NCBI RefSeq assembly: GCF_001677475.2
Contig: NZ_CP015229.1
DNA length: 64,000 nucleotides
Reading direction: 5' to 3' (one strand)
Source of the DNA: Escherichia coli
Lineage (GTDB): Bacteria > Pseudomonadota > Gammaproteobacteria > Enterobacterales > Enterobacteriaceae
The translations under genes were made by a program, and so were the position numbers. Below are positions 1-64,000 of this stretch, piece by piece. Numbering within the stretch: position 1 is the first letter of the stretch; every line of letters begins with the position of its first letter. Below the pieces are notes generated by a model. The model was not told the origin of the DNA and did not search any database. It worked only from the letters and a program-made list of their open reading frames with translations.

Positions 1-12386: not shown

Positions 12387-13373
12387 ATGAAGATGAGGTC
12401 ATTTACCCGCTCATTAGTCTGCGCATCCTTGCTGGCTCTGGTTAGCACTGGCGTAAACGCCGCAGAAAAAGTGACGTTAAAGTTAGCACACAACCTGGAA
12501 AGAAGTCATGTTGTACATCAGAGTTTTGAAGAGCTGGCGAAAGAGGTAAAACAGCTGTCAAAAGGTAATATGGTGATCCGTATTTATCCCAGCAGCCAGA
12601 TGGGTAATGCGCGAGAAACTATGGAATTGTTGCAAAATGGCGCACTGGATATGACCAAAGGTTCCGCCAGTGATCTGGAGTCTTTTGATAATATTTATGC
12701 TATCTATAATTTGCCGTTCTTATTTAAAGATCAGGCGCACTTCAACAAAGTTGTTTTTGGTGAAGTTGGTAAAGAAATTATGGACTCTACAAAAGATAAA
12801 GGCTTTTTTTCTTTATCAGCTTATGTAGCGGGTACTCGCAGTTTCTATGCGAAAAAACCGATTACTAAGCCAGCAGATCTTAAAAGACTGAAAATTCGTG
12901 TTCAGCCAAGTCCGACCACCATCAAAATGATTGAACTGATGGGTGGTTCACCCACTCCAATTTCATTTGGCGAAGTTTATACTGCGATGCAGCAAGGTGT
13001 AGTAGATGGCGCAGAAAATAACGTGCCTTCCTGGGTGCAGACTCGACATATTGAAATTGCCACAGTCTTTTCTGAAGATGAACACGCCTCAATTCCTGAC
13101 TTTTTGGTTATCTCCACCAAAACATGGAATAAATTAACCCCAGAACAGCAACAAATCCTCGAAACAGCGGCGAAGAAATCCGAAGCTTATCAACAAAAAT
13201 TGTGGGAAAAAATTGACGCTGACACACGTGCTCAGGCGAAAGCTATGGGTGGTGAAATCGTTAAGGTTGATAAAGCCCCATTCCGTGCCGCAGTTCAACC
13301 TCTGTTTGACGACTTCAAAAAAGATCCAAAACAAGCTGCTTTGTTAGAGAAATTCGACAACGCTGCTCAATAA
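12387..13373 (+). CDS. TRAP transporter substrate-binding protein (DctP family)
   Basis: 328 aa with signal peptide; DctP-like periplasmic SBP; followed by small and large TRAP permease genes. Confidence 0.8.
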   Translation: MKMRSFTRSLVCASLLALVSTGVNAAEKVTLKLAHNLERSHVVHQSFEELAKEVKQLSKGNMVIRIYPSSQMGNARETMELLQNGALDMTKGSASDLESFDNIYAIYNLPFLFKDQAHFNKVVFGEVGKEIMDSTKDKGFFSLSAYVAGTRSFYAKKPITKPADLKRLKIRVQPSPTTIKMIELMGGSPTPISFGEVYTAMQQGVVDGAENNVPSWVQTRHIEIATVFSEDEHASIPDFLVISTKTWNKLTPEQQQILETAAKKSEAYQQKLWEKIDADTRAQAKAMGGEIVKVDKAPFRAAVQPLFDDFKKDPKQAALLEKFDNAAQ

Positions 13374-13377
13374 TATT

Positions 13378-13405
13378 TCGGGCCAGTCTCTGGCCCTGAT
13401 TTTCC
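13378..13405 (+). terminator. intra-operon hairpin/attenuator between the TRAP SBP and permease genes
   Basis: GGGCCAG-TCTC-TGGCCC followed by a T-run, just before the dctQ-like start. Confidence 0.45.
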
Positions 13406-13408
13406 AGG

Positions 13409-13921
13409 ATGCTTACAATGATATTTAACCGCCTGAAACTTGCGGTAGACCGCGTCATTGCCGCGTTTTCTGTCGCCGTAATGCTTGCTCTGGTTGTATG
13501 CGTAGTCTGGCAAGTATTTAGCCGCTACGTACTTAACCAGCCAAGTACATTAACCGATGAGCTGGCACGCTTTTTGATGATCTGGGTAGGATTATTAGGT
13601 GCTGCATATACCGTCGGCGCGCAGAGACATCTCTCTATCGATTTATTTGCTCTCGCCCTGAATAAGCGCAAGCAATTACTTCTTAGTATAGTCATTAACG
13701 TTCTTATTTTAGGTTTTGCCGGTTCGGTCATTGTGACTGGTGGCCTGAAATTAATTGATAAAACACTGGCAACATCACAGGTATCTGCCGCGATGCAAAT
13801 ACCGATGGGATACGTATATATCATTCTGCCATTAAGTGGATTGGTGATGATGTTTTATGCCTTGTGTTTTATTAATCAAAGCATTCAACAACTGAAACAA
13901 CCTGCGCAGGAGGCCAGTTAA
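13409..13921 (+). CDS. TRAP transporter small permease (DctQ family)
   Basis: 170 aa, four hydrophobic segments; position between the SBP and the large permease. Confidence 0.7.
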   Translation: MLTMIFNRLKLAVDRVIAAFSVAVMLALVVCVVWQVFSRYVLNQPSTLTDELARFLMIWVGLLGAAYTVGAQRHLSIDLFALALNKRKQLLLSIVINVLILGFAGSVIVTGGLKLIDKTLATSQVSAAMQIPMGYVYIILPLSGLVMMFYALCFINQSIQQLKQPAQEAS

Positions 13922-14507
13922 TGGATAGTTATATCGCGCTTACACTGTTTGGCTGTTTTTTTGTGCTGGTCTTTATTGGTGTGCCCATTTCGTTCTCAAT
14001 CGGTATTGCCACTGTAGCTTCAATGCTGTTGATGTTTCCCTGGGATATCGCGGCAATCACTGTTTCGCAGCGACTGGCTAATGGACTGGATAACTTTGCC
14101 CTATTGGCAATCCCCTTTTTCATCTTTGCCGGAACGCTGATGAACAGCGGCGGTATTGCGATACGTTTGATTAACCTCGCCCAGGTAATGGTTGGCCGCG
14201 TTCCTGGTTCGCTTGGTCATGTGAACGTCCTGGCGAATATGATGTTTGGTTCCATTTCTGGTTCAGCCGTTGCGGCAGCTGCTGCCGTTGGTGGCACACT
14301 GAATCCCATTCAGACCAAAGAAGGTTATGATCCGGCATTTTCTACCGCTGTAAACGTCTCATCCTGTATTACTGGATTACTGATACCGCCCTCAAACGTG
14401 TTAATTGTGTTTTCCCTGACAGCTGGCGGCGTTTCTGTAGCATCGCTATTTATGGCGGGATATTTGCCAGGGATCTTAATGGGTCTCGCGGTAATGGTTG
14501 TCTGCGC
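13921..14507 (+). pseudogene. TRAP large permease (DctM family), N-terminal fragment truncated by IS66
   Basis: 196-aa hydrophobic ORF whose stop codon is created by the IS66 end; the C-terminal continuation is found at 45325-46046 on the minus strand. Confidence 0.75.
14501..14507. repeat. 7-bp direct repeat TCTGCGC (target duplication of the IS66 insertion in dctM, left copy)
   Basis: Same 7 bp found in reverse complement at 46040-46046, abutting the other IS66 copy. Confidence 0.6.
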
Positions 14508-14592
14508 GTAAGCGTAAACCGACCGCCGTATGTAGCCATTAGACAAGAATTGGTAACTTAGACGCCCATCTGACACAGACGGACATCTAAGT

Positions 14593-15012
14593 ATGGAATT
14601 ACAGGACTGGCGAAAAGAACCTCGTAAAAAGTATTCGAATGAATTCAAACTTCGTATGGTTGAACTGGCATCACAACCCGGTGCTTGTGTGGCTCAGATT
14701 GCACGAGAAAATGGCGTCAATGATAATGTTATTTTCAAATGGCTCAGACTCTGGCAAAACGAAGGGCGTATATCACGGCGTCTTCCGGTGACAACCACTT
14801 CTGATGCAGGCCTTGAATTATTACCTGTAGAGATAACCTCTGATGAGCCGAAAGAACCGATGGCTGCTCTTACTCCGCCCTTATCCACTCAGACTACTGT
14901 CAGTGCCAGCTCCTGCAAGGTGGAGTTCCGTCACGGTAACATGACGCTGGAAAATCCTTCACCAGAGCTGCTCACTGTATTGATTCGTGAACTGACCGGG
15001 AGGGGAAGATGA
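14593..15012 (+). CDS. IS66 family accessory protein (orfA/TnpA)
   Basis: 139 aa with HTH-like N-terminus; first gene of the IS66 triad. Confidence 0.85.
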   Translation: MELQDWRKEPRKKYSNEFKLRMVELASQPGACVAQIARENGVNDNVIFKWLRLWQNEGRISRRLPVTTTSDAGLELLPVEITSDEPKEPMAALTPPLSTQTTVSASSCKVEFRHGNMTLENPSPELLTVLIRELTGRGR

Positions 15013-15359
15013 TCTCACTCCCATCCGGTACCCGTATCTGGCTCGTTGCCGGGATAACCGATATGCGTAAGTCTTTCAACGGGCTGGGTGAACAGGTACA
15101 GCATGTGTTAAATGTTAATCCCTTCTCCGGTCACCTGTTTATCTTCCGTGGCCGACGGGGTGACACCGTTAAAATTCTTTGGGCTGATGCTGATGGTCTG
15201 TGCCTGTTCACCAAACGCCTGGAGGAAGGCCAGTTTATCTGGCCTGCGGTGCGTGACGGTAAGGTATCCATTACCCGCTCGCAACTGGCAATGCTCCTCG
15301 ATAAGCTGGACTGGCGTCAGCCAAAAACATCCCGCCTTAACGCCCTGACAATGTTGTAA
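15009..15359 (+). CDS. IS66 family accessory protein (orfB/TnpB)
   Basis: 116 aa; ATGA overlap with orfA. Confidence 0.85.
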   Translation: MISLPSGTRIWLVAGITDMRKSFNGLGEQVQHVLNVNPFSGHLFIFRGRRGDTVKILWADADGLCLFTKRLEEGQFIWPAVRDGKVSITRSQLAMLLDKLDWRQPKTSRLNALTML

Positions 15360-15389
15360 AAAACGCCTGGCCGCATTATAAAAACGGCC

Positions 15390-16982
15390 ATGAGTCAGAA
15401 ATACCTCATTCGCATTGCAGAACTGGAAAGCCAGCTCCGTCAGAAAGACCAGCAACTGAGTCTGGTTGAAGAGACGGAGGCCTTCCTGCGCTCTGCACTG
15501 GCACGTGCCGAAGAAAAGATCGAAGAAGATGAACGGGAAATAGAACATCTGCGGGCTCAGATAGAAAAACTGCGCCGGATGCTGTTCGGTACCCGTTCTG
15601 AAAAACTGCGTCGTGAAGTTGAACAGGCTGAGGCCCTGCTGAAACAACGCGAACAGGACAGCGATCGTTACAGTGGGCGGGAAGACGATCCACAGGTTCC
15701 CCGCCAGTTGCGACAGTCGCGCCATCGTCGTCCGTTACCGGCACACCTTCCCCGTGAAATACACCGTCTGGAGTCTGAAGAAAGTTGTTGCCCGGAATGT
15801 GGCGGCGAGCTGGATTATCTGGGGGAAGTCAGTACTGAGCAGCTGGAACTGGTGAGCAGCGCCCTGAAAGTGATCCGCACAGAACGGGTAAAAAAAGCCT
15901 GTACAAAATGTGACTGCATCATTGAAGCACCGGCGCCGTCCCGCCCGATAGAGCGTGGTATCGCGGGCCCCGGATTACTTGCCCGCGTGTTAACGGGAAA
16001 ATACTGCGAACACCTGCCACTGTATCGTCAGAGTGAAATCTTTGCCCGACAGGGTGTCGAACTGAGCCGTGCATTACTCTCCAACTGGGTTGACGCGTGC
16101 TGCCAGTTAATGATGCCGCTGAATGATGCCCTGTACCGTTATGTGATGAATACCCGCAAGCTTCACACTGACGACACACCGGTAAAGGTACTGGCACCGG
16201 GCTTGAAAAAGACGAAAACAGGGCGCATCTGGACGTATGTCCGGGATGATCGCAATGCGGGTTCGTCATCTCCTCCGGCGGTCTGGTTCGCGTACTCACC
16301 GAACCGGCAGGGGAAACACCCGGAGCAACACCTCCGCCCCTTCCGGGGTATCCTGCAGGCGGATGCGTTCACAGGTTATGACAGGCTGTTCAGTGCAGAA
16401 CGTGAAGGTGGTGCGCTGACAGAAGTTGCGTGCTGGGCCCATGCCCGGAGAAAAATCCACGATGTATACATCAGCAGCAAAAGTGCGACGGCAGAAGAAG
16501 CCCTGAAGCGAATCAGTGAACTGTACGCCATCGAGGATGAAATACGGGGATTACCAGAGTCAGAGCGTCTTGCAGTCAGACAGCAGCGAAGCAAAGCGTT
16601 ACTGACGTCGCTGCATGAATGGATGGTGGAGAAGAATGGCACGCTGTCGAAAAAATCCAGACTGGGCGAAGCGTTCAGCTATGTACTGAATCAGTGGGAC
16701 GCCCTCTGTTATTACAGTGATGACGGACTGGCGGAGACGGACAATAACACAGCGGAAAGAGCGCTTCGTGCAGTCTGTCTTGGAAAGAAAAATTACGTGT
16801 TCTTCGGTAGCGATCACGGTGGCGAGCGTGGTGCACTGCTATACGGGCTGATCGGCACCTGCCGTCTGAACGGTATCGATCCGGAAGCGTATCTGCGCCA
16901 TATTCTGAGCGTACTGCCGGAATGGCCCTCCAACCGTGTTGACGAACTCCTGCCATGGAACGTGGTTCTCACCAATAAATAA
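15390..16982 (+). CDS. IS66 family transposase (TnpC)
   Basis: 530 aa with N-terminal coiled coil/leucine zipper, CxxC zinc-finger motifs and DDE-type core. Confidence 0.9.
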   Translation: MSQKYLIRIAELESQLRQKDQQLSLVEETEAFLRSALARAEEKIEEDEREIEHLRAQIEKLRRMLFGTRSEKLRREVEQAEALLKQREQDSDRYSGREDDPQVPRQLRQSRHRRPLPAHLPREIHRLESEESCCPECGGELDYLGEVSTEQLELVSSALKVIRTERVKKACTKCDCIIEAPAPSRPIERGIAGPGLLARVLTGKYCEHLPLYRQSEIFARQGVELSRALLSNWVDACCQLMMPLNDALYRYVMNTRKLHTDDTPVKVLAPGLKKTKTGRIWTYVRDDRNAGSSSPPAVWFAYSPNRQGKHPEQHLRPFRGILQADAFTGYDRLFSAEREGGALTEVACWAHARRKIHDVYISSKSATAEEALKRISELYAIEDEIRGLPESERLAVRQQRSKALLTSLHEWMVEKNGTLSKKSRLGEAFSYVLNQWDALCYYSDDGLAETDNNTAERALRAVCLGKKNYVFFGSDHGGERGALLYGLIGTCRLNGIDPEAYLRHILSVLPEWPSNRVDELLPWNVVLTNK

Positions 16983-17012
16983 GCGTCAATACGGTGCTCC
17001 GTTGACGCTTAC

Positions 17013-17020
17013 GGCCAGCG
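17013..17020. repeat. 8-bp target-site duplication GGCCAGCG of the IS66 insertion in IS629 (one copy)
   Basis: Identical 8 bp (as CGCTGGCC) abuts the other IS66 copy at 48552-48559. Confidence 0.8.
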
Positions 17021-17624
17021 ATACATACTGAGAACCTTTATCACTGTGATGGATTGTGCCGGACGGCCGACGGGCCCACAACGCCTGCTCCAGTGCATCC
17101 AGCACGAATGTTGTTTCCATGGATGATGAGACCTGCCATCCCACGATGTATCCGGCGAACACATCAATGATGAACGCCACATAAACGAAGCCCTGCCATG
17201 TGCTTACCCAGGTAAAATCAGCCACCCACAACTGGTCTGGACGTTCTGCCACGAACTGACGGTTTACGCGGTCGCATGCGGCAACGGCTTTCCGGCTGAC
17301 GGTAGTGCGGACCTTTTTACCCCGGAGAACACCGGCAAGTCCCATAACTGCCATGAGACGTGCCACAGTGCATCTGGCCACTCTGATACCTTCCCGTAAC
17401 AACTGACGCCAGACTTTACGCACACCGTATACCTGGTGATTTTCATCGTATACGCGCTGTATCTCTTTCTTCAGCCAGTCATCGTGCTGCGCACGGGCAC
17501 TGCGTTTATCCGGATGATGTCGCTGTTGCTGACAATGGTAATACGTTGACGGGGCAATATGCAGTTCGCTGCATACCGGTCCGACCCCGTACTGCTCACG
17601 CAGCTTATCCAGCAGTGGCATCAT
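17013..17624 (-). pseudogene. IS629 transposase orfB, N-terminal fragment interrupted by IS66
   Basis: IS3-family OrfB sequence ...HHSDKGSQYVSLA ends at the IS66 junction; the remainder YTQRLKEAG... is at 48560-48838. Confidence 0.8.
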
Positions 17625-17947
17625 TTTTTCCAGAGGCGGTCGAACTCCGCCTTCGCAAAATAAGCGGAAGCCTGGCGAAGGATATCGTTACTGCGGCGCA
17701 GTTCACGATTTTCACGTTCCAGCTCTTTCAGACGCTGACGTTCAGCGCTGGTGAGCCCACCATCACCGCCCCCGGTATCCCGCTCATGCTGGCGAACCCA
17801 GACACGCAGAGTCTCCGGCGTACAGCCAATCTTTGGGGCAATGGAACAAATTGCCGCCCACTGTGAGTCATATTCATCCTGACTTTCCAGAACCATACGA
17901 ATCGCCCGCTGACGGACTTCGGGGGAAAAACGAGTATTTTTAGTCAT
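17621..17947 (-). CDS. IS629 orfA (IS3 family transposase N-terminal protein)
   Basis: 108 aa, [22 protein letters not shown]... with leucine zipper; overlaps orfB in the -1 frame as in IS3 family. Confidence 0.85.
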
Positions 17948-18001
17948 CCTGTTTACCTCTTTCTCAGGGAGTTTAGTCTCCAGGATTTCCGGGGCGGTTC
18001 A

Positions 18002-18550
18002 GAGCAGCAACTCAGGGCGCTGCTGACACCCTCACCGGATGTGCTTTCAGCAGACCAGATGATGCAGCTCAGCAGAACACTGTTAAATCATGCGTCAGAG
18101 TGGATAACCCTTTCCGGTCAGCAGATAACGCGACTGACAGAATTCCCCCCGGCATACAACCTGCAACGCAGTGTGCAATTGCTGCAGCAACTGATGGTAC
18201 TTTTCCCCGACAATCCTCGTGTTCAGGAAATGGTGGATAACTGGCAGAAGAGTGCAAGGAGTCGTGCGCTCCCGGAAGAGGCGATGACTGGCTGGAACGA
18301 AGGCATGACCCGCTTACAGCTGTTGGCTGAGCGCCTGAACCGTCCAGATGAACAGCGGGGAAAATACATGACGGTCAGTGAGCTGAAAACGGAGGTGTCT
18401 GGCATCATGCAGGCTTTTAACCGGCATATCCTGGCAGAAGAACAGTTGTGTCACTATGGTGAAGTCCGCAACCAGAATGGAAGCGAGCAGCAGCAAAAAC
18501 AAATGAAAGATGCATTTGTTAAGCTGATTCATTTTTACTGTTTTATATAA
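18002..18550 (+). pseudogene. C-terminal part of a TssA/ImpA-like gene separated from its N-terminal part by IS629 and the inversion
   Basis: Reading frame is open from the IS629 end at 18002 and continues the frame that ends ...PAE at 48881 on the other IS629 flank. Confidence 0.4.
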
Positions 18551-18603
18551 AGCCTTTAGGATGTGGGGTAAGGGGAGTGTTGCAATTTATTCGGTGAGAT
18601 AGT

Positions 18604-19311
18604 TTGTTTGTGGAGTGTTTAAGCGCTTTTGGATGTTCGTCTGTTGTTTCGAATAGTATGGTGAATATGAATGGTAAATATAATGTCAGGAGTGAATTGT
18701 TAGCTCGTTGTATCGGAACTGGTAGATTGAAAGGAGATGTGAGAAGTGATTTTATTGGGTTTAATGGTAGTAAACAGGTAGGTTATGTTTTATTAACTTT
18801 ATTCTTAACGAAAGTAACAAATTCTGATTTGCTCTCTCATTATCGTATATTTAATCGTTTTTTGCATTATGAGAGAAAAGTTATGGACATATATAATTCT
18901 TTGAGTGATATAGAAGTTGATTGTATTTGCCAGGAAGTGATGGCTATATATGAACATACTCAGCGATGCTGCAACGAAAAGAAAATCACAACTATCCAGT
19001 TAGGCAGGAAACTTAATGGCAGGTATGCAGATACGATTGCTGAGTTAAAAGAAACAGCAGAGATAAGAGGGGAGGATGTGATTTCTTTTGAGATGGATAT
19101 ATTGAATTCTTTTAATGATGCGGATGAATATCACGGACGTGTTAAACTGGAGTTGGATATACCTGCTTCAGATATATTATATTGCCATGATTTTATTGAT
19201 TCAAAACATGTAAACTCCTGGTTGGTTGAACCACATGAGTGGGTGGTTATAAATCGTTCTCTCAATGGGATTGTTACAGTGCCAGTATCATCAATAAAGA
19301 TTCTTTATTGA
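18604..19311 (+). CDS. hypothetical protein (AT-rich island gene)
   Basis: 235-codon ORF in a markedly AT-rich segment; true start may be internal; no recognisable motif. Confidence 0.35.
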   Translation: MFVECLSAFGCSSVVSNSMVNMNGKYNVRSELLARCIGTGRLKGDVRSDFIGFNGSKQVGYVLLTLFLTKVTNSDLLSHYRIFNRFLHYERKVMDIYNSLSDIEVDCICQEVMAIYEHTQRCCNEKKITTIQLGRKLNGRYADTIAELKETAEIRGEDVISFEMDILNSFNDADEYHGRVKLELDIPASDILYCHDFIDSKHVNSWLVEPHEWVVINRSLNGIVTVPVSSIKILY

Positions 19312-19451
19312 TAAATATGTTTGTAATATGTTTTATATGTTCATCAGGATGAAAGTAAGCAATTTTAGTAGTGGCTAATTAAACGTCATTTAATGTTTGT
19401 TGCTATATGTTGAAAGCATAAACAGGTTTCTTTTGCATAAAGTAAAAATAA

Positions 19452-20684
19452 ATGAATGATAATTTTTTAACGGAGAAAGTCCTTACTGGAGAGAATGTTC
19501 TGCGTGCAGCAATTGCTCGTATTGAGTGGATTTTTGAAACATTTCCATCAGTTTGTCTCTCTTTTTCCGGTGGTAAAGATTCCACCGTGCTTTTCCATCT
19601 TGTGGCTGATGTGGCCCGCAGGAAAAGACGTCGTTTCTCTGTACTGTTCATTGACTGGGAGGCTCAGTACCAGTGCACCATTGAACATATTCAGAAGATG
19701 CGGGAAATGTACTATGATGTGACGGAAACCTTTTACTGGGTGGCGCTTCCCCTGACCACGGTAAACGGTGTCTCGCAGTTTCAACCGGAGTGGATATGCT
19801 GGGAGCCTCGTGTGACCTGGGTTCGCCAGCCACCGGAAGAGGCCATTACGGATATGGCGTATTTTCCCTTTTACCGGTATGCCATGGCGTTTGAAGAATT
19901 TGTTCCGGCATTTTCTTCCTGGTTTGCTGGCAACCGGTGTGGAGTGGCAGTGCTGACCGGTGTCCGGGCGGATGAATCCCTCAACCGCTTTATGGGACTG
20001 GTGTCCCAGCGCAAACTGAGATATGCCAATGATAAGCCTTGGACCACGGCATCGCCTGAAGGGTTTTACTACACTATGTATCCGCTGTATGACTGGAAAA
20101 CTCGTGATATCTGGATATATCACACCAGAACCCGTGCCATCTACAATCCCCTGTATGATCTGATGTACCGTGCCGGCGTACCGTTACGCAACATGCGTGT
20201 CTGTGAACCTTTTGGTCCTGAACAACGTAAGGGACTGTGGCTTTACCATGTTCTGGAACCGGAAACCTGGGCCAGGATGTGTGAGCGGGTGTCAGGGGCT
20301 GCCAGCGGGGCACTTTATGCCAATGAAAGCGGGGCTTATTTTGCCCTGCGTAAGCGCATATCAAAACCAGCCCATCATACCTGGCGCAGCTATGCGATGT
20401 TTCTGCTGGATGTGATGCCGGAAAGAACGGCAGAACATTACCGCAACAAGATAGCTGTCTATCTGCGCTGGTATCAGACGCGGGGCTTCCCGGATGACAT
20501 CCCGGATGAACAGGAGAATGACCTGGGGAGCCGGGATATTCCGTCCTGGCGACGTATCTGTAAGACTCTCATAAAGAATGATTTCTGGTGCCGTACCCTC
20601 TCCTTCAGTCCGAACAAACCCCGGCACTATGAACGTTATCTGCAGCGTATGAAAGAAAGGAGGAAGGAATGGGGGATTCTGTGA
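19452..20684 (+). CDS. ibrA: PAPS-reductase-like protein, IbrA-like (co-activator of prophage gene expression)
   Basis: 410 aa with SGGKDS PP-loop motif near the N-terminus; partnered with a ParB-like gene as in the described ibrAB pair. Confidence 0.75.
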   Translation: MNDNFLTEKVLTGENVLRAAIARIEWIFETFPSVCLSFSGGKDSTVLFHLVADVARRKRRRFSVLFIDWEAQYQCTIEHIQKMREMYYDVTETFYWVALPLTTVNGVSQFQPEWICWEPRVTWVRQPPEEAITDMAYFPFYRYAMAFEEFVPAFSSWFAGNRCGVAVLTGVRADESLNRFMGLVSQRKLRYANDKPWTTASPEGFYYTMYPLYDWKTRDIWIYHTRTRAIYNPLYDLMYRAGVPLRNMRVCEPFGPEQRKGLWLYHVLEPETWARMCERVSGAASGALYANESGAYFALRKRISKPAHHTWRSYAMFLLDVMPERTAEHYRNKIAVYLRWYQTRGFPDDIPDEQENDLGSRDIPSWRRICKTLIKNDFWCRTLSFSPNKPRHYERYLQRMKERRKEWGIL

Positions 20685-21307
20685 CACCGGAGATACTGAG
20701 CAACATGATTCGTCAGTACTTCAGCCAGGAACGACCAGAAGAAGAGGCCATACAGGCCCTGAATCATCTGCGCAGGGTGCTTCATGAGGTCAGTCCATTT
20801 GCACAGGAGCCTGTGGACTGTGTGCTGTGGGTGAAAGCAGATGAGGTGGTGGCCAACGATTATAACCCCAATGTCATGGCGCCGGGTGAGAAGAAACTGC
20901 TGAAACATTCACTGGAGCAGGATGGGTTCACGCAGCCTGTGGTTGTCTCGGAAGAGAAGGAGCATTATCTGGTCGTGGATGGTTTTCATCGTCAATTACT
21001 GGGCAGGGAAGCAGGTACGGGAAAACGCCTGAAGGGCTGGTTGCCAGTGACCTGTATTAATCCGGAAAGAAAGGGACAGGCCTCACGTATTGCTGCAACC
21101 ATTAGACATAACCGGGCCAGGGGGAAGCACCAGATAACTTCAATGTCTGATATTGTCAGGGACCTGTCGCGGCTGGGCTGGACGGATGAACGTATTGGTA
21201 CGGAGCTGGGTATGGACCAGGATGAAGTTCTCAGGTTGAAACAGATTAGCGGGCTGACGGAGCTGTTTCTGGAAGAGGATTTCAGTCCGGCATGGACGGT
21301 TCGCTGA
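20669..21307 (+). CDS. ibrB: ParB-like nuclease domain protein, IbrB-like
   Basis: 212 aa; overlaps the ibrA 3' end by 16 nt; ParB/Srx-type N-terminal region. Confidence 0.7.
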   Translation: MGDSVTPEILSNMIRQYFSQERPEEEAIQALNHLRRVLHEVSPFAQEPVDCVLWVKADEVVANDYNPNVMAPGEKKLLKHSLEQDGFTQPVVVSEEKEHYLVVDGFHRQLLGREAGTGKRLKGWLPVTCINPERKGQASRIAATIRHNRARGKHQITSMSDIVRDLSRLGWTDERIGTELGMDQDEVLRLKQISGLTELFLEEDFSPAWTVR

Positions 21308-21346
21308 GACCGTCATATATGTATATTATTTCAGTGAGTTAATGTT

Positions 21347-21655
21347 TTGAGCAGGAAAAAGAGTACCCCGGAAGTCGTGGAAGACATGGTTGCACAGAAG
21401 CTGGAGGCTGCGGGTTGCTGGCGCAGAGCTTCCGCCCGCTGGCTTTTTGTTATGGGAAATGTTGAATGTACAGAAGCACAACGGGAGTGGTTGTTGTTGC
21501 GCAGGAATTATTGCCTGGCGCAGATATCGTCCCCGCCGCTACCTGAAAAGCTGGATATCAGCGAAGTGGCGAAAGCTGCAGATGCCACGCTGAGGCGAAT
21601 GGGGATTGCCAGTCCGTCCGGGGAGGTATTCAGAAAAGGTACACCGGTCTGTTGA
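21347..21655 (+). CDS. hypothetical small protein (weak resemblance to PerC-family activators)
   Basis: 102 aa; LEAAGCWRRASARW segment resembles PerC/Pch-type proteins as I recall them; not verified. Confidence 0.35.
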   Translation: MSRKKSTPEVVEDMVAQKLEAAGCWRRASARWLFVMGNVECTEAQREWLLLRRNYCLAQISSPPLPEKLDISEVAKAADATLRRMGIASPSGEVFRKGTPVC

Positions 21656-21675
21656 TATTCAGGTAACAGGTATTA

Positions 21676-22320
21676 ATGATAAAGAAAGGAATGGCAAACA
21701 GTATATCAATGACATGGCAACTTTTATGCGATGATCATGGTTTTACCCGGGAGCACTACAATCAGCTGAAGAAATTCAGCCCGGAGGCATTACGTGAAAT
21801 TATTGCTGAAATAGCCTGCTGCCATCCGTCAACCAGTATATTGCTCAGGAATAAGTGGCTGACACCGCCGGAGGATATTCCGGAGCAGGTTACCCGTGAA
21901 TACGAACGAAGAATACAGAACTGTCCATCTTTCAGGAGCGAGAAAGAGGCGGAATCCTGGCTAAATGAACTGTTTTTTGCTGTGATTGCGCCGCTATACC
22001 GGGTTGTCCCCGGACAATCAGAACAGGTTGAATCCTTTGTTCTGCAGCTTATTGCCGAACAGGAGCGGGTTTGGGAGCTTATTCTAACCAATGATGGTTA
22101 TTCATGGCATTGCGCACTTTATGATATATTATTTCATCTGGTTTTACGAAATATGGAAGACCAGCCTGAACATCAGAGACAGCGAATAACAAAAATACTT
22201 AATGAGTCCGATACAAGGCGGGTTGCAGAAGAGATTAAATTCCGGATTCAATATCTTCAGGATGAAGAACAAAAGAGAGTTTTAAGTGAGTTGGTAAATG
22301 TCCTGATTTCAAAAAGATAA
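21676..22320 (+). CDS. hypothetical protein
   Basis: 214-codon ORF co-directional with ibrAB; no recognisable motifs. Confidence 0.4.
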   Translation: MIKKGMANSISMTWQLLCDDHGFTREHYNQLKKFSPEALREIIAEIACCHPSTSILLRNKWLTPPEDIPEQVTREYERRIQNCPSFRSEKEAESWLNELFFAVIAPLYRVVPGQSEQVESFVLQLIAEQERVWELILTNDGYSWHCALYDILFHLVLRNMEDQPEHQRQRITKILNESDTRRVAEEIKFRIQYLQDEEQKRVLSELVNVLISKR

Positions 22321-22384
22321 AACATGTCGGAGTAATTTTTCTATATATTAAAAAAACAGGTTCGTATTACCATAAAGGAGATCG

Positions 22385-22708
22385 GTGAGTAACCGTTATT
22401 GGATGATCTCCTTCCATAAAAATACGCGCAATCTAACGGTTTGCTCTGTGCCAAAAAAAGACATTGCTCACAATATCGAGTTAATCATTCGGCCGTTGAA
22501 CATTCCCATTGAAAAATTTCTCAGTATAGAATATACCAATGTTGAGGGCATTCCTCTTACATCTCGAAGGATAACTATCATGGGTCTAAAACCAGGTCCA
22601 AAACCAATTGCTAAGTCAACAGGAAAACCGGATCAACGCCGACGCGATAATAAAGATACTCCTGGCAATACTCCGGGATTAAAGCCAAGTAAGTCCACAG
22701 GTAAGTAA
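22385..22708 (+). CDS. hypothetical protein
   Basis: 107-codon ORF with a Pro/Lys/Gly-rich C-terminus; convergent with the helicase gene. Confidence 0.3.
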   Translation: MSNRYWMISFHKNTRNLTVCSVPKKDIAHNIELIIRPLNIPIEKFLSIEYTNVEGIPLTSRRITIMGLKPGPKPIAKSTGKPDQRRRDNKDTPGNTPGLKPSKSTGK

Positions 22709-22755
22709 AAAATAAGGGTATAAATACTTATTTATACCCTGACTACATATCCAGT

Positions 22756-24954
22756 CTACTGAAGGTGTTTCTGCAGCCAGATGCACGTTCCTTTTATATC
22801 ATACGCCTGTGCCCCATACCCTTTAGCAAGCAAAGTCTCTGGTAAATACTCGTCATATTTATCCAGATACTTGTCGGGAACAACTGCAGCAAGCTCAAAC
22901 TCTGAAGGTAGCCCCGACAATAGCATTTTCTTAAGTGCACGCTGGACAGAGGCAACGCCTGAGTCCTCTACCTCTATCACACCTGCAAATGAACTGGCTT
23001 TAAAGCCACAACGTATAATCAGGGACGTAATTGTATTGACAATTTTATCCCCCATCCACGGGATCACGTAGCAGTTCTGACCACTGGCAATAAAACAGTC
23101 ATTTTGTAGATTGTAGCGTTGGAAGTTGTCACTTCCTTCCGCGAAGAGGCTTCTGGCTGCGGCATCAGCATAATCGACTCTCTTGTTGCCTACCGCGATA
23201 CGGTAATCATTTTCCCTGTAGATAGTGAGCATTTCCTGGCGAACAACATCATGAACAGACATCCCGGTACCACTGAATAGTGGCGGCTGACCGCCTTTAG
23301 TCGTCTCAACATAGATAACCTTTTTTTCAACCTCGATCTCTGTCACTTTCCAGCGCCGTCCGCCGAAGATGATGTGCTGCTCCGGCAAAAGTGGGGAGTC
23401 TACAGGCACTGTGCCAAGAGTTCGGTTTCCCGTTACAATGCGAAACTCCTCAGGTGTATTGAATACGGCATAAAACGTGTAGTGATTAGTCAGCTTCTCC
23501 CCCTCAGCCCCGACAACTATTTCACCGCTGGTTAGTTGAGTGAGCAGGCCACATGTCCCCATATGTTTAAGCAGACTTTTGAAGTCATTTATATCCACAT
23601 TCCGGAACGGACCTGTCTGGCAAAGTTGTGACCAGAGCTGATCGGCACGAACACCTCCCCATTGCGCAGTAATAGCCAGGATCTGGTGTAGTAGTGTGGA
23701 GTAATGTTTCTGCCGGATATCTGCAGGCTCGAACCAGCGCTTAGAGATCATCAACCTGATCATTGCCATCGCCTGAACCAACTGCAGCCGTAAATGATCC
23801 ACAATGCTGCTGGTTGCGGTAAGTTCAGGTTCAGTAATTAACATTCTCAGCACCGATGGGGAATCGCGCCGCCCTGAACGTCCCATGCGTTGACGCAGAC
23901 TGGAAACAGAATGCGGAGGTGTCACTTGTATGACAGACTGCACCTTACCAATATCAATACCCAGCTCCAGCGTCATTGTACAAACAGCGGTTGTGGGCAA
24001 ATTCCCTTTCTGCAGTCGGGCTTCAAGCGCCTCACGCAACTCCCTTGCAAGGGAACCATGATGAGGAAAGAATTCATTAGGAACGACATTTGCTTCACAC
24101 ATGTCGCTCAGTGTTGCCGCTATGCTTTCAGTACGCTTTCGACTGTTAGCAAAGACCAGGTGGGAATCGCCACGGCAGAGCCTGAAAATATCCGCGCAGA
24201 CGAGCTGTTCAGCAGAGCTCTGGAGCTCTTCTCCTTTTTCGGGCACCCGCTCAAGATAACCTTTAACCTGAACCTGTAGTGTGGCTTTGCTATTACTGTC
24301 TGTTACCGTTTCACAAGGTAATCTCTTATCCGGGCGCAATAGTTCTGGTACTTTTTCCAGCTCTCCCAGCGTGGCACTCAACGCGACACGGGGAACTGGA
24401 TTCAACTGGCGTCCCAGCACATGGTCAATTCTGTTAAGCAGAGAAAGCAGCTGTATACCACGCTCTGAGCCAATAAAAGCATGGAACTCATCAATAACAA
24501 TGTATGCCACAGAAGAAAACGCCTGTTTGAGCCAACCCAATGAGTTTATGAGCAAAGACTCAAGTGATTCAGGTGTGATAAGTAAGATGCCAGAAGGGGT
24601 TGTCCGTGCTTTCTTCTTTTTGCTTTGTGGTACATCCCCGTGCCAGGGCGTCACTTGCATTTCCAGGGCTTCACCAAGACTCTCAAGACGACGGTGTTGA
24701 TCGTTAATTAATGCCTTCAATGGACTGATATAGATAATGCCAAATCCACCAGTGAGATCTGCAATCGCTGAACAGGCAGGAAGAAAGAAAGCCTCTGTTT
24801 TACCCGCAGCTGTACCTGCACTAATTAGTACATCACGATCACGGGCTAAAATTGCCGGAATAGAGCTTTCCTGCAAGGGCCTTAAGGATGACCAGCCCTG
24901 CTTATAAACCCACTTACGGACACGGGGATCAAGACTATTGTAGGCACTACTCAT
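22756..24954 (-). CDS. SF2 DExH-box helicase (Lhr-like), third gene of a candidate defence operon (SngC-like)
   Basis: 732 aa with motif I AGTAAGKT, motif II DEFH, motif III SAT, motif VI QRMGRSGRR; ATGA start/stop overlap with the upstream ATPase gene. Confidence 0.8.
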   Translation of the reverse strand: MSSAYNSLDPRVRKWVYKQGWSSLRPLQESSIPAILARDRDVLISAGTAAGKTEAFFLPACSAIADLTGGFGIIYISPLKALINDQHRRLESLGEALEMQVTPWHGDVPQSKKKKARTTPSGILLITPESLESLLINSLGWLKQAFSSVAYIVIDEFHAFIGSERGIQLLSLLNRIDHVLGRQLNPVPRVALSATLGELEKVPELLRPDKRLPCETVTDSNSKATLQVQVKGYLERVPEKGEELQSSAEQLVCADIFRLCRGDSHLVFANSRKRTESIAATLSDMCEANVVPNEFFPHHGSLARELREALEARLQKGNLPTTAVCTMTLELGIDIGKVQSVIQVTPPHSVSSLRQRMGRSGRRDSPSVLRMLITEPELTATSSIVDHLRLQLVQAMAMIRLMISKRWFEPADIRQKHYSTLLHQILAITAQWGGVRADQLWSQLCQTGPFRNVDINDFKSLLKHMGTCGLLTQLTSGEIVVGAEGEKLTNHYTFYAVFNTPEEFRIVTGNRTLGTVPVDSPLLPEQHIIFGGRRWKVTEIEVEKKVIYVETTKGGQPPLFSGTGMSVHDVVRQEMLTIYRENDYRIAVGNKRVDYADAAARSLFAEGSDNFQRYNLQNDCFIASGQNCYVIPWMGDKIVNTITSLIIRCGFKASSFAGVIEVEDSGVASVQRALKKMLLSGLPSEFELAAVVPDKYLDKYDEYLPETLLAKGYGAQAYDIKGTCIWLQKHLQ

Positions 24955-26267
24955 AATCTGAAATTCGCCAGGCCATCATCGTCATCACTTTCCTCCACAA
25001 TGGCATCATCCATATCGCTGAGCTTGTCTTCTTCAATCGCCACCCCCTCAATGAGGGTTTGCCAGTTCATCGTTCTGTTTTGTTCCAGCACAGCCAGCAT
25101 ATCCAGAAAACCTTTTATGGTATTGCGGGGAGTTCGAAAGTAAGCATCTCCGATGGTTTTGCTGCAGTGATGCAGAAACCCGGTCAGAGCATCATCTGGC
25201 ACCAGATAATTTGCGGGATCTCCACCAGCATAAACATGACGAAGGTTTTTCAGTAAAATATACAGTTCCTCAGGAGTGAGGCTGGCAAGATGCAGCGTGG
25301 GGGACGAGTAGTCAATCACGCCAGCTTTCTGTGCGAATCGGTTTTCTGCCAGACGCGACTGGAGCGCTTCATAGCTGTAGAGCCCCTTACGTGGATCGAA
25401 AAGAAATTCTGGCGTCCCCCCGAGGATAAAACCAATATTTTCGGCGGAGCCTTGCAGGCAGTCATTCAGGATCCGCAAAATTTGTTCGTAGTTGGCCGTT
25501 CTCGCTTGCGTATTATTCAACTTGAAGAGGTTCACCATCTCGTCGAGGCTAACTAAAAGTCCGGCATAGCCTGCCTGACGGACAAAAAGGCTCATCAACT
25601 TCAAAGAATCATAGAACGAGGCGTCTGAGATAATCGTTCGGACGTCAAGATCATTACGGGCATCAGTTTTTGTGGTGTACTCGCCCCGCAACCAGCGAAT
25701 AGCATTGGATTTTAAGGTTTCGTTATCCTGCTCATGCCCGCGCCAGAATGCGTCAATGACCTTCGCAAAGTCATATCCTCCCACCATATCTGACAAAGCA
25801 GCAAGGCGTTTATGAATAACGGATGAGACCAGGGAGCCGTTCGCATCAGCTTCCTTCCTTGCCTCAGTAACAAACCTTTCCACAACGCTAAGTAATGCAT
25901 TGCCATCTGGTTTGTTTCTGGTGGACATATTTTTCATAAGCTCTGAGTAGAGATTACGAGCCTGACCTCCCGATGAGTGGATACGTCTGTCGGGAGAAAG
26001 GTCTGCACTGACCGTGACCAGCTTCTTCTCTAACGCAATAGACCGTACAACACTTAAAAAGAATGTTTTCCCGGAACCGTACTCACCAATGATAAGTCTG
26101 AAGCTTGCCCCGCCATCAGCAATCCGTTCAATATCCTGATGGAGGGCGGTTATCTCATTCACGCGGCCAACCTGGATATGCTGAATACCTATTCTTGGCG
26201 TTACTCCCGACTTAAGTGACTGAATGATAGCGTCGCGCTCTTTCACTCTTATACGTGTTACAGACAT
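24951..26267 (-). CDS. P-loop ATPase, second gene of the candidate defence operon (SngB-like)
   Basis: 438 aa with Walker A GEYGSGKT and Walker B-like LLVSLDEM; acidic C-terminus. Confidence 0.8.
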   Translation of the reverse strand: MSVTRIRVKERDAIIQSLKSGVTPRIGIQHIQVGRVNEITALHQDIERIADGGASFRLIIGEYGSGKTFFLSVVRSIALEKKLVTVSADLSPDRRIHSSGGQARNLYSELMKNMSTRNKPDGNALLSVVERFVTEARKEADANGSLVSSVIHKRLAALSDMVGGYDFAKVIDAFWRGHEQDNETLKSNAIRWLRGEYTTKTDARNDLDVRTIISDASFYDSLKLMSLFVRQAGYAGLLVSLDEMVNLFKLNNTQARTANYEQILRILNDCLQGSAENIGFILGGTPEFLFDPRKGLYSYEALQSRLAENRFAQKAGVIDYSSPTLHLASLTPEELYILLKNLRHVYAGGDPANYLVPDDALTGFLHHCSKTIGDAYFRTPRNTIKGFLDMLAVLEQNRTMNWQTLIEGVAIEEDKLSDMDDAIVEESDDDDGLANFRL

Positions 26268-26270
26268 TCA

Positions 26271-28580
26271 CTAACCCTCTAATTCTTTGGCTATTTCCAG
26301 GTCAATCCAAATGTGATCATCAGCATCTTCCAGCACTGGTGCATCAACCACCGCATAGGACCAATCGTTAATCACCTCAAGCGCACCGCCGAGCATCAGG
26401 TTCCAGTTACTACACAACTCTGTCGCCTCTTTTCTGGACCATTGTTCTTTCTCCAGCAACCTGCGATAAAGTTGGCTATGAGCGGAGTCAAGTCCCCCTT
26501 CCCCGGTTAATGAGGCTGGAGCGCTTTCTGGTTGTTCTGGTTCTTCTTCAGTGAAAATTGAGTTCAGTAATTTACGAACATCATCAGTGGCAGATTCGTG
26601 GCGGGCAAGTACGTTGGCATCCAGCGTAAACCCTGCCGTCGACTGATTAGCTGGTACAGATGAAACGAGAGCAGTTTCAGTTGCGGAATGCTGATGGATA
26701 TTGCTTGATACGGATGAGGGATCCAGTCCCAGGCTTGTATAAATCTTCTCAAGCTGTTTGATTTCGGCAGGCGTAATTCTGCCGTCAGAGCAAGCGACAC
26801 TAACGATAACCTTACCCACAGCTGATTTTTCCGCTGCACCGAGTAATTCAATCCGGCTTTTCATTCCCGTCATATTCGCCGGAGTATGAAGCTGCCACGT
26901 TAAATATGCGTGCAGAGAGCGCTTTTCATCATCGCTGAAGCTGGCATTGTTGTTGATGGCATTCTCAAGCACTTTCTGTTCGGCTTGATCGAGAGAATTG
27001 TCAATCAAGGCGACTACCGAACCTAATCGGAGCGTCAATACAGCTGTGATAAATTCAGGAGAAGGTGAGAAACGTCCTCTTTCACCAGCAGGGAATAAAA
27101 CAAGTACACCATCGACATCTGCCTTTACGTGGTGGTGATAGGGGTCAGGAGCCAGACAGTATCCCATTTTCTGTGCAAAGGCTTGCATTAAGTCGGCCTC
27201 TTTTTTATTGATCTTCGCCGGACAGGTGGCATTCATATGTGACCAGTAGTCAGCAACTGAAACTATCCCACCCTTACTGCGGATTGCGTCATCAGCCCAG
27301 TGTTTGAATGTACTTAATATTTTTTCTGCGCTTTCGTTAACGATTTCTGAAGGCAGCAACAAAATTGCAGCGGTATCATTTGCTGAAGTACCTTTTCTAC
27401 CAAGGTAACGACTGTAAGCATCCAGTTCACCTGTGCATATATCGGCAATGGCCATAAGCTTCTGAACAGGGCCTTTCAATGCACCTGGATCAGGCAAGTC
27501 GGGAACAGGAAGCCGAATACCTCGCAAACTGGGACTTGCAGGCGTGTAATCTAAACGCAGACGCGCTTTATTCGGCTTCACTACCATCCCTTCACCGTAT
27601 TTAAGGGTGTAACGCCGTTTAAATAGTGCAGCAAATTCTTTCGCACAGCGGCGGGCGGGGGTTCGTAATGAGTATTCAGCATGGTTTGTCACCCACGTCA
27701 GAGCCAGATCCGCTGGAACCGGGGCTCCTGTATCAACAGTCTTTGCCAGGATTAACCTGAACTGCATGCTATTGCTGAACTCCGAATCATCGTTGAGAGC
27801 TGCTGCAAGATTTTCGTTCGGACGAAGAATGGACATCGCTTCAAGTAACTGGGATGAGTAATTCCGGAAAGATCGGTTTTCATTGAAAACCGATCTGAGA
27901 CGGCAGATCTCTTTGAAAAGAGAATAGAACTCATCGTCGGATATATTGTTGTCCCTGCTGTCAACAAGCGCCCTTCTTTCCAGACCATACAGATAAATGA
28001 AAACGTAACCAATTGGGCAGGAAGTGTCGCATCTGTCGCTGGCAAGCCAACTCAGGTACGCACCACGAGCTTCAGGTGAAAGTGAGGAAAAACTGGGCCA
28101 ATACCCTAATGAACTATCTTCGTAAATGTAAGGTGTGGGGGATATTTTAAGCGTGTCGTCAACTAGCGATGCCTCGTTATTGCCATCATAATAACCGCCT
28201 GAGTTATGCCCGGCAGGTTTCATACGCTGCCCAAGATAGAAGTGACCGCCGGTAACCTCTATCCCACTGACTGTGATCATCTCTCCCGGAAAAATCCAAC
28301 GAGCCAAAGCACCGGTAGTTTTTGAGAAATTCTGGCGTTGAGTGGCTGTTATGCTGTATTCGACATTCCGCCCGCCACTTAGTGTAAACGTAGCCAGATT
28401 GTCATCTTCGCTGTCCTCGTTTTGCATTACAGACTGATTTTTTTTGTTGTTAGCAAGCCATTCTTTAGGTGGTGCTTTCACAGGAGCGGAAGTATAAGAG
28501 CCCGCGGACTTAGTTTTCTTCTTTTTGAAAAAAAGAATATAAATCAAATAAATAGCTACTATAAATATCCATAACTCCAT
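26271..28580 (-). CDS. large N-terminally membrane-anchored protein, first gene of the candidate defence operon (SngA-like; TerB domain not verified)
   Basis: 769 aa; N-terminal hydrophobic helix MELWIFIVAIYLIYILFF followed by KKKK; 3-nt spacing to the ATPase gene. Confidence 0.7.
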   Translation of the reverse strand: MELWIFIVAIYLIYILFFKKKKTKSAGSYTSAPVKAPPKEWLANNKKNQSVMQNEDSEDDNLATFTLSGGRNVEYSITATQRQNFSKTTGALARWIFPGEMITVSGIEVTGGHFYLGQRMKPAGHNSGGYYDGNNEASLVDDTLKISPTPYIYEDSSLGYWPSFSSLSPEARGAYLSWLASDRCDTSCPIGYVFIYLYGLERRALVDSRDNNISDDEFYSLFKEICRLRSVFNENRSFRNYSSQLLEAMSILRPNENLAAALNDDSEFSNSMQFRLILAKTVDTGAPVPADLALTWVTNHAEYSLRTPARRCAKEFAALFKRRYTLKYGEGMVVKPNKARLRLDYTPASPSLRGIRLPVPDLPDPGALKGPVQKLMAIADICTGELDAYSRYLGRKGTSANDTAAILLLPSEIVNESAEKILSTFKHWADDAIRSKGGIVSVADYWSHMNATCPAKINKKEADLMQAFAQKMGYCLAPDPYHHHVKADVDGVLVLFPAGERGRFSPSPEFITAVLTLRLGSVVALIDNSLDQAEQKVLENAINNNASFSDDEKRSLHAYLTWQLHTPANMTGMKSRIELLGAAEKSAVGKVIVSVACSDGRITPAEIKQLEKIYTSLGLDPSSVSSNIHQHSATETALVSSVPANQSTAGFTLDANVLARHESATDDVRKLLNSIFTEEEPEQPESAPASLTGEGGLDSAHSQLYRRLLEKEQWSRKEATELCSNWNLMLGGALEVINDWSYAVVDAPVLEDADDHIWIDLEIAKELEG

Positions 28581-28809
28581 GAGGCAGTAACCTTAAAAAT
28601 AGCTTTTCACGCACACCAAAAAGGATGACGATGGGAAGTGGATTAATCTCAAAATAATACTTCTAAATTAAAAAGGTTAAAAGCAAATCACAACCTTCCT
28701 GAGCTTCCGCTTTTCTCTTTCAGAGGGCTGAAGTCGTTATCTGTAACCAGAGGAGATCAGTAGCCCGTTATGCCAGCTAAAGCACTCCGGGCAGATTGCC
28801 CGGAGTGCT

Positions 28810-28990
28810 TAATATTTTAATGGATTGTTAATCTTCGCATACTCAAAGGGGCTGGTATTTTCTTTCGAGTTTGTATCCAGAAAATCCCCCCACCACTGTA
28901 GCATCAACCGACGCTATTCCAGGTGTTCTGTTTTATGGATATAAGCCGCCCTTAATGAATTACGTTCCATGTGGCTCATCTGACGTTCAG
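28810..28990 (-). pseudogene. remnant of the 3' end of a second P4-type integrase gene
   Basis: ~180 bp closely similar to the 3' end of the intact integrase gene at 31928 (encodes ...AKINNPLK-like C-terminus); same flanking hairpin CCGGGCA...TGCCCGG. Confidence 0.6.
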
Positions 28991-29208
28991 CCGCTTTATC
29001 TCGTGCTGTTTTGGTCTTAATACTTCCATGCCGCTGCGATTACCTCTTAAACCCGCCCTTACCATTTTTATGGGTACGATAAGAAAACTTTATCGGGCAC
29101 GATCGATTTTATCGATCGATTCGATCGAAAACATTCCTTTTACCCTATCTTTTGCATGGTTTTAGAATGAGCAACCCCATTTATCGTTCGGGGAAAGTGA
29201 TAGCGGAG

Positions 29209-29958
29209 ATGATTGAAATGAATAAGGTTATTGCGGTTTCAGCGCTTGCCATGGCAGGCATGTTTTCGACCCAGGCTCTGGCTGATGAGAGCAAAACAGG
29301 CTTTTATGTGACCGGTAAAGCAGGTGCTTCTGTTATGTCACTTGCAGACGAGCGTTTCCTGTCGGGTGATGGAGAGGAAACATCAAAATATAAAGGCGGT
29401 GATGGCCATGATACGGTATTCAGTGGCGGTATCGCGGCCGGTTATGATTTTTACCCGCAGTTCAGTATTCCGGTTCGTACGGAACTGGAGTTTTACGCTC
29501 GTGGAAAAGCTGATTCGAAGTATAACGTAGATAAAGACAGCTGGTCAGGCGGTTACTGGCGTGATGACCTGAAGAATGAGGTGTCAGTCAACACACTGAT
29601 GCTGAATGCGTACTATGACTTCCGGAATGACAGTGCATTCACACCATGGGTATCTGCAGGGATTGGCTACGCCAGAATTCACCAGAAAACAACCGGTATC
29701 AGTACCTGGGATTATGGGTACGGAAGCAGTGGTCGCGAATCGTTGTCACGTTCAGGCTCTGCTGACAACTTCGCATGGAGCCTTGGCGCGGGTGTCCGCT
29801 ATGACGTAACCCCGGATATCGCTCTGGACCTCAGCTATCGCTATCTTGATGCAGGTGACAGCAGTGTGAGTTACAAGGACGAGTGGGGCGATAAATATAA
29901 ATCAGAAGTTGATGTTAAAAGTCATGACATCATGCTTGGTGTGACTTATAACTTCTGA
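29209..29958 (+). CDS. putative outer-membrane beta-barrel protein
   Basis: Signal peptide (…AMAGMFSTQALA), alternating beta-strand-like pattern, C-terminal ...LGVTYNF with terminal Phe. Confidence 0.55.
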   Translation: MIEMNKVIAVSALAMAGMFSTQALADESKTGFYVTGKAGASVMSLADERFLSGDGEETSKYKGGDGHDTVFSGGIAAGYDFYPQFSIPVRTELEFYARGKADSKYNVDKDSWSGGYWRDDLKNEVSVNTLMLNAYYDFRNDSAFTPWVSAGIGYARIHQKTTGISTWDYGYGSSGRESLSRSGSADNFAWSLGAGVRYDVTPDIALDLSYRYLDAGDSSVSYKDEWGDKYKSEVDVKSHDIMLGVTYNF

Positions 29959-30109
29959 CAAAACTGCTCCTGAAAGATAATAATTACCCATCTTCTGTAA
30001 TTAAACGAAGACTCCCTGCAGTAATTATACTGCAGGGTTGTTTGTTATCTGTTTCACAGGAGACTTCTGATTTTTATTCTCTTCACAATAATGTTGTCGA
30101 TATACTCCG

Positions 30110-31609
30110 ATGAATATCAGAAAGCTGTTTTATACGGACAATATATCCCGGATTTTATTGTTTTTATTCTTCCCGGGCATGTGTGTAATAACCACTGCCG
30201 CATGCGGATACACTGAGAAGAATGCCACCGGGAATGTGTTGCTGCTGTTTCTCCTTCTGATTCTTGCACACAGAAATACCCTTACATCCATTACAGCTCT
30301 GTTATTTCTGTTCTGTTGTGCACTGTATGCACCTGTCGGTATGACGTACGGAAAAATCAACAACAGTTTTATTGTCGCGTTGTTGCAGACCACGGCGGAT
30401 GAGGCTGCGGAGTTTACCGGGATGATTCCTGTTTATCATTTTCTGGTCAGTGCCGCGATTCTGGTGTTCATGGTTATTTTCTGGCGGACACACCACCGTG
30501 GTCAACGTAACGCGATGGCTCTGTTGTTATTCGTATTATGCTCTGTAAACAGCTGGCCGTTACGGATGGTTAAAGGAACAGTTGTGGGGACAACTGACAC
30601 ATTGCGTGAAATGCAGCGTTATGAACAACTGAGTCGGCACGGTGCTGACAGCTGGAAAATCCTGCCGGGAGCACCATTATATGACACGATTGTTATTGTT
30701 ACTGGTGAGAGTGTCCGCAGGGATTATATGTCGGTATATGGTTATCCCGAGCCAACCACACCATGGCTGAATACGGCTCCCGGTTTATTTATTGACGGTT
30801 ATACATCGGCAGCAGCCAGCACCGTGCCTTCCCTGAGCCGGACACTGATTTATGACTATGAGCAGAACCCTGATTCCGGCAACAACGTGGTGGCGCTGGC
30901 AGCAAAAGCAGGATACAGCACATGGTGGATATCCAATCAGGGAAAACTGGGAGAGCATGACACACGCATCTCTGTTATTGCTTCTGATGCGGACCATACT
31001 GTTTTCCTCAAGAAAGGCAGCTTTGCTTCCCGTAAAACGGATGACATGTTGTTGTTACAGGAAACAGAACGTGCGCTGGCAGATACATCCACTCCGAAGG
31101 TGATTTTCCTGCACATGATGGGGTCTCATCCGAACCCGTGTGATCGGCTTCACTCCTGGCAGAATAATTACCTGGAGCAGTATTCCCGAAAAATTGCCTG
31201 TTATCTTGCCAGCATCAGTAAACTGGATAACTTTCTTGGTCAGCTTGATGGTATCCTTCGCCGACACTCACGTCATTTCGCCATGCTTTACTTTTCTGAC
31301 CATGGGCTGTCGGTCAGCGACAGTGCTAATCCTGTTCATCATGATGGTCATGTGCAGGGAGGCTACAGCGTGCCCCTGATTATTACCGCCAGTGATATAA
31401 CCTCTCATCAGTCCCTCAGCAGAAAAATCAGTGCCCGTCATTTCACAGGTATTTTTCAGTGGCTGACCGGTATTCGTACCGAAAATATACCGCCATTCAA
31501 TCCACTGACAGACGAAGATAATGAACGCATTATGGTTTTTAACGGAGAGAGGTATGTACAGGAAGACAGTCTGAAACCGCAGCCGCTTATTCTTCCGGAC
31601 CACAGGTAA
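30110..31609 (+). CDS. sulfatase-family phosphoethanolamine transferase-like membrane protein
   Basis: 499 aa; N-terminal transmembrane segments then IVIVTGESVRRDYMSVYGY and HMMGSHPNPCDR motifs resembling EptA/YhbX-type enzymes. Confidence 0.6.
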   Translation: MNIRKLFYTDNISRILLFLFFPGMCVITTAACGYTEKNATGNVLLLFLLLILAHRNTLTSITALLFLFCCALYAPVGMTYGKINNSFIVALLQTTADEAAEFTGMIPVYHFLVSAAILVFMVIFWRTHHRGQRNAMALLLFVLCSVNSWPLRMVKGTVVGTTDTLREMQRYEQLSRHGADSWKILPGAPLYDTIVIVTGESVRRDYMSVYGYPEPTTPWLNTAPGLFIDGYTSAAASTVPSLSRTLIYDYEQNPDSGNNVVALAAKAGYSTWWISNQGKLGEHDTRISVIASDADHTVFLKKGSFASRKTDDMLLLQETERALADTSTPKVIFLHMMGSHPNPCDRLHSWQNNYLEQYSRKIACYLASISKLDNFLGQLDGILRRHSRHFAMLYFSDHGLSVSDSANPVHHDGHVQGGYSVPLIITASDITSHQSLSRKISARHFTGIFQWLTGIRTENIPPFNPLTDEDNERIMVFNGERYVQEDSLKPQPLILPDHR

Positions 31610-31927
31610 TCATATATGGCAAACTGTAATACAGTTGCTTGTACTGAAAAGTATTCTGTATAAAACAGAATCCGTATTCATATCAGCACAAGGGACCACC
31701 AAATCCCGGCAGTATTCCTTACGTCAGTTATCCCGCATCACTCTGTGAGTGAGTTTTTTTATGAGGTTACTTTTTCATTGAATATAAATAATGAATAACC
31801 GCAGATTCTGATAATCCTCCTCCAGGGAACAATCAGGTAAACAGTAAATACATCAGTTAATACCATTTTGTCTTTTTAACAAAGAAAATATTCATGGAGT
31901 AAGTTCCCGGGCATTTGCCCGGGATGA

Positions 31928-33193
31928 TTACTGTTTTAATGGATTATTAATCTTTGCATATTCAAATGGACTGATAAATCTTTCTCTGTTTGCATCCAGA
32001 AAATCGGCCCACCATTGTAGCATCAAGCGGCGTTCTTCCAGATGTTCTGCTTTATGAATGTAAGCAGCACGTACACCGTTACGTTCCTGATGGCTCATCT
32101 GACGTTCAACAGCATCGCGGGACCACAAACCTGATTCTATTAACGCACTACATGCCATCGCCCGGAACCCATGACCACAGACATCCCGGGTTGTGTCATA
32201 CCCCATAACCCTCAGGGCTTTATTTACGGTGTTTTCACTGATTGGTTTACGTGGGTCATGTGCTCCCGTAAAGATCAGACCATTTTCACCAGCCCATGTC
32301 TGAAGTTCTGCCAGTATGGCTACAGCCTGTTTGCTGAGTGGCACAAGATGTGGTGTTCGCATCTTGGATCCCCGGTGTGAGAATTTTACGCCTGGCAGAG
32401 GTTCGCGCTCAGCTGGAATAGTCCACATGGCATTGTCAATATCAATTTCCGACCAGCGGGCATATCTGAGTTCACTGGAACGAATAAAAACCAGTAAATT
32501 CAGCATAACTGCCAGTTGGGTGACAGGCTGGCCTTTATAACCGTCAATACGCGACAGAAGTTCAGGCAGGCGTGAAAGATCCAGAGCAGGGCGGTGCTGG
32601 CGTTTTACCGTGGTCAATGCACCAGCCATATCCAGAGCCGGGTTATATCTGATGATGCCAGACTGTACGGCATAACGCATTACAGCAGATATTCTTTGCT
32701 GCAGACGACTGGCGATTTCATAAATTTGTTTAGCTTCTGCAGCACGAACAGGGATAAGCAGGTCCGGGGTACTGAGTGTTGTGATATCCCGGTTGCCGAT
32801 AAAGGGGAAAACGTGTGTCTCGAGGCTTTTGAGTACTTTATCGCTGTGTGATTGTGCCCATTGTTTATTACTGACATGCCAGCGTCGTGCAATATGTTCA
32901 AAAGAGAGTTGTAAATCAGGGACTACTTTTTTAGCTCTTTTCTGTTCGCAAGGGTCAATCCCCTCCGAAATCAGTTTTCGGGCCTCATCCCGTTTTGTAC
33001 GAGCTTCGGAGAGAGAAACTTCCGGATACACACCAAGTGCCAGAGTCTTCTCCTTACCCAGAATACGATAACGGAGACGCCAGTAACGGGAACCATTGGG
33101 ATGTACCAGCAGGAACATGCCAGCCCCGTCAGTGAGTTTATAAGCCTTGTCAGTGGGCTTTGCAGCCCGGATTTTTGCGTCAGTCAGTGCCAT
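31928..33193 (-). CDS. P4-type tyrosine integrase
   Basis: 421 aa, MALTDAKIRAAKPTDKAYKLTDG... typical of P4-like integrases; adjacent to the pheV 3' end. Confidence 0.9.
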   Translation of the reverse strand: MALTDAKIRAAKPTDKAYKLTDGAGMFLLVHPNGSRYWRLRYRILGKEKTLALGVYPEVSLSEARTKRDEARKLISEGIDPCEQKRAKKVVPDLQLSFEHIARRWHVSNKQWAQSHSDKVLKSLETHVFPFIGNRDITTLSTPDLLIPVRAAEAKQIYEIASRLQQRISAVMRYAVQSGIIRYNPALDMAGALTTVKRQHRPALDLSRLPELLSRIDGYKGQPVTQLAVMLNLLVFIRSSELRYARWSEIDIDNAMWTIPAEREPLPGVKFSHRGSKMRTPHLVPLSKQAVAILAELQTWAGENGLIFTGAHDPRKPISENTVNKALRVMGYDTTRDVCGHGFRAMACSALIESGLWSRDAVERQMSHQERNGVRAAYIHKAEHLEERRLMLQWWADFLDANRERFISPFEYAKINNPLKQ

Positions 33194-33347
33194 AGTTCAG
33201 CCTTCTGAATGCGTTAAAGAGGGTACAAATTCTGTCGAACTGGGGTATACCCGCAATTATACCCACACAATGGGGTTGATGTGGGGGGAATCTGGTTGAG
33301 TTCGGTAGAATTGATTTGGAGGAAGAACACTTAAATCATGGTGTTCT

Positions 33348-33381
33348 GAAACGAAAAACGGACCTCCGTGGAGGTCCGTTG
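33348..33381 (-). terminator. terminator downstream of pheV
   Basis: Hairpin GGACCTCCACGGAGGTCC followed by a T-run on the minus strand. Confidence 0.6.
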
Positions 33382-33390
33382 ATATGAATT

Positions 33391-33466
33391 TGGTGCCCGG
33401 ACTCGGAATCGAACCAAGGACACGGGGATTTTCAATCCCCTGCTCTACCGACTGAGCTATCCGGGC
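33391..33466 (-). tRNA. pheV: tRNA-Phe (GAA anticodon)
   Basis: Reverse complement reads GCCCGGATAGCTCAGTCGGTAGAGCAGGGGATTGAAAATCCCCGTGTCCTTGGTTCGATTCCGAGTCCGGGCACCA. Confidence 0.95.
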
Positions 33467-33571
33467 AACGGGGCGCATTAAACCTGATTCGCCTCGTCTC
33501 GTCAATCAAATTTCTTCAATTTAGTGCAGACTGCACAATCTATCATCACTTTGCCGCTATTGCACGCATTT

Positions 33572-34300
33572 TCAGGCAAACCAGGCGGTCCAGGCGGCGG
33601 AAAGCGGCATTGCCAGAAGGAGTGCTGGAAGCATGTTGACCACCGGGAACATTTTAATGCCACAGATGCGTAATCCGGTTGCCAGCAGCAATAAACCGCC
33701 TACGGCGCTGAAGTCTGCCATCATCGACGGTGTGGTCAGCGGTAATATCAGCGCGGCAGCCCACGCCAGCGTTAACTGGATGATCAGTAATGGGATACTA
33801 ATTACCGACACCGCAATACCCAACGAGCAGGCGAAGATCATCGCCGTAAAGAAATCGAGAAATGACTTGGCGATTAAAATACTCGGATCGCCGGTCATCC
33901 CTTCGTTCATCGCCCCGAAGATCCCGGTGCCGCTGGCGCAAAACAGGACAATAATCGCGACATAATTCTGAATAAAAGATTCATGCGCTGGCTTCTTACG
34001 TGAGTGGCGAAACAGATTTTGTGCTTTGGTGACCGCGGTATTGACGCCTTTTTCCAGCAGACAAATTTCGCCGATTAATGCACCGAGTAAGGTTGCTAAC
34101 ACCATCGCAGGAAGGTTGGCGCATTTCACCACCAGTAAAATACCAATCCCCAGCGATGCCAGACCAAAAATTGATGTCATGGAGACGCGGATACGTTCCG
34201 GTAAGCGTTGGCTAAGGAGTGCACCGAGAACGCCACCCAGTAATACTGCACTTGCGTTGATAAAAGGACCGATGACCACAAGAGTTCCTGTTAGCTGCAT
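33572..34300 (-). CDS. yqgA: DUF554 family inner membrane protein
   Basis: Hydrophobic 242-codon ORF next to pheV as in the K-12 arrangement. Confidence 0.8.
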
Positions 34301-34676
34301 TATCTGATTTTCTTATTATGAACGTTTGGCACCTTCGATGGCTTGTTTGTTCGCAAAGTCCTGGCTTGCACGCTTTAGCGAAAGGTGCCATGATTGCGCG
34401 AATTTTCTCCTCTCTGTACGGAGTTTGCCCGATGCACGCCATCTCCTTACATTCTCTCGCTTATCGCCGTTTCGCGCGAAACTCTTCTCTTTTTATGCTA
34501 CTGCTTATGCGGTGAAGTTAACGCACGTTCACTGCAGGACAACAGTAAAATCAGAGCATTTCTGCTTTTACTGATGTCTGGCGGTCGGAGCTGGTGACCA
34601 GTTTGACCCATATCTCATGGGGCAGGGTTTTCCACCTTGTCCGGTATTCTTACTTCCCCGAAACGGGTTTGCGCTT

Positions 34677-36812
34677 ATGAAATCAATGAATATTGCCGCC
34701 AGTAGTGAACTGGTATCCCGACTTTCTACTCATCGCCGCGTGGTGGCGTTGGGAGATACTGATTTTACGGACGTCGCGGCAGTCGTCATTACCGCTGCGG
34801 ATAGTCGCAGTGGCATTCTTGCGTTGCTTAAGCGCACCGGTTTTCATCTACCGGTGTTTTTGTATTCCGAACATGCTGTTGAATTACCTGCGGGCGTTAC
34901 GGCGGTAATCAATGGCAACGAGCAGCAGTGGCTGGAGTTGGAATCCGCAGCCTGTCAGTATGAAGAGAATTTGCTGCCACCGTTTTATGACACGCTGACG
35001 CAGTACGTTGAGATGGGCAACAGCACTTTTGCTTGCCCTGGGCATCAACATGGTGCGTTCTTTAAAAAGCATCCTGCCGGACGCCATTTTTACGATTTCT
35101 TTGGTGAGAACGTCTTTCGCGCCGATATGTGTAATGCTGACGTAAAATTGGGCGATCTGCTTATTCATGAAGGATCGGCGAAGGATGCGCAGAAATTCGC
35201 AGCCAAAGTCTTTCATGCCGATAAAACCTATTTTGTCCTGAACGGCACATCGGCAGCGAATAAAGTGGTGACGAATGCGCTGTTAACGCGTGGCGATCTG
35301 GTGCTCTTCGACCGTAACAACCATAAGTCGAATCATCACGGCGCGCTGATTCAGGCGGGGGCGACGCCGGTCTATCTGGAAGCTTCACGTAACCCGTTTG
35401 GTTTCATTGGCGGTATTGATGCGCACTGTTTTAATGAAGAGTATCTGCGCCAGCAAATTCGCGACGTTGCGCCAGAAAAAGCCGAGCTGCCCCGCCCGTT
35501 TCGCCTGGCGATTATTCAGCTGGGAACCTATGACGGCACTGTCTATAACGCCCGCCAGGTGATCGATACCGTTGGGCATCTGTGTGATTACATTCTGTTT
35601 GATTCCGCATGGGTCGGTTACGAACAGTTTATCCCGATGATGGCGGATAGCTCGCCGCTGCTGTTAGAACTTAACGAAAACGATCCGGGGATCTTTGTGA
35701 CTCAGTCGGTGCACAAACAGCAGGCGGGATTCTCACAGACGTCGCAGATCCATAAAAAAGATAACCATATCCGCGGACAGGCGCGTTTTTGCCCGCATAA
35801 GCGGTTAAATAATGCCTTTATGCTCCATGCTTCTACCAGCCCGTTCTACCCGCTGTTTGCCGCGCTGGACGTTAACGCCAAAATTCATGAAGGGGAGAGT
35901 GGGCGTCGGCTGTGGGCTGAGTGCGTTGAGATAGGGATTGAAGCGCGCAAGGCGATTCTTGAGCACTGTAAGCTGTTCCGCCCGTTTATCCCGCCCATTG
36001 TTGATGGCAAATTGTGGCAGGATTATCCGACATCAGTGTTAGCCAGCGACCGTCGTTTTTTCAGTTTTGAGCCGGGGGCGAAGTGGCACGGCTTTGAAGG
36101 ATATGCCGCGGATCAGTATTTTGTTGATCCGTGCAAGCTGTTACTCACTACACCAGGTATCAATGCCGAAACTGGCGAATATAGCGACTTTGGCGTTCCG
36201 GCGACGATTCTGGCGCACTATCTGCGTGAGAACGGCATTGTGCCGGAGAAGTGCGATCTCAACTCCATTCTGTTCTTATTAACTCCGGCGGAAAGCCACG
36301 AGAAGCTGGCACAACTGGTGGCGATGCTGGCGCAGTTTGAACAGCATATTGAGGATGACTCGCCGCTGGCTGAGGTGTTGCCGAGCGTTTATAACAAATA
36401 TCCGGTGCGCTATCGCGACTACACCCTGCGCCAGTTGTGTCAGGAGATGCACGATCTGTATGTCAGTTTCGACGTCAAAGACCTACAAAAAGCGATGTTC
36501 CGCCAGCAGAGTTTCCCGTCAGTGGTGATGACCCCCCAGGACGCGCATAGCGCTTATATTCGCGGTGAAGTGGAGTTGGTGCGGATTCGTGATGCCGAAG
36601 GGCGAATTGCGGCAGAAGGGGCGTTGCCTTATCCACCAGGCGTGCTTTGCGTGGTACCCGGAGAAGTCTGGGGTGGGGCGGTTCAACGTTATTTCCTTGC
36701 GCTGGAAGAAGGGGTGAATTTGTTGCCGGGATTTTCGCCGGAGCTGCAAGGTGTCTATAGCGAAACCGATGCAGATGGCATGAAACGATTGTACGGTTAT
36801 GTGTTGAAGTAA
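34677..36812 (+). CDS. speC: ornithine decarboxylase (constitutive)
   Basis: Translation MKSMNIAASSELVSRLSTHRRVVALGDTDF...; fold-I PLP decarboxylase; start at internal ATG. Confidence 0.93.
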   Translation: MKSMNIAASSELVSRLSTHRRVVALGDTDFTDVAAVVITAADSRSGILALLKRTGFHLPVFLYSEHAVELPAGVTAVINGNEQQWLELESAACQYEENLLPPFYDTLTQYVEMGNSTFACPGHQHGAFFKKHPAGRHFYDFFGENVFRADMCNADVKLGDLLIHEGSAKDAQKFAAKVFHADKTYFVLNGTSAANKVVTNALLTRGDLVLFDRNNHKSNHHGALIQAGATPVYLEASRNPFGFIGGIDAHCFNEEYLRQQIRDVAPEKAELPRPFRLAIIQLGTYDGTVYNARQVIDTVGHLCDYILFDSAWVGYEQFIPMMADSSPLLLELNENDPGIFVTQSVHKQQAGFSQTSQIHKKDNHIRGQARFCPHKRLNNAFMLHASTSPFYPLFAALDVNAKIHEGESGRRLWAECVEIGIEARKAILEHCKLFRPFIPPIVDGKLWQDYPTSVLASDRRFFSFEPGAKWHGFEGYAADQYFVDPCKLLLTTPGINAETGEYSDFGVPATILAHYLRENGIVPEKCDLNSILFLLTPAESHEKLAQLVAMLAQFEQHIEDDSPLAEVLPSVYNKYPVRYRDYTLRQLCQEMHDLYVSFDVKDLQKAMFRQQSFPSVVMTPQDAHSAYIRGEVELVRIRDAEGRIAAEGALPYPPGVLCVVPGEVWGGAVQRYFLALEEGVNLLPGFSPELQGVYSETDADGMKRLYGYVLK

Positions 36813-36814
36813 GA

Positions 36815-36850
36815 AAAAAACGGGTCACCTTCTGGCGACCCGTTTTTCTT
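36815..36850. terminator. bidirectional terminator between convergent speC and nupG
   Basis: A-run, hairpin AACGGGTCACC...GGCGACCCGTT, T-run. Confidence 0.7.
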
Positions 36851-36857
36851 TGCGTAA

Positions 36858-38114
36858 TTAGTGGCTCACCGTCTGTGTGCCTGTCGGGACACGAACGTGT
36901 TTATATTTGAACATCGCCATGAACGCGAAGGCCAGAACCACGGAGTAACCAGCGAAAATCAACCATACGGTCTGCCAGTCGGTAATGCCGTTTTGGGTGT
37001 ACATCTCAACAACTTTACCGCTCACGATGCCGCCAAGGATACAGCCGAAGCCGTTAGTCATCATCAGGAACATCCCCTGCGCACTGGCGCGAATTGCCGG
37101 GCTAACTTCTTTTTCGACAAACACCGAACCAGAGATGTTGAAGAAGTCGAATGCGCAACCGTAAACGATCATCGACAGTACCAGCAGCACGGTACCGAAC
37201 GGAGTCGGGTCGCCGTAAGCAAACAGCGCAAAACGCAGGATCCACGCCACAATACTGATCATCATTACGTTCTTAATACCGTAGCGGCTTAAGAAGAACG
37301 GGATAGTCAGAATGAACAGGGTTTCAGAGATCTGCGAAATCGACATGATGATTGACGCATGCTGCACGATGAAGCTGCTGGCAAACATCGGATCTTTGTC
37401 GAAGCTGTGCAGGAAGGTGTTACCGAACATGTTGGTAATCTGCAGTTCCGCGCCCAGCAGCATTGAGAAGATGAAGAAGATTGCCATACGTTTGTTTTTA
37501 AACAGCGCGAATGCATCGAGGCCCAGCAGGGTTGTCCAGCTCTGATTCGCTTGCTGTTTAGCAACCGGAATATGCGGCAGAGTCAGGGTAAACAGAACCA
37601 GAATGGCGGAAAGCGCTGCGCCAATATACAGCTGCATGTGGCTTAATTCGAAGCCAGACAGGCTCACCACCCACATTGCCATGATAAAGCCGATGGTGCC
37701 CCAGATACGAATTGGCGGGAAGTCAGTAACGATATCCATCCCGGCATTTTGCAGGCGATAGTAAGAGATGGTGTTGATTAACCCAAGCGTTGGCATATAA
37801 GCAAACGAGTTAATCAATATCACAAGGAACATCGCCTCCGGCGTAGTGACCTCTGCCGCCATGAACAGCGTGATAGCGCCAATGGTGTGGCAAATGGCAT
37901 AGACCCATTTCGCACTTAACCATTTGTCGGCCACAATCCCCAGCAGCGCAGGCATAAAGACCGCGGCGATACCCAGTGAGCTATAAACTGCGCCGATAGA
38001 AGCACCGTCAAACTTCAGGGTAACAAACATATAGGAGCCGAGGGTCGTCAGCCAACTTCCCCACAGACAGAACTGCAGAAAAGAGAGGATTTTCAGCTGC
38101 AGCTTAAGATTCAT
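36858..38114 (-). CDS. nupG: nucleoside:H+ symporter
   Basis: Translation MNLKLQLKILSFLQFCLWGSWLTTLGSYMF...; start at internal ATG. Confidence 0.93.
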   Translation of the reverse strand: MNLKLQLKILSFLQFCLWGSWLTTLGSYMFVTLKFDGASIGAVYSSLGIAAVFMPALLGIVADKWLSAKWVYAICHTIGAITLFMAAEVTTPEAMFLVILINSFAYMPTLGLINTISYYRLQNAGMDIVTDFPPIRIWGTIGFIMAMWVVSLSGFELSHMQLYIGAALSAILVLFTLTLPHIPVAKQQANQSWTTLLGLDAFALFKNKRMAIFFIFSMLLGAELQITNMFGNTFLHSFDKDPMFASSFIVQHASIIMSISQISETLFILTIPFFLSRYGIKNVMMISIVAWILRFALFAYGDPTPFGTVLLVLSMIVYGCAFDFFNISGSVFVEKEVSPAIRASAQGMFLMMTNGFGCILGGIVSGKVVEMYTQNGITDWQTVWLIFAGYSVVLAFAFMAMFKYKHVRVPTGTQTVSH

Positions 38115-38315
38115 GTTAATTTCCTCACATCGTGATGCGGATGAGTGTTTGAAAAAGCACATTTGACCGTGCGAGATGATGCGATTCTATCAATTTCGCG
38201 GACTGGTTTTTTGTTACCTGCGGCAAATAATTGCAAACATTCCCAATTTGCAAAACGAAATTGTGATGTGGATAACATTTTTGCCCCTGAGCATCGTCAG
38301 GGGCGGTTAGTGGAA

Positions 38316-39422
<1,107 letters not shown>

Positions 39423-39459
39423 TTATGCAAGTTGCCGGAGGCGTGCTCCGGCACTGTTT

Positions 39460-39738
<279 letters not shown>

Positions 39739-39762
39739 TCATCCTCTTTATCGACTCACGCG

Positions 39763-40815
39763 CTAAACCGGCGCGCCAGTGCGTAACTGCTGTAACAAAC
39801 GCTCCACGGGAGCCGCCAGGCCAACTGACGGCGGTTGCGCTAAGTTATACCAGAGCGCATTGCCTTCATCCATGCAGCCGGTGAATGACGACACGGGAAG
39901 CCACATAGGCACAATATCTAAGTGGAAATGGCTGAAGGTATGCCGAAACGCGGTCAGTTGCGTCAGGTTATCGGCAGCAATCTGCCGTTGCGCCAGCCAT
40001 AGTCGCAAACTTTCTTCATTGGCAAACTGCGGGAAACAGTATAAACCGCCCCACAATCCACTCGGCGGGCGCTGCGCCAGCAATACCTCATCATCATGCT
40101 GTAACAGTAAAAAGTAACCCGTGCGCTCCGGTAGCGTCTGCTTTGGTTTTTTGCCCGGATAAAGCGACCAGCTATTGTTGGCGGTGGCAATACATCCGTT
40201 TTGTAGCGGACAGAGCGAACATTTCGGCTTCGAGCGCGTACAAATCATCGCGCCCAAATCCATCATCGCCTGATTAAACCGTTCCACGCCGACCGCGGGC
40301 GTCATCTGCGCGCTCAAACTCCATAGTTTATTCTCGACCTCTTTTTTCCCAGGCCAGCCGCTTACAGCATAGCAGCGCGCCAGCACCCGTTTGACGTTAC
40401 CGTCGAGAATCGGAAAGTGCTTACCCAGAGAAAGCGAGAGAATCGCGCCTGCGGTGGAACGCCCGACGCCCGGTAACGCCGCGACTTCTTCAAAGGTTTC
40501 CGGGAATTTACCGCCGTGTAAGGTCGCCACTTGTTGTGCCGCTTTATGCAGATTGCGCGCGCGGGCGTAATAGCCAAGCCCGGTCCACAAGTGGAGAACT
40601 TCGTCGAGCGGCGCATTGGCGAGATCGGTCACCGTTGGGAAGCGCGCCATAAAGCGTTCAAAATAGGGGATAACGGTCGCAACCTGTGTTTGTTGCAACA
40701 TCACTTCTGAGAGCCATACTTTGTAGGGCGTCTTGTCAATTTGCCAGGGCAGCGTTTTCCGCCCGTATTTATCGTACCAGTCCAGAACCTGGGCTGAAAA
40801 TTGCGACGCTTGCAT
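39763..40815 (-). CDS. mutY: adenine DNA glycosylase
   Basis: Translation [25 protein letters not shown]...; HhH-GPD and CxxxxxxCxxC cluster; start at internal ATG. Confidence 0.9.
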
Positions 40816-40975
40816 GGTCACCGAATTCACTGTTGTTGGGGGCAAGATTGCAGCACAGCGACGGCAGGGTGTAAACCGGAACTTTCCGCAGCCACGGCCT
40901 TATCATGCTTGCATCCGGCAACTAACTTTGGATAATGCCCGTTTTCAGAACACTTTCACAAGCGACTAAATCTTT

Positions 40976-41695
40976 ATGAAAAACGACGTCATTTCACCGG
41001 AATTTGATGAAAACGGCCGCCCACTGCGCCGTATCCGTAGTTTTGTGCGCCGCCAGGGGCGACTGACCAAAGGCCAGGAACATGCGCTGGAAAACTACTG
41101 GCCGGTGATGGGCGTTGAGTTCAGCGAAGATATGCTGGATTTCCCCGCGCTTTTTGGCCGTGAAGCGCCGGTGACGCTTGAGATTGGTTTTGGCATGGGG
41201 GCGTCGCTGGTGGCAATGGCTAAAGATCGCCCCGAGCAGGACTTCCTCGGCATTGAAGTGCATTCACCGGGCGTTGGTGCGTGCCTGGCTTCTGCGCATG
41301 AAGAGGGCTTAAGCAACCTGCGCGTGATGTGTCACGATGCGGTTGAAGTGCTGCATAAAATGATTCCTGACAATTCATTGCGCATGGTGCAGCTCTTTTT
41401 CCCTGACCCGTGGCACAAAGCGCGCCATAATAAACGCCGTATCGTTCAGGTGCCGTTTGCCGAACTGGTAAAAAGCAAACTGCAGCTGGGGGGCGTATTC
41501 CATATGGCGACCGACTGGGAACCTTATGCGGAACATATGCTTGAAGTGATGTCTTCTATTGACGGTTATAAAAACCTGTCAGAGAGCAATGATTACGTAC
41601 CGCGTCCGGCATCACGTCCGGTGACGAAATTTGAACAACGTGGTCATCGTCTTGGTCACGGAGTATGGGACTTAATGTTCGAGAGGGTGAAATAA
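40976..41695 (+). CDS. trmB: tRNA (guanine-N7)-methyltransferase
   Basis: 239 aa, [31 protein letters not shown]... Confidence 0.93.
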
Positions 41696-42021
41696 TGGCA
41701 AAGAACCGTAGCCGTCGTCTGCGTAAAAAAATGCACATCGACGAATTCCAGGAATTAGGATTTTCGGTGGCATGGCGATTCCCGGAAGGTACATCGGAAG
41801 AACAGATTGATAAAACCGTTGATGATTTTATTAACGAGGTTATCGAACCGAACAAACTGGCCTTTGACGGCAGCGGCTATCTGGCCTGGGAAGGTCTGAT
41901 CTGTATGCAGGAAATCGGCAAATGCACCGAAGAACATCAGGCGATTGTGCGTAAGTGGCTGGAAGAGCGCAAACTGGATGAGGTACGCACCAGCGAACTT
42001 TTCGACGTTTGGTGGGACTAA
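41695..42021 (+). CDS. yggL: DUF469 protein
   Basis: Translation [23 protein letters not shown]...; start abutting the trmB stop. Confidence 0.85.
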   Translation: MAKNRSRRLRKKMHIDEFQELGFSVAWRFPEGTSEEQIDKTVDDFINEVIEPNKLAFDGSGYLAWEGLICMQEIGKCTEEHQAIVRKWLEERKLDEVRTSELFDVWWD

Positions 42022-42052
42022 GAAAGCATACGGGCGATGACAAATGCAAAAC

Positions 42053-42133
42053 TGCCTGATGCGCTACGCTTATCAGGCCTACAAAGATGCACGATCGAGT
42101 AGGCGGGATAAGGCGTTTACGCCGCATCCGGCA
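42053..42133. repeat. REP elements
   Basis: GCCTGATGCGCTACGCTTATCAGGCCTAC and GCGTTTACGCCGCATCCGGCA palindromic units. Confidence 0.6.
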
Positions 42134-42204
42134 TGGAAAACGCGTACTTTGTTATCAATCTGGGGCCAGCAAATGCTGGCCTGATTTGTTCTTGAGGGAA
42201 GACT

Positions 42205-42924
42205 ATGATGCGCAAAATGCTGCTGGCGGCAGCACTTTCAGTGACGGCAATGACCGCTCACGCCGACTACCAGTGCAGCGTCACGCCGCGTGACGATGTG
42301 ATTGTCAGCCCGCAAACCGTGCAGGTGAAGGGCGAAAACGGCAATCTGGTGATCACGCCAGACGGCAACGTGATGTATAACGGTAAGCAATATTCCCTGA
42401 ATGCCGCCCAGCGCGAGCAGGCGAAGGATTATCAGGCTGAACTACGTAGCACCCTGCCGTGGATTGATGAAGGCGCGAAAAGCCGCGTCGAGAAAGCCCG
42501 TATTGCGCTGGATAAAATTATCGTTCAGGAGATGGGCGAAAGCAGCAAAATGCGCAGCCGTCTGACCAAACTTGATGCGCAGCTGAAAGAGCAGATGAAC
42601 CGCATTATCGAAACGCGCAGCGATGGCCTGACGTTTCACTATAAAGCCATTGATCAGGTTCGCGCCGAAGGCCAGCAATTAGTGAATCAGGCAATGGGCG
42701 GAATTTTACAGGACAGCATTAATGAGATGGGCGCGAAAGCGGTGCTGAAAAGCGGCGGCAACCCATTACAGAATGTGCTGGGAAGCCTGGGGGGGCTGCA
42801 ATCCTCAATCCAAACCGAATGGAAAAAGCAGGAAAAAGATTTCCAGCAGTTTGGCAAAGATGTTTGTAGCCGCGTTGTGACTCTGGAAGATAGCCGCAAA
42901 GCCCTGGTCGGGAATTTAAAATAA
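42205..42924 (+). CDS. yggN: DUF2884 periplasmic protein
   Basis: 239 aa with signal peptide MMRKMLLAAALSVTAMTAHA; synteny. Confidence 0.85.
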   Translation: MMRKMLLAAALSVTAMTAHADYQCSVTPRDDVIVSPQTVQVKGENGNLVITPDGNVMYNGKQYSLNAAQREQAKDYQAELRSTLPWIDEGAKSRVEKARIALDKIIVQEMGESSKMRSRLTKLDAQLKEQMNRIIETRSDGLTFHYKAIDQVRAEGQQLVNQAMGGILQDSINEMGAKAVLKSGGNPLQNVLGSLGGLQSSIQTEWKKQEKDFQQFGKDVCSRVVTLEDSRKALVGNLK

Positions 42925-43099
42925 TCCTCTATTTTAAGACGGCATAATACTTTTTTATGCCGTTTAATTCTTCGTTTTGTTACCTGCCTCTAACTTTGTA
43001 GATCTCCAAAATATATTCACGTTGTAAATTGTTTAACGTCAAATTTCCCATACAAAGCTAAGGGATAATGCGTAGCGTTCACGTAACTGGAGGAATGAA

Positions 43100-44146
43100 A
43101 TGGAGTTTTTCAAAAAGACGGCACTTGCCGCACTGGTTATGGGTTTTAGTGGTGCAGCATTGGCATTACCCAATATCACCATTTTAGCAACCGGCGGGAC
43201 CATTGCCGGTGGTGGTGACTCCGCAACCAAATCTAACTACACAGCGGGTAAAGTTGGCGTAGAAAATCTGGTTAATGCGGTGCCGCAACTGAAGGACATT
43301 GCGAATGTTAAAGGCGAGCAGGTTGTGAATATCGGCTCCCAGGACATGAACGATAATGTCTGGCTGACACTGGCGAAAAAAATTAACACCGACTGCGATA
43401 AAACCGACGGCTTCGTCATTACCCACGGTACCGACACGATGGAAGAAACCGCTTACTTCCTCGACCTGACGGTGAAATGTGACAAACCGGTGGTGATGGT
43501 CGGCGCAATGCGCCCGTCCACGTCTATGAGCGCAGACGGTCCATTCAACCTGTATAACGCGGTAGTGACCGCAGCTGATAAAGCCTCTGCTAATCGTGGC
43601 GTGCTGGTAGTGATGAACGACACCGTACTGGACGGTCGCGACGTCACCAAAACCAACACCACCGACGTAGCGACCTTTAAGTCTGTTAACTACGGTCCTC
43701 TGGGTTACATTCACAACGGTAAGATTGACTACCAACGTACCCCGGCACGTAAGCACACCAGCGACACGCCGTTCGATGTCTCTAAGCTGAATGAACTGCC
43801 GAAAGTCGGCATTGTTTATAACTACGCTAACGCATCCGATCTTCCGGCTAAAGCACTGGTAGATGCGGGCTATGATGGCATCGTTAGCGCTGGCGTGGGT
43901 AACGGCAACCTGTATAAAACCGTGTTCGATACTCTGGCGACCGCCGCGAAAAACGGCACTGCGGTAGTGCGTTCTTCCCGCGTACCGACGGGCGCTACCA
44001 CTCAGGATGCCGAAGTGGATGATGCGAAATACGGCTTCGTCGCCTCTGGCACGCTGAATCCGCAAAAAGCGCGCGTTCTGCTGCAACTGGCTCTGACGCA
44101 AACCAAAGATCCGCAGCAGATCCAGCAGATCTTCAATCAGTACTAA
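43100..44146 (+). CDS. ansB: periplasmic L-asparaginase II
   Basis: 348 aa, MEFFKKTALAALVMGFSGAALALPNITILATGGTIAGGG... Confidence 0.95.
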   Translation: MEFFKKTALAALVMGFSGAALALPNITILATGGTIAGGGDSATKSNYTAGKVGVENLVNAVPQLKDIANVKGEQVVNIGSQDMNDNVWLTLAKKINTDCDKTDGFVITHGTDTMEETAYFLDLTVKCDKPVVMVGAMRPSTSMSADGPFNLYNAVVTAADKASANRGVLVVMNDTVLDGRDVTKTNTTDVATFKSVNYGPLGYIHNGKIDYQRTPARKHTSDTPFDVSKLNELPKVGIVYNYANASDLPAKALVDAGYDGIVSAGVGNGNLYKTVFDTLATAAKNGTAVVRSSRVPTGATTQDAEVDDAKYGFVASGTLNPQKARVLLQLALTQTKDPQQIQQIFNQY

Positions 44147-44262
44147 TCACCTCGCCCCGGTAACGTGCCGGGGCTTTTTCACTTCAGACTTACGTCCATT
44201 GCCAATTTTCATTACCCTAGTGATAATCACATGAATAAATTATTCCGCGCGAGGGTTTTCGG

Positions 44263-45270
44263 GTGAAAAAGCAATGGATTGTTGGCACGGCGCTGCTTAT
44301 GTTGATGACTGGTAATGTCTGGGCAGATGGCGAACCACCAACTGAAAATATCTTAAAAGATCAATTCAAAAAGCAGTATCACGGCATTCTCAAGCTTGAT
44401 GCTATCACCTTAAAAAATCTTGATGCTAAGGGTAATCAGGCCACCTGGTCAGCGGAAGGCGATGTCTCTTCCAATGACGATCTCTATACCTGGGTCGGTC
44501 AGTTGGCAGATTACGAGCTGCTCGAACAGACCTGGACGAAAGATAAACCGGTAAAATTCTCGGCGATGTTAACCAGTAAAGGAACGCCCGCGTCTGGCTG
44601 GTCGGTGAACTTTTACTCTTTTCAGGCGGCAGCCAGCGATCGTGGGCGGGTGGTCGACGATATCAAAACGAATAATAAATATCTGATCGTGAATAGCGAA
44701 GATTTCAATTATCGCTTTAGTCAGCTTGAATCAGCGTTGAATACCCAGAAGAACTCGATTCCTGCGCTGGAAAAGGAAGTGAAAGCGCTTGATAAGCAAA
44801 TGGTGGCGGCGCAGAAAGCAGCGGATGCATATTGGGGAAAAGATGCAAACGGCAAGCAAATGACCCGCGAAGACGCCTTTAAAAAAATTCATCAACAGCG
44901 TGATGAGTTTAATAAACAGAACGATAGCGAGGCGTTTGCGGTTAAATATGACAAAGAGATTTATCAACCGGCGATTGCGGCATGTCATAAACAGAGTGAA
45001 GAGTGTTATGAAGTGCCGATTCAGCAGAAACGAGATTTCGATATCAACGAACAACGGCGACAGACTTTTCTGCAATCACAAAAAATTAGCCGTAAATTGC
45101 AGGATGACTGGGTAACGCTAGAAAAAAGGCAATATCCGTTAACGATGAAAGTTTCGGAAATAAACAGTAAAAAAGTCGCGATTTTGATGAAAATTGACGA
45201 TATCAATCAGGCTAATGAACGCTGGAAAAAAGATACCGAACAACTGCGGCGCAATGGGGTGATTAAGTAA
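44263..45270 (+). CDS. yggM: DUF1202 family protein
   Basis: 335 aa with signal peptide; synteny next to ansB. Confidence 0.85.
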   Translation: MKKQWIVGTALLMLMTGNVWADGEPPTENILKDQFKKQYHGILKLDAITLKNLDAKGNQATWSAEGDVSSNDDLYTWVGQLADYELLEQTWTKDKPVKFSAMLTSKGTPASGWSVNFYSFQAAASDRGRVVDDIKTNNKYLIVNSEDFNYRFSQLESALNTQKNSIPALEKEVKALDKQMVAAQKAADAYWGKDANGKQMTREDAFKKIHQQRDEFNKQNDSEAFAVKYDKEIYQPAIAACHKQSEECYEVPIQQKRDFDINEQRRQTFLQSQKISRKLQDDWVTLEKRQYPLTMKVSEINSKKVAILMKIDDINQANERWKKDTEQLRRNGVIK

Positions 45271-45285
45271 CTCATGTTAAGTGCC

Positions 45286-45326
45286 TTTGCCGGATAATAT
45301 AAAAGTTATCCGGCAAATTATTTTTT
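45286..45326. terminator. terminator hairpin after yggM
   Basis: GCCGGATAA...TTATCCGGC followed by a T-run. Confidence 0.6.
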
Positions 45327-46046
45327 ACATTAGCCCTAGTAGCTGTGGAATGAACAAGGATATTTGCGGAATGTAAGTGATCATCATCAACGCTACTAGC
45401 AATGCAGCATAAAATGGCAGCAATGGTTTGATTAAATGTTGAATCTTCACACCCGAGATAGAACAACCAACAAATAGCGCACTACCCACCGGCGGTGTTA
45501 ACAGCCCAATACAAAGGTTGGCCACCATCATAATACCGAAATGTACAGGGTCCATTCTCAGCTCTTGTGCAATCGGCAAGAAGATCGGTGTAAAGATTAG
45601 TACAGCCGGTGTCATGTCCATAAAGATGCCGACAATTAATAAGACGATATTAATCAGCAGCAATATGATCAGTGGGTTATCAGAAATCCCCATCAACGCG
45701 TCGCTGATCATATAAGGAATATCAGCATTGGTCATTGCCCAGGACATGCCCACGGAAAAACCGATCAACAGTAATACAATCGAAGTGGTAACAACCGATT
45801 CCAGAATCAGTTTGGGTAAGTCGCGCCATTTTACTTCCCGGTAAATCAGCACCGAGAGAATAAATGTGTAGACAACGGCAATTGCTGACGCTTCAGTTGC
45901 GGTAAAAATGCCGCCCAGAATGCCGCCCATCACAATGAACACCAGAAGCAAACTTGGTAGGGCATCCAGAAACGCTTTACAGGCCTGAGCAAAGGTTGCT
46001 CTTTCTGAAAGTGGGTAACCACGGCGTTTAGCAATAATGGCGCAGA
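45325..46046 (-). pseudogene. TRAP large permease (DctM family), C-terminal fragment
   Basis: Hydrophobic frame running from the IS66 junction at 46046; in-frame continuation (...VVCA|IIAKRRGYPLSERATF...) of the fragment at 13921-14507. Confidence 0.75.
46040..46046. repeat. 7-bp direct repeat (GCGCAGA, reverse complement of TCTGCGC), right copy of the dctM target duplication
   Basis: Matches 14501-14507 in reverse complement; both abut IS66 ends. Confidence 0.6.
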
Positions 46047-46076
46047 GTAAGCGTCAACGGAGCACCGTATTGACGC

Positions 46077-47669
46077 TTATTTATTGGTGAGAACCACGTT
46101 CCATGGCAGGAGTTCGTCAACACGGTTGGAGGGCCATTCCGGCAGTACGCTCAGAATATGGCGCAGATACGCTTCCGGATCGATACCGTTCAGACGGCAG
46201 GTGCCGATCAGCCCGTATAGCAGTGCACCACGCTCGCCACCGTGATCGCTACCGAAGAACACGTAATTTTTCTTTCCAAGACAGACTGCACGAAGCGCTC
46301 TTTCCGCTGTGTTATTGTCCGTCTCCGCCAGTCCGTCATCACTGTAATAACAGAGGGCGTCCCACTGATTCAGTACATAGCTGAACGCTTCGCCCAGTCT
46401 GGATTTTTTCGACAGCGTGCCATTCTTCTCCACCATCCATTCATGCAGCGACGTCAGTAACGCTTTGCTTCGCTGCTGTCTGACTGCAAGACGCTCTGAC
46501 TCTGGTAATCCCCGTATTTCATCCTCGATGGCGTACAGTTCACTGATTCGCTTCAGGGCTTCTTCTGCCGTCGCACTTTTGCTGCTGATGTATACATCGT
46601 GGATTTTTCTCCGGGCATGGGCCCAGCACGCAACTTCTGTCAGCGCACCACCTTCACGTTCTGCACTGAACAGCCTGTCATAACCTGTGAACGCATCCGC
46701 CTGCAGGATACCCCGGAAGGGGCGGAGGTGTTGCTCCGGGTGTTTCCCCTGCCGGTTCGGTGAGTACGCGAACCAGACCGCCGGAGGAGATGACGAACCC
46801 GCATTGCGATCATCCCGGACATACGTCCAGATGCGCCCTGTTTTCGTCTTTTTCAAGCCCGGTGCCAGTACCTTTACCGGTGTGTCGTCAGTGTGAAGCT
46901 TGCGGGTATTCATCACATAACGGTACAGGGCATCATTCAGCGGCATCATTAACTGGCAGCACGCGTCAACCCAGTTGGAGAGTAATGCACGGCTCAGTTC
47001 GACACCCTGTCGGGCAAAGATTTCACTCTGACGATACAGTGGCAGGTGTTCGCAGTATTTTCCCGTTAACACGCGGGCAAGTAATCCGGGGCCCGCGATA
47101 CCACGCTCTATCGGGCGGGACGGCGCCGGTGCTTCAATGATGCAGTCACATTTTGTACAGGCTTTTTTTACCCGTTCTGTGCGGATCACTTTCAGGGCGC
47201 TGCTCACCAGTTCCAGCTGCTCAGTACTGACTTCCCCCAGATAATCCAGCTCGCCGCCACATTCCGGGCAACAACTTTCTTCAGACTCCAGACGGTGTAT
47301 TTCACGGGGAAGGTGTGCCGGTAACGGACGACGATGGCGCGACTGTCGCAACTGGCGGGGAACCTGTGGATCGTCTTCCCGCCCACTGTAACGATCGCTG
47401 TCCTGTTCGCGTTGTTTCAGCAGGGCCTCAGCCTGTTCAACTTCACGACGCAGTTTTTCAGAACGGGTACCGAACAGCATCCGGCGCAGTTTTTCTATCT
47501 GAGCCCGCAGATGTTCTATTTCCCGTTCATCTTCTTCGATCTTTTCTTCGGCACGTGCCAGTGCAGAGCGCAGGAAGGCCTCCGTCTCTTCAACCAGACT
47601 CAGTTGCTGGTCTTTCTGACGGAGCTGGCTTTCCAGTTCTGCAATGCGAATGAGGTATTTCTGACTCAT
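46077..47669 (-). CDS. IS66 family transposase (TnpC)
   Basis: 530-aa translation identical to that of copy 1. Confidence 0.9.
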   Translation of the reverse strand: MSQKYLIRIAELESQLRQKDQQLSLVEETEAFLRSALARAEEKIEEDEREIEHLRAQIEKLRRMLFGTRSEKLRREVEQAEALLKQREQDSDRYSGREDDPQVPRQLRQSRHRRPLPAHLPREIHRLESEESCCPECGGELDYLGEVSTEQLELVSSALKVIRTERVKKACTKCDCIIEAPAPSRPIERGIAGPGLLARVLTGKYCEHLPLYRQSEIFARQGVELSRALLSNWVDACCQLMMPLNDALYRYVMNTRKLHTDDTPVKVLAPGLKKTKTGRIWTYVRDDRNAGSSSPPAVWFAYSPNRQGKHPEQHLRPFRGILQADAFTGYDRLFSAEREGGALTEVACWAHARRKIHDVYISSKSATAEEALKRISELYAIEDEIRGLPESERLAVRQQRSKALLTSLHEWMVEKNGTLSKKSRLGEAFSYVLNQWDALCYYSDDGLAETDNNTAERALRAVCLGKKNYVFFGSDHGGERGALLYGLIGTCRLNGIDPEAYLRHILSVLPEWPSNRVDELLPWNVVLTNK

Positions 47670-47699
47670 GGCCGTTTTTATAATGCGGCCAGGCGTTTT

Positions 47700-48050
47700 T
47701 TACAACATTGTCAGGGCGTTAAGGCGGGATGTTTTTGGCTGACGCCAGTCCAGCTTATCGAGGAGCATTGCCAGTTGCGAGCGGGTAATGGATACCTTAC
47801 CGTCACGCACCGCAGGCCAGATAAACTGGCCTTCCTCCAGGCGTTTGGTGAACAGGCACAGACCATCAGCATCAGCCCAAAGAATTTTAACGGTGTCACC
47901 CCGTCGGCCACGGAAGATAAACAGGTGACCGGAGAAGGGATTAACATTTAACACATGCTGTACCTGTTCACCCAGCCCGTTGAAAGACTTACGCATATCG
48001 GTTATCCCGGCAACGAGCCAGATACGGGTACCGGATGGGAGTGAGATCAT
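47700..48050 (-). CDS. IS66 family accessory protein (orfB/TnpB)
   Basis: Identical translation to copy 1. Confidence 0.85.
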   Translation of the reverse strand: MISLPSGTRIWLVAGITDMRKSFNGLGEQVQHVLNVNPFSGHLFIFRGRRGDTVKILWADADGLCLFTKRLEEGQFIWPAVRDGKVSITRSQLAMLLDKLDWRQPKTSRLNALTML

Positions 48051-48466
48051 CTTCCCCTCCCGGTCAGTTCACGAATCAATACAGTGAGCAGCTCTGGTGA
48101 AGGATTTTCCAGCGTCATGTTACCGTGACGGAACTCCACCTTGCAGGAGCTGGCACTGACAGTAGTCTGAGTGGATAAGGGCGGAGTAAGAGCAGCCATC
48201 GGTTCTTTCGGCTCATCAGAGGTTATCTCTACAGGTAATAATTCAAGGCCTGCATCAGAAGTGGTTGTCACCGGAAGACGCCGTGATATACGCCCTTCGT
48301 TTTGCCAGAGTCTGAGCCATTTGAAAATAACATTATCATTGACGCCATTTTCTCGTGCAATCTGAGCCACACAAGCACCGGGTTGTGATGCCAGTTCAAC
48401 CATACGAAGTTTGAATTCATTCGAATACTTTTTACGAGGTTCTTTTCGCCAGTCCTGTAATTCCAT
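48047..48466 (-). CDS. IS66 family accessory protein (orfA/TnpA)
   Basis: Identical translation to copy 1. Confidence 0.85.
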   Translation of the reverse strand: MELQDWRKEPRKKYSNEFKLRMVELASQPGACVAQIARENGVNDNVIFKWLRLWQNEGRISRRLPVTTTSDAGLELLPVEITSDEPKEPMAALTPPLSTQTTVSASSCKVEFRHGNMTLENPSPELLTVLIRELTGRGR

Positions 48467-48551
48467 ACTTAGATGTCCGTCTGTGTCAGATGGGCGTCTA
48501 AGTTACCAATTCTTGTCTAATGGCTACATACGGCGGTCGGTTTACGCTTAC

Positions 48552-48559
48552 CGCTGGCC
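48552..48559. repeat. 8-bp target-site duplication (CGCTGGCC), second copy
   Basis: Reverse complement of GGCCAGCG at 17013-17020. Confidence 0.8.
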
Positions 48560-48880
48560 TACACGCAGCGGCTTAAGGAAGCCGGATTACTGGCATCAAC
48601 AGGGAGTACTGGTGACTCGTATGACAACGCGATGGCGGAGAGCATCAATGGTCTTTACAAAGCGGAGGTAATACACCGTAAGAGCTGGAAAAACCGGACA
48701 GAAGTGGAACTGGCCACACTAACGTGGGTGGACTGGTATAACAATCGACGATTGCTGGAAAGGCTGGGCCATATTCCTCCGGCAGAAGCAGAAAAAGCTT
48801 ATTATGCTTCCATCGGAAATAATGATCTGGCAGCCTGAGTTCACAGATAAAATACTCTCCAGGAAACCCGGGGCGGTTCA
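48552..48880 (+). mobile_element. IS629 (IS3 family), right 329 bp with the 3' end of orfB and the right terminal repeat
   Basis: Encodes YTQRLKEAGLLASTGSTGDSYDNAMAESINGLYKAEV...; terminal repeat ...CCCGGGGCGGTTCA at 48880. Confidence 0.8.
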
Positions 48881-49682
48881 TTCCGCCGGTGATGGCTGTG
48901 TCAGAAACTGCCATCCCGGAATGGCCACGCAGACCGCCAGCAATGCCGTACAGACACCTGTAACAAACGTTTTCAAAAACGTGAGCGGGGATTTTTGAAG
49001 GAAGAGTGTGGGCTCTGTTTTTGTTTCAGAAACAACATACACCAGACGGGAGTGCGGCAGGGTCTGATGTTCCTGCACATCCGGAGCTTCAAGCCTGAGT
49101 GCCTGCGCCAGTAGCGTTACCGGAGACGATACTTCCCCCTGCACAGGCTGGTTCTCCAGGCGGGTGATATATCCCTTCACCATGGCTTCCGGTAAAGCCA
49201 CTTTACTGCTCTGTTTAAGTTCGTGCCAAGCCTGCGTATTTTCATGGAAGGAGATCACTCAGTGTCTTCAGGAATGTTTCGGTCTGATACAGCAGGGGCA
49301 GGTTGCCACGGTTATCCGGAGGCATGGCCCGGAGCGTTTTTTGCAGACGGTTGAACAGACCGGTAATAATTTCCAGCCGGGAGTGTGTATTCAGCGGCCA
49401 CATCACTGACCAGTGATGCCGGGTCAGCGCAGCAATCAGAGCCAGCCCTTCATTCAGACCACTTAACCCTGTTGTATGCATCCGGGCAATGGTGTACCAG
49501 GATGCCGTCTGTAATTCCACACCATTGTGTTCATACAGACGCAGGCAGAGCGTTTCCACGTAACGCCAGTCCACATCAGGGCGTGCCGGGTGGGTCAGTT
49601 TGCTGATTTCATCGCGCAGGGCAGCATAATCCGGTAATGACCGGGGGTCACCACCGGTTTTCAGTTTCACTTCAGAAGTCAT
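48881..49682 (-). pseudogene. N-terminal part of a TssA/ImpA-like gene (frameshifted, truncated by IS629)
   Basis: ORF 49242-49682 (…GGDPRSLPDYAALRDEISKL…WRYVETLCLRLYEH…, ImpA-N-like) and overlapping out-of-frame ORF 48878-49258 ending inside the IS629 terminus. Confidence 0.45.
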
Positions 49683-50075
49683 CGGCAGATTCAGTGTTTA
49701 GGTATTAAACCATTGTTAATTATAGGGAGAGAGTCAGTGCGATACCGTTACCCAGGAAAGGTATTCCACTGCGCAGATGATTGCCGGTGTCACATCCCAC
49801 CGCCGTTTCAGAACCGGTAACAGCTCATTAAGGTTTCTGATATAACGCTCAGTGAAAACCGGACTGATTACAGGTAATGGTGATATGACAGGTATCGTTG
49901 CCAATATACACGGCTTCCAGAGGTATGAATCTTACATTCCAGTACCAGGAGTACGGCGAGTGGTTCAGATGAAAAAGACGCATCTGAATATCGTTAAATA
50001 ACGGGTTCATGGCGAATTAAATAAACCTGATAATAACAGTATGGGGAAAGTCCGGAATAAAGAAATGGTCCGGTA

Positions 50076-51863
<1,788 letters not shown>

Positions 51864-52055
51864 AAACGCACCTTAATCTGTGAACAAAAAAATAATCACC
51901 ACCGACACCCACGACGTTATATCGTGGGTGTCGTTTTATTCAGAAATAAAAAACAGAATCATTAACATGACCGGAATACTGTGAACCATGCTGCAGGATA
52001 TCTGCAGATATCCCTCCTGTTATATCCGGCCGGAATAAAATCAGAACACTGATTG

Positions 52056-53300
52056 TCAGGCAGCTTCATTTTCCGCGTACTCCAGACTCTGCAGATACTG
52101 CAGCGCCGCCGGATCAGCCACATATTCCACCTGCCCGTGGTGACGCTCCACTTCATTAATGATTCTCTCAAGTTTCACGCGGAAAAATTCTTTACGCAGG
52201 TTAATCCTGTTAATGCGGTATTTTTCCAGACTGTCATGAAGTGTTTTTTCCAGCGCGGGCGCATCATCACAGGAAATCATGGCGTGAACATCAAAATCAA
52301 ACGGAACAGAAGCACCACTTAACTCTTTGACCCTGTCCATGGGTTCCAGCCGTCGGGTCATACCAATTTTAAAGACATCCTCACCAAACGAACCAATATT
52401 CGAAATGATATAAACATGCCCCTGTTTCGTAAGCTGAGCCATGGATTTAGCACGTTCATACTGCGCATGCGCTTCCTGAATTTTCTGTTCCAGCGCCAGG
52501 CGTTGTTTCTCTAACGCCTCCCTGTGAGCCCCTTCTGCTGCACGCAGCGCCTCTTCAATCAGTTTCTGCTGCTCAGCAAGACGCCGTTCTTCCTCTTCCG
52601 CTTCCCGCTGGCGCCGGTCAAGTTCATCCTGACGCTCTTTTTCTTCACGCATCTGACGCTTAAGCTCTGCCTGATATTCCTTTTCTTCCTGCGCTTTTTC
52701 CAGTAATGCCACTTTGTCCAGAAACTGTTGCCTGACACTCTCCCAGTCAGAATTATCTTCCAGGTTAAGAAAGGCTATTTTCTCACTGACAGCAGCGTAA
52801 GCCTCTCTTTCCTTACGAAGCTGATCATATTTGTTTTGCCAGTTATTAATCGTTACACCAGCCAGCAGAGTTTTCGCCTTAAATTTCCAGGCGGAATCAA
52901 CAATCCGTTGCATTGCACGGCTGGCCTTCTGTCTGGCGGTATGAAACTCCTCACGACGTCTGGCAAGTTGCTTCTTTTCCTGTCGTATTCCCCGGGCTAT
53001 CGCGGCATTGACAGTTTCATTAAAATCCCGCTCCCTCTGAACCAGCTCCGAAACGGCCTGCTCAAAGGCTGCTGTTTTCTTTCTGAGTCTCCGGTAAATA
53101 AAAAAACGAAGTAAAATTGCAAATACAGTAAGCAAACCAAAAAACAAACCAATAATACCTGCCGGATTCGATACTGCATCAATAAAGCGCTCATTAAGAT
53201 TTATCAGCGCCCTGACCGCCACATAAATCCCCCAGAGAATAACGCAAATTAAAATCAGGACAAATCCCGCTGCATTATCATCTTTTTTTCTTCCTGCCAT
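52056..53300 (-). CDS. membrane-anchored coiled-coil protein with C-terminal T5orf172/GIY-YIG-like domain (DUF4041-like architecture)
   Basis: 414 aa; N-terminal hydrophobic helices, long E/R/Q-rich coiled coil, C-terminal GHVYIISNIGSFGEDVFKIGMTRRLEPMDRVKEL. Confidence 0.6.
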   Translation of the reverse strand: MAGRKKDDNAAGFVLILICVILWGIYVAVRALINLNERFIDAVSNPAGIIGLFFGLLTVFAILLRFFIYRRLRKKTAAFEQAVSELVQRERDFNETVNAAIARGIRQEKKQLARRREEFHTARQKASRAMQRIVDSAWKFKAKTLLAGVTINNWQNKYDQLRKEREAYAAVSEKIAFLNLEDNSDWESVRQQFLDKVALLEKAQEEKEYQAELKRQMREEKERQDELDRRQREAEEEERRLAEQQKLIEEALRAAEGAHREALEKQRLALEQKIQEAHAQYERAKSMAQLTKQGHVYIISNIGSFGEDVFKIGMTRRLEPMDRVKELSGASVPFDFDVHAMISCDDAPALEKTLHDSLEKYRINRINLRKEFFRVKLERIINEVERHHGQVEYVADPAALQYLQSLEYAENEAA

Positions 53301-53455
53301 GACTTTCCTTTATTTTCCTTCTCAGTAACTGAATATTTATGATTAACGCCCTCCGGAAATATTTATACCCGGAAGGTTGTCCGGCTTTATGATGCCCGCC
53401 ACTACAGAATTAACTGCAGGCTGAGCACAGATTCCTCTGCTATTTCAGTGTCAGA

Positions 53456-53857
53456 TTAATACTGATTACCGGAACAAATGGGCAGATGCGTAAATCCGGG
53501 TTTGCTGGCCATATAAAGCGGCGCACAGGTGGGTTTACGGGGTTCAGTGACCGGTACAGCCTCATTTTTCTCAGCCACCGACGGTTGTGACACCTTCCGG
53601 GCAGCCGCTGATTTTTTCTTCTGAACCGGCTTAGTGGCGACTGGTGATTTCACCTGACGTCTGGCGGGTGCCACGCCATAACCGGAACAAAAGCGCTTCG
53701 ACTGACTCAGACTTCCGTCATTGCAGACAAAACGTCCGTCCGACGTGCAGTGTGAAATACCACCTTTAGCACCCGAGCAAGGCTTTCTTCCCCGTGCTGC
53801 ATCTGCCTGAACAGAAAATAAAATACCTGCTAACAGAAGATATATAAATTTATTCAA
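53456..53857 (-). CDS. small secreted Cys-containing hypothetical protein
   Basis: 133 aa with signal peptide MNKFIYLLLAGILFSVQADA and several Cys; immediately upstream of the DUF4041-like gene on the same strand. Confidence 0.4.
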   Translation of the reverse strand: MNKFIYLLLAGILFSVQADAARGRKPCSGAKGGISHCTSDGRFVCNDGSLSQSKRFCSGYGVAPARRQVKSPVATKPVQKKKSAAARKVSQPSVAEKNEAVPVTEPRKPTCAPLYMASKPGFTHLPICSGNQY

Positions 53858-55056
53858 TCGAATATCCCCGAATAATCATTTAGCATTTTTAACTATTAAA
53901 TTTACAGAGTTTCGGTCAATTCCTGCATCTTCACCACCTGGCTCAACTTTCTCCTTGTTCGTTGCACCAGGCCAGTTCCTTACCCGGATCAGGTTATTTG
54001 TTTTCGTAAGTATTGCCTCCGCTCAGCAACCTGAAGAGATAAAAGCAATAATAATGCAGAAATCAGCATCCGGGATAAAAAAGACCGATGGTTCCAGTAT
54101 GAGTTTTGCGCTTCAGATACTACGCACCTGCAACATGCTTTTTAGCAAAATAAAAACCTTTTGTTCATTGTATATCAACAATTGTCCAGCAACCTCCTGT
54201 CGATGCCTCCCACCATTTTTGCAATGGCACGCTACCGCCCTCCCGGAATTTACCTGCGTCAACAGGCACCAGAGCCCTGAGCAAAAAATAAACCATTTTC
54301 GACTGATTTAAATTTGACCATTATGGAATAATGATCAACAAAACATTAATATTACAGATATATCGAACAATACAACAGCAGCATACTGCTTATTATTCTG
54401 ACAATGATCACAAAACCAAAACACCGGTCAGCCCACTGATTTTGTTGCTGAACCCGGTATATCCACCGGTTTTCCACAGCCCGGGAGGAAGAGAGCATCA
54501 TAAGGCGTGATAGTGCCTCCGAACTCCACGGCTCCCTGAAAGCCCCCACCGGACTGCCATCCGGTATCAGCAGAAACTTTTCCGCAAATTAATAAAGAAA
54601 GAGAAAAGACAATAATAAGTAAAATATCAATTACAGCATCCTGACGCACATCCACTCCCCTCTGAGACTCCTTCACCTGTATTATTCACTCGTGGTGAAA
54701 TTTCTTTTATTTTTCTGTAAACCTCACTGAAGTCATCTTCCACCATTACATGACCTTCAATTCCCCTGATATGAAGTTCACAAAAAATACCTTTCTGAAC
54801 GACGAAACTGATATCTTTTATATTCACCAGAAGATTTCGCCCCTGCCTGCTGACAAAGTGAATAAACACGTCTGCCACTCAACACAAAAACATGAACAAA
54901 AGAATAAAAAACAAAAAAAGTCGAAGTTAAGAAGAAAAACTCTGCCGGAGTCTGAAAAATGCGATGTGGCACATCATTTGTCAGAAATAAAATGAAATTA
55001 CTTAAATGTATTTAATTTTATTTTTCAGGAGTGACTTACTGATTACACAGCTGGCG

Positions 55057-55815
55057 TTACCTGTACTCACAACAAAATGTATCCACTTTTTCCGGTCTGC
55101 CGAAATAAAACCCCTGCAGATAATCCACCCCCATAGAGCACAGACAGTTCACCTGCGCCTGTGTTTCCACACCTTCTGCCACCGTATCAATACCCAGCTT
55201 TCCTGCCAGCCCGACAATACTTTCCACGATATGCCGGGATGTCTTTTCACTCAGAATGTCCTGTGTGAAGCTTCTGTCCATTTTTATATAACTGACCGGG
55301 AAGTGCTTCAGGTACGACAGTACGGAACATCCGGTTCCGAAATCATCCAGCGCAAATGCCACTCCGGCATCACTCAGCCGGCTCAGTTTCTCTTCGGTCT
55401 GTCTGTCCATGTTAAACGGCTGCTGCTCCGTCAGCTCCAGAACCAGATGTATGCTGTCATGCCCTGCCAGCGCCAGACACATCTGAGTGAACTCACGCTC
55501 AGCCAGCAGGGCCGGCGTCACGTTCACGGCAAGCCGGAAACCACGCGGCAGCATGGCTTTAACCTCCGAAAGCCCTGCCACCGCACGGTTCAGGATTTTT
55601 TCCGTCACAGGCAACAACAGACCGGCAGATTCCACCCGGTTAATGAAATATGCCGGCGGAAGGATTTCTCCCGTCGGCATATGCCAGCGAACCAGAAGCT
55701 CTGCACCGGACATAGTAAGGTTGGATGCAGAAACCACCGGCTGGAGATACGGTTCAAACTCCCCGTTACTGAGCGCACGCATCAGTCTGTCTGCGGATAC
55801 AAAATCACTGTCCAT
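55057..55815 (-). CDS. EAL-domain protein (putative c-di-GMP phosphodiesterase)
   Basis: 252 aa with ELTE (EAL-type) and DDFGTG motifs. Confidence 0.7.
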   Translation of the reverse strand: MDSDFVSADRLMRALSNGEFEPYLQPVVSASNLTMSGAELLVRWHMPTGEILPPAYFINRVESAGLLLPVTEKILNRAVAGLSEVKAMLPRGFRLAVNVTPALLAEREFTQMCLALAGHDSIHLVLELTEQQPFNMDRQTEEKLSRLSDAGVAFALDDFGTGCSVLSYLKHFPVSYIKMDRSFTQDILSEKTSRHIVESIVGLAGKLGIDTVAEGVETQAQVNCLCSMGVDYLQGFYFGRPEKVDTFCCEYR

Positions 55816-56386
55816 ACTGTCGGTCTTCCATTTTATGAACCTCCCGGTCCAGCCCGGTCATCAACAGCATCCTGAAATCCCTGACGCCCACATTCTCTGC
55901 CAGCCGGGCATAATGCCAGTACAGCCCCCGTTCACTCTGTTTCAGATTCAGGGGACGGTCTCTTCCTCTCTCAGAAAGACGCTTCAGTGCCTGTCGTTGT
56001 CCGGACGTCAGGCGGAATTTACCGGTACGGGCTGTCTTTCTGTTCAGTGCCATGCGGACAGTTCTTTCCAGGCACGACAGCGACATGCATCCGCTGTACA
56101 CCGGGCAGATATTTCGCAACACCTTCAGCATTTCCAGCCTTTCCGGTACCAGAACCAGCATTTCACCGGGCATTTCTGCCCTCAGTTCACGTATCCAGGA
56201 CAGATGACGCCCCCAGCCCGTAACAGGCTCTGCACTCAGCGCCACAATAATCAGGTCCCAGCCATGCCGGGCACAGGGATACCCCGGAGGTACACGGTAA
56301 ACGTTGTGGCCCTGTGCGGATAACAGGTGCCACAGCCCTGTCAGCTCATACCAGCAGGTTCCGGTCAGAAGGATTTTTTGCCTCAT
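55805..56386 (-). CDS. putative regulatory protein downstream of the fimbrial genes
   Basis: ORF with ATG at 56386; helix-turn-helix-like C-terminal region; family not determined. Confidence 0.35.
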   Translation of the reverse strand: MRQKILLTGTCWYELTGLWHLLSAQGHNVYRVPPGYPCARHGWDLIIVALSAEPVTGWGRHLSWIRELRAEMPGEMLVLVPERLEMLKVLRNICPVYSGCMSLSCLERTVRMALNRKTARTGKFRLTSGQRQALKRLSERGRDRPLNLKQSERGLYWHYARLAENVGVRDFRMLLMTGLDREVHKMEDRQYGQ

Positions 56387-56519
56387 ACTTACGACCTTCA
56401 CCACATCAGTACCGCACAGAACATCACCAGTGTCAGTACCAGACATGCCATACAGGTTGCTGCCACACAGACACCAACCACCCACCACATCGGTATTAAC
56501 ACTTTTCGTTGCCGGGCCA

Positions 56520-57323
56520 TCAGAAATACCCCACCACCGGCGTCAGATTACCCTGCCAGCGTTTTACCGGCTCCTCAGCACCGGGGAAATTCACCCGCAC
56601 ATCACTCAGGGATGTCACCCAGGCACCGGCAATATGCTGGCTGCCATTCTCCTGTGACAACAGCGACTCAGCGCCTGAAATAAACACATCAGGACGCGCG
56701 GTTAACCCGGCATAGTCCGGGGTCCATTCATAGCCGTTCACCTGCCATAACTGGTGTTTTACCTGTTTTTCGGCCCCCGGCGTCACCTCTCCGCTGACCA
56801 CACTCCATCCATGCCCGGCAGTAATGTTGTCCTGCCATACCAGCAAATGGCGAACGGTGAACGTAATTTCCCCGTAACGCACCTGCCCCCGGGCAAGCTC
56901 TCCCCGGGCCTCAATACGGGGGGATGACGGTGTCACCTGAAGCAATGTCACTGACGGCTGCAGTCCCGGACGGGCGGTTGTCAGCGATGTGGTATGTCCG
57001 CCCAGAATATAAAAAACCTGCCCAGCCCGGCCTTCACTGACCATGCCACCTTTACCCGTTGTCAGACCAGCCTGCACGGCGTCTGGTGTACTCATCCGTA
57101 CAGAGTGGGGCTGCCACTGCCAGGAAACCTCAGGGACATACAGCGTGCCGCTGAATTCCGTCACCCCCACGGCCATCCCCTCCTGCCAGTGTCCCGGTGG
57201 AATAATCAGGGGCTGCGCCAGCACACTGGCTGAAGTCAGAAAAAACAGAGCCGGAAACATACCGGACTTCAGACGATGAATAATATTCAGCACCGGACCC
57301 TCCTCCTGCTTACTGGTACTCAA
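56520..57323 (-). CDS. fimbrial subunit/adhesin-like protein (paralogue 4)
   Basis: 267 aa; secreted; one of four tandem ~265-aa genes in a chaperone-usher cluster. Confidence 0.5.
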   Translation of the reverse strand: MSTSKQEEGPVLNIIHRLKSGMFPALFFLTSASVLAQPLIIPPGHWQEGMAVGVTEFSGTLYVPEVSWQWQPHSVRMSTPDAVQAGLTTGKGGMVSEGRAGQVFYILGGHTTSLTTARPGLQPSVTLLQVTPSSPRIEARGELARGQVRYGEITFTVRHLLVWQDNITAGHGWSVVSGEVTPGAEKQVKHQLWQVNGYEWTPDYAGLTARPDVFISGAESLLSQENGSQHIAGAWVTSLSDVRVNFPGAEEPVKRWQGNLTPVVGYF

Positions 57324-58098
57324 TACTTACCGGCAGTGACACCCGCCAGCGTTCCGGCATCGCGCCGTTCAGACGTAATTCAGCACTTCCTGCCACAGTC
57401 TGTGCACCATACGCACCTTCAATCTGGCGCAGGGAGGCATCACTGAAATGACTCACTCCCGAATAACCACTGACTGTCATTGTCTGCAGCCAGCCGGGGC
57501 CTTCGCCACTGAACATTTTCTGCAGAACACCCGGAATATCAGAAGCTTTCATGGCCGAGCTTTCACCAGGCAGGCCATTTGCATTCAGGTCGTCATACAC
57601 GCCGTCATACACCGGCTGCCCGTCCTTCACATGGCGCAACACCCCTGCAGTCTGCATTCTGAAAACAAATGTGCCTGCCCGGGCGTTATTATCTCCGGTG
57701 ACAGGCAGCGTCACCTCCGCCACGCCTGGTGCTGTCCATTCAAGCGAAAATCCCTCAGTACCCTTTCCGTAACTGACCCGGGGAGAAAGCCCCTCACGTC
57801 CTGCCGGTGTGGTCAGGGTGGTTTTTCCCAGTAAAACAGTCATCGCCGGTAGTGGAACCGGCACTCCCCCACCGTCACGAACACCGCGGCTCTGTTTAAC
57901 CTCCAGACCTTCATTTCCCTGCCCGACTTTCCACACCCACGGGTTACGGATGCTGGTCACCGGGCCTTCCAGCTTAAGCTCTCCGCTGAAATCTTCTCCC
58001 GGCGTGTTCCAGGCAAGTACACAGGAAGGCAGGAGGCTGGCAGCAAACAGAAACAACGTCACCTTTTTCATTTCTCTTCTCTCCTTATATCCCTGCAA
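57310..58098 (-). CDS. fimbrial subunit/adhesin-like protein (paralogue 3)
   Basis: 262 aa with signal peptide MKKVTLFLFAASLLPSCVLA; C-terminus ...VSIEYQ typical of pilin donor strands. Confidence 0.55.
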   Translation of the reverse strand: MQGYKERREMKKVTLFLFAASLLPSCVLAWNTPGEDFSGELKLEGPVTSIRNPWVWKVGQGNEGLEVKQSRGVRDGGGVPVPLPAMTVLLGKTTLTTPAGREGLSPRVSYGKGTEGFSLEWTAPGVAEVTLPVTGDNNARAGTFVFRMQTAGVLRHVKDGQPVYDGVYDDLNANGLPGESSAMKASDIPGVLQKMFSGEGPGWLQTMTVSGYSGVSHFSDASLRQIEGAYGAQTVAGSAELRLNGAMPERWRVSLPVSIEYQ

Positions 58099-58101
58099 CC
58101 A

Positions 58102-58905
58102 TCACTGTACCGTGACTGTCACATTCAGCCCCGCCTGCCATGCCGCAGGTGTACCCTCTGCCGGCAGACGCAGCTCAAAATCCGACACCGCAGAGGCATA
58201 TGCCGCAGCCAGATTCATCACCCGACCATCAGCCAGTATCCCCTGACTGATAACCTGTCCGTTATCCACCGCATTCATGCCATTTCCAAAATTCTGATTC
58301 ATCAGTAATAAGGCAGACAGACGGTTCTTCAGCCCCTGTGGCAGACTTCCCGGCTGTACATCCGTCACACTTTGTCCACTTACCAGCGACATACCGGCCG
58401 GTACGGATACCCCGTCTTCCTGTCGACCGGCACTGACTGCCATCCCCTGATTCAGGGTAAAAGAAAGCTGTCCCGACACATTTCCCGTTTCCGGGTCACG
58501 CACCGGGACAGAGGCGCGGAAACGTTGCGCCGTAGTGCCACTGCCTTCCTTTACGGTAAAAGGCTGTCCGTTACTGCTGAAGGTAATAAATGGCGTGAAC
58601 CCGGGACCACCGCGCTCTGCCACCTCATGCAGATGCCCCTCCAGAAACGGCAGAGCCCCTTTATCACGCAAATTAAAAACCAGTTGCCCGTTCTCTGTAC
58701 GTGCATCAGCAGTATCCACTGCCCAGGTCTGGTCCGGTGAACTTATCTGCCAGGTCCATTTGGGGGCTTCATCCGTGACAAAGCCGTTAAACTGAATTTC
58801 GCCGCCATCAAGAATATCTGCATGTGGTGCTGCCGAATAAAACAGGGTCACCGAAATAATGGCAGAAAGAAGGGATTTATAATGATGCGTTATTTTCATC
58901 GACAT
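58102..58905 (-). CDS. fimbrial subunit/adhesin-like protein (paralogue 2)
   Basis: 267 aa; C-terminus ...LNVTVTVQ. Confidence 0.55.
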
Positions 58906-59103
58906 TCACTCTGTTTTATCCGGAGGATACAGCCCCCCTCAAAGTAATTTGGTCAAATATAAAACAGCACAAAACCGACATGCGTCACAAAATATCAAAA
59001 TATCTGCTCCGCATGCCGATTCTGTGTATTCTGAACTCTAAAAACAGAGTCCAGAAAATTTAATCAACAGCAAACGAGGTATTTACTGTCAACGATTACT
59101 GAA

Positions 59104-59895
59104 TTACATGTAGGTAACAGTAATCGGCAGAGAAGCTGTCCAAGTTGTAGCATTAGACAGTGCGTTGCTAAGCTTAATATTAATAGATTGACCAGACTTA
59201 ATTCCTGAAGCATATAAACCAGAATAGGAATAATTGTTGCGATCAAAAGTATTTTCATCGTAGGCTCCGTTTCCGTCCGGGCCAGGAACAAAAGTCTCAT
59301 CAACACCGGGGAAAAGCGTAGACGCCAGATCAAGTGCTTCCTGAGTATCTTGTACTATATTATTTTCTGATTTACCCACACCACCATAAAAGGCCATCCC
59401 TGCTTTAGACGCATACATTGAGGATGAAACCCCTTCTACACCATATCCTTCATCTGCACTCCAGGATTTAATACCGCTGGAGGAAATTTTTGTGGTTAAA
59501 GTGCCGATAGTTTGAGAACCAGACTTAACCGATAGCGTCAAGTCAGCTGACCCATTAACAAAAGTATCCAGATCAACAGCTCCGTCATAACTAATTTGAG
59601 GCGTAATACCAGCCTGACCAGCAAACATCTTATGCTCTGTCGGGCGAATACCTAATATACTAATTGGGCTGGTCACATTAATTGTTACATCTTTTTGCCC
59701 GGCTTCAAGGGTTGCATCCAGATCTGTTACGTTATTACCGACAGCAACTGACCACGGATTCCCAGTCTGAGATGGAGGTGTCAGCTGACCGCCCATTTCA
59801 AAAGAACCATTAAAATCACCAGGAGTCCAGGCAAATACTGAACCAGACACAACGGCAGAAGTAGCCACTGCCAGTGCAATCAGAGTCTTTTTCAT
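59104..59895 (-). CDS. fimbrial subunit/adhesin-like protein (paralogue 1)
   Basis: 263 aa with signal peptide MKKTLIALAVATSAVVSGSVFA; C-terminus ...LPITVTYM. Confidence 0.55.
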   Translation of the reverse strand: MKKTLIALAVATSAVVSGSVFAWTPGDFNGSFEMGGQLTPPSQTGNPWSVAVGNNVTDLDATLEAGQKDVTINVTSPISILGIRPTEHKMFAGQAGITPQISYDGAVDLDTFVNGSADLTLSVKSGSQTIGTLTTKISSSGIKSWSADEGYGVEGVSSSMYASKAGMAFYGGVGKSENNIVQDTQEALDLASTLFPGVDETFVPGPDGNGAYDENTFDRNNYSYSGLYASGIKSGQSINIKLSNALSNATTWTASLPITVTYM

Positions 59896-60143
59896 AAAAA
59901 GAAATTCCTTTCAGATTTACAAAAAAACAAAAAATATAATTTATGCTGTATCAGCAACCCCTTTATCGGAATTACCGCAAAACCATCCCCTGCGGATTCA
60001 TTTAAATAACCGCACTTCATTAAACACATTGTTTAACTCAGAATGGTTTTACGTTATTCCCGTTAAAAAACGGTAAATCCCTTTACCAATATGACCCGTT
60101 CCGGAGTTACGGATGTATTGCATCTGTTGTCGGAGATGAATTC

Positions 60144-60635
60144 TCAGTCTTCCACCTGCAGCGCTATCTGCAGATTTCCCCGGTAACTGACCGGAACTTC
60201 CAGTTCTGCCGGTGCATCCGTTCTTAACTCAACCTGCTTCTGTGCTTCCGGCACGGTTATCACCACATCCTCACCCTGCTGTCTGGCACTGAGTGTCACT
60301 CTCTTTCCGTCAACCATCAGGGCCGTCTTCAGGGTGATGCGGGCTTCCCCGTTATCCGGCAGAGTCTGCTTCACCGTGATATACGTCAGGCCACCTGATG
60401 CCGCCCTGGACTCTGCGCTGCGGATGGTCAGGCTGCCGGGAAGAGGCGTCGTGTCTCCACTCCGGTACAGCACCGGGTCTGTCGGTGTACGGGTCACCTT
60501 CACCACACTGTTACCCACCACCTGACCGTTCACTACTCCCAGATACTGTGTTTTCTCGCTGTATTCAGCGGACAGTGCAGACTGAATACTGAACGCACTT
60601 AAAACAAGGGCGGCTGCCATCATTGTTTTCTTCAT
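60144..60635 (-). CDS. small secreted protein within the fimbrial cluster (possible minor subunit)
   Basis: 163 aa with signal peptide MKKTMMAAALVLSAFSIQSALSA. Confidence 0.45.
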   Translation of the reverse strand: MKKTMMAAALVLSAFSIQSALSAEYSEKTQYLGVVNGQVVGNSVVKVTRTPTDPVLYRSGDTTPLPGSLTIRSAESRAASGGLTYITVKQTLPDNGEARITLKTALMVDGKRVTLSARQQGEDVVITVPEAQKQVELRTDAPAELEVPVSYRGNLQIALQVED

Positions 60636-60669
60636 TTATTACCCCTCTGTTCCGTGTTCCGGAGGGCGG

Positions 60670-61545
60670 TTATTTTTTATCTGCTTTATCAGGCAAATTA
60701 ACCGACGAATCAGATACCTTCTCCCCGGAAGACGCTGACGTTTTTTTCTGGTTAATTGTCCAGGTCTGCAGTTCACCGTAATCATTCAGAGAATCCACTT
60801 TCACCACATTTCCCTTCACCTGCACTTCATCACCCGGCATGAACATCAGCAGTTTCTGTGCTGTCTCATTATCCGTGGCAATTTTCTTCCCGTTTCCGTC
60901 CAGCAGGCTGCCAATCGCAAAAATGTACGGCGTGGTGTTCACCAGCATAGTCCTGCCATCCGGGCGGCTCTGCAGGCTGAGTCCTTCCTCTGCCCCCTTG
61001 CGACCTTCAAGCAGTGCCTTCGGGCGATAGAACAGTTTCAGCTTCGTGCGCAGCGCCACCGCAATACCACTACCCTCCAGAGCCGGCGGAATATCCTGCA
61101 GGTTCAGCCAGTACACCGACTCCCTGTCCTTCGGCAGATGATCCGAGGCCATGATGATACGCAGTGTCTGCTGACCGTTCGGCTTCACCCTGAAGAAGGA
61201 CGGCGTCACCACAAAGGTCGGACGGGTGTCCTTCTCCACGATATTGTCCACCCAGGCCTGTCCACCAAAGGTACGTTCCTTGTCATTGTTGGTGACCGTG
61301 ATGGTCAGTGCATCCTTGTCTCCGCGAAAGATATAGCGGGTCTGGTCTGCTGCCAGGGAAGCCATCGCACTCTGACAGGTCATCATCAGCGCCAGGGTCA
61401 TCCCCAGCGTTTTTGTTACCCGGTTAGTGAAAAACTTCGTTACTGCACTACGCTTATTCACACGTAATCTCCTGTAGTTTCTCAGTATCCTGCAGTTTCT
61501 CCGCAGGTATCCGGCACCGCCCCAGAGTGATATCCCCCGGCGCAT
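60670..61545 (-). CDS. periplasmic pilus chaperone (PapD-like)
   Basis: Two-domain chaperone-like sequence; true start probably the internal ATG giving MTLALMMTCQSAMA signal peptide (about 61401). Confidence 0.75.
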   Translation of the reverse strand: MRRGISLWGGAGYLRRNCRILRNYRRLRVNKRSAVTKFFTNRVTKTLGMTLALMMTCQSAMASLAADQTRYIFRGDKDALTITVTNNDKERTFGGQAWVDNIVEKDTRPTFVVTPSFFRVKPNGQQTLRIIMASDHLPKDRESVYWLNLQDIPPALEGSGIAVALRTKLKLFYRPKALLEGRKGAEEGLSLQSRPDGRTMLVNTTPYIFAIGSLLDGNGKKIATDNETAQKLLMFMPGDEVQVKGNVVKVDSLNDYGELQTWTINQKKTSASSGEKVSDSSVNLPDKADKK

Positions 61546-63931
61546 CCACCGTGTTAATCATCAGTACGCCGTTGTTGGCCACAAAGCCCAGCGGCGTGTT
61601 CTTACTGTCACGTGCCCAGGTTCCGCCTGACACAAACTCACCGTCACGCTGCTTCACCTGCAGCAGGTAACGCTTAACTTTCAGGGCATCAAACGGCATC
61701 CACACCACCGCCCTGTCCGTCGGCACCACCTTCTGACTGGTGTTCGTCAGTTCGGTGCTCAGCGGCAGTGTGCCCGCATCAATCGTCACCGTGTTCCAGT
61801 CATAGCTGTTCAGCGGTACCACCAGGTTGCCGTCACTGTCAGTCTGTCCGTCACCGGATGTCACTTTCACTCCGGGCGTATCCTTCACGTTCACCACGGC
61901 CACGGTATCCCCGGTCGTGCGGCTGAACATAATGTCCTTCGCCGCCGGAACGGCCAGTACCGAACCACTGACCGAGACAGAACCACTGGTTCCGCCGGAC
62001 TGAGAGTGGTTCAGGGCACCACTCAGATAAGCCCGGTCACCGCTGTACGACGCGTTCAGATAACTGCTGGCACCGCCATCACTGTCACGACCACCGCCCA
62101 GACCATAACTGAAACGGTCATTCAGCGAGCCGGACACACCAGTGCTGAAGCCTGTGCCACCGTCTTTACTCGTACTCACCGACGTACTGCTGCTGTAGCG
62201 ACGGTCAAACAGCGTGAAAGGTACCGATACTGACGCCGATGCAGACCAGTTGTTTTCCCCCCGGGTGTTCCGTGAACCGGACCAGCCCAGGTTAAGACTG
62301 ACACCCTTAATCTGTGTGCTCAGGGTGCCGGTAATCCCCGTGTCCTTACCGTTGTCATCGCTGTACCAGTAACTCCCGGTCATGGATGCGGGGTAATAAC
62401 TCCGCTGCCAGCCGGACACCGACAGACTGAACAGACCACCCACCGGCTGACTGACACCGGCATTCCATTCCTCCTTCGTCCGGCGACCATGATTTGACTG
62501 CGACCACAACTCTGTCGGGTCAAAGGAGGACATGTCCTCATATTCCTCACTCTGCCGTGACCAGCTCACCCGCAGTCCGGTGTTCGTCATCTCCAGTTGT
62601 TTACTCCAGGATAACTGCACCTTATTTCCGCTGCGGCTGCCGTCACGGTATTTCGCCGTGGCATAAGCGCCGTCAGCAGACACCGCCCCCAGGTAACTCA
62701 GCCCCAGAACCGCCCCGGCGCTGACGCCCTGCCAGTCCTGGTTAAACACCCCGCCGGTGCGCAGTGTCAGCCCGTCCAGACCGTAACCGTATGACGCCGC
62801 AAACACACCGCCTTTCAGGTCACTGTCATCGTCAGGCAAACCGGCCGCCACACTGAACTCGTGCTGCCCGGGGCTTAACTGCCCGGCCATCACCGACAGC
62901 GGGAAGTTCTGCACATGTTCCCGGCCATCCTCGCCGGTCACCGTCATCTTCACATCCCCACTGGTGTACAGCGGCACATCCGTGATGGCGAACGGACCTG
63001 CCGGCACCATCTCCGAATGCAGCAACCGTCCGTTCTGCGTCAGTGTCACCCTCGACGGCCCGTCCGCAATGCCGCTGAAAACCGGGGTATACCCCAGATT
63101 GCCCGGCTTCATGCTGTTGTTCCGGCTCAGCGACACGCCGTACGTTCCCGTGCTGCCCAGCAGACTGTCCCCGGTGGATGTTTTCCCGACAGCCAGGTCC
63201 GCACTCAGTGCGCGGATGGCCCGGGTGGCCGTGAACATGTTTATCGTGGTGGAGTTATCCCCGCTGTCACCACCGCTGGCCGTGGCAGAAGAACTCACCA
63301 CCCAGCGCCCGATATTGGCTTTCAGGTCTGCTGAGCCAAAGGCCGAGGTGTTATTACGGCCGGTGTTGGCGTTCGCGTTATAGTTCACGCGAAATGCACT
63401 GGTCCCGTAATCCCAGTCCACATTCTCCGGCATCTTCACCAGCCCTTTCTGGGGAATGGACAGCGCCAGACTCTGGGTGGAAACATCAAAATCCACCTTC
63501 ACCGACGGGGCTTTTGTCAGCACATAGCACTGTCGTGTGGCGTCATACCCCTCACGAAAGTAATCCGCACTGACGTAAATCCCGGCCTTCGTCAGCCATG
63601 CCTCTGTCAGACACAGTTCATTACTGTCCTGTGGTGTCACATCCAGTATCTGTTTCCCGGCCTCCTTCCCGTTCAGGGACAGGTCAACCAGATAACGCCC
63701 CGGCGCATAGCTGCCGTTCAGGGCTGCCCAGACTTCCGGATTAACCCCGGCACCACCCTGGATAAAGGACATATCCAGTTTTTCACCTGCAACACCTGTG
63801 GCGCTGGCGAAAGCAGCTGATACGGCAAGCGCAAGTGTGGCCCGACGGAAAAATACGGACGAAACCTGTTTTGTGATTGTTTTTACTTCTGCACGCACAA
63901 TCTTTACTCTGTTACTGATACGTGACCACAA
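61454..63931 (-). CDS. fimbrial usher protein
   Basis: 825 aa; large beta-barrel-type protein with C-terminal Cys pair (…GRCRIPAEK…ITCE); track start is a non-ATG codon, true start uncertain. Confidence 0.85.
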   Translation of the reverse strand: MWSRISNRVKIVRAEVKTITKQVSSVFFRRATLALAVSAAFASATGVAGEKLDMSFIQGGAGVNPEVWAALNGSYAPGRYLVDLSLNGKEAGKQILDVTPQDSNELCLTEAWLTKAGIYVSADYFREGYDATRQCYVLTKAPSVKVDFDVSTQSLALSIPQKGLVKMPENVDWDYGTSAFRVNYNANANTGRNNTSAFGSADLKANIGRWVVSSSATASGGDSGDNSTTINMFTATRAIRALSADLAVGKTSTGDSLLGSTGTYGVSLSRNNSMKPGNLGYTPVFSGIADGPSRVTLTQNGRLLHSEMVPAGPFAITDVPLYTSGDVKMTVTGEDGREHVQNFPLSVMAGQLSPGQHEFSVAAGLPDDDSDLKGGVFAASYGYGLDGLTLRTGGVFNQDWQGVSAGAVLGLSYLGAVSADGAYATAKYRDGSRSGNKVQLSWSKQLEMTNTGLRVSWSRQSEEYEDMSSFDPTELWSQSNHGRRTKEEWNAGVSQPVGGLFSLSVSGWQRSYYPASMTGSYWYSDDNGKDTGITGTLSTQIKGVSLNLGWSGSRNTRGENNWSASASVSVPFTLFDRRYSSSTSVSTSKDGGTGFSTGVSGSLNDRFSYGLGGGRDSDGGASSYLNASYSGDRAYLSGALNHSQSGGTSGSVSVSGSVLAVPAAKDIMFSRTTGDTVAVVNVKDTPGVKVTSGDGQTDSDGNLVVPLNSYDWNTVTIDAGTLPLSTELTNTSQKVVPTDRAVVWMPFDALKVKRYLLQVKQRDGEFVSGGTWARDSKNTPLGFVANNGVLMINTVDAPGDITLGRCRIPAEKLQDTEKLQEITCE

Positions 63932-64000
63932 AGGTCAGCGCCCCCGTGTATTCCCCCGCCTTCACGTCAGCCGGAAACACTGGCTGCGCACGAAAACGGA
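63911..64000 (-). CDS. fimbrial major subunit, 3' end only (gene continues beyond the window)
   Basis: Minus-strand frame ends ...GEYTGALTFVVTYQ*, typical of a type-1-like pilin C-terminus. Confidence 0.5.

Follow-up and report, generated by a model that had tools for sequence, protein, structure and literature searches.

An accessory TRAP transporter gene, dctM, is split in two in an Escherichia coli strain, very probably by an IS66-family insertion and an inversion bounded by two IS66 copies

Introduction

In TRAP transporters, the M subunit carries the path for substrate and ion, and the binding protein alone transports nothing. A locus in which the genes for a binding protein and a small permease are followed by a large-permease gene that breaks off at an insertion sequence (IS) thus raises the question of whether the transporter can still be made and of how its gene came apart. 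Such a locus lies in the 64-kb stretch of E. coli DNA analysed here as a whole, which we call the window. The original prediction held that dctP and dctQ are intact, that dctM is cut by an IS66 element after ~196 codons, and that its remaining ~240 codons lie far away on the other strand and are in frame once the IS66 and an inversion are removed. We examined both fragments, their flanks and their counterparts in relatives, the comparison set being 5426 complete E. coli genomes.

Results

An intact dctP–dctQ pair precedes a truncated dctM

The TRAP genes occupy the following positions.

12387-13373, plus strand: dctP, TRAP substrate-binding protein, intact, 328 aa, with a signal peptide-like N-terminus
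13409-13921, plus strand: dctQ, TRAP small permease, intact, 170 aa from the first ATG or 167 aa from the PGAP start at 13418
13921-14507, plus strand: dctM 5′ fragment, codons 1-195 plus 2 nt, with a Pfam DctM match
45325-46046, minus strand: dctM 3′ fragment, consisting of a 7-bp duplicate (46040-46046), 1 nt, 237 codons and the stop

The dctP product matches Pfam DctP over positions 2-285 of 286 (E = 6.5e-82) and TIGR00787 with 275.8 bits (cutoff 175), and the dctQ product matches Pfam DctQ over positions 1-129 of 132 (E = 3.5e-30). Both genes equal their E. coli orthologues in length, from which they differ by 6 and 2 amino acids, respectively. The prediction that these two genes are intact is thus borne out by full length, agreement with the orthologues and end-to-end matches to the family models. 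dctP, dctQ and the 5′ end of dctM share a strand, with the stop of dctQ and the start of dctM overlapping as ATGA.

The ORF of the 5′ fragment (13921-14511) starts with ATG and encodes a 196-aa product that matches Pfam DctM over positions 1-186 of 413 (E = 2.2e-52). Native dctM sequence stops at 14507; from 14508 onward the sequence, beginning GTAAGCGTAAACCGACC, is the left end of the IS, whose bases supply the TAA at 14509-14511 (GC|G TAA). The C-terminal part of DctM is read on the minus strand from 46046 to 45325, immediately past GTTGACGCTTAC, where a second IS66 copy has its right end. In a tblastn search with the rejoined protein, the 3′ fragment was matched by residues 193-433 at 99.2% identity. 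Both pieces lie exactly at the coordinates first given for them, with the junctions read in the sequence, and the predicted codon counts were fair approximations of 195 2/3 codons and 238 1/3 unique codons, the latter including the stop.

Both fragments derive from a single gene

The fragments measure 587 nt and 722 nt. When they are joined and 7 bp (TCTGCGC) is removed, they form a reading frame of 1302 nt that encodes 433 aa and has a single terminal stop. Removal of 0 or 8 bp instead left 8 or 25 stops, so that, of these lengths, only 7 bp works. The forecast that the frame is restored by taking out the IS66 and the inversion is therefore correct as far as it goes; it left unmentioned the 7-bp duplication, which must go too. 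The rebuilt gene, checked against the DctM family, matches PF06808 over positions 1-413 of 413 with 405 bits (cutoff 23.8) and TIGR00786 over positions 1-405 of 405 with 471.6 bits (cutoff 268.45), both at full length. Residues 14-430 align with the solved M subunit 7QHA_B, which places the break mid-protein.

Two separate pieces of a permease could in principle come from two different TRAP permease genes, that is, from paralogues that were never one gene. However, the rejoined dctM aligns over positions 1-1302, in one piece and at 98-99% identity, with E. coli genes annotated as 'TRAP transporter large permease', so that both fragments match a single gene, where they meet at the same 7 bp and overlap by exactly that length. 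The joined ORF also has the length of the orthologue (433 aa), with 4 amino acid differences, and the window's DctM, at 295 bits where the equivalog cutoff is 800, is distinct from its paralogue YiaN. Nothing was found in favour of an origin from two genes, which retains practically no probability and which we regard as refuted; the fragments are the two parts of one gene, as the original prediction had assumed.

The interrupting element is a complete IS66-family IS present in two identical copies

The IS that abuts the 5′ fragment, and its second copy, have the following features.

14508-17012, plus strand: IS66 copy A, 2505 bp, with imperfect terminal inverted repeats GTAAGCG...CGCTTAC
14593-15012, 15009-15359 and 15390-16982: tnpA, tnpB and tnpC of copy A
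46047-48551, minus strand: IS66 copy B, 2505 bp, inverted relative to copy A
14501-14507, plus strand: left copy of the 7-bp target duplication TCTGCGC at the dctM site, whose right copy is at 46040-46046

There are 0 mismatches between copies A and B in 2505 bp. The encoded proteins have the domains PF01527 HTH_Tnp_1 (tnpA), PF05717 TnpB_IS66 (tnpB) and, in tnpC, zf-IS66, LZ, PF03050 DDE_Tnp_IS66 and a C-terminal element. The NCBIfam models NF033517 (transpos_IS66) and NF033819 (IS66_TnpB) were matched with 447.6 bits (cutoff 180) and 119.4 bits (cutoff 50), respectively. At the termini, 19 of the first 26 positions are complementary. Since the 2505-bp unit stands as a discrete element, at 99.6-100% identity, in other E. 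coli chromosomes and plasmids, the ends of the element are fixed. The element named in the prediction is thus indeed an IS66, complete with tnpA, tnpB and tnpC; PGAP labels it 'IS66 family' only.

The target duplication is 7 bp (TCTGCGC) in dctM, as against 8 bp (GGCCAGCG) at the other insertion site, which lies in an IS629-like element (see below). Elsewhere, 8-bp duplications flank all three intact copies of the 2505-bp IS that we checked (CATGATAT, AGTCAGTG and TTTTTGAT). The 7-bp duplication in dctM is the sole mildly unusual detail of the locus.

Copy A has the orientation of dctPQ and starts directly past the truncated dctM. Because it is co-oriented and lies immediately 3′ of the dctM stub, the promoter of the TRAP operon could conceivably read into tnpA.

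The segment between the IS66 copies is inverted

Between the two IS66 copies and at their outer flanks, the window is arranged as follows.

17013-46046: inverted segment, 29,034 bp between the IS66 copies, identified by its reverse match to E. coli AHM8C212RI and by colinearity with E. coli TW10573
17013-18001, minus strand: left part of an IS3-family (IS629-like) element, the first part of the inverted segment, with orfA at 17621-17947 and the 5′ part of orfB at 16986/17013-17624
17013-17020: 8-bp duplication GGCCAGCG, left side
18002-31906: DNA of the pheV island; together with the IS629-like left part, the island's share of the inverted segment is ~15 kb
Rest of the inverted segment, in order: int, tRNA-Phe (33391-33466, minus strand), yqgA, speC, nupG, mltC, yggX, mutY, trmB, yggL, yggN, ansB, yggM and the dctM 3′ fragment
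48552-48880, plus strand: right part of the IS3-family (IS629-like) element, with the 3′ part of orfB and the right inverted repeat
48552-48559, in minus-strand reading: 8-bp duplication GGCCAGCG, right side

Copy A is flanked by TCTGCGC on its left and by GGCCAGCG on its right; copy B, in its own orientation, is flanked by GGCCAGCG on its left and by TCTGCGC on its right. When 17013-18001 (minus strand) and 48552-48880 (plus strand) are joined with 8 bp removed, they form a 1310-bp element with ends TGAACCGCCCCGG...CCGGGGCGGTTCA and with orfB in frame. This rejoined element aligns unbroken and at 99.8% identity with annotated IS3-family elements that have a frameshift pseudoknot; its proteins appear similar to those of IS629/IS1203. 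Outside the element, the island DNA that starts at 18002 and that which starts at 48882 fall on neighbouring positions of TW10573 (15001/15002), in opposite orientations.

Comparison with AHM8C212RI gave the same picture from the other side of the segment. Colinearity of window 7770-14507 with this reference extends to reference position 20587, and window 31907-46046 is the reverse of reference 34728 to 20581 (dctM-yggM-ansB...pheV-int). Each alignment stops precisely at an IS end, and the two share 7 bp, reference 20581-20587. Flipping 17013-46046 thus rejoins three independent pairs of sequences. Since the outer flanks rejoin as an IS629-like element and the island is contiguous in TW10573, we conclude that the 29 kb lying between the IS66 copies have been inverted. 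The predicted inversion is accordingly real in the sequence, with the order of the reference reversed in it, and the 3′ 55% of dctM now lies 31.5 kb off on the opposite strand.

How the insertion and the inversion may have arisen

We consider it very probable that this accessory dctM was killed by insertion of an IS66 element together with an inversion bounded by two IS66 copies. The order and the route of these events are reconstructed rather than observed, and we picture them as follows. A 2505-bp IS66-family element would have entered dctM at codon 196 and generated the 7-bp target duplication. A second, identical copy would have come to lie in inverted orientation in the IS629-like element of the pheV island, ~29 kb off; the two insertions may have occurred in either order. 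Homologous recombination between the inverted copies would then have flipped the intervening segment. The dctM 5′ fragment can encode only residues 1-195 of 433 and is closed by an IS-supplied stop. Relative to its orthologue, dctM has 4 amino acid differences in 16 nucleotide differences, as compared with 6 in 24 for dctP and 2 in 12 for dctQ. Because the IS66 copies are identical and dctM has no excess of amino acid changes over dctP and dctQ, the events look recent.

The same arrangement could also have been produced in one step, if a single IS66 in one of the two sites, dctM or the IS629-like element, underwent intramolecular replicative transposition into the other and thereby created both the second, inverted copy and the inversion. 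The flank pattern of such a replicative inversion follows from established transposition topology, and the pattern it predicts (x-IS-t and t-IS-x) is exactly the one observed. The identity of the two copies at all 2505 positions also fits this route, as does the finding that no intermediate, whether with one insertion or with both but without the inversion, occurs among the 5426 complete E. coli genomes, in which neither junction was found. The one-step and two-step routes leave the same flank pattern, however, so that the flank data fit both. Moreover, inversions through homologous recombination between inverted IS copies are very common in Escherichia and Shigella genomes and require no special assumption, whereas replicative transposition of IS66-family elements is, to our knowledge, not established, the transposition mode of IS66 being unsettled. 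We therefore think the one-step route unlikely, and we are somewhat more doubtful still of its fuller version, in which one-step replicative transposition made both the inversion and the second IS66 copy and the 7-bp duplication is the trace of an unusual strand transfer. If the one-step route were true, the locus would provide natural-history evidence on how IS66 transposes.

A further reading accepts that dctM is interrupted by IS66 but takes the inversion for an assembly artefact, or for one of two interconverting isomers, the other having dctM-5′::IS66::dctM-3′ in place. At both ends of the inverted segment lie identical 2.5-kb repeats in inverted orientation, too long for short reads to cross, so that the orientation of the segment hinges on how good the assembly is; NJSK01000012.1 (see below), the related draft contig read here, breaks inside the IS and is silent on orientation. 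The window, however, runs through its 64 kb without a break, its junctions are clean and its duplications reciprocal, and it bears no sign of a mis-join; a mis-join would alter the orientation only, leaving dctM disrupted either way. We judge this reading improbable and retain two IS66 insertions followed by homologous recombination as the preferred account.

An intact dctPQM locus is present in a minority of E. coli genomes

One check that accompanied the original prediction was whether relatives carry an intact dctPQM between hemW and yggM. They do: in AHM8C212RI (NZ_CP104613.1), the gene order is hemW-dctP-dctQ-dctM-yggM(-)-ansB(-), with the TRAP genes annotated as N5856_RS17890-17900. This locus has the same neighbours and gene lengths as that of the window, at 97.6-98.8% nucleotide identity (matches of 963/987 for dctP, 492/504 for dctQ and 1286/1302 for dctM; amino acid differences of 6, 2 and 4, respectively). 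The difference is that dctM is intact in AHM8C212RI, whereas that of the window is split by IS66 and has its 3′ part inverted 31.5 kb off. dctM was found in 1470 of the 5426 complete E. coli genomes (27%), contiguously in 1460, with a best identity of 98.8%. TW10573, compared with window 12074-14507, is without dctPQM, and its hemW directly adjoins yggM. Thus, dctPQM between hemW and yggM is an accessory locus with a presence/absence polymorphism in E. coli. In UTME-12, the same dctM gene carries an independent IS1 insertion.

The dctM::IS66 junction was found in none of the 5426 complete E. coli genomes at a query coverage of at least 80%, nor in an exact-match scan of the GTDB species-representative genomes, and searches for the IS66/IS629-like junction in the 5426 genomes yielded only two-piece coincidences of nearby IS fragments. 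The truncated 196-aa ORF is present on 8 public draft contigs; the one of these that we read, NJSK01000012.1 (GCA_002516285.1), matches the window at 100% identity along 10.6 kb before breaking off 62 bp into the IS. A literature search on the hemW-yggM TRAP locus and on assembly GCA_002516285.1 found no papers.

For window 7770-13400 (core genes yggR to dctP), identity with the 5426 complete E. coli genomes does not exceed 97.5%, and all 5424 best matches fall within the 95-99% band. Because this backbone reaches no higher identity, the strain seems to come from a divergent lineage of Escherichia without a representative in the collection.

The most likely substrate is a hexuronate

The best PDB matches of DctP are 4N15/4N17, 4LN5, 4OVR, 4MHF/4MIJ, 4X8R, 4N8Y, 4N91 and 4XFE. 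Hexuronate-binding proteins among them, notably 4N15, 4OVR and 4MHF, are matched with E values of 6e-66 to 2e-57, a moderate similarity. Of these structures, 4MHF (Bpro_3107) is a binder of D-glucuronate and D-galacturonate, 4N91 (Apre_1383) is a D-glucuronate binder, and 4N15 (Bamb_6123) has served as the template for the Salmonella D-glucuronate binder STM3169, whose ligand contacts are R150, R170 and N210 (PMC7660916). R151, R171 and N211 of the window's DctP align with these three residues. Given the closest solved relatives and the conserved Arg/Arg/Asn, a hexuronate is our best guess, and by homology of DctP the substrate would most likely be D-glucuronate and/or D-galacturonate.

Predicted loss of the transporter

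No single uninterrupted dctM ORF encodes the whole membrane subunit at this locus, and dctM is a pseudogene: we assign it as a DctM-family pseudogene because its ORF ends at 14511, after 196 codons, with the rest of the gene on the opposite strand at 45325-46046. Within the 64-kb window, tblastn identified no second DctM homologue, only the two fragments. Since residues 196-433 are lost and under half of the translocating subunit is left, the TRAP transporter is predicted to be non-functional. The transporter would then be dead, with dctP and dctQ left behind as intact orphans.

The strain is predicted to have lost, probably, high-affinity, binding-protein-dependent uptake of hexuronate. A further hexuronate carrier, ExuT, is normally present in E. 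coli. We do not expect a strong phenotype, because ExuT is usual in E. coli and 73% of the complete genomes are without the TRAP locus.

Other genes in the window

Apart from the TRAP locus, the window contains several further gene groups. The inverted pheV island includes a complete Shango anti-phage system, identified with PADLOC models, at 22756-28580 on the minus strand.

22756-24954, minus strand: SngC helicase, 923 bits (PADLOC)
24951-26267, minus strand: SngB ATPase, 620 bits (PADLOC)
26271-28580, minus strand: SngA TerB-domain protein, 332 bits (PADLOC)

At 19452-21307 (plus strand), the island has a gene pair that, by the annotation of a near-identical E. coli island, encodes a PAPS-reductase-like and an IbrB-like protein (IbrA/IbrB type); the first of the two proteins has a weak PADLOC match to BrxP only. 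A gene for a PerC-family regulator follows this pair. Beyond the IS629-like element, 50076-51863 (minus strand) encodes a 595-aa helicase/nuclease-like protein, whose counterpart in TW10573 is annotated as a 3′-5′ exonuclease, and 52056-53300 (minus strand) encodes a 414-aa coiled-coil protein with a C-terminal part that appears nuclease-like by eye (putative). From ~54420 to 64000 extends an F4 (K88)-like chaperone-usher fimbrial operon (faeD, faeE, faeH and faeJ-like), which runs off the end of the window and is 91-94% identical to its closest E. coli copies.

Discussion

Pseudogenisation by an IS together with an inversion is an ordinary kind of event, and the finding matters little past the annotation of this strain. 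There, dctM should be annotated as one pseudogene in two pieces instead of two short 'permease' ORFs, and the 31.5-kb stretch that reaches from dctM to the pheV island should be entered as inverted, with IS66 copies as its boundaries. The dctM::IS66 and IS66/IS629-like junctions, absent from the 5426 complete genomes while the truncated ORF occurs on 8 draft contigs, could in addition mark a lineage.

The interrupting IS agrees with three-ORF IS66 sequences (such as IS679 or ISEc8-like ones) in the domains of tnpA, tnpB and tnpC, in its GTAAGCG termini and in the 8-bp duplication at the IS629-like site, but those sequences differ from the insertion in dctM, where the duplication is 7 bp. As for the transporter itself, the M subunits or domains of the SiaQM sialic-acid TRAP permeases (7QHA, 7QE5 and 8THI) match the rejoined DctM over its whole length (E = 2e-91 to 4e-83), although these systems have another cognate binding protein and another substrate than the one predicted here. 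Measured against 7QHA_B, only the counterpart of the first ~187 residues can be encoded as DctM in this strain. YiaMNO, the 2,3-diketo-L-gulonate TRAP transporter of E. coli K-12, is of the same class as the system of the window but is a paralogue: identification of DctM with YiaN was rejected at 295.5 bits against the NF011634 equivalog cutoff of 800, and that of DctQ with YiaM at 38 bits against a cutoff of 260. On the side of the binding protein, Bamb_6123 (4N15/4N17), Bpro_3107 (4MHF/4MIJ), Apre_1383 (4N91) and STM3169 resemble the window's DctP in their Arg/Arg/Asn triad, whereas the STM3169-3171 locus has a genomic location unlike that of dctPQM in the window (PMC7660916).

Follow-up and report, generated by a model that had tools for sequence, protein, structure and literature searches.

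An IS629 element interrupted by an IS66-family insertion, with its two parts separated by an inversion, in an Escherichia coli chromosome

We analyzed a stretch of 64,000 nucleotides from Escherichia coli (contig NZ_CP015229.1 of assembly GCF_001677475.2; "the window," with positions counted from its first base). Within the window, a single IS629 element was interrupted by an IS66-family insertion sequence, and the DNA between this insertion and a second, oppositely oriented copy of the same IS66-family element is inverted relative to other E. coli. IS629 came first and the IS66-family element entered it afterwards. The two parts of IS629 (18001 to 17013 and 48552 to 48880) are now 31.5 kb from each other, one on each strand, and the two halves of dctM, the gene at the other end of the inverted segment, are reciprocally separated.

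The two parts of IS629

The left end of an IS3-family element (TGAACCGCCCC) lies at position 18001 on the minus strand, where the sequence opens TGAACCGCCCCGGAAATCCTGGAGACTAAAC. This piece stops at 17013, where it adjoins an IS66-family end (GTAAGCGTCAAC), and its orfB reading frame (…IHHSDKGSQYVSLA, minus strand) runs into GTAAGCGTCAACGG, the IS66-family end at 17012. On the plus strand, another IS66-family end (…GGTTTACGCTTAC) closes at 48551 and is followed by CGCTGGCC and then by TACACGCAGCGGCTTAAGGAAGCC…, which reads YTQRLKEAG…. The orfB peptide …SDKGSQYVSLA, which halts at the first junction, is picked up by this YTQRLKEAG… from position 48560. The right end of the element is at 48880 (…CCGGGGCGGTTCA, or in longer form …CCCGGGGCGGTTCA). 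The features of the two parts are as follows.

17013–18001, minus strand: left part of IS629, 989 bp, comprising the IRL, orfA, the frameshift region, and the first 204 codons of orfB; 100% identical to positions 1–989 of the IS629 of phage BP-4795
17013–17020, minus strand: last 8 bp of the left part, a copy of the IS66 target duplication
17621–17947, minus strand: orfA, 108 amino acids, intact; matches the IS3-family transposase profile NF033516 at profile positions 1–86
17550–17666, minus strand: ALIL pseudoknot (RF01497), overlapping the A6 run where orfA ends; full-model match (1–117) with 121.5 bits (gathering score, 50)
48552–48880, plus strand: right part of IS629, 329 bp, with 2 mismatches to the IS629 of BP-4795
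48552–48559, plus strand: second copy of CGCTGGCC
48560–48880, plus strand: last 92 codons of orfB, including the DDE glutamate region, and the IRR

When the 989 bp from 18001 to 17013 on the minus strand are joined to the 321 bp from 48560 to 48880 on the plus strand, the result is exactly 1310 bp. (Counted with both copies of the duplication, this is 989 bp plus 329 bp minus 8 bp, as a preliminary description of this DNA had reckoned.) The rebuilt orfB is unbroken over 296 codons in the −1 frame, orfA is intact at 108 amino acids, and the two overlap at TGGAAAAAATGATG. The rebuilt termini are TG…CA imperfect inverted repeats (TGAACCGCCCCGG… and …CCGGGGCGGTTCA) that match at 13/13 bases and then partially to about 25 bp. 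The rebuilt OrfB scores 311.9 bits against NF033516 (cut-off 160), at profile positions 93–369. The ALIL pseudoknot is the frameshift-stimulating RNA of IS3-family elements. By an alignment of the DDE motif, the IS66-family element probably entered after the second Asp and before the Glu.

The 8-bp sequence CGCTGGCC occurs once at each break, at 17013–17020 (as the reverse complement) and at 48552–48559. The probability of an 8-bp match at exactly the expected position by chance is about 1.5e-5, and this is besides the exact length and the restored reading frame.

The rebuilt element aligns without gaps over 1310/1310 positions to bases 49450–50759 of phage BP-4795 (AJ556162), with 2 mismatches (99.8% identity), and the coding sequences in that interval were named by the depositors as "transposase OrfA/OrfB protein of IS629." The alignment is complete across the joint at positions 989/990. 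As it is ungapped, the 8-mer CGCTGGCC is present only once in the intact element. The two differing bases, at element positions 1043 and 1067, both lie in the short right piece (48560–48880), and the 989-bp left piece is identical, which is not statistically meaningful with n = 2. Intact 1310-bp elements in several E. coli chromosomes and plasmids also match the rebuilt sequence in a single ungapped piece at 99.8% identity, as does a copy in E. coli O26:H11 strain 11368 at 99.7%. The preliminary description had placed the left terminal repeat at 18001 and had orfB broken at the IS66 junction and resumed at 48560; its coordinates, lengths, and peptide strings were all right. It had also given 1310 bp as the length of IS629 and proposed that the rebuilt sequence should align end to end with IS629 or another single IS3-family member and contain the 8-bp duplication once, and the alignments to the BP-4795 and O26:H11 copies bear it out on both counts.

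The match to a copy from O157:H7, which PGAP labels as "IS3-like element IS1203 family," is lower (95.9% identity, 54 mismatches, no gaps). Three subtypes of IS629 have been distinguished (IS1203-like, Shigella IS629-like, and O26:H11 IS629-like), and these are 4–5% (55–60 bp) apart (Rump et al., PMC3271280). The 95.9% identity fits this level of divergence. By its sequence, then, the window's IS629 appears to be the O26/BP-4795 variant, at ~4% from the O157 IS1203-family copy.

The IS66-family copies and the inverted segment

A repeat search found a sole inverted repeat pair in the whole window, 14508–17012 and 46047–48551. The repeats are 2505 nt long, 100% complementary, and 29,034 nt apart, and they correspond to two copies of an IS66-family element.

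14508–17012, plus strand: IS66-family copy 1, 2505 bp, with ends GTAAGCG…CGCTTAC; full-length copies that are 100% identical exist elsewhere
14593–15012, plus strand: tnpA of copy 1
15009–15359, plus strand: tnpB of copy 1
15390–16982, plus strand: tnpC of copy 1
46047–48551, minus strand: IS66-family copy 2, 2505 bp, in the opposite orientation to copy 1, with 100% identity

The tnpC end of copy 1 (plus strand), at 17012, lies beside the left part of IS629, and the tnpA end of copy 2 (minus strand), at 48551, lies beside the right part. Each copy has three open reading frames, of 139, 116, and 530 codons. Their products match family profiles for TnpA (NF047595, 81.2 bits against a cut-off of 74), TnpB (NF033819, 119.4 bits against 50), and TnpC (NF033517, 447.6 bits against 180). 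The termini of the element are GTAAGCGTAAACC… and …GTTGACGCTTAC, and its repeats begin with GTAAGCG. Other E. coli chromosomes and plasmids carry full-length 2505-bp copies at 99.5–100% identity, and four of the five other copies that we inspected have a perfect 8-bp direct duplication just outside GTAAGCG…CGCTTAC. Thus, the interrupting element is a complete member of the IS66 family and is probably active. The preliminary description had called it IS66. The assignment to the IS66 family stands, given the tnpA, tnpB, and tnpC profiles, but the element is not IS66 proper: it is a 2505-bp member of the family. PGAP gives the 100% identical copies the generic label "IS66 family transposase," with no specific element name.

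If one IS66-family element inserted into IS629 and the DNA between two inverted copies was then flipped, the other two IS66-family ends should flank a second broken target. The gene dctM is such a target.

13921–14507, plus strand: 5′ half of dctM (TRAP-transporter large-permease gene), truncated by IS66-family copy 1; Pfam DctM profile positions 1–186 of 413 (open reading frame 13921–14511)
14501–14507: dctM target duplication, TCTGCGC
45325–46046, minus strand: 3′ half of dctM, adjoining IS66-family copy 2; Pfam DctM profile positions 218–413 (open reading frame 45325–45951)
46040–46046: dctM target duplication as its reverse complement, GCGCAGA
18002–18004, minus strand: left copy of the IS629 target duplication, CTC; the empty site is 3 bp shorter
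48881–48883, plus strand: right copy of the IS629 target duplication, TTC, with one mismatch to CTC, from comparison with the empty site
18002–46046, no strand assigned: unique DNA of the inverted segment, comprising part of the pheV island and core genes from the yqgA–speC side through yggM; collinear with strain JE86-ST05 over 18002–33440
33391–33466: tRNA-Phe in the inverted segment

If the sequence up to 14507 is joined to the reverse complement of the sequence up to 46039, the resulting empty site of dctM is found as one contiguous piece in 1463 E. coli genomes (query coverage of 80% or more). There, the rejoined site is annotated as "TRAP transporter large permease," followed by yggM. 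The duplication in dctM is 7 bp, versus 8 bp in four of the five other copies, and the length of the empty site in reference genomes agrees with 7 bp. This reflects either a true 7-bp staggered cut or the loss of 1 bp at one junction, and our main conclusion is unaffected.

Similarly, the empty site of IS629 (the reverse complement of the sequence from 18002, joined to the sequence from 48881) is contiguous in 326 E. coli genomes and is 3 bp shorter than the join in the window. In JE86-ST05, position 18002 of the window corresponds to base 7012 in the forward direction, and window positions 18002–33440 are collinear with it; position 48882 corresponds to base 7013 in the backward direction, and positions 48882–51953 align in reverse. 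Because bases 7012 and 7013 are adjacent, the sequences that flank the split IS629 are neighbors in the reference, and they lie on opposite strands in the window. The duplication is imperfect (CTC versus TTC), and the empty site in JE86-ST05 and other strains has CTC. The mismatch is due to a point change after the insertion or to imprecise duplication, and either leaves our main conclusion unaffected.

These data also bear on whether the two pieces came from two different copies of IS629, each truncated separately by an IS66-family element. Both kinds of element are multi-copy in E. coli, which would allow it. However, the same 8-mer is found at both breaks, the pieces total exactly 1310 bp with the frame restored, the bases just outside the two pieces are next to each other in other genomes, and the reciprocal halves of dctM fit one and the same inversion. 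We consider that these observations refute a two-copy origin in practice and that its probability is close to nil.

Including the left part of IS629 and one IS66 length, the inverted interval is 31.5 kb between equivalent junctions. The part of it that belongs to the pheV island carries a VasL fragment, PAPS-reductase/IbrB-like (ibrAB-like) genes, a helicase/ATPase/TerB-N trio, and genes for an outer-membrane protein, a phosphoethanolamine transferase, and a P4-type integrase. We assumed the gene names for 33.5–45.3 kb from the gene order in K-12 and the sizes of the open reading frames, with an annotated match only for yggM. The GC skew of core DNA in the inverted segment is +0.039, versus −0.007 and −0.145 in the flanks. 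A sign opposite to that of the flanks fits an inversion, weakly, as the measure is too noisy at this scale. It is also silent on when the flip occurred, or whether it is real in this strain, as the same sign would be expected after a recent flip. The strongly negative value of −0.145 is from 48881–64000; elsewhere in the window the skew is about −0.01 to +0.04.

Several other features of the window are worth recording. A 199-nt direct repeat with 78% identity links 28796–28994, which is annotated as an integrase pseudogene fragment in JE86-ST05, to 31915–32113, where an intact P4-type integrase gene (31928–33193), beside tRNA-Phe, has its 3′ end. Since an integrase fragment and the 3′ end of an intact integrase share this repeat, the sequences suggest that two islands may have accreted in tandem at pheV. 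Also within the pheV island, three co-oriented minus-strand genes (22756–28580) encode a DEAD/DEAH helicase (732 amino acids), an ATP-binding protein (438 amino acids), and a TerB-N-domain protein (769 amino acids), a layout that looks like a defense-system cassette. Two minus-strand island genes at 50076–53300 encode a NERD-nuclease/UvrD-helicase fusion (595 amino acids; "3'-5' exonuclease" in relatives) and a 414-amino-acid protein with a T5orf172/MUG113 (GIY-YIG-like) domain. Finally, 54400–64000 holds an F4 (K88)-like fimbrial operon with homologs of faeD, faeE, faeH, and faeJ, which are 91–94% identical to their best matches among complete E. coli genomes, and no complete E. coli genome covers 80% or more of 51900–64000. 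The strain itself is thus absent from that set of genomes, and its fae-like cluster is divergent.

Order of events and the mechanism of the inversion

The order of the two insertions is secure: IS629 was present first, and the IS66-family element entered its orfB afterwards. The duplicated 8 bp belong to IS629 and are single in its intact copies, which requires this order. The preliminary description had gone further and ordered the events as IS629, then IS66, then the inversion. That IS629 preceded the IS66-family element is borne out, and so is the separation of its halves by an inversion, as seen from the split dctM and the adjacent flanks. That the insertion and the inversion were two separate steps is only the likeliest reading.

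We propose the following history. First, a 1310-bp IS629 of the O26/BP-4795 variant inserted into a degenerate region with remnants of a type VI secretion system (ImpA_N and VasL fragments) in the pheV island of an E. coli-type chromosome, with a 3-bp duplication. Second, the 2505-bp IS66-family element inserted into orfB of IS629, duplicating 8 bp (CGCTGGCC) and killing the transposase. Third, an identical second copy would have come to lie about 29 kb away, in inverted orientation, within dctM. Finally, homologous recombination between the inverted 2505-bp copies would have flipped the DNA between the crossover points. We think that this stepwise history as a whole, from IS629 through the insertion into orfB to an inversion by recombination between the IS66-family copies, is likely to be correct. 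For the final step, recombination of the RecA type is the most likely mechanism, and we infer that the copy in dctM was already there, from a separate event.

Across 5,426 complete E. coli genomes, species-representative genomes, and metagenome contigs, we found none of the potential intermediates (IS629 alone at its site, IS629 with the IS66-family insertion but without the inversion, or dctM with the IS66-family element and no inversion), so the stepwise path rests on parsimony. Neither the IS66/IS629 junction nor the dctM/IS66 junction had a same-junction match in the 5,426 complete E. coli genomes; the records that "covered" these junctions were unrelated juxtapositions that matched in two pieces at lower identity. 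For the junction between IS629 and its flank, there were 0 records with query coverage of at least 80% among complete E. coli genomes (n = 5,426). An exact 38-mer across the IS629/IS66 junction had 0 matches in contigs of GTDB species-representative genomes and 0 in metagenome contigs. Thus, all three insertions are private to the window's strain within the data searched. Because none of them recurs elsewhere, the insertion of IS629 and both IS66-family insertions seem to be recent, and the 100% identity of the two IS66-family copies points the same way.

Two genomes came up in these searches and were set aside. TB354, which was the sole record with more than 80% coverage of window positions 14000–18600, is unrelated: near the same island, it has an intact copy of a different IS3-family element (94.4% identical to our rebuilt element) by a different IS66-family insertion. 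FDAARGOS_1289 has an IS3-family element near VasL, but at another site.

A different path to the same structure is a one-step duplicative inversion. A single IS66-family copy, in either dctM or IS629, would have transposed replicatively into the other site, ~29 kb away on the same molecule (Shapiro-type transposition), creating the second, inverted copy and flipping the segment together. The predicted product is what we see, namely two identical inverted IS copies with each target duplication split, one copy per IS, and inverted. Indeed, when we derived the Shapiro-type product, we obtained Y–tsd_b–IS(+)–tsd_a(rc)–629L(rc)–…–tsd_b(rc)–IS(−)–tsd_a–629R–W, which is the arrangement in the window. 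The structure is compatible with both homologous recombination and duplicative inversion. Among complete E. coli genomes, no genome has either IS66-family insertion alone, which would also be expected from a single step. Furthermore, the IS66 family is absent from the list of families with known circular copy-out-paste-in intermediates in one survey, which did not establish the pathway of IS66 (bioRxiv 10.1101/2023.06.07.543989). On the other hand, the other copies of the IS66-family element that we checked are all simple insertions, flanked by an ordinary direct duplication of 8 bp (perfect in 4 of 5), and in the literature that we searched, the IS66 family has no reported case of replicative intramolecular transposition. 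Recombination between identical 2.5-kb repeats is a frequent and sufficient alternative that does not depend on the mechanism of transposition. This makes a duplicative inversion unlikely in our judgment. If it did occur, the locus would be natural evidence on the transposition pathway of the IS66 family, one without a description in the literature that we searched.

It is also conceivable that the orientation of the segment reflects an ambiguity of the assembly, or a mixed or flipping population, and that only the two IS66-family insertions, in IS629 and in dctM, are real. Short reads do not span the 2505 bp over which the repeats share 100% identity, and among complete E. coli genomes the inverted arrangement is found in no other genome. 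This seems quite improbable because the sequence has no sign of misassembly and because IS-mediated inversions of this size are well known to be common. (The GC skew of the segment, with its sign opposite to that of the flanks, would also agree with a true inversion, although it is uninformative on whether the flip is real.) Recombination between the inverted IS66-family copies is the reading that we prefer.

Consequences and comparison with known systems

We infer that this IS629 is dead, that dctM is inactivated, and that both IS66-family copies are still intact. As the ends of IS629 no longer face each other, the element should not be mobilized in trans. In annotation, the pair of "partial IS3-family transposase" fragments should be treated as halves of one feature, and so should the pair of dctM fragments. 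The 31.5-kb segment, which contains pheV, part of its island, and roughly a dozen core genes, should be marked as inverted with respect to other E. coli. The locus is also a textbook case of how the order of mobile-element events can be read from target-site duplications.

The element itself closely resembles other copies of IS629, a member of the IS3 family (with isoforms IS1203 and IS3411) that is found in Shigella sonnei, E. coli O157:H7 and O26:H11, and the Stx phage BP-4795. It shares the length of 1310 bp and the TG…CA imperfect inverted repeats, as well as orfA and orfB of 108 and 296 amino acids in the 0 and −1 frames, with the A6 run and the ALIL pseudoknot. Its target duplication would be of 3 bp, within the 3–4 bp of the IS3 family: the window has 3 bp more than the empty site, and the two copies read CTC and TTC. 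In BP-4795 the duplication is perfect, GGT/GGT. In the window, unlike in an intact IS629, the 2505-bp IS66-family element breaks the sequence at 989/990, and each strand now carries one half.

The 2505-bp element is a different member of its family from IS66 of the Agrobacterium Ti plasmid. With the enterobacterial members of the tnpA–tnpB–tnpC type (IS679 and the ISEc8/ISEc23/ISEc47 group), it shares the three genes and the GTAAGCG…CGCTTAC ends. It also shares the 8-bp duplication at the IS629 site, but the dctM site differs, with 7 bp.

The class of event is already known: a nested IS insertion with an IS-mediated inversion is ordinary scrambling of the genome by mobile elements. Shigella, Yersinia pestis, Bordetella pertussis, and E. 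coli O157 all provide well-documented cases of inversion by homologous recombination between inverted IS copies. As in those cases, two identical inverted IS copies bracket the flipped DNA, and each copy has mismatched flanking duplications that are paired again once the segment is flipped back. In contrast to them, the inversion here is small (31.5 kb) and asymmetric about the origin and terminus of replication, and one of its breakpoints is inside another IS, which is why the event was visible in the preliminary description.

Follow-up and report, generated by a model that had tools for sequence, protein, structure and literature searches.

The four co-directional genes that we followed up in a 64,000-nucleotide stretch of Escherichia coli DNA (the window) are a known, already annotated and common ibrA-ibrB-pchD cassette, with one orphan gene behind it. 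The finding itself is ordinary. In the explanation that we favor overall, and hold with moderate confidence, this island-borne cassette with its phage-derived enzyme pair would work by IbrB bringing the pair to DNA, where IbrA would spend ATP, through adenylate-forming chemistry, on a DNA-associated substrate; in E. coli, silenced genes of horizontal origin would be de-repressed as the outcome, PchD being a putative co-regulator. IbrA/IbrB does not look like a phosphorothioation enzyme, a PAPS reductase, a partition ParB or a recognized defense system. The genes lie as follows.

19452-20684, plus strand: ibrA, 410 amino acids from an ATG, PP-loop ATP pyrophosphatase.
20669-21307, plus strand: ibrB, 212 amino acids from an ATG, ParB/sulfiredoxin fold with a C-terminal HTH-like segment.
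21347-21655, plus strand: pchD-type perC, 102 amino acids from the TTG at 21347 (the RefSeq start, ATG 21386, gives 89 amino acids).
21676-22320, plus strand: 214-amino-acid orphan ORF (ORF214, the ECs_1389 orthologue), predicted to be all helical.

These coordinates, taken from the ORF list, match exactly the layout described in the first-pass annotation (co-directional ORFs of 410, 212, 102 and 214 amino acids, the first two overlapping by 16 nt). The overlap, at 20669-20684, makes translational coupling of ibrA and ibrB likely, and the start of ORF214 only 20 nt after perC makes their co-transcription probable. No terminator-like sites were found between the four genes, the first such hairpin downstream of the cassette being at 22715-22740. 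All four ORFs are real genes and not chance ORFs. When they were compared with their Sakai, BN01 and UTI89 orthologues, dN/dS was 0.05-0.09 for ibrA, 0.06-0.08 for ibrB, 0.13-0.22 for perC and 0.36 for ORF214; in E. coli, ibrA and ibrB are under strong purifying selection. Across 17900-22900, a promoter scan gave no signal above shuffled background, no Rfam families were present, and no parS-like or other notable repeats were found in or near the cassette. The upstream neighbor is a 235-amino-acid ORF (18604-19311); we considered whether it and ORF214 might be paralogues flanking an insertion, but no similarity between them was detected.

The identification of the pair as IbrA/IbrB, which had been made from the letters alone, has held up. 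An orthologous run is present in the SpLE1 island of O157 Sakai, where ECs_1386-1389 are annotated as ibrA, ybdM, pchD and a hypothetical gene. IbrA shares 94.6% amino acid identity with ECs_1386, which is named ibrA in RefSeq, and IbrB shares 94.8% with ECs_1387 (named ybdM), while a protein identical to the window's IbrB carries the RefSeq label "IbrB-like domain-containing protein." Gene order, the 16-nt overlap and the lengths of 410 and 212 amino acids are all the same in Sakai, and pchD and ECs_1389 follow the pair as they do in the window; the islands differ, being SpLE1 in Sakai and a pheV (tRNA-Phe) island with Shango here. On the basis of annotation, we take the pair probably to match the tested IbrA/IbrB alleles of E. 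coli ECOR-9 as well. In work by Sandt, Hopper and Hill from 2002, ibrA and ibrB reportedly act in trans, switching on prophage eib genes. Our full-text literature search returned mentions of IbrA/IbrB at the annotation level only, the 2002 primary study being outside its coverage.

The cassette is widespread in E. coli. Its DNA is 99.8-100% identical in hundreds of genomes; ibrAB-like DNA occurs in approximately 2170 of 5426 complete genomes (ca. 40%), and 969 complete genomes cover the four-gene cassette to 80% or more. In the other E. coli contexts examined, it is found beside adhesin, fimbria and siderophore genes in virulence or fitness islands. Core-genome paralogues also exist: K-12 YbdN and YbdM are, like IbrA and IbrB, a PAPS-reductase/DUF3440 protein and a ParB-like protein encoded in one operon (PMC9068703), although ybdNM is chromosomal, conserved and without a PerC gene, whereas the window cassette is island-borne and present in ca. 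40% of strains. The LysR regulator YbdO/CitR, encoded next to ybdNM in K-12, represses the pair, and the regulator's gene is itself reportedly under H-NS control (PMC9068703). Enterobacterial loci situated between methionine aminotransferase and ahpF genes encode proteins with 60-62% identity to IbrA.

In the window, the cassette has IS elements, a type VI secretion system (T6SS) remnant and a Shango system on its two sides. The Shango system is complete, with its three genes in one operon.

22756-24954, minus strand: SngC (PADLOC, 9e-278).
24951-26267, minus strand: SngB (PADLOC, 2e-186).
26271-28580, minus strand: SngA (PADLOC, 3e-99).

The cassette is convergent with sngC at a distance of 436 nt, a layout found in approximately 445 genomes, and this arrangement might suggest that the four genes are a new anti-phage defense system or an accessory of Shango. 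We consider this very improbable. Shango is not near the same cassette in SpLE1, UTI89, BN01 or a virulence plasmid; no effector-like gene is linked to it; and phages, both lytic and temperate, themselves carry the pair. PADLOC v2 gave no matches for IbrB, PerC or ORF214 and only sub-threshold, partial matches for IbrA, and it has no model for the pair. Apart from the adjacency of Shango, then, we found no support for the defense role that the first-pass annotation had envisaged.

IbrA is predicted to be an intact enzyme of the PP-loop ATP pyrophosphatase/adenylyltransferase type, its helical DUF3440 domain being specific to the family. Its Pfam matches are PAPS_reduct followed by DUF3440 (1.5e-24), and its two parts are as follows.

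IbrA residues ~1-240: PAPS-reductase/FAD-synthase/CysD-like fold.
IbrA residues ~240-410: all-helical DUF3440.

The SGGKDS PP-loop occupies residues 39-44. It and the other IbrA motifs are invariant in 34 representatives with 27-55% identity, and all 12 family-invariant residues are kept in the window's protein. That enzyme motifs are so strictly conserved would be unexpected if the protein were only a co-activator. In a sequence search of solved structures, the PP-loop of FAD synthase was the sole match to IbrA, and nothing credible was found for DUF3440. FAD synthase (the eukaryote-type FMN adenylyltransferase) and CysD act on small-molecule substrates and, unlike IbrA, have neither DUF3440 nor a ParB-like partner. 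There is no invariant cysteine in a diverse alignment of the IbrA family; C251 is conserved in ca. 91% of close homologues and lost in diverse ones. We rejected the PAPS reductase CysH as an identity for IbrA on two grounds, a score of 36 bits against a TIGR02057 cut-off of 254 and this lack of an invariant cysteine, CysH having a catalytic one at its C terminus.

Membership of the PP-loop ATP pyrophosphatase superfamily is what IbrA shares with DndC, SspD and BrxP, and by analogy a role on DNA is plausible. A Dnd-, Ssp- or BREX-4-like phosphorothioation of DNA, such as the DndC/SspD-like sulfur role first suggested for the pair, is another matter: we regard it as already largely refuted and its residual probability as minimal. 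In its favor are the common fold superfamily and weak partial matches of IbrA to BrxP (3.3e-7, in the PP-loop region only) and DndC (1e-4). However, the BrxP match amounts to 26.9 bits and aligns IbrA residues 20-98 with positions 117-197 of a 779-position profile, no domain passes in the PADLOC DndC match (19.5 bits), and the DndC model TIGR03183 scores 14.9 bits against a cut-off of 290.4. IbrA has no SspD match, the sole Ssp match being a faint one of SspC to SngB (E = 0.0086). A cysteine dyad is characteristic of DndC, and BrxP contains a Cys-rich region of Fe-S-like type (PMC12839542), whereas the IbrA family lacks such cysteine features. The partner genes are missing too: dndA/B/D/E and sspA/B/C are not linked, cysteine desulfurase, DndD/E and SspB/C were not recognized among the scanned neighbors, none of these recurs in 79 species-level IbrA loci (described below), and a test for PglZ, BrxC and BrxL was negative, the neighbors best fitting Shango.

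The sequence of IbrB points to a ParB/sulfiredoxin fold followed by an HTH-like tail. The protein matches PHROG 2159 strongly (1.4e-81) and Pfam ParB_N weakly (0.013), and a profile of its family matches the structures of Noc (7ol9; 1.3e-6) and ParB (4umk), Spo0J, SbnI and free serine kinase being weaker matches. It does not look like a partition ParB/Noc CTPase clamp: DGFHR stands in place of the canonical GERRxRA nucleotide motif, the Noc model (the only NCBIfam match) reaches 19.5 bits where the cut-off is 315, and parA is not adjacent. PADLOC gave zero matches. The comparison with ParB- and DpdB-like proteins that the first-pass annotation had proposed was negative at the level of family models: partition-ParB models failed, and neither DndB nor DpdB was matched in the NCBIfam and PADLOC scans, so that we rejected these two identities as well. 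In its fold, IbrB resembles the members of the ParB/Srx group that lie outside partition (DndB with its DGQHR, DpdB, sulfiredoxin, SbnI/free serine kinase and VirB), with which it has in common the ParB N-domain and, at the GERR position of ParB, a motif of the DGxHR type. Three IbrB motifs are invariant in the family, NDYNPN (residues 63-68), DGxHR (104-108) and RHNRARGxH (146-154); compared with DndB and DpdB, the first and the last are IbrB's own.

The two downstream ORFs had been described as having no assignable function, which is right for ORF214 and wrong for the 102-amino-acid ORF. The latter matches Pfam PerC (PF06069; 6e-36) over residues 11-100, at model positions 2-89 of 90, and its product has 96.6% amino acid identity to Sakai PchD (ECs_1388; dN/dS 0.13); it is a predicted PerC-family regulator and PchD orthologue. 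Its position directly after ibrB is the same as that of pchD in EHEC. The linkage of this gene to ibrB is tight: the ibrB-pchD junction occurs in 1025 genomes, against 1052 that have the gene, so that ca. 97% of E. coli pchD-type genes directly follow ibrB. Conversely, about half of the E. coli ibrAB carriers have a dedicated pchD-type PerC gene directly after the pair. PchD belongs to the group 2 Pch proteins of the PerC family; PerC and PchA/B/C are required for ler/LEE expression, whereas PchD is dispensable for it and has been called elusive in function (PMC6265319). In published tests of pchD on its own, LEE, curli and biofilm were hardly or not clearly affected (PMC6265319). That pchD-type genes lie nearly always directly after ibrAB may explain the lack of a clear function for pchD tested alone. 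The linkage of pchD to ibrB, the CitR-repressed ybdNM paralogues and the adhesin, fimbria and siderophore contexts together form a regulatory setting that supports the favored explanation.

Membership of ORF214 in the ibrAB module, by contrast, is doubtful as far as its sequence relatives indicate. Its homologues are confined to Escherichia, and those at 54-56% identity follow a T6SS VasL gene without ibrAB or perC; ibrAB loci without ORF214 also occur. The occurrence of homologues beside a T6SS remnant in the absence of ibrAB implies that ORF214 is not an obligate partner of the pair. No credible match to it was found in Pfam, NCBIfam, PHROG, PADLOC or the PDB (a dTALE match in the solved-structure sequence search was spurious), and its AF2 model is poor (pLDDT 63, pTM 0.52).

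Beyond E. coli, ibrA and ibrB form an obligate, usually overlapping pair. An IbrB homologue was present in 78 of 79 species-level IbrA loci across phyla, the single miss being at a contig end; these loci were gathered with a narrow alignment and are biased toward closer relatives. In 76 of the 79, ibrB follows ibrA on the same strand, and the ORFs overlap in 41. The pair ranges from Enterobacteriaceae to Clostridia, Bacteroidota and a Heimdallarchaeal (Asgard) virus, and 224 phage records contain it. In Escherichia phage PhiR5_2, it has 91% amino acid identity and adjoins antirepressors; Streptococcus Brussowvirus phages encode the pair as well. A GNAT-like protein is encoded in 36 of the 79 loci (in one, it is fused to IbrA), and 13 have an SNF2 helicase gene upstream, a helicase that also accompanies the pair in phages; in actinophages, a Bacillus phage and Flavobacterium phages, the neighbors include methyltransferase and terminase/portal genes. 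Partners of these kinds suggest ATP-dependent, DNA-directed chemistry rather than sulfur insertion, and the recurrence of a GNAT-like third partner in other phyla points to a multi-step modification pathway. Of the DNA-modification or defense-related role originally offered for the cassette, the sulfur and defense parts are not supported, while some other DNA-directed enzymatic role has been somewhat strengthened by this comparative genomics.

These findings bear on an alternative that we regard as unlikely but worth weighing, namely, that the pair is a phage-derived module for modifying DNA bases or backbone without sulfur, and that its transcriptional effect in E. coli is a by-product. IbrB would load on DNA, IbrA would adenylate a position, and a nucleophile would replace the AMP, with GNAT, where present, adding an acyl group; the modification might shield DNA from restriction or mark self DNA. 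The universality of the pair and the invariance of the enzyme motifs across phyla argue for this, as do the GNAT, SNF2 and methyltransferase partners and the packaging genes that adjoin the pair in phages. There are also precedents: DndC, SspD and BrxP are PAPS-reductase-like enzymes that act on DNA, and ParB-methyltransferase fusions exist (a phrog_498 match). A further precedent is DpdB, a ParB-like ATPase (PMC12839542). On the other hand, no DNA modification is known in cassette-carrying E. coli strains, the E. coli cassette encodes no nucleophile-supplying partner, and a restriction-type effector was linked in 0 of the 79 loci. This alternative overlaps our favored explanation rather than excluding it. 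The strict motif conservation, which counts against the favored explanation, may mean that the primary function lies elsewhere, for example, in phage DNA modification, with the transcriptional effect secondary; the results for pchD alone, the lack of parS-like repeats and the dispensability of the cassette in one strain also weigh against that explanation.

It is improbable, in our view, that the two proteins are purely transcription factors, with IbrB a VirB-like, spreading anti-silencer of the ParB family and IbrA non-catalytic or merely nucleotide binding. In the literature and in record annotations, gene activation is, as far as is known, the sole reported phenotype, and IbrB's ParB N-domain and HTH-like tail, like the PerC-family activator alongside, would suit such a role. 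Against it, the PP-loop and the substrate-side motifs of IbrA are complete and invariant down to 27% identity, IbrB's DGFHR stands where such a ParB would have its nucleotide motif, and the pair is also carried by virulent phages, for which silencing is not an evident problem.

A broader and more speculative proposal, which we consider doubtful, is that IbrA-IbrB is a widespread, phage-derived, ATP-dependent marker of DNA or of a DNA-bound protein, working by sulfur-free adenylate chemistry and extended elsewhere by GNAT, SNF2 or methyltransferase partners, and that in E. coli islands the pair, joined by its dedicated partner PchD, uses the mark to counter-silence horizontally acquired genes. 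If true, sulfur-free marking with PchD would supply PchD's missing function. As for the window itself, it holds a common, annotated island module for which the sulfur and defense readings can be dropped. The wider IbrA/IbrB family is a real gap, an enzyme pair distributed from Enterobacteriaceae to an Asgard virus and present in ca. 40% of complete E. coli genomes, and as ybdNM in K-12.

Two apparently natural IbrA-IbrB fusions (P0150 and P0151), which join an IbrB N terminus to an IbrA C terminus, resemble products of deletion or chimeras from metagenomes, and they were set aside. In one strain, ibrB is interrupted by an IS element, which implies that the cassette is dispensable.

We found the four co-directional ORFs between 19452 and 22320 to be as the first-pass annotation had described them in coordinates, lengths, overlap and SGGKDS motif. 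Judged from strong family matches together with dN/dS against orthologues (0.05-0.09 for ibrA, 0.06-0.08 for ibrB, 0.13-0.22 for perC and 0.36 for ORF214), they are genuine genes.

19452-20684, + strand: ibrA, 410 aa, SGGKDS at residues 39-44
20669-21307, + strand: ibrB, 212 aa, overlapping ibrA by 16 nt
21347-21655, + strand: pchD-type perC, 102 aa from a TTG (RefSeq start, ATG at 21386)
21676-22320, + strand: ORF214, 214 aa

Between ibrB and perC there are 39 nt, or 78 nt if the RefSeq start is used, and between perC and ORF214 20 nt; no terminator-like site was found between the four genes, the first one 3' of the cassette being a hairpin at 22715-22740. Also 3' of the cassette, in a region of ca. 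40% GC, is a 107-aa ORF (22385-22708) with a basic Lys/Pro-rich tail; it has no family match, is hypothetical in RefSeq and has no counterpart in the Sakai cassette.

The cassette is already known and annotated. Its DNA is 99.8% identical to a segment in many E. coli genomes, and its orthologues in O157:H7 Sakai (ECs_1386-1389, in the phage-like element SpLE1) are annotated as ibrA, ybdM, pchD and hypothetical. Among 5426 complete E. coli genomes, about 2170 contain ibrAB-like DNA and 969 contain at least 80% of the four-gene cassette. The earlier interpretation stands as regards the known ibrA/ibrB pair; it fails for the third ORF, said to have no assignable function, which matches the Pfam PerC family at 6e-36 and whose product is 96.6% identical in amino acids to Sakai PchD. 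By these measures it is a PerC-family regulator, the PchD orthologue. pchD belongs to Pch group 2; ler/LEE expression is independent of it, and its function has been called elusive (PMC6265319). Of the complete E. coli genomes, 1052 cover at least 80% of the pchD-type gene and 1025 have the junction of the ibrB 3' end with perC, so that about 97% of pchD-type genes lie directly 3' of ibrB. This near-constant linkage may be the reason for the unclear phenotype of pchD tested alone in published work. BN01 has a second, diverged ibrAB lineage (79% nucleotide identity) with a perC gene and without ORF214.

Scanning one genome per species with a narrower alignment, and hence with a bias towards closer relatives, gave 79 loci spanning Enterobacteriaceae, Lentisphaerae, Bacteroidota, Clostridia, Bacilli, Helicobacter and one Heimdallarchaeote. 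All but one (78) encode an IbrB homologue, the exception being truncated by a contig end; ibrB lies downstream of ibrA on the same strand in 76, with overlapping ORFs in 41. IbrA is an intact PP-loop enzyme under selection, obligately paired with a ParB/sulfiredoxin-fold protein. PerC, ORF214, the 107-aa ORF and a 235-aa ORF upstream of ibrA occur in none of the 79. Enterobacterial loci with methionine aminotransferase and ahpF genes on either side represent the core pair ybdNM, repressed in K-12 by YbdO/CitR (PMC9068703). An SNF2-type helicase is encoded just upstream in 13 loci, and a GNAT-like protein, some 130 aa long (about 125-140), recurs in 36 as a third partner of IbrA/IbrB (e.g., L059 7309-7695; L-numbers are loci in other genomes and phages).

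GNAT-like loci: L033, L043-L045, L048-L053, L055, L057, L059-L068, L071-L074, L077-L080, L087-L091

Its gene sits between ibrA and ibrB in Firmicutes (Clostridia, Bacilli); in Bacteroidales (Bacteroides, Dysgonomonas) it lies upstream of ibrA. The protein is fused once to the IbrA N terminus (L050 5704-7440) and is missing from the E. coli cassette; one copy matches RimI at 1e-9. Two metagenome representative proteins, P0150 and P0151, join the IbrB N-terminal domain to the IbrA C-terminal (DUF3440) region, and may be deletion derivatives of ibrB-then-ibrA loci or assembly chimeras.

IbrA homologues also occur in 224 phage records, Streptococcus phages included; that of Escherichia phage PhiR5_2 is 91% identical in amino acids and has antirepressors adjoining. 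Packaging genes adjoin the pair in several phages (L092-L095), either with the pair directly before the large terminase, as in Mycobacterium phage Bernardo (L092), or near the portal, as in Flavobacterium phage FCL-2 (L093: helicase, IbrB, IbrA, small ORF, portal). In these phages the pair is often accompanied by further ParB-like genes, an SNF2 helicase or a methyltransferase, the last in Arthrobacter phage Salgado (L094) and Bacillus phage 055SW001 (L095). The pair originates from phage, and its E. coli version is linked to a PerC-family regulator.

IbrB matches PHROG 2159 at 1.4e-81 and Pfam ParB_N only marginally; its family profile matches Noc (1.3e-6) and ParB, with weaker matches to Spo0J and to two ParB-fold kinases, SbnI and free serine kinase. 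Among 31-79 homologues, NDYNPN (63-68), E74, S81, G86-x-T88-x-P90, D104-G-x-H-R108 and R146-H-N-R-A-R-G152-x-H154 are invariant, as is an HTH-like motif, GM..DE..RL.Q..GL, in the C-terminal tail. IbrB has DGFHR where ParB has the GERR nucleotide motif, and DGFHR resembles both DGQHR of DndB and GCHR of sulfiredoxin; no match to the DndB or DpdB models was obtained. Motif conservation this high suggests that IbrB has an active site and not a DNA-binding surface alone.

In the proposed mechanism, IbrB would target DNA, IbrA would use ATP for adenylate chemistry on a substrate associated with DNA, and the outcome would be de-repression of horizontally acquired genes. Sandt et al. are said to have reported in 2002 that ibrA and ibrB together activate prophage eib genes in trans, and SEED-type annotation of phage records likewise gives activation of eib genes. 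A purely noncatalytic co-activator seems unlikely given that the motifs are conserved. The main rival takes DNA modification as the primary purpose and regulation as a side effect, and the present data cannot separate it from the regulatory reading. The sequence evidence effectively excludes phosphorothioation.

A defence role had also been proposed for the cassette. It draws its one support from a complete Shango anti-phage system that is convergent with the cassette (22756-28580, - strand); Shango is, however, absent from the other contexts of this cassette.

22756-24954, - strand: SngC, PADLOC 9e-278
24951-26267, - strand: SngB, PADLOC 2e-186
26271-28580, - strand: SngA (TerB domain), PADLOC 3e-99
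29152-29958: Adr-like outer-membrane protein, just inside the island end
30110-31609: phosphoethanolamine transferase, just inside the island end
31928-33193, - strand: tyrosine integrase of the island
33391-33466, - strand: tRNA-Phe, the integration site, adjoining the integrase
14508-17012 and 46047-48551: IS66-family copies, 2505 nt each, 100% identical, inverted
16986-17947, - strand: IS3-family remnant upstream of the cassette (orfA 17621-17947, orfB 16986-17624)

The pheV-type genomic island in which the cassette lies ends at the integrase and tRNA-Phe. In E. coli MLI104K2 (L098 16667-19843), ibrB is interrupted by ISEc23 (IS66 family) and the Shango genes are frameshifted, so both modules decay in some lineages. 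The IS66 copies bracket 29,034 nt (cassette, Shango, integrase, tRNA-Phe and core genes yqgA to yggM), and TRAP dctM is split across them, 13921-14511 covering profile positions 1-173 and 45325-45951 (- strand) positions 205-405; together these point to an IS66-mediated inversion. IS3 orfB stops at the end of the first IS66 copy.

ORF214 matches no Pfam, NCBIfam, PHROGs or PADLOC family and nothing credible in the PDB, and its AF2 model is all-helical at low confidence. Homologues occur only in Escherichia, the most diverged (54-56% identity) directly 3' of a T6SS ImpA/VasL gene, which TssE/F/G/J genes and a NERD-UvrD helicase precede; neither ibrAB nor perC was found near these three.

L006 4399-5040 and L007 4159-4800: ORF214 homologues, each followed by capsule kps genes
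L009 7001-7660: ORF214 homologue
18041-18550: VasL-domain fragment upstream of ibrA in the window
18604-19311 (RefSeq 18667-19311): 235-aa ORF upstream of ibrA, low GC, no family

Because its homologues follow VasL without ibrAB, and because the window itself retains a VasL fragment, ORF214 is suggested to be part of the backbone of a T6SS remnant, with ibrAB-perC set inside it. UTI89, Nissle, EC958, BN01 and a Klebsiella-type virulence plasmid have ibrAB but lack ORF214. Between ibrA and the IS3 remnant lie the VasL fragment and the 235-aa ORF (18041-19311). In other genomes a NERD/UvrD-like gene is found 5' of them; here that gene is at 50076-51863 (- strand), past the second IS66 copy.

Follow-up and report, generated by a model that had tools for sequence, protein, structure and literature searches.

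Three closely packed genes in a tRNA island of Escherichia coli raise the question of whether they form Shango, a defence system reported in E. coli and Pseudomonas aeruginosa PA14 (Johnson et al., 2023, PMC10250203), or another assembly of membrane-anchored protein, ATPase and helicase. The genes lie in a 64-kb stretch of DNA, here called the window. A sequence-only reading of the window had favoured Shango on gene order and domain types, had left the TerB fold unconfirmed, and had named a different membrane-sensor/ATPase/helicase system as the alternative. Our analysis identifies the locus, with a probability of about 90%, as an intact sngA-sngB-sngC operon on a 6.3-kb cassette within the pheV island (Table 1).

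Table 1. Features of the Shango locus and its surroundings in the window.
Feature	Position	Strand	Description and evidence
Shango cassette, 6.27 kb	22447..28719	.	96.8% identical in an unrelated island context, strain WP5-S18-ESBL-09
Terminator-like hairpin	22715..22740	-	11-pair stem then T-run; begins 16 nt past the sngC stop
sngC	22756..24954	-	732 aa; SF2 DExH helicase; PADLOC SngC
sngB	24951..26267	-	438 aa; BrxC/BrxD-family (PF10923) AAA+ ATPase; PADLOC SngB, Pfam
sngA	26271..28580	-	769 aa; ORF, PADLOC SngA, Pfam, AlphaFold
Presumed promoter region, conserved upstream of sngA	28581..28719	-	Inferred from conservation
P4-type integrase 3' remnant	28796..28994	-	Repeats 31915-32113 directly, with 78% identity to the intact integrase gene at its 3' end; RefSeq pseudogene in IBS28
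Intact tyrosine integrase adjoining pheV	31928..33193	-	ORF; RefSeq annotation
tRNA-Phe (pheV), island attachment site	33391..33466	-	Flanking genes; K-12 comparison

Operon structure and coding evidence

Three minus-strand open reading frames in the window encode proteins of 769, 438 and 732 aa (SngA, SngB and SngC). The TAG stop of sngA is followed by three nucleotides (TGA) and then by the ATG of sngB, and the sngB stop and sngC start overlap in ATGA. These frames and junctions bear out the co-directional three-gene operon, with its 3-nt gap and ATGA overlap, that had been described from the letters. A single terminator-like hairpin past sngC also supports the operon.

Upstream of sngA, positions 28653-28719 are 89.6% identical to the KTE113 Shango clone discussed below, and homology with the second genomic context, that of strain WP5-S18-ESBL-09, stops at 28719. 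A consensus promoter scan of this region found no strong or convincing sigma-70 site, and the total of promoter-like sites was below chance expectation. TATTAT near 28656-28661 is a possible -10 element.

Against a second E. coli allele, dN/dS was 0.21 for sngA, 0.10 for sngB and 0.13 for sngC. Because the ratios are this low, sngABC are real genes and not chance open reading frames, and the allele comparison shows purifying selection on all three.

Domain composition of the three proteins

SngA combines a membrane helix (residues 2-21), the KKKK motif, TerB_N, a folded middle region, TerB and TerB_C, in that order. It matches the PADLOC SngA model at 2.5e-99, and Pfam places TerB_N at 98-309 (1.4e-48), TerB at 519-624 (9.9e-06) and TerB_C at 644-768 (3.3e-27). 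Residues 1-19 form the hydropathy peak of the whole protein (Kyte-Doolittle 19-residue mean of 2.07), and the AlphaFold model (pLDDT 87.1) has a helix at 2-21 and a disordered linker at 22-90. Hydropathy and model agree with the N-terminal hydrophobic helix noted earlier. Comparison with solved structures by sequence, profile included, gave no match for SngA. Structure prediction had been proposed as a check, and Foldseek with the AlphaFold model retrieved the TerB-like structures 2h5n and 2ou3; with the Pfam matches, this places the TerB fold in the 769-aa protein.

TerB domains raise the possibility that the operon is a tellurite or metal stress-resistance determinant, and some databases do call SngA a “tellurite resistance TerB family protein” on account of its TerB, TerB_N and TerB_C matches. 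Such an operon would be expected to have a stand-alone TerB with terZ/A/C/D/E neighbours. Here the TerB domain makes up only about 100 of 769 residues and is embedded in a multidomain protein, whose operon also encodes an ATPase and a helicase. No terZ, terA, terC, terD or terE was found among the ten flanking ORFs (PADLOC/NCBIfam) or among the genes that RefSeq annotates in the near-identical island, and the homologous cassette has been verified as anti-phage. We therefore rejected tellurite resistance, which is highly improbable.

SngB matches the PADLOC SngB model over its full length (1-438; 8.7e-187, 619 bits) and Pfam BrxC_BrxD (PF10923) at 1.3e-150. Walker A (GEYGSGKT, 61-68) and the Walker B-like LLVSLDEM (237-244) are where the sequence-only reading had put them. 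No substitution occurs at Walker A K67 or Walker B D242/E243 in four SngB homologues, which are 68-69% identical. The conserved C-terminal tail, which closes with DDDDGLANFRL, is acidic and terminates in a conserved F-x-L. No solved structure was matched by SngB in a sequence search that included a profile.

SngC aligns with the PADLOC SngC model at 4.6e-278 (923 bits; residues 2-729 on profile positions 3-719 of 720). Its helicase core consists of DEAD and Helicase_C domains (residues 25-363), and the four SF2 motifs recognised by eye, AGTAAGKT, DEFH, SAT and QRMGRSGRR, indeed begin at residues 46, 155, 193 and 355. By sequence, the core matches solved structures of Lhr, YprA and Brr2; the C-terminal region matched none, profile included, but folds like the winged-helix domain of Lhr and the domain after it. 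We considered SngC as an Lhr orthologue or housekeeping Lhr helicase. The likeness of fold is real, but scores are far under the curated family cut-offs (DEXH_lig_assoc, 237 vs 850 bits; PRK13767, 194 vs 849; Lhr PRK09751, 103.5 vs 1496), and the candidate was rejected. Unlike Lhr and Lhr-core helicases such as Mycobacterium smegmatis Lhr (PDB 5v9x), SngC is encoded by an accessory island gene that shares its operon with sngA and sngB.

Assignment to Shango

The locus has the features by which Shango is recognised: a SngA with TerB_N, TerB and TerB_C, a SngB and a SngC that each match their own model best, and adjacent, co-directional genes arranged A-B-C. The profile-HMM searches suggested earlier matched TerB domains, the BrxC/BrxD ATPase and helicase families, and the earlier impression that gene order and domain types resemble Shango is upheld by PADLOC, Pfam and identity to the KTE113 system.

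The ATPase and helicase have close counterparts in type-2 BREX (Pgl), where the homologous BrxD and BrxHI are adjacent and form a linked pair (PMC12839542), and sngB and sngC could in principle be such a pair surviving loss of the BREX core genes. SngB does match BrxD (PADLOC, 8.7e-44; NCBIfam, 7.1e-42), a BrxHI model spans the whole of SngC (1.7e-115), and BrxHI-type helicases share with SngC a winged helix and a C-terminal region resembling that of Lhr. The Sng models nevertheless far outscore the BREX models (SngB 619 vs BrxD 148 bits; SngC 923 vs BrxHI 385), and the NCBIfam BrxD score of SngB, 143.9, lies well under that family's 350-bit cut-off. PglX, PglZ, BrxC and PglW were absent from the ten flanking ORFs (PADLOC models) and from RefSeq's gene list for the near-identical island. 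In place of these proteins and a methyltransferase the locus has a TerB protein, which always accompanies the sngB/sngC-type pair in distant relatives. On model scores, absent core genes and this constant partner, a BREX remnant was rejected as barely credible.

The Shango system of E. coli KTE113 was cloned as SG206 (Millman et al., 2022, bioRxiv 10.1101/2022.05.11.491447, supplementary file 11). Its protein lengths (769/438/732 aa) and gene order are those of the window operon, and there too KKKK comes after an N-terminal helix. In the first 399 residues, KTE113 and the window are 91.7% identical for SngA, 99.0% for SngB and 97.7% for SngC. The upstream region is shared in part, and the island context differs. 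The window operon is an allelic variant of KTE113 Shango in which SngA is the most divergent of the three proteins; SngA substitutions relative to the second E. coli allele cluster at residues 97-150. Because the operon is an allele of an experimentally verified system, the alternative of a different membrane-sensor/ATPase/helicase system is excluded. The KTE113 cassette was reported to protect against phages, and near-identity suggests that the window allele may behave likewise.

Protection by E. coli Shango was modest, about 10-fold against two phages (Johnson et al., 2023, PMC10250203). In PA14, Shango (PA14_RS11735-11745) makes phages from several families plate less well (Johnson et al., 2023, NAR, PMC10250203). 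The PA14 system resembles the window operon in gene content (a TerB-like protein, an ATPase and a DEAD/DEAH helicase), but it sits in the core defence hotspot cDHS1 and the window operon in a tRNA island. Bunzi (BnzA) and Dionysus (DinB) are further phage-defence systems whose operons encode a TerB domain, and both have been suggested to associate with or survey the membrane. Their partners are unknown proteins or pore-forming toxins, whereas Shango has an ATPase/helicase pair, and SngA, unlike Bunzi and Dionysus, carries TerB_N and TerB_C beyond TerB.

Genomic context and conservation

The cassette lies beside an integrase remnant in an island attached to tRNA-Phe. This tRNA gene is pheV because yqgA, speC, nupG and on to yggM come after it. 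Strain IBS28 carries a near-identical island at pheU, which cast doubt on the site, but comparing the window directly with K-12 confirmed pheV. The earlier placement of the operon in the pheV island, next to the remnant, therefore stands. No second recognised defence system was found beside sngABC in a PADLOC scan of ten neighbouring ORFs. A PAPS-reductase protein near sngABC showed weak BrxP/DndC-like similarity in the same scan.

At least 80% of the 6.3-kb query was found in 442 of 5,426 complete E. coli genomes (about 8%). The A-B-C order is kept in distant relatives (loci L005, L006 and L007/L008) with SngA identity of only 35-43%, and sngB-sngC junctions are tight in three distant relatives. 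Across the same loci, SngB is the most conserved (68-69%), followed by the SngC C-terminal region (42-53%) and then SngA. This ranking fits a role for SngA as the fast-evolving, phage-facing part.

An N-terminal hydrophobic helix is present in 89 of 150 diverse SngA representatives. Since about 40% of relatives have no clear N-terminal helix, the family does not depend on membrane tethering. Other relatives have a DNA-binding N-terminus instead (ScoMcrA_N plus HARE-HTH, or HHH_5), and this variation fits a swappable targeting module.

Possible mode of action

Literature searches found no mechanistic study of Shango. Pfam and structure comparison detected no nuclease, toxin, protease, NADase or pore domain in SngA, SngB or SngC. 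We propose a scheme that is tentative at every step and, in its details, rather doubtful. SngA would be anchored through its one N-terminal helix, and the KKKK that follows, by the positive-inside rule, would keep the TerB_N/TerB/TerB_C part on the inner membrane's cytoplasmic side. There SngA may act as a sensing or positioning subunit that positions or gates SngB and SngC. SngB, as an ORC/Cdc6-type AAA+ ATPase like BrxD, would spend ATP in loading or activating SngC; a loader/helicase role has been proposed for the tightly linked BrxD and BrxHI of type-2 BREX (PMC12839542). SngC, as an Lhr-type-fold helicase, could then translocate on or unwind phage DNA, or intermediates of its replication, close to where the DNA enters, and stop the phage from replicating. 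Given the lack of nuclease, protease, NADase and pore domains, host nucleases acting on unwound DNA would have to account for any destruction of DNA, or the block may proceed without degradation. For want of an effector domain, the blocking or killing step is left unexplained, and this counts against the scheme.

Abortive infection is another explanation, and an unlikely one. Infection would be sensed, for example as membrane perturbation through the TerB protein, and the SngB/SngC motor would attack host DNA or RNA, and not phage DNA directly, until the cell arrests. Membrane surveillance has been proposed for TerB proteins, and the cassette has no self/non-self marker such as a methyltransferase. 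However, cultures were protected at high phage doses (Johnson et al., 2023, PMC10250203), which speaks against classic abortive infection, and no toxin-type effector domain was found in the three proteins. Replacement of the membrane anchor by DNA-binding modules in some relatives also points to DNA, and not membrane state, as the recognised object.

The loader/helicase scheme can be extended, more speculatively still, into a long shot. The N-terminus of SngA may serve as an exchangeable address tag, deciding where a strongly conserved SngB-SngC loader/helicase motor is put to work. In that case E. coli Shango would watch for DNA entry at the inner membrane with no effector of its own, intercepting entering phage DNA and disabling it by unwinding or stripping, not cleavage. 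This idea draws on the membrane helix in E. coli and about 60% of relatives and on ScoMcrA_N/HARE-HTH or HHH modules elsewhere.

Shango is a published system that DefenseFinder and PADLOC have covered since 2022, and tests have been made on an E. coli cassette of almost the same sequence; the window operon adds nothing categorically new to biology. Its generic RefSeq labels (“TerB N-terminal domain-containing protein,” “ATP-binding protein” and “DEAD/DEAH box helicase”) can become sngA, sngB and sngC. As hypotheses for how Shango works, we offer the swappable N-terminus of SngA, the Lhr-fold C-terminus of SngC, the lack of an effector domain, and conservation that falls from SngB through SngC to SngA.

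Identification of the Shango Operon

The operon encoding SngA, SngB, and SngC showed every sequence-based defining feature of Shango. PADLOC profile HMMs for these defense proteins gave significant matches to all three products (SngA 2.5e-99; SngB 8.7e-187 and SngC 4.6e-278, both over full length). Pfam domains in SngA were TerB_N (residues 98-309), TerB (519-624), and TerB_C (644-768), while SngB is a BrxC/BrxD-family ATPase (PF10923, 1.3e-150) and SngC carries DEAD and Helicase_C domains. The sequence-only reading had proposed a Shango-like system and left the TerB fold of the 769-aa protein open; the Pfam domains settle that point. Its observation and its interpretation are both correct. 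Type-2 BREX was rejected: none of its core genes appeared among ten flanking ORFs searched with PADLOC models or in the RefSeq annotation of the near-identical IBS28 island, and the models for its ATPase/helicase pair, BrxD and BrxHI, scored far below the Sng models on SngB and SngC. The ter genes that would define a tellurite operon were likewise missing from both, and SngC lacks the defining features of a true Lhr orthologue.

Three tightly packed, co-directional minus-strand genes had been described, and the ORFs (see table) and junction sequences agree exactly, with a 3-nt spacer (TGA) between sngA and sngB and an ATGA overlap between sngB and sngC. All quoted Walker and SF2 helicase motifs are present, at residues 61 and 237 of SngB and residues 46, 155, 193, and 355 of SngC. 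The hydrophobic N-terminal helix claimed for SngA coincides with the hydropathy maximum (residues 1-19, directly followed by KKKK) and with helix 2-21 of the AlphaFold model, which precedes a disordered linker (22-90). Against a second E. coli allele, dN/dS was 0.21 for sngA, 0.10 for sngB, and 0.13 for sngC, so all three genes are under purifying selection. The acidic C-terminal tail of SngB (...EESDDDDGLANFRL) resembles a peptide for docking to a partner protein; its residues D430, F436, and L438 are invariant among homologues 68-69% identical overall (distant loci L005-L007).

Features of the Shango island and its surroundings in the window
Feature	Coordinates	Strand	Remarks
sngA ORF	26271-28580	-	769 aa
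sngB ORF	24951-26267	-	438 aa
SngB acidic tail	24954-25010	-	C-terminus
sngC ORF	22756-24954	-	732 aa
Terminator-like hairpin	22740-22715	-	11-pair stem and T-run, shortly past sngC stop codon
Second integrase, 3' remnant	28796-28994	-	78% identical to intact integrase gene
Outer-membrane protein module	29152-31609
Intact integrase	31928-33193	-	near pheV
tRNA-Phe gene pheV	33391-33466	-	then yqgA, speC, nupG ... yggM
IbrA-like/IbrB-like pair	19452-21655		overlapping genes
IS66-family copies	14504-17012; 46047-48554		2,509 bp each, inverted orientation
IS3 transposase fragment	16986-17624	-	directly adjoins IS66 copy
ALIL pseudoknot (Rfam)	17550-17666	-	121.5 bits
K-12 metK through hemW	1-12073		forward orientation
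K-12 pheV back to yggM	33391-45270		reverse orientation
IS66-adjoining flanks	13921-14503; 45271-46046		one inverted copy each

A Shango system from E. coli KTE113, SG206, was cloned as a 6,700-bp insert and is marked 'v' in supplementary file 11 of Millman et al. (2022; 10.1101/2022.05.11.491447); its proteins have 769, 438, and 732 aa, and its SngA starts with MEFWIFIIAIYLIYIIFFKKKK. Protein lengths are the same in the window, SngA, SngB, and SngC are 91.7%, 99.0%, and 97.7% identical without gaps (399 printed residues per protein), and the upstream region is partly common (28653-28719, 89.6% identical). Because these features are shared with SG206, the window operon is, judged by sequence, an allele of the experimentally verified system. 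In Pseudomonas aeruginosa PA14, an independently described Shango reduced plating of several phage families (PMC10250203). Shango is a known system that has been catalogued and, in nearly identical form, tested.

Distribution and Island Context

Of 5,426 complete E. coli genomes, 442 carry 80% or more of the 6.3-kb query, and 352 records match at 99% identity or more. Another ~390 complete genomes carry only part of it, for example the last ~950 bp (the helicase 3' end adjoining an IS3 transposase) or the helicase and ATPase genes; decayed remnants therefore appear roughly as common in E. coli as intact copies. SngB is identical to RefSeq WP_000117526.1; SngA departs from WP_000424709.1, and SngC from WP_000093094.1, by a single residue. 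The 6.27-kb cassette (22447-28719) recurs at 96.8% identity in a quite different island of strain WP5-S18-ESBL-09.

The island is attached to pheV, as had been read from the sequence, and the integrase remnant noted beside the operon was also found. In E. coli IBS28 (L001, NZ_CP049979.1), a near-identical island (only 4 nt differ over a 6.3-kb comparison) lies at pheU, adjoining dicD and dsbD. Either tRNA-Phe gene evidently serves the element as its site. Between the intact integrase and Shango are genes for an outer-membrane protein and a phosphoethanolamine transferase, then the integrase remnant, an arrangement that points to tandem accretion of two island modules. The outer-membrane protein is a beta-barrel similar to adhesin Adr (3.6e-28); the transferase is CptA/EptA-like, and all its scores for MCR families were far under cut-offs.

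Beyond sngC, a 410-aa IbrA-like PAPS-reductase-family protein and a 212-aa protein named IbrB-like in RefSeq are followed by a PerC-family regulator. PADLOC models identified no recognized defense system in this pair, the IbrA-like protein having only weak similarity to BrxP (3.3e-07) and DndC; the pair could be a DNA-modification or defense-related module.

Two IS66-family copies (99.96% identical) bound a ~29-kb segment whose gene order is reversed relative to K-12 and which holds Shango, pheV, and the core genes from yqgA to yggM. When 13900-14503 is joined to the reverse complement of 45271-46046, a single uninterrupted 441-aa ORF results; its left part falls within a region that elsewhere carries a TRAP transporter annotation, suggesting that a TRAP permease gene was split by the IS-associated inversion. 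The ALIL pseudoknot, a programmed-frameshift element of IS3-family insertion sequences, overlies the neighboring transposase fragment.

The SngA Family and a Proposed Mechanism

Exhaustive searching placed SngA relatives in 4,125 clusters at 50% identity, with a conserved body (residues ~90-767) and a variable N-terminus. In 89 of the best 150 representatives a strongly hydrophobic helix lies within the first 60 residues, and basic residues typically come after it. Three distant representatives were placed on contigs; after SngA come, in every case, genes for a PF10923 ATPase and a DEAD/Helicase_C protein, and the B-C junctions measure 2-9 nt. Identity to the window proteins was 35-43% for SngA, 68-69% for SngB, and 42-53% for the SngC C-terminal region.

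BrxHI, a homologue of SngC, is described as a winged-helix, Lhr-like helicase tightly linked in type-2 BREX to BrxD, its proposed loader or activator (PMC12839542), and helicase phylogeny places SngC in a defense-associated clade with BrxHI, DruE, and DpdJ (PMC12278908). The literature searched held no mechanistic study of Shango, and its suggestion on TerB proteins is limited to 'membrane surveillance'. We propose, with a probability of only about 30% for the model as a whole, that SngA, with its single N-terminal helix and the lysines after it, is largely cytoplasmic and tethered to the inner membrane, and that SngC, an Lhr-like helicase, would be loaded onto phage DNA or replication intermediates, or activated there, by the ORC/Cdc6-like AAA+ ATPase SngB. 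Profile-HMM and Pfam searches found no nuclease, toxin, or pore domain in SngA, SngB, or SngC, nor did fold searches run on the modelled SngA and on the C-terminal region of SngC. As Shango is without an effector domain, interference would come from unwinding DNA or displacing proteins, and host nucleases may then attack; abortive infection, the main alternative to such a loader/helicase system, is given a somewhat lower probability. One distant SngA (P0137, loci L007/L008) has ScoMcrA_N and HARE-HTH instead of the N-terminal helix, HHH_5 occurs in 3 of 18 relatives with long N-termini, and DnaJ_C replaces the helix in one aligned relative (A2). Since relatives swap the membrane anchor for DNA-binding modules, the N-terminal end of SngA may be a targeting module.

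Follow-up and report, generated by a model that had tools for sequence, protein, structure and literature searches.

Organization of the pheV island

The window analyzed here is a stretch of 64,000 nucleotides of Escherichia coli DNA (contig NZ_CP015229.1) with a genomic island beside a tRNA gene. The tRNA gene (33391–33466, minus strand), detected by ARAGORN and Rfam, encodes tRNA-Phe. Its neighbors are yqgA, yqgH, and speC; since it adjoins yqgA and lies in synteny with yqgA–speC, it is pheV, the attachment site of the island, where the initial annotation had already placed it. An Rfam search of positions 28400–33600 returned the tRNA and nothing else. Proceeding away from pheV, the island carries the integrase gene int1, a phosphoethanolamine transferase gene (ept), an outer-membrane protein (OMP) gene, a fragment of an integrase gene, and a three-gene operon on the minus strand. 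The segment 28000–34000 is 99.7% identical to strain S42 and 99.1% identical to strain 042, and is covered to at least 80% in 282 of 5,426 complete E. coli genomes.

The gene int1 (31928–33193, minus strand) is intact and encodes a P4-type integrase of 421 amino acids. The protein contains the Pfam domains Arm-DNA-bind_3, Phage_int_M, and Phage_integrase, and its C-terminal end reads ...AVERQMSHQERNGVRAAYIHKAEHLEERRLMLQWWADFLDANRERFISPFEYAKINNPLKQ. The gene is of the native pheV type: along int1 and the hairpin that follows it, the identity to the O157 pheV integrase (L013), which is free of the ept–OMP module, amounts to 87–100% per 60-nucleotide window. A drop in the identity of int1 to the pheV integrase of strain 15.03CC (L003), from 95–99% to 77% at the 3′ end, had suggested that int1 is a chimera. 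This possibility was rejected because of the whole-length match, hairpin included, to the O157 pheV integrase.

The transferase gene (30110–31609, plus strand) encodes a protein of the sulfatase fold. It is recognized by the Pfam model Sulfatase, scores below the curated cut-off of EptA_B_N, and owes its name to PGAP. The OMP gene (29218–29958, plus strand; Pfam OMP_b-brl) encodes an outer-membrane β-barrel adhesin of the Hra/Tia/Hek family and represents an hra1-type allele. Its product shares 68% amino-acid identity with a PGAP-named Tia protein and 99% with the OMP of an island at leuX (L005).

The three-gene operon, together with about 140 bp upstream of it, occupies positions 22756–28719 on the minus strand and is predicted to be a Shango anti-phage defense system. 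It is composed of sngA (26271–28580), sngB (24951–26267), and sngC (22756–24954), which would encode a TerB-N protein, an ATPase, and a helicase, respectively. The PADLOC E-values are 2.5e-99 for SngA, 8.7e-187 for SngB, and 4.6e-278 for SngC, and the Pfam domains found in the operon are TerB_N/TerB_C, BrxC_BrxD, and DEAD/Helicase_C. Upstream of Shango, at 19452–21307 on the plus strand, a PAPS-reductase-like and an IbrB-like gene form an ibrAB-type pair, for which PADLOC reports weak matches to BrxP and DndC.

Two IS66-family (ISEc23-like) copies of 2,505 bp each, at 14508–17012 and 46047–48551, are inverted relative to each other and 100% complementary. The 29-kb segment between them, which spans ibrAB, Shango, the integrase fragment, pheV, and yqgA, and extends to yggM, has the opposite orientation in strain S42. 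The two copies have exchanged their flanking 8-mers, which appear as reverse complements (GGCCAGCG/CGCTGGCC and TCTGCGC), the pattern that recombination between inverted IS copies would leave. None of the complete E. coli genomes is colinear with the window across either inversion junction.

The integrase fragment and the hairpins

The integrase fragment (28809–28994, minus strand) comprises the last 61 codons and the stop codon of a P4-type tyrosine integrase gene, 186 bp in total, and is interrupted by an internal TAG codon. The minus strand of 28812–28994 reads ...AAERQMSHMERNSLRAAYIHKTEHLE*RRLMLQWWGDFLDTNSKENTSPFEYAKINNPLKY, followed by a TAA stop codon at 28809–28811. Positions 28796–28994 align with the 3′ end of int1 (31915–32113) over 199 ungapped nucleotides at 78% identity, and the two segments constitute the longest direct-repeat pair within positions 1–34000 of the window. 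Pairwise alignment thus bears out the resemblance of about 180 bp to the 3′ end of int1 reported in the initial annotation, although "closely", as the resemblance was described there, is generous wording for 78% identity. The similarity to int1 ends exactly at 28994/28995.

By sequence homology, the fragment belongs to the P4-type integrase family, but its reading frame is incomplete and does not extend over the arm-binding, central, and catalytic domains. It is also not adjacent to a tRNA gene or an att site, as it lies 4.4 kb away from pheV, with int1 and two further genes in between. The fragment is a dead 3′ piece of a P4-type integrase gene, without activity of its own. Its counterpart in strain S42 is annotated by PGAP as "integrase; internal stop; incomplete; missing N-terminus"; the feature is real and ordinary in kind, and public E. 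coli genomes already list it as a pseudogene.

Judged by its sequence, the fragment derives from a second P4-type integrase, different from int1. It aligns with the integrase of L003 across 209 nucleotides at 85.8% identity, and none of the 5,426 genomes contains an intact integrase that is more than about 86% identical to it. A search of a large protein collection for the parent integrase returned short integrase tails only, with lengths of up to 106 residues and a best identity of 87–88%. In E. coli, Salmonella, Klebsiella, Sodalis, and Pantoea, many short C-terminal pieces of integrases (36–106 residues) carry a protein annotation, and dead integrase tails of the P4-type family appear to be common.

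Both integrase 3′ ends are followed by a hairpin. The type-1 hairpin, AAGCACTCCGGGCA-GAT-TGCCCGGAGTGCTT, is located at 28780–28810 and overlaps the stop codon of the fragment. It contains 14 base pairs and a tail AATATTTTAA, and its folding energy is −27.1 kcal/mol (z = −5.65). The type-2 hairpin, TCCCGGGC-ATTT-GCCCGGGA, is located at 31905–31924, ends three nucleotides from the int1 stop codon, and has eight core pairs and a folding energy of −19.9 kcal/mol (z = −5.33). None of 200 shuffled sequences folds as stably as either hairpin, and folding confirms the earlier claim of a hairpin after both copies. In a simple terminator scan, the type-1 hairpin passes on the plus strand only, on which it is terminator-like, and the type-2 hairpin is flagged on neither strand. 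A formal covariation test of the hairpin gave no signal; the two alleles misalign because of an indel. Comparison by eye of L003 with another fragment-bearing locus (L007) reveals one compensatory change, CACTCC/GGAGTG versus CAGTCC/GGACTG. The hairpins most likely act as putative end-of-gene terminator or stabilizer structures.

The pheV-type integrases can be sorted by sequence into two 3′-end alleles, type-1 and type-2. The live int1 has the type-2 3′ end and hairpin, whereas the tail of the fragment is of type-1. The intact pheV integrase of strain 15.03CC, which is not accompanied by the ept–OMP module, is followed by a sequence identical to the stop codon and hairpin at 28781–28811 in 31 of 31 positions. 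The O157 pheV integrase is likewise followed by the type-2 hairpin.

The fusion point and the neighboring modules

At 28994/28995, the integrase fragment is fused to a conserved region upstream of the OMP gene. The breakpoint sequence ...GTTCAGCCGC|TTTATCTCGTGCTGT... (with a longer left flank, ...GGCTCATCTGACGTTCAGCCGC|TTTATCTCGTGCTGT...) is identical in the five loci that were aligned. Past the breakpoint, intact integrases read ...ATCGCGGGACCACAAACC... instead. The conserved region, denoted U (28995–29217, plus strand), stretches for about 224 bp from the fusion point to the OMP start codon, and contains CGATCGAT-type palindromes and a promoter-like site at 29139–29168. It is 95.5% identical to its equivalent in the leuX island L005 and 82–83.5% identical to those of three tia-type or related loci (L004, L007, and L008). 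The nested CGATCGAT-type palindromes (CGATCGATTTTATCGATCGATTCGATCG) at 29090–29125 are conserved in all five aligned hra/tia loci and could be a candidate binding site for a regulator.

The fragment lies directly upstream of an Hra/Tia-family OMP gene in each of the five contexts inspected, and the DNA on its other side differs between them. In the window, at pheV, the fragment is followed by Shango. The island at leuX (L005) continues with IS1 and a type I restriction-modification system, and the island at selC (L004) with a second, partial copy of the transferase gene and KpLE2-like genes. A pap operon follows in L007, and type I restriction-modification genes follow in L008. The recurrence of this fusion point in the leuX and selC islands and in two others, each followed by different DNA, assigns the fragment to the pheV-proximal module. 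It probably represents the fixed distal end of a widespread module made up of the transferase gene, the OMP gene, U, and the fragment. The ept–OMP module itself is also present at pheU.

The junction is frequent in E. coli. A 500-nucleotide query spanning it (28901–29400) is covered to at least 80% in at least 1,068 of the 5,426 complete genomes, and intact integrases match this query only through its position 89–94, corresponding to 28989–28994 of the window. With a query of 28781–29060, about 270 genomes are near-identical and about 780 match at 80–90% identity; in the latter, the match always reaches the right end of the query, toward the OMP gene, and its left start varies. Sampled hits that reach the OMP upstream region keep at least about 63 bp of the fragment. 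Some OMP-family loci are without the fragment, as seen from match classes that start at positions 161–305 of the 28901–29400 query. In scans of one genome per bacterial species, an exact 33-mer of the junction had no match and an exact 20-mer had a single match, in Hymenobacter, presumably by chance. Within this species-representative sampling, the junction appears to be confined to the accessory genome of E. coli. Present in about one-fifth of complete E. coli genomes, the scar is a handy marker for the spread of the hra/tia module among pheV, pheU, leuX, and selC.

Individual islands display further rearrangements of this region. In the same pheV island of strain HCP4S3_I4 (L006, 10035–11400), an IS3-family element stands where the fragment, the OMP gene, and the transferase 5′ end would otherwise lie, and the hairpin with six nucleotides beyond it is all that remains of the fragment region. 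In the selC island (L004, 7521–9207), the fragment is followed by a type-2 hairpin and then by a second, truncated transferase gene. The arrangement resembles an incomplete second copy of the module in tandem, attached to the KpLE2-like genes nanX and nanY. In the pheU island of strain NT1F34 (L010, 8740–9407), a truncated OMP gene is joined to an inverted 409-bp piece of the Shango 5′ region, which ends at the same boundary as the cassette in the window, position 28719.

On the distal side, the homology of the Shango cassette to other loci stops at 28719, 62 bp short of the hairpin. The integrase-derived homology ends at 28780/28781, immediately past the hairpin; other copies carry on with a conserved ...ATTTTCTTTGTT... 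motif, which is absent from the window. No tRNA-like scar was found in the 60-bp spacer in between (28720–28779). In about 160 genomes, Shango is present at another chromosomal locus, and the matches to an 801-nucleotide query contain no integrase sequence. At L009, the sole such locus inspected, the nearby annotation lists no integrase fragment. None of the 5,426 genomes has an intact integrase immediately before Shango. Given the boundary at 28719 and the occurrence of the cassette elsewhere without the fragment, the operon is not demonstrably cargo of the island from which the fragment came. Shango is a separate next module, independent of the fragment. The division of the island proposed in the initial annotation, with a distal module that starts at the integrase remnant and carries the three-gene operon, is therefore corrected: the fragment closes the pheV-proximal adhesin module, and the Shango cassette is a unit of its own.

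Origin of the fragment and exchange in integrase 3′ ends

The sequence of the fragment is not uniform. Its junction-side third (28933–28994) matches leuX-type integrases and the fragment of L008 in 54 of 62 positions, and the pheV integrase of L003 in 46 of 62. The best match of its distal third (28812–28870) is L003, with 48 of 59 positions. Compared with L005, the window is identical in 40 of 44 positions next to the junction and to about 80% inside the fragment. These values, which rest on segments of 59–62 nucleotides, suggest that the fragment may be a mosaic of a leuX-type third near the junction, and a pheV type-1 allele in the distal third and the hairpin.

A live integrase bears a similar trace. 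The leuX integrase that lies beside the transferase gene (L005 12143–13408; L011 6744–7952) is a chimera of a leuX-type 5′ part and a pheV-type segment that comprises the last ~190 nucleotides and the hairpin. Up to nucleotide ~1200, the L005 gene is 90–100% identical to the leuX integrase of an island free of the ept–OMP module (L012 6742–8007). Its last ~190 nucleotides are 98–100% identical to the pheV type-2 end, and the homology continues downstream toward ept. The 5′ part of the L005 gene matches K-12-derived strains at 99.4% identity; those strains have a transferase pseudogene, and their annotation shows neither the OMP gene nor the fragment within 7 kb. From these alignments, recombination inside integrase 3′ ends is real, and it would also be the cause of the mosaic structure of the fragment. 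That the distal third and the hairpin represent a pheV-integrase allele different from that of int1 suggests that the fragment may once have served as an anchor for homologous recombination.

We infer a single origin of the fragment, through accretion and deletion. In the deep past, one integrase-headed unit would have landed in front of another, and a later deletion would have taken out the att repeat together with ~85% of the inner integrase gene, from its start onward. The resulting fusion at 28994/28995 would have arisen once and then been inherited into the islands at pheV and leuX, at selC, and in the two further islands. A recurrent breakpoint hotspot instead of a single event is very unlikely, because 224 bp are shared on the other side of the breakpoint. 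Because it is still homologous to live integrase genes at their 3′ ends, the fragment could act as a passive crossover point, and crossovers there would make the DNA distal to the fusion point, part of the fragment included, vary between islands. Such residual homology would explain both the mosaic sequence of the fragment and its varied distal neighbors. We regard this as the likely course of events: an old fusion, made once, was inherited as the distal end of the module and served as a passive recombination anchor. The scar at pheV is inherited ready-made. The explanation does not cover the entry of the module into the selC island, the integrase of which is only about 45% identical.

It is also possible, although we put this forward only tentatively, that the integrase tail and the 3′ ends of live P4-type integrase genes function as portable homology arms, which shuffle the transferase–adhesin module and the DNA distal to it between tRNA islands with otherwise unrelated integrases. 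Such a process would have left its footprints in the mosaic fragment and in the chimeric leuX integrase, the K-12 intB lineage included. If this is true, integrase 3′ ends are general exchange points for modules, independent of site-specific recombination. As a regular route of exchange, they would add a modest mechanistic detail to the mosaicism of pathogenicity and defense islands.

The direct repeats of the integrase 3′ end and hairpin that bracket the module also fit a Campbell-type insertion. A circle with an integrase 3′ end and its hairpin, joined to the transferase gene, the OMP gene, and U, would have undergone homologous recombination with the 3′ end of a resident integrase gene and so duplicated that end; the fragment would be the displaced tail of the resident pheV integrase. 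The L005 leuX integrase is chimeric at the position that such an insertion predicts, and the distal third and hairpin of the window fragment match a pheV-type allele. However, int1 is not chimeric. For L005, the insertion predicts a fragment with the native leuX tail, yet the tail observed is pheV-like, and the homology in L004 and L007 stops at the ept stop codon, with other genes between ept and the integrase. Simple Campbell insertion as the explanation for all loci is ruled out by the L005 tail, and by L004 and L007, where no integrase 3′ end is adjacent. Moreover, repeats that are 78% identical, with exact runs of at most 17 nucleotides, are a poor substrate for RecA, and the original fusion of U to the fragment still requires an illegitimate event. 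We therefore consider this origin of the fragment in the window improbable.

Somewhat less probable still is the proposal of the initial annotation in its full form, according to which two complete islands integrated successively into pheV in this lineage by site-specific recombination, and the older, distal one, with a cargo that begins with the three-gene operon, left its decayed integrase as the fragment. Accretion in tandem is an established process at tRNA genes, and mosaicism has been described for such islands (PMC11537424, PMC5539235). Two blocks of differing content are indeed separated by a second integrase 3′ end that has a hairpin of its own and lies distal to the first integrase in the same orientation, and the distal third and hairpin of the fragment are a pheV-type allele unlike that of int1. 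On the other side stand the identical fusion point in islands at leuX, selC, and elsewhere, with unrelated distal DNA, and the independent boundary of the Shango cassette, which also occurs elsewhere without the fragment.

The search for attachment-site repeats is also at odds with successive integration. Direct repeats of the pheV 3′ end had been expected at the module boundaries; 25-mers and 19-mers with up to three mismatches, and 15-mers with up to one, matched only pheV itself in the whole window. Matches of at least 11 nucleotides to the 3′ regions of pheV, leuX, and selC are missing from 28600–29300 and 31600–31930, and matches of at least 9 nucleotides are missing from U and the spacer. 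The only attR-like repeat, TTCGATTCCGAGTCCGG-CACCA, was found in S42, where it is imperfect and lies beside yghD, about 60 kb from pheV. Relatives in which one module stands alone at pheV, another expectation, did not turn up: Shango alone was seen only at a non-pheV locus, and no genome has an intact integrase directly before it. The junction is not specific to the locus either. Taken together, the shared junction, the independent Shango boundary, and the missing repeat leave no sign of two successive integrations at pheV in this lineage. What stands of the proposal of two tandem modules is the second integrase 3′ end at a content boundary, most simply derived from an ancient fusion of two units that were each headed by an integrase; successive integration at pheV in this lineage does not stand, as the junction is common to leuX and selC islands.

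That the fragment and its hairpin have been retained for a function, for instance as an insulator or terminator ahead of the OMP gene, or within its regulatory region, is the least probable explanation and hardly credible: the ~63 bp kept in the sampled hits, the strong hairpin that is terminator-like on the plus strand, and the single compensatory change seen by eye speak for it, but the left part and the hairpin are lost or replaced in many genomes that keep the OMP gene (IS1 in L005; truncation in L007 and L008), some OMP-family loci are without any fragment, more than 220 bp separate the fragment from the OMP start codon, and there is no covariation signal.

The hairpins resemble intrinsic terminators in that a GC-rich stem-loop follows right after the stop codon, and the copy at 28780–28810 has a T-rich tail on the plus strand. 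They differ from intrinsic terminators in the weak tail (UUUAGC) of the 28780–28810 copy on the integrase-sense strand, and in the int1 hairpin, which has no adjacent T-tract and is not flagged by the scan. The likeness of the locus to tandem accretion at one tRNA att site lies in the integrase-derived sequence distal to int1 in the same orientation, at a place where the content changes. It differs from such accretion in that the defining internal att repeat is absent here and the junction is not peculiar to pheV.

The closest likeness in overall organization is to the mosaic tRNA islands of E. coli, such as GI-pheV, LAA, SE-PAI, and LIC/LAC. The accessible literature on these islands, a body that excludes the hra papers Mancini 2011 and Bhargava 2009, makes no mention of an integrase fragment upstream of hra/tia, of the shared breakpoint, or of its mosaicism. 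The order of tRNA, integrase, sulfatase or transferase gene, and tia/hes/hra has been published for several tRNA sites (PMC11537424, PMC5539235, PMC6455142, PMC7371111). The island in the window shares with these islands a P4-type integrase beside pheV, a modular build with IS elements and module boundaries, and, as seen in S42, an imperfect attR only at the far island end.

Follow-up and report, generated by a model that had tools for sequence, protein, structure and literature searches.

hra1 and an OpgE-related phosphoethanolamine transferase gene as neighbouring cargo of an Escherichia coli pheV island

Islands of E. coli in which a 'sulfatase' gene accompanies an adhesin gene have been described before. 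In the LAA island a 'sulfatase' (ORF4), its function listed as unknown, accompanies hes (ORF5), with a P4-type integrase at pheV (PMC5539235); SE-PAI carries the same two-gene cassette as a 'sulfatase' and tia (PMC7545054), and a bacteraemia GWAS reported a 'putative opgE' near pap (PMC8946752). OpgE adds phosphoethanolamine (pEtN) to osmoregulated periplasmic glucans (OPGs) (PMC3818809). In H. ducreyi the OpgE-like PtdA and PtdB leave lipid A as it is, yet they alter surface charge and defensin resistance (PMC4406763). On the adhesin side, autoaggregation, haemagglutination and aggregative adherence have been shown experimentally for Hra1 of EAEC 042 (PMC5863034, PMC5539235), to which the adhesin described below is near-identical. 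Here we compare these systems with a pair of genes in 64,000 nucleotides of E. coli chromosome (the window), and find the pair to be ordinary and already catalogued.

Two intact plus-strand genes lie between a P4-type integrase with tRNA-Phe (pheV) on one side and a Shango defence system on the other: hra1 (heat-resistant agglutinin 1; 29218..29958) and an intact yjgX-type, OpgE-related pEtN transferase gene (30110..31609; 499 aa). Over 4.9 kb the window and the EAEC 042 locus share 99% identity. The tyrosine integrase of the island (31928..33193, minus strand) has Arm-DNA-bind_3, Phage_int_M and Phage_integrase domains and is annotated by PGAP as an integrase in 042, and the tRNA-Phe gene identified by ARAGORN (33391..33466, minus strand) is its probable integration site. 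The published 23-nt LAA direct repeat corresponds to the 3' end of this tRNA gene (33391-33413); no second copy, which would mark the far island boundary, was found within the window when up to three mismatches were allowed. The island extends beyond the window and is also rearranged by inversion, the whole locus being carried, in this assembly, on a 29-kb IS66-mediated inversion. Directly upstream of hra1, tblastn located what is left of the C-terminus of another, diverged P4-type integrase (28815..29006, minus strand); it corresponds to residues 358-420 at 77% identity to the intact integrase, and in 042, CT30 and CUVET17-972 it carries an integrase-pseudogene annotation. An earlier description of this interval from its letters alone (the original prediction) had proposed two open reading frames carried as island cargo; both are intact on the plus strand, the first ending at 29958 and the second spanning 30110-31609, and the flanking integrase and tRNA-Phe agree with the island setting. 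Its statement that they lie directly downstream of the integrase holds for adjacency but not for transcription, since the pair converges on the integrase.

The product of hra1 belongs to the Hra/Hek/Hes/Tia family of outer-membrane beta-barrel adhesins and autoagglutinins. It matches 042 Hra1 at 244 of 246 residues (99.2%) and Tia at 66.5% identity, and a profile search returned OMP_b-brl (PF13505; E 1.1e-23, 84.7 bits against a cut-off of 28.7), in agreement with the secreted beta-barrel protein that had been proposed. The start called by PGAP, ATG 29218, yields a canonical signal peptide, MNKVIAVSALAMAGMFSTQALA|DESK, with an AxA site that can be read from the sequence, and the PGAP annotation of 042 has this CDS too. 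Two alternative starts are in frame, ATG 29167, used in the published clone, and 29209, used in the original prediction. The forward primer published for cloning hra1 has an exact match at 29167. Its reverse partner gave no match with up to one substitution allowed; this primer has one extra A in its A run, which a substitution-only search cannot match. By identity, signal peptide and OMP profile the gene is assigned to hra1, and its product would be exported by Sec and inserted in the outer membrane as an integral beta-barrel, conferring the three phenotypes known from 042.

The 499-aa protein is predicted to be a membrane enzyme of the sulfatase-fold pEtN transferase superfamily, as originally proposed. 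Both sulfatase-family motifs that had been pointed out are present (GESVRRDYMSVYGY, residues 199-212; HMMGSHPNPCDR, residues 335-346), within a match to Sulfatase (PF00884) at residues 193-445 (E 2.2e-36, 126.2 bits against a cut-off of 25). The other domain named for the profile check, EptA_B_N (PF08019), was a near miss at 20.9 bits against a threshold of 22.3, although precomputed matches to it exist for some close homologues. Residues E200, T238, D312, H335, H340, D397 and H398 are invariant across 57 homologues and align with their equivalents in EptA, EptB, EptC, OpgE and YhbX; H411, the exception in this alignment, is nearly invariant among the homologues (nearly so in A1, invariant in A2). 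Loss of the catalytic residues on alignment to EptA had been named as grounds for abandoning the original prediction, and these residues are conserved. Four or five hydrophobic helices in residues 12-157 form an N-terminal polytopic membrane domain. An AF2 model of the protein (pLDDT 90.8) retrieved the EptC catalytic domain with Foldseek (8.8e-20) and, over the full length, MCR-1 (9nww, TM 0.61) and EptA (5fgn, TM 0.57), with probability 1.00. The Thr nucleophile, the Glu, Asp and His metal ligands, the layout of membrane and catalytic domains and the modelled whole-chain fold thus assign the protein to the pEtN transferases. It would sit in the inner membrane and carry a metal-dependent periplasmic domain of sulfatase fold, in which Thr238 would attack the phosphate of phosphatidylethanolamine to give a phospho-enzyme intermediate; pEtN would then be handed to an acceptor on the periplasmic side, with release of diacylglycerol.

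The acceptor was judged from where the enzyme stands within the superfamily. The original prediction grouped it with EptA- and MCR-type enzymes, so that it would place pEtN on lipid A (or on the Kdo/heptose core), lower the negative charge of LPS and alter susceptibility to polymyxin, serum or phage. Superfamily, fold and catalytic residues shared with EptA and MCR-1 agree with this reading, as does the closest solved structure by sequence, the catalytic domain of E. coli EptC, a heptose-I enzyme (E 1.8e-18). Some homologues at 50-57% identity are also named 'lipid A phosphoethanolamine transferase' in databases, and the OpgE-like PtdA and PtdB affect defensin resistance and surface charge; these names are automatic, however, and PtdA and PtdB left lipid A unmodified. 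Moreover, the NCBIfam models for EptA, EptB, CptA and MCR all scored between 19 and 111 bits against cut-offs of 404-1250: those for EptA/PmrC and MCR reached 18.8-72.4 bits against 500-1250, and those for CptA (EptC, heptose-I) 111 bits against 404 and 88.7 against 900. No OpgE model was among the NCBIfam matches of the protein. Of its K-12 paralogues, BLASTP placed OpgE closest (32% identity over 456 aa, E 2e-75), ahead of YhbX (2e-28), EptC (1e-23), EptB (1e-11) and EptA (21% identity, E 1e-8). Overall identity is 18-21% to EptA, EptB and EptC versus 31-32% to OpgE, and a neighbour-joining tree made the protein sister to OpgE. In the literature searched we found no report of the function of this transferase, and none tying this very common gene to colistin resistance. 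We regard an EptA- or MCR-like role as unlikely, though it deserves some weight, and the lipid A grouping with its implied polymyxin phenotype is unsupported by the model scores and by OpgE being the closest K-12 paralogue.

These comparisons suggest that the enzyme is, by sequence, a paralogue rather than an orthologue of E. coli OpgE. Because its clade is sister to OpgE and not to EptA, EptB, EptC or MCR, a periplasmic glycan is the favoured acceptor. An OPG-like periplasmic glucan is a tentative first candidate, and the LPS core or another surface glycan a slightly more doubtful second; lipid A itself would be improbable at best. Against the glucan, an identity of 31-32% to OpgE leaves the acceptor unfixed, and since E. 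coli already has a core opgE, a redundant island enzyme for OPGs would not be obviously useful. The paralogues found on IncI-type plasmids, together with the H. ducreyi data, point to a surface target over OPGs.

By its sequence the transferase gene is the intact counterpart of yjgX, a pseudogene in K-12, and its product is 100% identical to the neighbour protein of Hra1 in EAEC 042 (EC042_RS16960). Among 5426 complete E. coli genomes, some part of the gene occurs in 3132 and at least 80% of it in only 1450. Disrupted copies are frequent, as in K-12 yjgX and in S88, where IS21 is inserted. Such frequent truncation and interruption argues for a dispensable role. On that basis the gene could be a decaying passenger with no current function, kept only through its place between the integrase and an adhesin gene under selection: truncations, frameshifts and IS disruptions are common, and among genomes that match at all, over half have no copy that covers at least 80% of the gene. 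In the window, however, the reading frame is intact and no catalytic residue is lost, at least 1000 contigs encode the exact protein, and dN/dS between alleles 92% identical is 0.17, which indicates purifying selection. We therefore consider a functionless passenger very improbable.

The pairing of the two genes is common. They are adjacent in 1387 of the 5426 genomes and, seen from the transferase side, lie next to each other and point the same way in 1387 of the 1450 with an intact transferase gene. This could mean that they form a functional unit, in which the transferase would modify the adhesin or the surrounding LPS and tune the exposure, charge or self-association of Hra-family proteins. 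The pairing is retained with Hra1, Hes, Tia and a leuX variant, and in a diverged Salmonella cassette, where protein identity falls to 53% and 57%; pEtN transferases with protein targets are also known, PMC4406763 citing the C. jejuni flagellum and the N. gonorrhoeae type IV pilus. Against such a unit, hra1 alone gives laboratory E. coli aggregation and adherence (PMC5863034, PMC5539235), K-12 and HB101 being without an intact transferase copy. Moreover, hra2-like genes lack a transferase neighbour, and in S88 the disrupted transferase stands beside an intact tia. Between Hra1- and Tia-type cassettes, synonymous divergence is 1.16 for the outer-membrane protein (OMP) gene and 0.23 for the transferase gene (the comparison with the Salmonella cassette was saturated). 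These discordant values led us to reject co-divergence of the two genes and argue for allele shuffling instead. Deep conservation of the pairing was likewise rejected: homologues of the transferase at or below 52% identity, on IncI-type plasmids, in Erwinia and Enterobacter lignolyticus and on other chromosomes, stand without an OMP neighbour, and a search of species-representative genomes by tblastn and a custom HMM found an Hra-like or OmpX-like ORF within 3.5 kb at none of 80 loci at or below 40% identity. This limits the pairing to the E. coli/Salmonella cassette.

The region between the two genes also argues against a functional unit. A terminator-like hairpin on the plus strand (30014..30037), with a 10-bp stem CCCTGCAG...CTGCAGGG followed by the T-rich tail TTGTTTGTTA, separates them and is kept in tia-type cassettes; given this conserved element, hra1 and the transferase gene are probably transcribed separately. 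Control of the transferase by PhoP was rejected, as the PhoP-box-like site TGTTTG-N5-TGTTTC (30039-30055) overlaps the terminator tail; this site is missing from the tia-type and Salmonella cassettes. In all, we consider a functional unit quite improbable. Its adjacency count of 1387 of 1450 also fits a functional link, but is treated as linkage in the explanation we favour, in which the genes most likely share carriage in a mosaic mobile cassette and do not form an obligate partnership of enzyme and substrate. By this explanation, which on balance we hold to be the likely one, hra1 is linked through shared carriage to a yjgX-type pEtN transferase of the OpgE-sister clade with a glycan acceptor. 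The interval would then comprise two separately terminated cargo genes that belong to the integrase-proximal module of the pheV island.

Upstream of hra1, a promoter-like site (29139..29168, plus strand; TTTACC-18-TAGAAT) matches the consensus at 9 of 12 positions, its designation being a consensus match only. It is preceded by a triple-GATC element, CGATCGATTTTATCGATCGATTCGATCGAA (29100..29129), with GATC at 29101, 29114 and 29123. The 13- and 9-nt spacing recurs upstream of S88 tia, the CUVET variants and the Salmonella homologue, and the hra2-like variant, with four GATC sites, contains it as well. The element matches the regulatory GATC region of K-12 agn43 at 19 of 21 positions, and by this likeness may be a candidate Dam/OxyR-type switch. 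We found no report of phase variation of Hra-family genes in the literature searched. One could speculate that an Hra-family gene and a yjgX-type transferase constitute a surface-remodelling cassette, the adhesin gene being turned ON and OFF at the triple-GATC element through a Dam/OxyR mechanism like that of agn43 while pEtN on the LPS core or on the adhesin modulates adhesin exposure or charge. We give this proposal little credence. If true, it would establish a new acceptor specificity among the enzymes of the OpgE-like clade; a real Dam/OxyR switch upstream of Hra-family genes could explain hra1 phenotypes that are 'masked' in vitro.

The significance of the locus is small, hra1 being a characterised accessory colonisation factor. 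Since hra1 is well studied and the closest studied relative of the transferase decorates periplasmic glucans, the pair is an ordinary one with no evident colistin-resistance gene. A label of the mobile colistin-resistance type has no support here, and the transferase should not be flagged in that way. The gene is automatically annotated, over half of the complete E. coli genomes carry all or some of it, and the OpgE-like clade to which it belongs is very common, under purifying selection, and borne on islands and plasmids. The identity of its acceptor would also explain the bacteraemia GWAS signal for the transferase next to pap.

Among described systems, the locus of EAEC 042 is the nearest: hra1 there likewise adjoins pheV, the integrase and the transferase gene, the region upstream is also the same, and the window allele of Hra1 differs by E45Q and L189F and nothing else. 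The LAA, SE-PAI and GWAS loci have the two-gene cassette in common, likewise at pheV next to a P4-type integrase, but differ in their OMP allele, Hes or Tia, and in their further island cargo. The original prediction had described the beta-barrel and the pair correctly as seen, without recognising either the Hra1 adhesin or this common, previously listed cassette. K-12 yjgX (b4575) shares 89% amino acid identity over residues 177-499, and about 91% at the DNA level, and its 3' end similarly faces a P4-type integrase at a tRNA gene (leuX-intB-IS2-yjgX in K-12; pheV-int-gene here). Unlike the intact copy in the window, that of K-12 is missing its first ~313 nt, carries a frameshift and does not adjoin an Hra-family gene. 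With EptA/PmrC, EptB, EptC/CptA and MCR-1 the enzyme has in common its superfamily, fold, Thr nucleophile and metal ligands, whereas identity of 18-21%, scores far under the curated cut-offs and a separate clade set it apart. The H. ducreyi genome has a locus with about 30% identity across residues 15-499; the relation to PtdA and PtdB is distant. OpgE (YbiP) resembles it in domain layout and catalytic residues, including H411, which corresponds to OpgE H439 and is absent from that column in EptA, EptB, EptC and YhbX; even the neighbourhood is alike, as K-12 opgE adjoins ompX, a gene for a small beta-barrel OMP. The window enzyme is nevertheless only about 31% identical to OpgE and 28 residues shorter, and it is accessory and island-borne where OpgE is core.

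The original prediction placed a secreted beta-barrel protein gene beside a gene for a 499-residue membrane enzyme, and both proved to be real, intact open reading frames. The former ends at 29958 and its product matches Pfam OMP_b-brl (E 1.1e-23), with a textbook signal peptide ending in AxA from the PGAP start at 29218; other in-frame starts lie at 29209, as originally predicted, and at 29167, the start of the published clone. The protein differs from Hra1 of enteroaggregative E. coli (EAEC) strain 042 at 2 of 246 residues, and the published forward primer for cloning the 042 hra1 gene has an exact match at 29167. The published reverse primer gave no match in a substitution-only search; as printed it has one extra A relative to the window. 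The beta-barrel gene is hra1. In EAEC, Hra1 has been characterised as an autoagglutinin and accessory colonisation factor (PMC5863034); Hek, Hes, Hra2 and Tia are its fellow family members (PMC5539235). Of 5426 complete E. coli genomes, 1812 carry genes of this family.

The 499-residue frame (30110–31609, + strand) contains both motifs on which the prediction drew. Of the two domains expected, Sulfatase was found at E 2.2e-36, whereas EptA_B_N fell just below the Pfam threshold. The protein is 100% identical to its counterpart in 042 and occurs in exactly this form on at least 1000 contigs. Its K-12 counterpart is the pseudogene yjgX, 5′-truncated, frameshifted and located beside leuX, intB and IS2, which retains 89% amino-acid identity across residues 177–499. 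With a dN/dS of 0.17, the transferase gene is, by this measure, under purifying selection. In an alignment of 57 homologues E98, E200, T238, D312, H335, H340, D397 and H398 are invariant and H411 nearly so. All align with equivalent positions in K-12 EptA, EptB, EptC, OpgE and YhbX except E98 (Leu in EptB) and H411; the catalytic residues are thus conserved relative to EptA, H411 apart. The residues that align correspond to the metal ligands and Thr285 nucleophile of MCR-1. AlphaFold gave a confident model (pLDDT 90.8, pTM 0.84), which Foldseek matched to the EptC catalytic domain (8.8e-20) and, over the whole chain, to MCR-1 (9nww, TM 0.61) and EptA (5fgn, TM 0.57). Because of these residues, the model and the structural matches, general phosphoethanolamine (pEtN)-transfer chemistry is well supported by homology. 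The enzyme would act at the periplasmic face, taking pEtN from phosphatidylethanolamine via a phospho-threonine intermediate.

The prediction likened this enzyme to EptA, YhbX and MCR, with altered polymyxin, serum or phage susceptibility as the implied consequence; the superfamily held, but neither the subfamily nor the implied phenotype did. NCBIfam models for EptA, EptB, CptA and MCR all scored 19–111 bits against cut-offs of 404–1250. Among five K-12 paralogues OpgE was the best BLASTP match (32%, E 2e-75), followed by YhbX (26%, 2e-28), EptC (25%, 1e-23), EptB (24%, 1e-11) and EptA (21%, 1e-8), and a rough neighbour-joining tree placed the island transferase clade as sister to OpgE, away from EptA, EptB and EptC. 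OpgE attaches pEtN to osmoregulated periplasmic glucans (PMC3818809), and the OpgE-like PtdA and PtdB of H. ducreyi alter surface charge while leaving lipid A unmodified (PMC4406763). On these grounds we place the enzyme as an OpgE-related paralogue whose acceptor is probably a glycan; among the serious candidates, lipid A ranks last. In K-12, core opgE adjoins ompX, also a small beta-barrel outer-membrane protein (OMP) gene, in convergent orientation (5451–7598 of comparison locus L017); the arrangement recalls that on the island, where an OpgE-like transferase is paired with an Hra-family OMP, and may be coincidence.

The distribution of the pair speaks for a stable cassette. An hra-family gene and the transferase gene are adjacent in 1387 complete E. 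coli genomes, compared with 1450 that have an intact transferase gene and 1754 that have an hra-family gene. The pairing is kept with tia in S88 and APEC O1, in a leuX variant and in a Salmonella cassette with proteins showing 53% and 57% identity to their counterparts in the window. Other observations argue against an obligate partnership. A conserved terminator-like hairpin separates hra1 from the transferase gene, hra2-like genes occur without a transferase neighbour, and in S88 the transferase is IS-disrupted while the adjoining tia is intact. In laboratory strains hra1 alone suffices for its phenotypes (PMC5863034, PMC5539235). Comparison of the Hra1-type cassette (29218–31609) with a Tia-type cassette (locus L020, 4001–6421) gave a dS of 1.16, near saturation, for the OMP genes, whereas that of the transferase genes was 0.23 (92% amino-acid identity). 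Alleles have therefore been shuffled, and the contrast indicates that the adhesin allele was replaced within a conserved cassette. Transferase homologues at ≤52% identity stand alone, on IncI-type plasmids and other enterobacterial chromosomes, and no OMP neighbour was found at 80 loci from species-representative genomes. Our reading is of a mosaic, mobile, integrase-proximal cassette, in which a direct functional link between the two genes is possible. Two paralogues 50–52% identical to the window transferase (L002, 6001–7536; L005, 192–1736) likewise have no OMP neighbour; their surroundings (hok/gef, exclusion protein, nuclease) resemble an IncI-type conjugative-plasmid backbone, and they look like putative plasmid-borne envelope pEtN transferases. 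One cluster comprises 1955 sequences.

A tRNA-Phe gene (33391–33466, − strand) is flanked by yqgA, speC, nupG, mltC, mutY and trmB, the same genes that surround pheV in 042 and K-12, which places the island at the chromosomal pheV site. A 4.9-kb query spanning the pair, integrase and tRNA showed 99.0–99.7% identity to many complete E. coli genomes, 042 included, with ≥80% coverage in 424 of 5426. The pair does adjoin a P4-type integrase identified by profile search (31928–33193, − strand); rather than lying downstream of it as predicted, it is transcribed towards it. Directly upstream of hra1 is an integrase remnant (28815–29006, − strand). It consists of the final ~63 codons of another, diverged P4-type integrase, with 77% amino-acid identity to the intact one. 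Such a remnant also accompanies the OMP gene at leuX in strain CT30 and in strain CUVET17-972, and therefore travels with the cassette. Immediately beside hra1 is a complete three-gene Shango defence system (22756–28580, − strand), detected by PADLOC as SngC (DEAD-box helicase, E 4.6e-278), SngB (BrxC/D-type ATPase, E 8.7e-187) and SngA (TerB-N/TerB-C protein, E 2.5e-99). Between it and an IS66 copy, at 19452–21307 (+ strand), lie PAPS-reductase-like and IbrB-like genes (an IbrA/IbrB-type pair), then a gene that the 042 annotation gives as a PerC-family regulator.

Two IS66-family copies of 2505 nt, 100% identical and in inverted orientation (14508–17012 and 46047–48551), bracket a 29,034-nt segment holding the proximal island with the pair, pheV and the core genes yqgA to yggM. 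Set against the gene order of K-12, this segment is inverted with respect to metK–yggW (421–12073). The dctM gene is split into halves (13921–14511, + strand; 45325–45951, − strand), and only flipping the segment back restores the 8-bp target duplication CGCTGGCC. The junction was found in none of 5426 complete genomes, so the inversion is peculiar to this strain or else an artefact of assembly. Beyond the second IS66 copy, the distal island (48552–64000) encodes a NERD/UvrD-type helicase (50076–51863), a T5orf172/MUG113-domain protein (52056–53300) and a chaperone-usher fimbrial usher (61454–63931).

Upstream of hra1, and of a promoter-like site at 29139–29168, the element CGATCGATTTTATCGATCGATTCGATCGAA (29100–29129) carries three GATC sites with intervals of 13 and 9 nt. 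This spacing is conserved upstream of the S88 tia variant, the CUVET variant and the 53%-identical Salmonella homologue, although the flanks have diverged, and recurs among four GATC sites upstream of an hra2-like variant. The element matches the regulatory GATC region of K-12 agn43, an OxyR/Dam switch, at 19 of 21 positions. The OxyR half-site is ATAGxTxxxAxCTAT. The palindrome ATCGAT-N3-ATCGAT agrees with 8 of its 10 specified positions, the half-site being printed slightly differently in PMC2909390, where GATC pairs 13 nt apart in gtr sit inside OxyR half-sites. These likenesses suggest, as a lead, Dam/OxyR phase variation of Hra-family adhesins, of which a literature search found no report.

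The original interpretation is thus partly supported. A literature search found no functional study of the 499-residue enzyme. The cassette itself has already been catalogued: in the LAA island (PMC5539235), where the pairing is kept with hes and ORF4 is labelled 'sulfatase, unknown'; in SE-PAI, as integrase, 'sulfate' [sulfatase], Tia and ShiA (PMC7545054); and under the name 'putative opgE', for genes close to pap and to integrases that are associated with a urinary portal of entry (PMC8946752).

What the first reader, a model, noticed from the sequence alone, without database searches (positions are those of the whole stretch)
48881..49682. TssA/ImpA-like gene frameshifted and split by IS629; its 3' part lies at 18002-18550
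On the minus strand, ORF 49242-49682 has an ImpA-N-like sequence (…DPRSLPDYAALRDEISKL…WRYVETLCLRLYEH…). It overlaps the out-of-frame ORF 48878-49258, whose stop codon is the last 3 nt of the IS629 terminus. On the other IS629 flank the frame is open from 18002 and continues in phase (…PAE | EQQLQALL…). This looks like an orphan type-VI-secretion-related gene decayed by a frameshift and then by IS insertion.
Basis: partly seen in the sequence, partly recalled or inferred. Interest (0 to 1): 0.4.

Follow-up and report, generated by a model that had tools for sequence, protein, structure and literature searches.

The report
IS-broken remnant of T6SS tagA
This is a dead copy of tagA, an accessory gene of the type VI secretion system, killed first by an old frameshift that about 6% of complete E. 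coli genomes share and later cut in two by nested insertion sequences and a 29-kb inversion; it is an ordinary pseudogene.

Summary
Window 49682-48881 (minus strand) and 18002-18550 (plus strand) are two halves of one gene. Uninterrupted alleles in other E. coli run straight across the junction and are exactly 3 bp shorter, which is the IS629 target duplication.

The gene is not a core tssA. [quoted passage not shown] The repaired protein is 88% identical to the TagA ORF next to the sci-1 T6SS of EAEC 042.

The frameshift is a net +16-nt lesion. It is present in 322 of 5426 complete E. coli genomes, so it is not a sequencing error and it predates the IS events.

The later events were:
- An intact 1310-bp IS629 inserted 10 codons after the hydrophobic segment.
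- A 2505-bp IS66-family element inserted into IS629, with an 8-bp duplication.
- The segment 17013-46046 was inverted between two identical, inverted IS66 copies. The second copy lies in a TRAP permease gene.

No T6SS core gene is in the window. Only the module that lies downstream of tssE in EAEC 042 is present, so the gene is an orphan here.

The finding is ordinary and of low interest. The family and the frameshifted allele are already in the databases.

The parts
49242..49682 (-). tagA pseudogene, ORF1: 146 aa ending at a premature TGA. The ImpA_N domain covers residues 8-109 (window 49661-49356).
   Evidence: PF06812, 67.9 bits, E 1.1e-18. This exact protein is in public collections as ANO90818.1 / WP_404998285.1.
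49240..49255 (-). Frameshift lesion. MAFFT places a 16-nt insertion (ATCTCCTTCCATGAAA) within a roughly 33-nt divergent patch that replaces about 17 nt of the intact alleles. The net change is +16 nt.
   Evidence: The patch is present in 322 of 5426 complete E. coli genomes.
48881..49258 (-). tagA pseudogene, middle part, read in the shifted frame (linker and hydrophobic segment). Its stop codon is supplied by the IS629 end at 48878-48880.
48911..48979 (-). Predicted membrane segment FLKTFVTGVCTALLAVCVAIPGW. The Kyte-Doolittle 19-residue mean is 2.08.
48881..48883 (-). Left copy of the IS629 3-bp target duplication. It reads GAA where the empty site reads GAG, so it carries one mismatch.
48552..48880 (+). 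IS629/IS1203-type IS3-family element, 329-bp piece. It holds the inverted repeat TGAACCGCCCCGGGTTTCC and the 3' end of orfB, and it includes one copy of the IS66 8-bp duplication GGCCAGCG at 48552-48559.
46047..48551 (-). IS66-family element, copy B (2505 bp; tnpA 139 aa, tnpB 116 aa, tnpC 530 aa; ends GTAAGCG...CGCTTAC).
17013..46046 (.). Segment inverted between the two IS66 copies (29,034 bp). It carries the tagA 3' half, ibrA/ibrB/perC, a Shango system, the integrase, the position collinear with tRNA-Phe (pheV) of EAEC 042 (no tRNA scan was run on the window), and backbone genes from speC to yggM.
14508..17012 (+). IS66-family element, copy A. It is 100% identical to copy B and inverted relative to it. 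Its outer flank lies in a TRAP transporter large permease gene, with a 7-bp flanking repeat TCTGCGC at 14501-14507 and 46040-46046.
17013..18001 (-). IS629/IS1203-type element, 989-bp piece (orfA 108 aa, 5' part of orfB, inverted repeat ...GGGGCGGTTCA). It includes the second copy of GGCCAGCG at 17013-17020. Together with 48552-48880, minus 8 bp, it gives exactly 1310 bp with orfA and orfB open.
18002..18550 (+). tagA pseudogene, 3' part. The VasL domain lies at 18116-18532 and the TAA stop at 18548-18550. The right copy of the 3-bp duplication (GAG) is at 18002-18004.
   Evidence: (PF12486, 102.6 bits, E 2.4e-29)

Best explanation
The locus is a non-functional, orphan copy of tagA, the type VI secretion accessory gene whose product has an ImpA_N domain, a membrane segment and a VasL domain. 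In EAEC, TagA is reported to bind TssA at the distal end of the sheath, stop polymerisation and hold the extended sheath.

The copy lies in a genomic island collinear with the pheV island of EAEC 042. That island carries the module found downstream of tssE in the EAEC 042 sci-1 island: a ydcA-like gene, a GIY-YIG nuclease, a NERD/UvrD exonuclease, a small ORF, tagA, ibrA, ibrB and perC. It carries none of the T6SS core genes.

The gene decayed in steps.
1. **Shown:** an old net +16-nt lesion after codon 142 separated the ImpA_N part (146-aa ORF) from the rest. This allele circulates in about 6% of complete E. coli genomes.
2. **Shown:** in this lineage an intact 1310-bp IS629 inserted 10 codons after the membrane segment, antisense to the gene, at a GAG target.
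3. **Shown:** a 2505-bp IS66-family element inserted into IS629 orfB, with the 8-bp duplication GGCCAGCG.
4. **Structure shown, mechanism inferred:** the 29-kb segment between this IS66 and a second, identical, inverted IS66 copy in a TRAP permease gene was inverted. The cause was either homologous recombination between two copies or intramolecular replicative transposition. Both mechanisms give the same final structure. The inversion put the two gene halves 31 kb apart on opposite strands.

**Inferred:** no full-length TagA can be made. At most a 146-aa ImpA_N fragment could be translated.
For: - **One gene.** The joined halves match single loci at 99.2-99.4% identity over 100% of their length, and those loci are 3 bp shorter. 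A near-identical uninterrupted allele, L011, is 99.8-99.9% identical on both sides and overlaps the site by 2 nt.
- **Domains.** ImpA_N scores 67.9 bits and VasL 102.6 bits, both above the Pfam cut-offs. A hydrophobic 23-mer lies between them. The TagA definition (ImpA_N, transmembrane region, VasL PF12486) comes from PMC6745524. TagA function comes from PMC6450956 and PMC6730261.
- **Orthology.** The repaired protein is 88% identical (392/446) to the 455-aa ORF at the end of the EAEC 042 sci-1 island. It is 84% identical to P0021, the last gene of a T6SS cluster after tssA, tssF, tssG, tssJ, vgrG and tssE.
- **Frameshift.** Intact alleles (TUM12357, 463 aa; 042 TagA, 455 aa) read through where the window, SLK172 and the 042 pheV allele carry the +16-nt patch. 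The patch is in 322 of 5426 genomes.
- **IS events.** The inverted repeat is 2505 nt at 100% identity. The 8-bp and 7-bp flanking repeats are each split between the two IS66 copies, and IS629 reconstitutes to 1310 bp with orfA and orfB open. The window is collinear with the 042 pheV region except that 18002-45270 is flipped relative to both flanks. The joined TRAP-gene flanks match 1461 genomes in one ungapped piece.
- **Lineage.** No complete RefSeq E. coli has either IS629 junction. A contig of GCA_018682865.1 is 100% identical over 7240 bp, through the junction and into IS66.
- **Orphan status.** tblastn with 21 sci-1 proteins from TssB to TssE finds nothing in the window. Homology to the 042 island starts 158 nt after tssE.
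Against: - The IS629 target duplication is imperfect (GAA against GAG), so a point mutation or an atypical event has to be assumed.
- The second IS66 copy has a 7-bp flanking repeat rather than 8 bp.
- The inversion rests on a single assembly across two identical 2.5-kb repeats, and I could not check it with reads.
- In uninterrupted frameshift alleles both ORFs remain otherwise open, so a residual function for the split form cannot be excluded.
- dN/dS of the window allele against intact alleles is only mildly raised: 0.20-0.28 against 0.07-0.09 in the N-terminal part, based on 6 against 2 non-synonymous changes. That is too few changes to show relaxed selection.
- Whether the genome has a T6SS-1 elsewhere is unknown.
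Confidence: 0.93

Rival explanations
1. The gene is a core tssA (baseplate or cap protein) rather than an accessory tagA.
For: It has an ImpA_N domain. The best NCBIfam hits are the two TssA equivalog models. The only PDB sequence hits are TssA chains 6hs5 and 6rju.
Against: The TssA models score 81 and 43 bits against cut-offs of 230 and 161, and they cover only the ImpA_N region. The C-terminus is VasL (PF12486), not VasJ/TssA-CTD. The real TssA of the same clusters is a separate 532-537-aa gene with ImpA_N and T6SS_VasJ. The PDB hits are weak (E 6.7e-5 and 0.008) and confined to residues 11-122.
Confidence: 0.02
2. The frameshift near 49250 is a sequencing or assembly error, and the gene was intact until IS629 inserted.
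For: None beyond the general possibility.
Against: The same +16-nt patch is present in 322 of 5426 complete genomes, including EAEC 042 and SLK172. The independent assembly GCA_018682865.1 is 100% identical across it. The lesion is a 16-nt indel with flanking substitutions, not a homopolymer slip.
Confidence: 0.01
3. The frameshifted allele is a functional split gene. The 146-aa ImpA_N protein, still intact here, would act on its own, for example by binding TssA of a T6SS-1 encoded elsewhere. On this view only the second polypeptide was lost to IS629.
For: Both ORFs stay open in uninterrupted frameshift alleles. The allele is common. ORF1 is untouched in the window. The literature reports that the TagA and TssA families interact and that V. 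cholerae TagA restrains sheath assembly.
Against: Frameshift alleles are 99% or more identical to one another, so there has been too little time for further decay to be informative. The window allele has about three times more non-synonymous changes in the N-terminal part than intact alleles have among themselves. No T6SS gene is in the window. Other islands show many independent lesions of the same gene: a deletion, stop codons, truncations and a tssK fusion. That pattern fits neutral decay.
Confidence: 0.04
4. The 29-kb inversion is an assembly artefact or one of two co-existing isomers. In the cell the two halves would then sit head to tail, separated only by IS629::IS66. This concerns arrangement only and does not change the verdict that the gene is a pseudogene.
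For: The break points are two 2505-bp repeats at 100% identity, which is the classic situation for mis-joins or flip-flop recombination. The short-read contig L013 stops 108 bp into IS66, so no independent evidence for the orientation exists.
Against: The window is a single contiguous sequence. Both sets of flanking repeats are arranged as a real inversion predicts.
Confidence: 0.12

Closest known systems
TagA of enteroaggregative E. coli 042 / 17-2 (sci-1 T6SS; locus tag EC042_4550 from my own recollection plus gene counting)
   Same: The repaired protein is 88% identical over 446 aligned residues. The architecture is the same (ImpA_N, hydrophobic segment, VasL). The immediate neighbours are the same: a ydcA-like gene, a GIY-YIG nuclease, a NERD/UvrD exonuclease and a small ORF upstream, and ibrA, ibrB and perC downstream.
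   Different: The window copy is frameshifted, split by IS629::IS66 and inverted. It lies in an island collinear with the pheV island of EAEC 042, not a pheU island, and has no tssB-tssE genes upstream. Its C-terminal ~15 residues differ and it has a 2-codon in-frame deletion.
Frameshifted tagA allele of the EAEC 042 pheV island and of SLK172 (RefSeq WP_001403216.1 ImpA_N fragment and WP_306308238.1 VasL fragment)
   Same: The DNA is 99% or more identical. The +16-nt frameshift, the island and the neighbours are the same.
   Different: Those alleles lack the IS629/IS66 insertions and the inversion. ORF1 differs by one residue (G126 here, D there).
Vibrio cholerae TagA (formerly VasL), Class B TssA-like protein
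   Same: [quoted passage not shown]
   Different: I did not compare the sequences directly. Its reported role (limiting sheath assembly) differs in detail from that of EAEC TagA.
TssA (EAEC TssA, EC042_4540; PDB 6rju)
   Same: It shares the N-terminal ImpA_N domain.
   Different: TssA has a VasJ/TssA C-terminal oligomerisation domain and no membrane segment. The TssA family models are not met.

Membership tests
TagA (T6SS accessory protein with ImpA domain; Class B TssA-like) | N-terminal ImpA_N domain (PF06812) | tested here: met
   67.9 bits against a cut-off of 26.9; residues 8-109 of ORF1
TagA (T6SS accessory protein with ImpA domain; Class B TssA-like) | Hydrophobic or transmembrane region after the ImpA_N domain | tested here: met
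   FLKTFVTGVCTALLAVCVAIPGW; Kyte-Doolittle 19-residue mean 2.08. This is a hydropathy calculation only, not a dedicated topology predictor.
TagA (T6SS accessory protein with ImpA domain; Class B TssA-like) | C-terminal VasL domain (PF12486) | tested here: met
   102.6 bits against a cut-off of 27.3; profile positions 2-141 of 147; encoded at 18116-18532
TagA (T6SS accessory protein with ImpA domain; Class B TssA-like) | Encoded with a T6SS gene cluster | tested here: not met
   None of the 21 sci-1 proteins from TssB to TssE has a tblastn hit in the 64-kb window. The feature is met for the orthologues P0021 and 042 TagA. The window gene therefore counts as an orphan remnant of the family.
TagA (T6SS accessory protein with ImpA domain; Class B TssA-like) | Single intact reading frame that gives a full-length protein | tested here: not met
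   A +16-nt frameshift, the IS629::IS66 insertion and the inversion. It is a pseudogene of the family.
TagA (T6SS accessory protein with ImpA domain; Class B TssA-like) | Binds TssA and stops or holds the extended sheath | not testable with these tools
   The function is known only from the literature on EAEC TagA.
TssA (T6SS core component) | Meets the NCBIfam TssA equivalog models TIGR03362 / TIGR03363 | tested here: not met
   81.2 bits against a cut-off of 230.1, and 43.4 against 160.85. The matches cover only the ImpA_N region.
TssA (T6SS core component) | C-terminal VasJ/TssA oligomerisation domain (PF16989) | tested here: not met
   The Pfam scan of the C-terminal 308 residues returns only VasL. 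The TssA genes of related clusters do carry PF16989.
IS629/IS1203 (IS3 family) | About 1310 bp, terminal inverted repeats TGAACCGCCCC..., orfA and orfB, 3-bp target duplication (the defining features are from my own knowledge of the element) | tested here: met
   The two pieces give 1310 bp after removal of the 8-bp IS66 duplication. Both inverted repeats are present. orfA is 108 aa and orfB is open. The ends match elements annotated as the IS1203 family at up to 99%. The 3-bp duplication is present but imperfect, GAA against GAG.
IS66 family | tnpA-tnpB-tnpC organisation, GTAAGCG terminal repeats, 8-bp target duplication | tested here: met
   ORFs of 139, 116 and 530 aa. Their Pfam families were inferred from a homologous element in L004 with ORFs of the same sizes. 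The ends are GTAAGCG...CGCTTAC. The copy in IS629 has the 8-bp duplication GGCCAGCG. The other copy has only a 7-bp repeat.

The most novel reading that the evidence does not exclude
The widespread frameshifted allele may not be dead. Its 146-aa ImpA_N-only product, which is still intact in this window, could be kept in T6SS-less islands as a free TssA-binding module. It would modulate, and perhaps dampen, a T6SS-1 encoded elsewhere in the genome or acquired later.
Probability: 0.04. Interest if true: 0.35.

Novelty: already known. Interest (0 to 1): 0.12.

Why it matters
It matters little biologically. The locus is a textbook case of stepwise gene decay: a frameshift, then IS629, then IS66 nested inside IS629, then an IS-bounded inversion across the region collinear with the pheV tRNA locus of EAEC 042.

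It has three practical uses:
- The IS629::IS66 junction in tagA is absent from all 5426 complete RefSeq E. coli genomes searched. It could therefore serve as a lineage marker.
- The inversion break points should be checked with long reads before they are used in synteny or typing work.
- The case shows that automatic annotation mislabels this gene family. Even the experimentally studied, intact EAEC 042 TagA is annotated as three pseudogene fragments, one of them called 'POTRA domain-containing protein'. Counts of T6SS accessory genes taken from RefSeq annotation will be wrong as a result.

Tried and rejected
- **Junction searches.** 300-nt queries across both IS629 junctions against all complete RefSeq E. 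coli gave no record with 80% or more coverage. The source genome or its close kin are therefore not in that collection. I ran no further search on identifying the strain.
- **Exact-sequence look-up.** The two IS-truncated ORF2 variants and the 169-aa 3' ORF are not on record. ORF1 is on record, and it led to the matching assembly GCA_018682865.1.
- **Primary TagA paper.** I tried to read Santin et al. 2018 by DOI and through three text searches. It is not held. TagA function is therefore cited from secondary papers, and the locus tag EC042_4550 rests on my own recollection plus gene counting.
- **dN/dS as a test of relaxed selection.** The direction is as expected, but the counts are too small to conclude anything (6 against 2 non-synonymous changes).
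- **Programmed or phase-variable frameshift.** I considered and rejected this. There is no homopolymer or slippery run, and the lesion is a 16-nt indel in a substituted patch.
- **IS629 flanks as products of recombination between two IS629 copies.** The imperfect duplication raised this possibility. I rejected it because the flanks are contiguous in the empty-site alleles.
- **Structure prediction.** I did not run it. Sequence evidence already settles the family.

Full report
**Observation.** On the minus strand, ORF 49242-49682 (146 aa) overlaps an out-of-frame ORF at 48878-49258 (126 aa). The second ORF ends in TGA, and those three bases are the outermost bases of an IS629-type inverted repeat (TGAACCGCCCCGGGTTTCC...). 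At the other location, the IS629 repeat ends at 18001 (...GGGGCGGTTCA). An open frame runs from 18002 to a TAA at 18548-18550. Joining 49682-48881 (minus) to 18002-18550 (plus) keeps the second frame open across the junction, reading ...SPAE|EQQLRALL....

**The two flanks are one gene.** The joined 1354 nt match single loci in other E. coli over 100% of their length at 99.2-99.4% identity, and those loci are 1351 bp long. In the alignment the only length difference at the junction is one extra triplet. The empty site reads GGCG-GAG-CAGC. The window has GAA next to one IS629 end and GAG next to the other. Two metagenome or SRA contigs that are 99.8-99.9% identical to the window on both sides are also uninterrupted. 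The 3-bp duplication is what I expect for IS629 from my own knowledge. Its single mismatch is unexplained and is probably a later point mutation.

**What the gene is.**
- The N-terminal ORF scores 67.9 bits on Pfam ImpA_N. The C-terminal 308 residues score 102.6 bits on VasL (PF12486). Both are far above the cut-offs.
- A strongly hydrophobic 23-residue segment lies between the two domains.
- The NCBIfam TssA equivalog models are hit only over the ImpA_N region and well below their cut-offs (81 against 230 bits; 43 against 161 bits). PDB sequence hits are weak and limited to the ImpA_N part of TssA chains.
- In EAEC, TagA is membrane-associated and binds TssA. It is needed to stop sheath polymerisation and hold the sheath at the opposite membrane. 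It is accessory rather than essential (PMC6450956 and PMC6730261).
- The repaired window protein is 88% identical (392/446) to the 455-aa ORF at the end of the EAEC 042 sci-1 island. By gene count from tssB (EC042_4524, my recollection) that ORF is EC042_4550, the studied TagA.
- It is 84% identical to P0021, a 456-aa protein encoded directly after tssA, tssF, tssG, tssJ, vgrG and tssE in other E. coli.
- A database search returned 1433 relatives. The best 120 are mostly 440-465-aa proteins with both domains, from E. coli and Salmonella.

**The frameshift.**
- Intact alleles read straight through: TUM12357 (463 aa), 042 TagA (455 aa), and the 5' part of RM11911.
- The window, SLK172 and the 042 pheV-island copy carry a divergent patch with a net +16 nt after codon 142. 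It creates the TGA at 49242-49244 and shifts the rest of the gene into the +1 frame.
- A 100-nt probe across the patch is covered at 80% or more in 322 of 5426 complete genomes.
- An independent assembly, GCA_018682865.1, is 100% identical to the window over 7240 bp that include the patch.
- The frameshift is therefore real, old and widely inherited. It is not a read error.
- RefSeq already lists the two resulting fragments as WP_001403216.1 and WP_306308238.1.

**The insertion sequences and the inversion.**
- The window contains one pair of long repeats: 14508-17012 and 46047-48551, 2505 nt, inverted and 100% identical. Both have GTAAGCG...CGCTTAC ends and IS66-type tnpA/tnpB/tnpC ORFs.
- The IS629 pieces next to them (48552-48880 and 17013-18001) each begin with GGCCAGCG. 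Removing one copy gives exactly 1310 bp with both terminal repeats, an orfA of 108 aa and an open orfB. An intact IS629 was therefore hit by an IS66-family element with an 8-bp duplication.
- The outer flanks of the two IS66 copies carry TCTGCGC in the arrangement expected for a second target. Joined, with 7 bp removed, they match a TRAP transporter large permease gene in 1461 genomes as one ungapped 993-nt piece.
- Against the EAEC 042 pheV region, window 18002-45270 is collinear in one direction. Both 48882-51953 and 5567-12073 are collinear in the opposite direction. Segment 17013-46046 is therefore inverted.
- Recombination between two pre-existing inverted IS66 copies and intramolecular replicative transposition of one copy both predict this exact end state. 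I cannot tell them apart.
- The orientation rests on a single assembly through 2.5-kb perfect repeats, so it needs long-read confirmation.

**Order of events.** The frameshift occurs in hundreds of genomes that lack the IS. Neither IS629 junction is found in any complete RefSeq E. coli. The junction and the start of the nested IS66 are present in GCA_018682865.1 and about a dozen similar assemblies.

**Context.**
- tblastn with the 042 sci-1 proteins finds no T6SS core gene in the window. It does find the whole module downstream of tssE: a ydcA-like gene, a GIY-YIG nuclease, a NERD/UvrD exonuclease, a small ORF, tagA, ibrA, ibrB, perC and two hypothetical genes.
- DNA homology to the 042 island begins 158 nt after the tssE stop.
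- Upstream in the window lie an EAL-domain gene and an F4/K88-like fimbrial operon.
- Other islands show other stages of decay of the same region: a tssE pseudogene with tagA carrying a 186-bp deletion and stop codons (RM11911), a tssK::VasL fusion after tssB and tssC (P0098), and tagA truncated at position 807 and followed by an AAA-protein cassette (O157:H7, 2011C-3911).
- The window copy is thus one of many remnants of a T6SS-1-associated island module.

**Selection.** Nei-Gojobori dN/dS of the window allele against three intact alleles is 0.20-0.28 in the ImpA_N part. Among the intact alleles it is 0.07-0.09. The difference rests on 6 against 2 non-synonymous changes. In the rest of the gene the ranges overlap. 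This is compatible with relaxed constraint but does not prove it. A residual role for the 146-aa ImpA_N fragment is therefore not excluded, and I give it about 4%.

**Verdict.** Nothing here departs from known biology. The family, its function, the frameshifted allele and both IS types are already described. Only this lineage's particular IS insertion and inversion are new, and they are ordinary. Interest is low.

Noticed in passing
L020:34071-35438 (EAEC 042, NC_017626.1 4884070-4885437) and L002:8001-9392 (TUM12357): RefSeq/PGAP annotates intact 455-aa and 463-aa ImpA_N+VasL (TagA) ORFs as three 'incomplete' pseudogene pieces. One piece is a spurious 'POTRA domain-containing protein'. The 042 ORF is the experimentally studied TagA. 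The POTRA label seems to come from a chimeric reference protein in islands where a tagA fragment (gene positions 675-807) abuts another gene.
   Followed up: partly
window 22756-28580 (-): A complete Shango anti-phage system lies inside the inverted segment: SngA at 26271-28580 (332 bits), SngB at 24951-26267 (620 bits) and SngC at 22756-24954 (923 bits).
   Followed up: partly
window 50076-53303 (-): Two defence-type genes lie directly upstream of tagA. One is a PD-Lambda-1-like GIY-YIG/T5orf172 protein (52059-53303, 294 bits). The other is a NERD+UvrD protein that matches PADLOC candidate C3a187 (50076-51863, 475 bits). The same pair separates tssE from tagA in EAEC 042 but is absent in other T6SS-1 clusters (L004).
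   Followed up: partly
window 49737-50010 (-): The small ORF just upstream of tagA is also frameshifted relative to its 101-aa homologue in EAEC 042. It gives two tblastn pieces in different frames.
   Followed up: no
window 14501-14507 and 46040-46046: The second IS66 copy splits a TRAP transporter large permease gene. Its flanking direct repeat is 7 bp (TCTGCGC), not the 8 bp seen at the copy inside IS629. This TRAP region is absent from EAEC 042 between yggM and hemW.
   Followed up: partly
window 48881-48883 and 18002-18004: The IS629 target duplication is imperfect: GAA against GAG, where the empty site reads GAG. The cause is unexplained and is probably a later G-to-A change.
   Followed up: partly
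gene positions 801-811 (window about 48875-48885 and 18002-18010); L003, L021, L022: Three independent lesions in other alleles fall within about 10 bp of the IS629 site. RM11911 has a 186-bp deletion between GCAGCAACT repeats. O157:H7 and 2011C-3911 islands lose homology after position 807. This may be coincidence or a local hotspot at the GAGCAGCAAC motif.
   Followed up: no
window about 54400-64000: An F4/K88-like (fae) fimbrial operon lies here. Its best match in any complete RefSeq E. coli is only 94% identical over 72% of the queried stretch (window 51900-64000).
   Followed up: no
L008:7922-11326: In another E. coli, tssB and tssC are followed by an in-frame fusion of the TssK N-terminus to the VasL part of tagA (P0098, 441 aa). 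This is a large internal deletion of the T6SS-1 cluster, and an OLD-family nuclease follows it.
   Followed up: no
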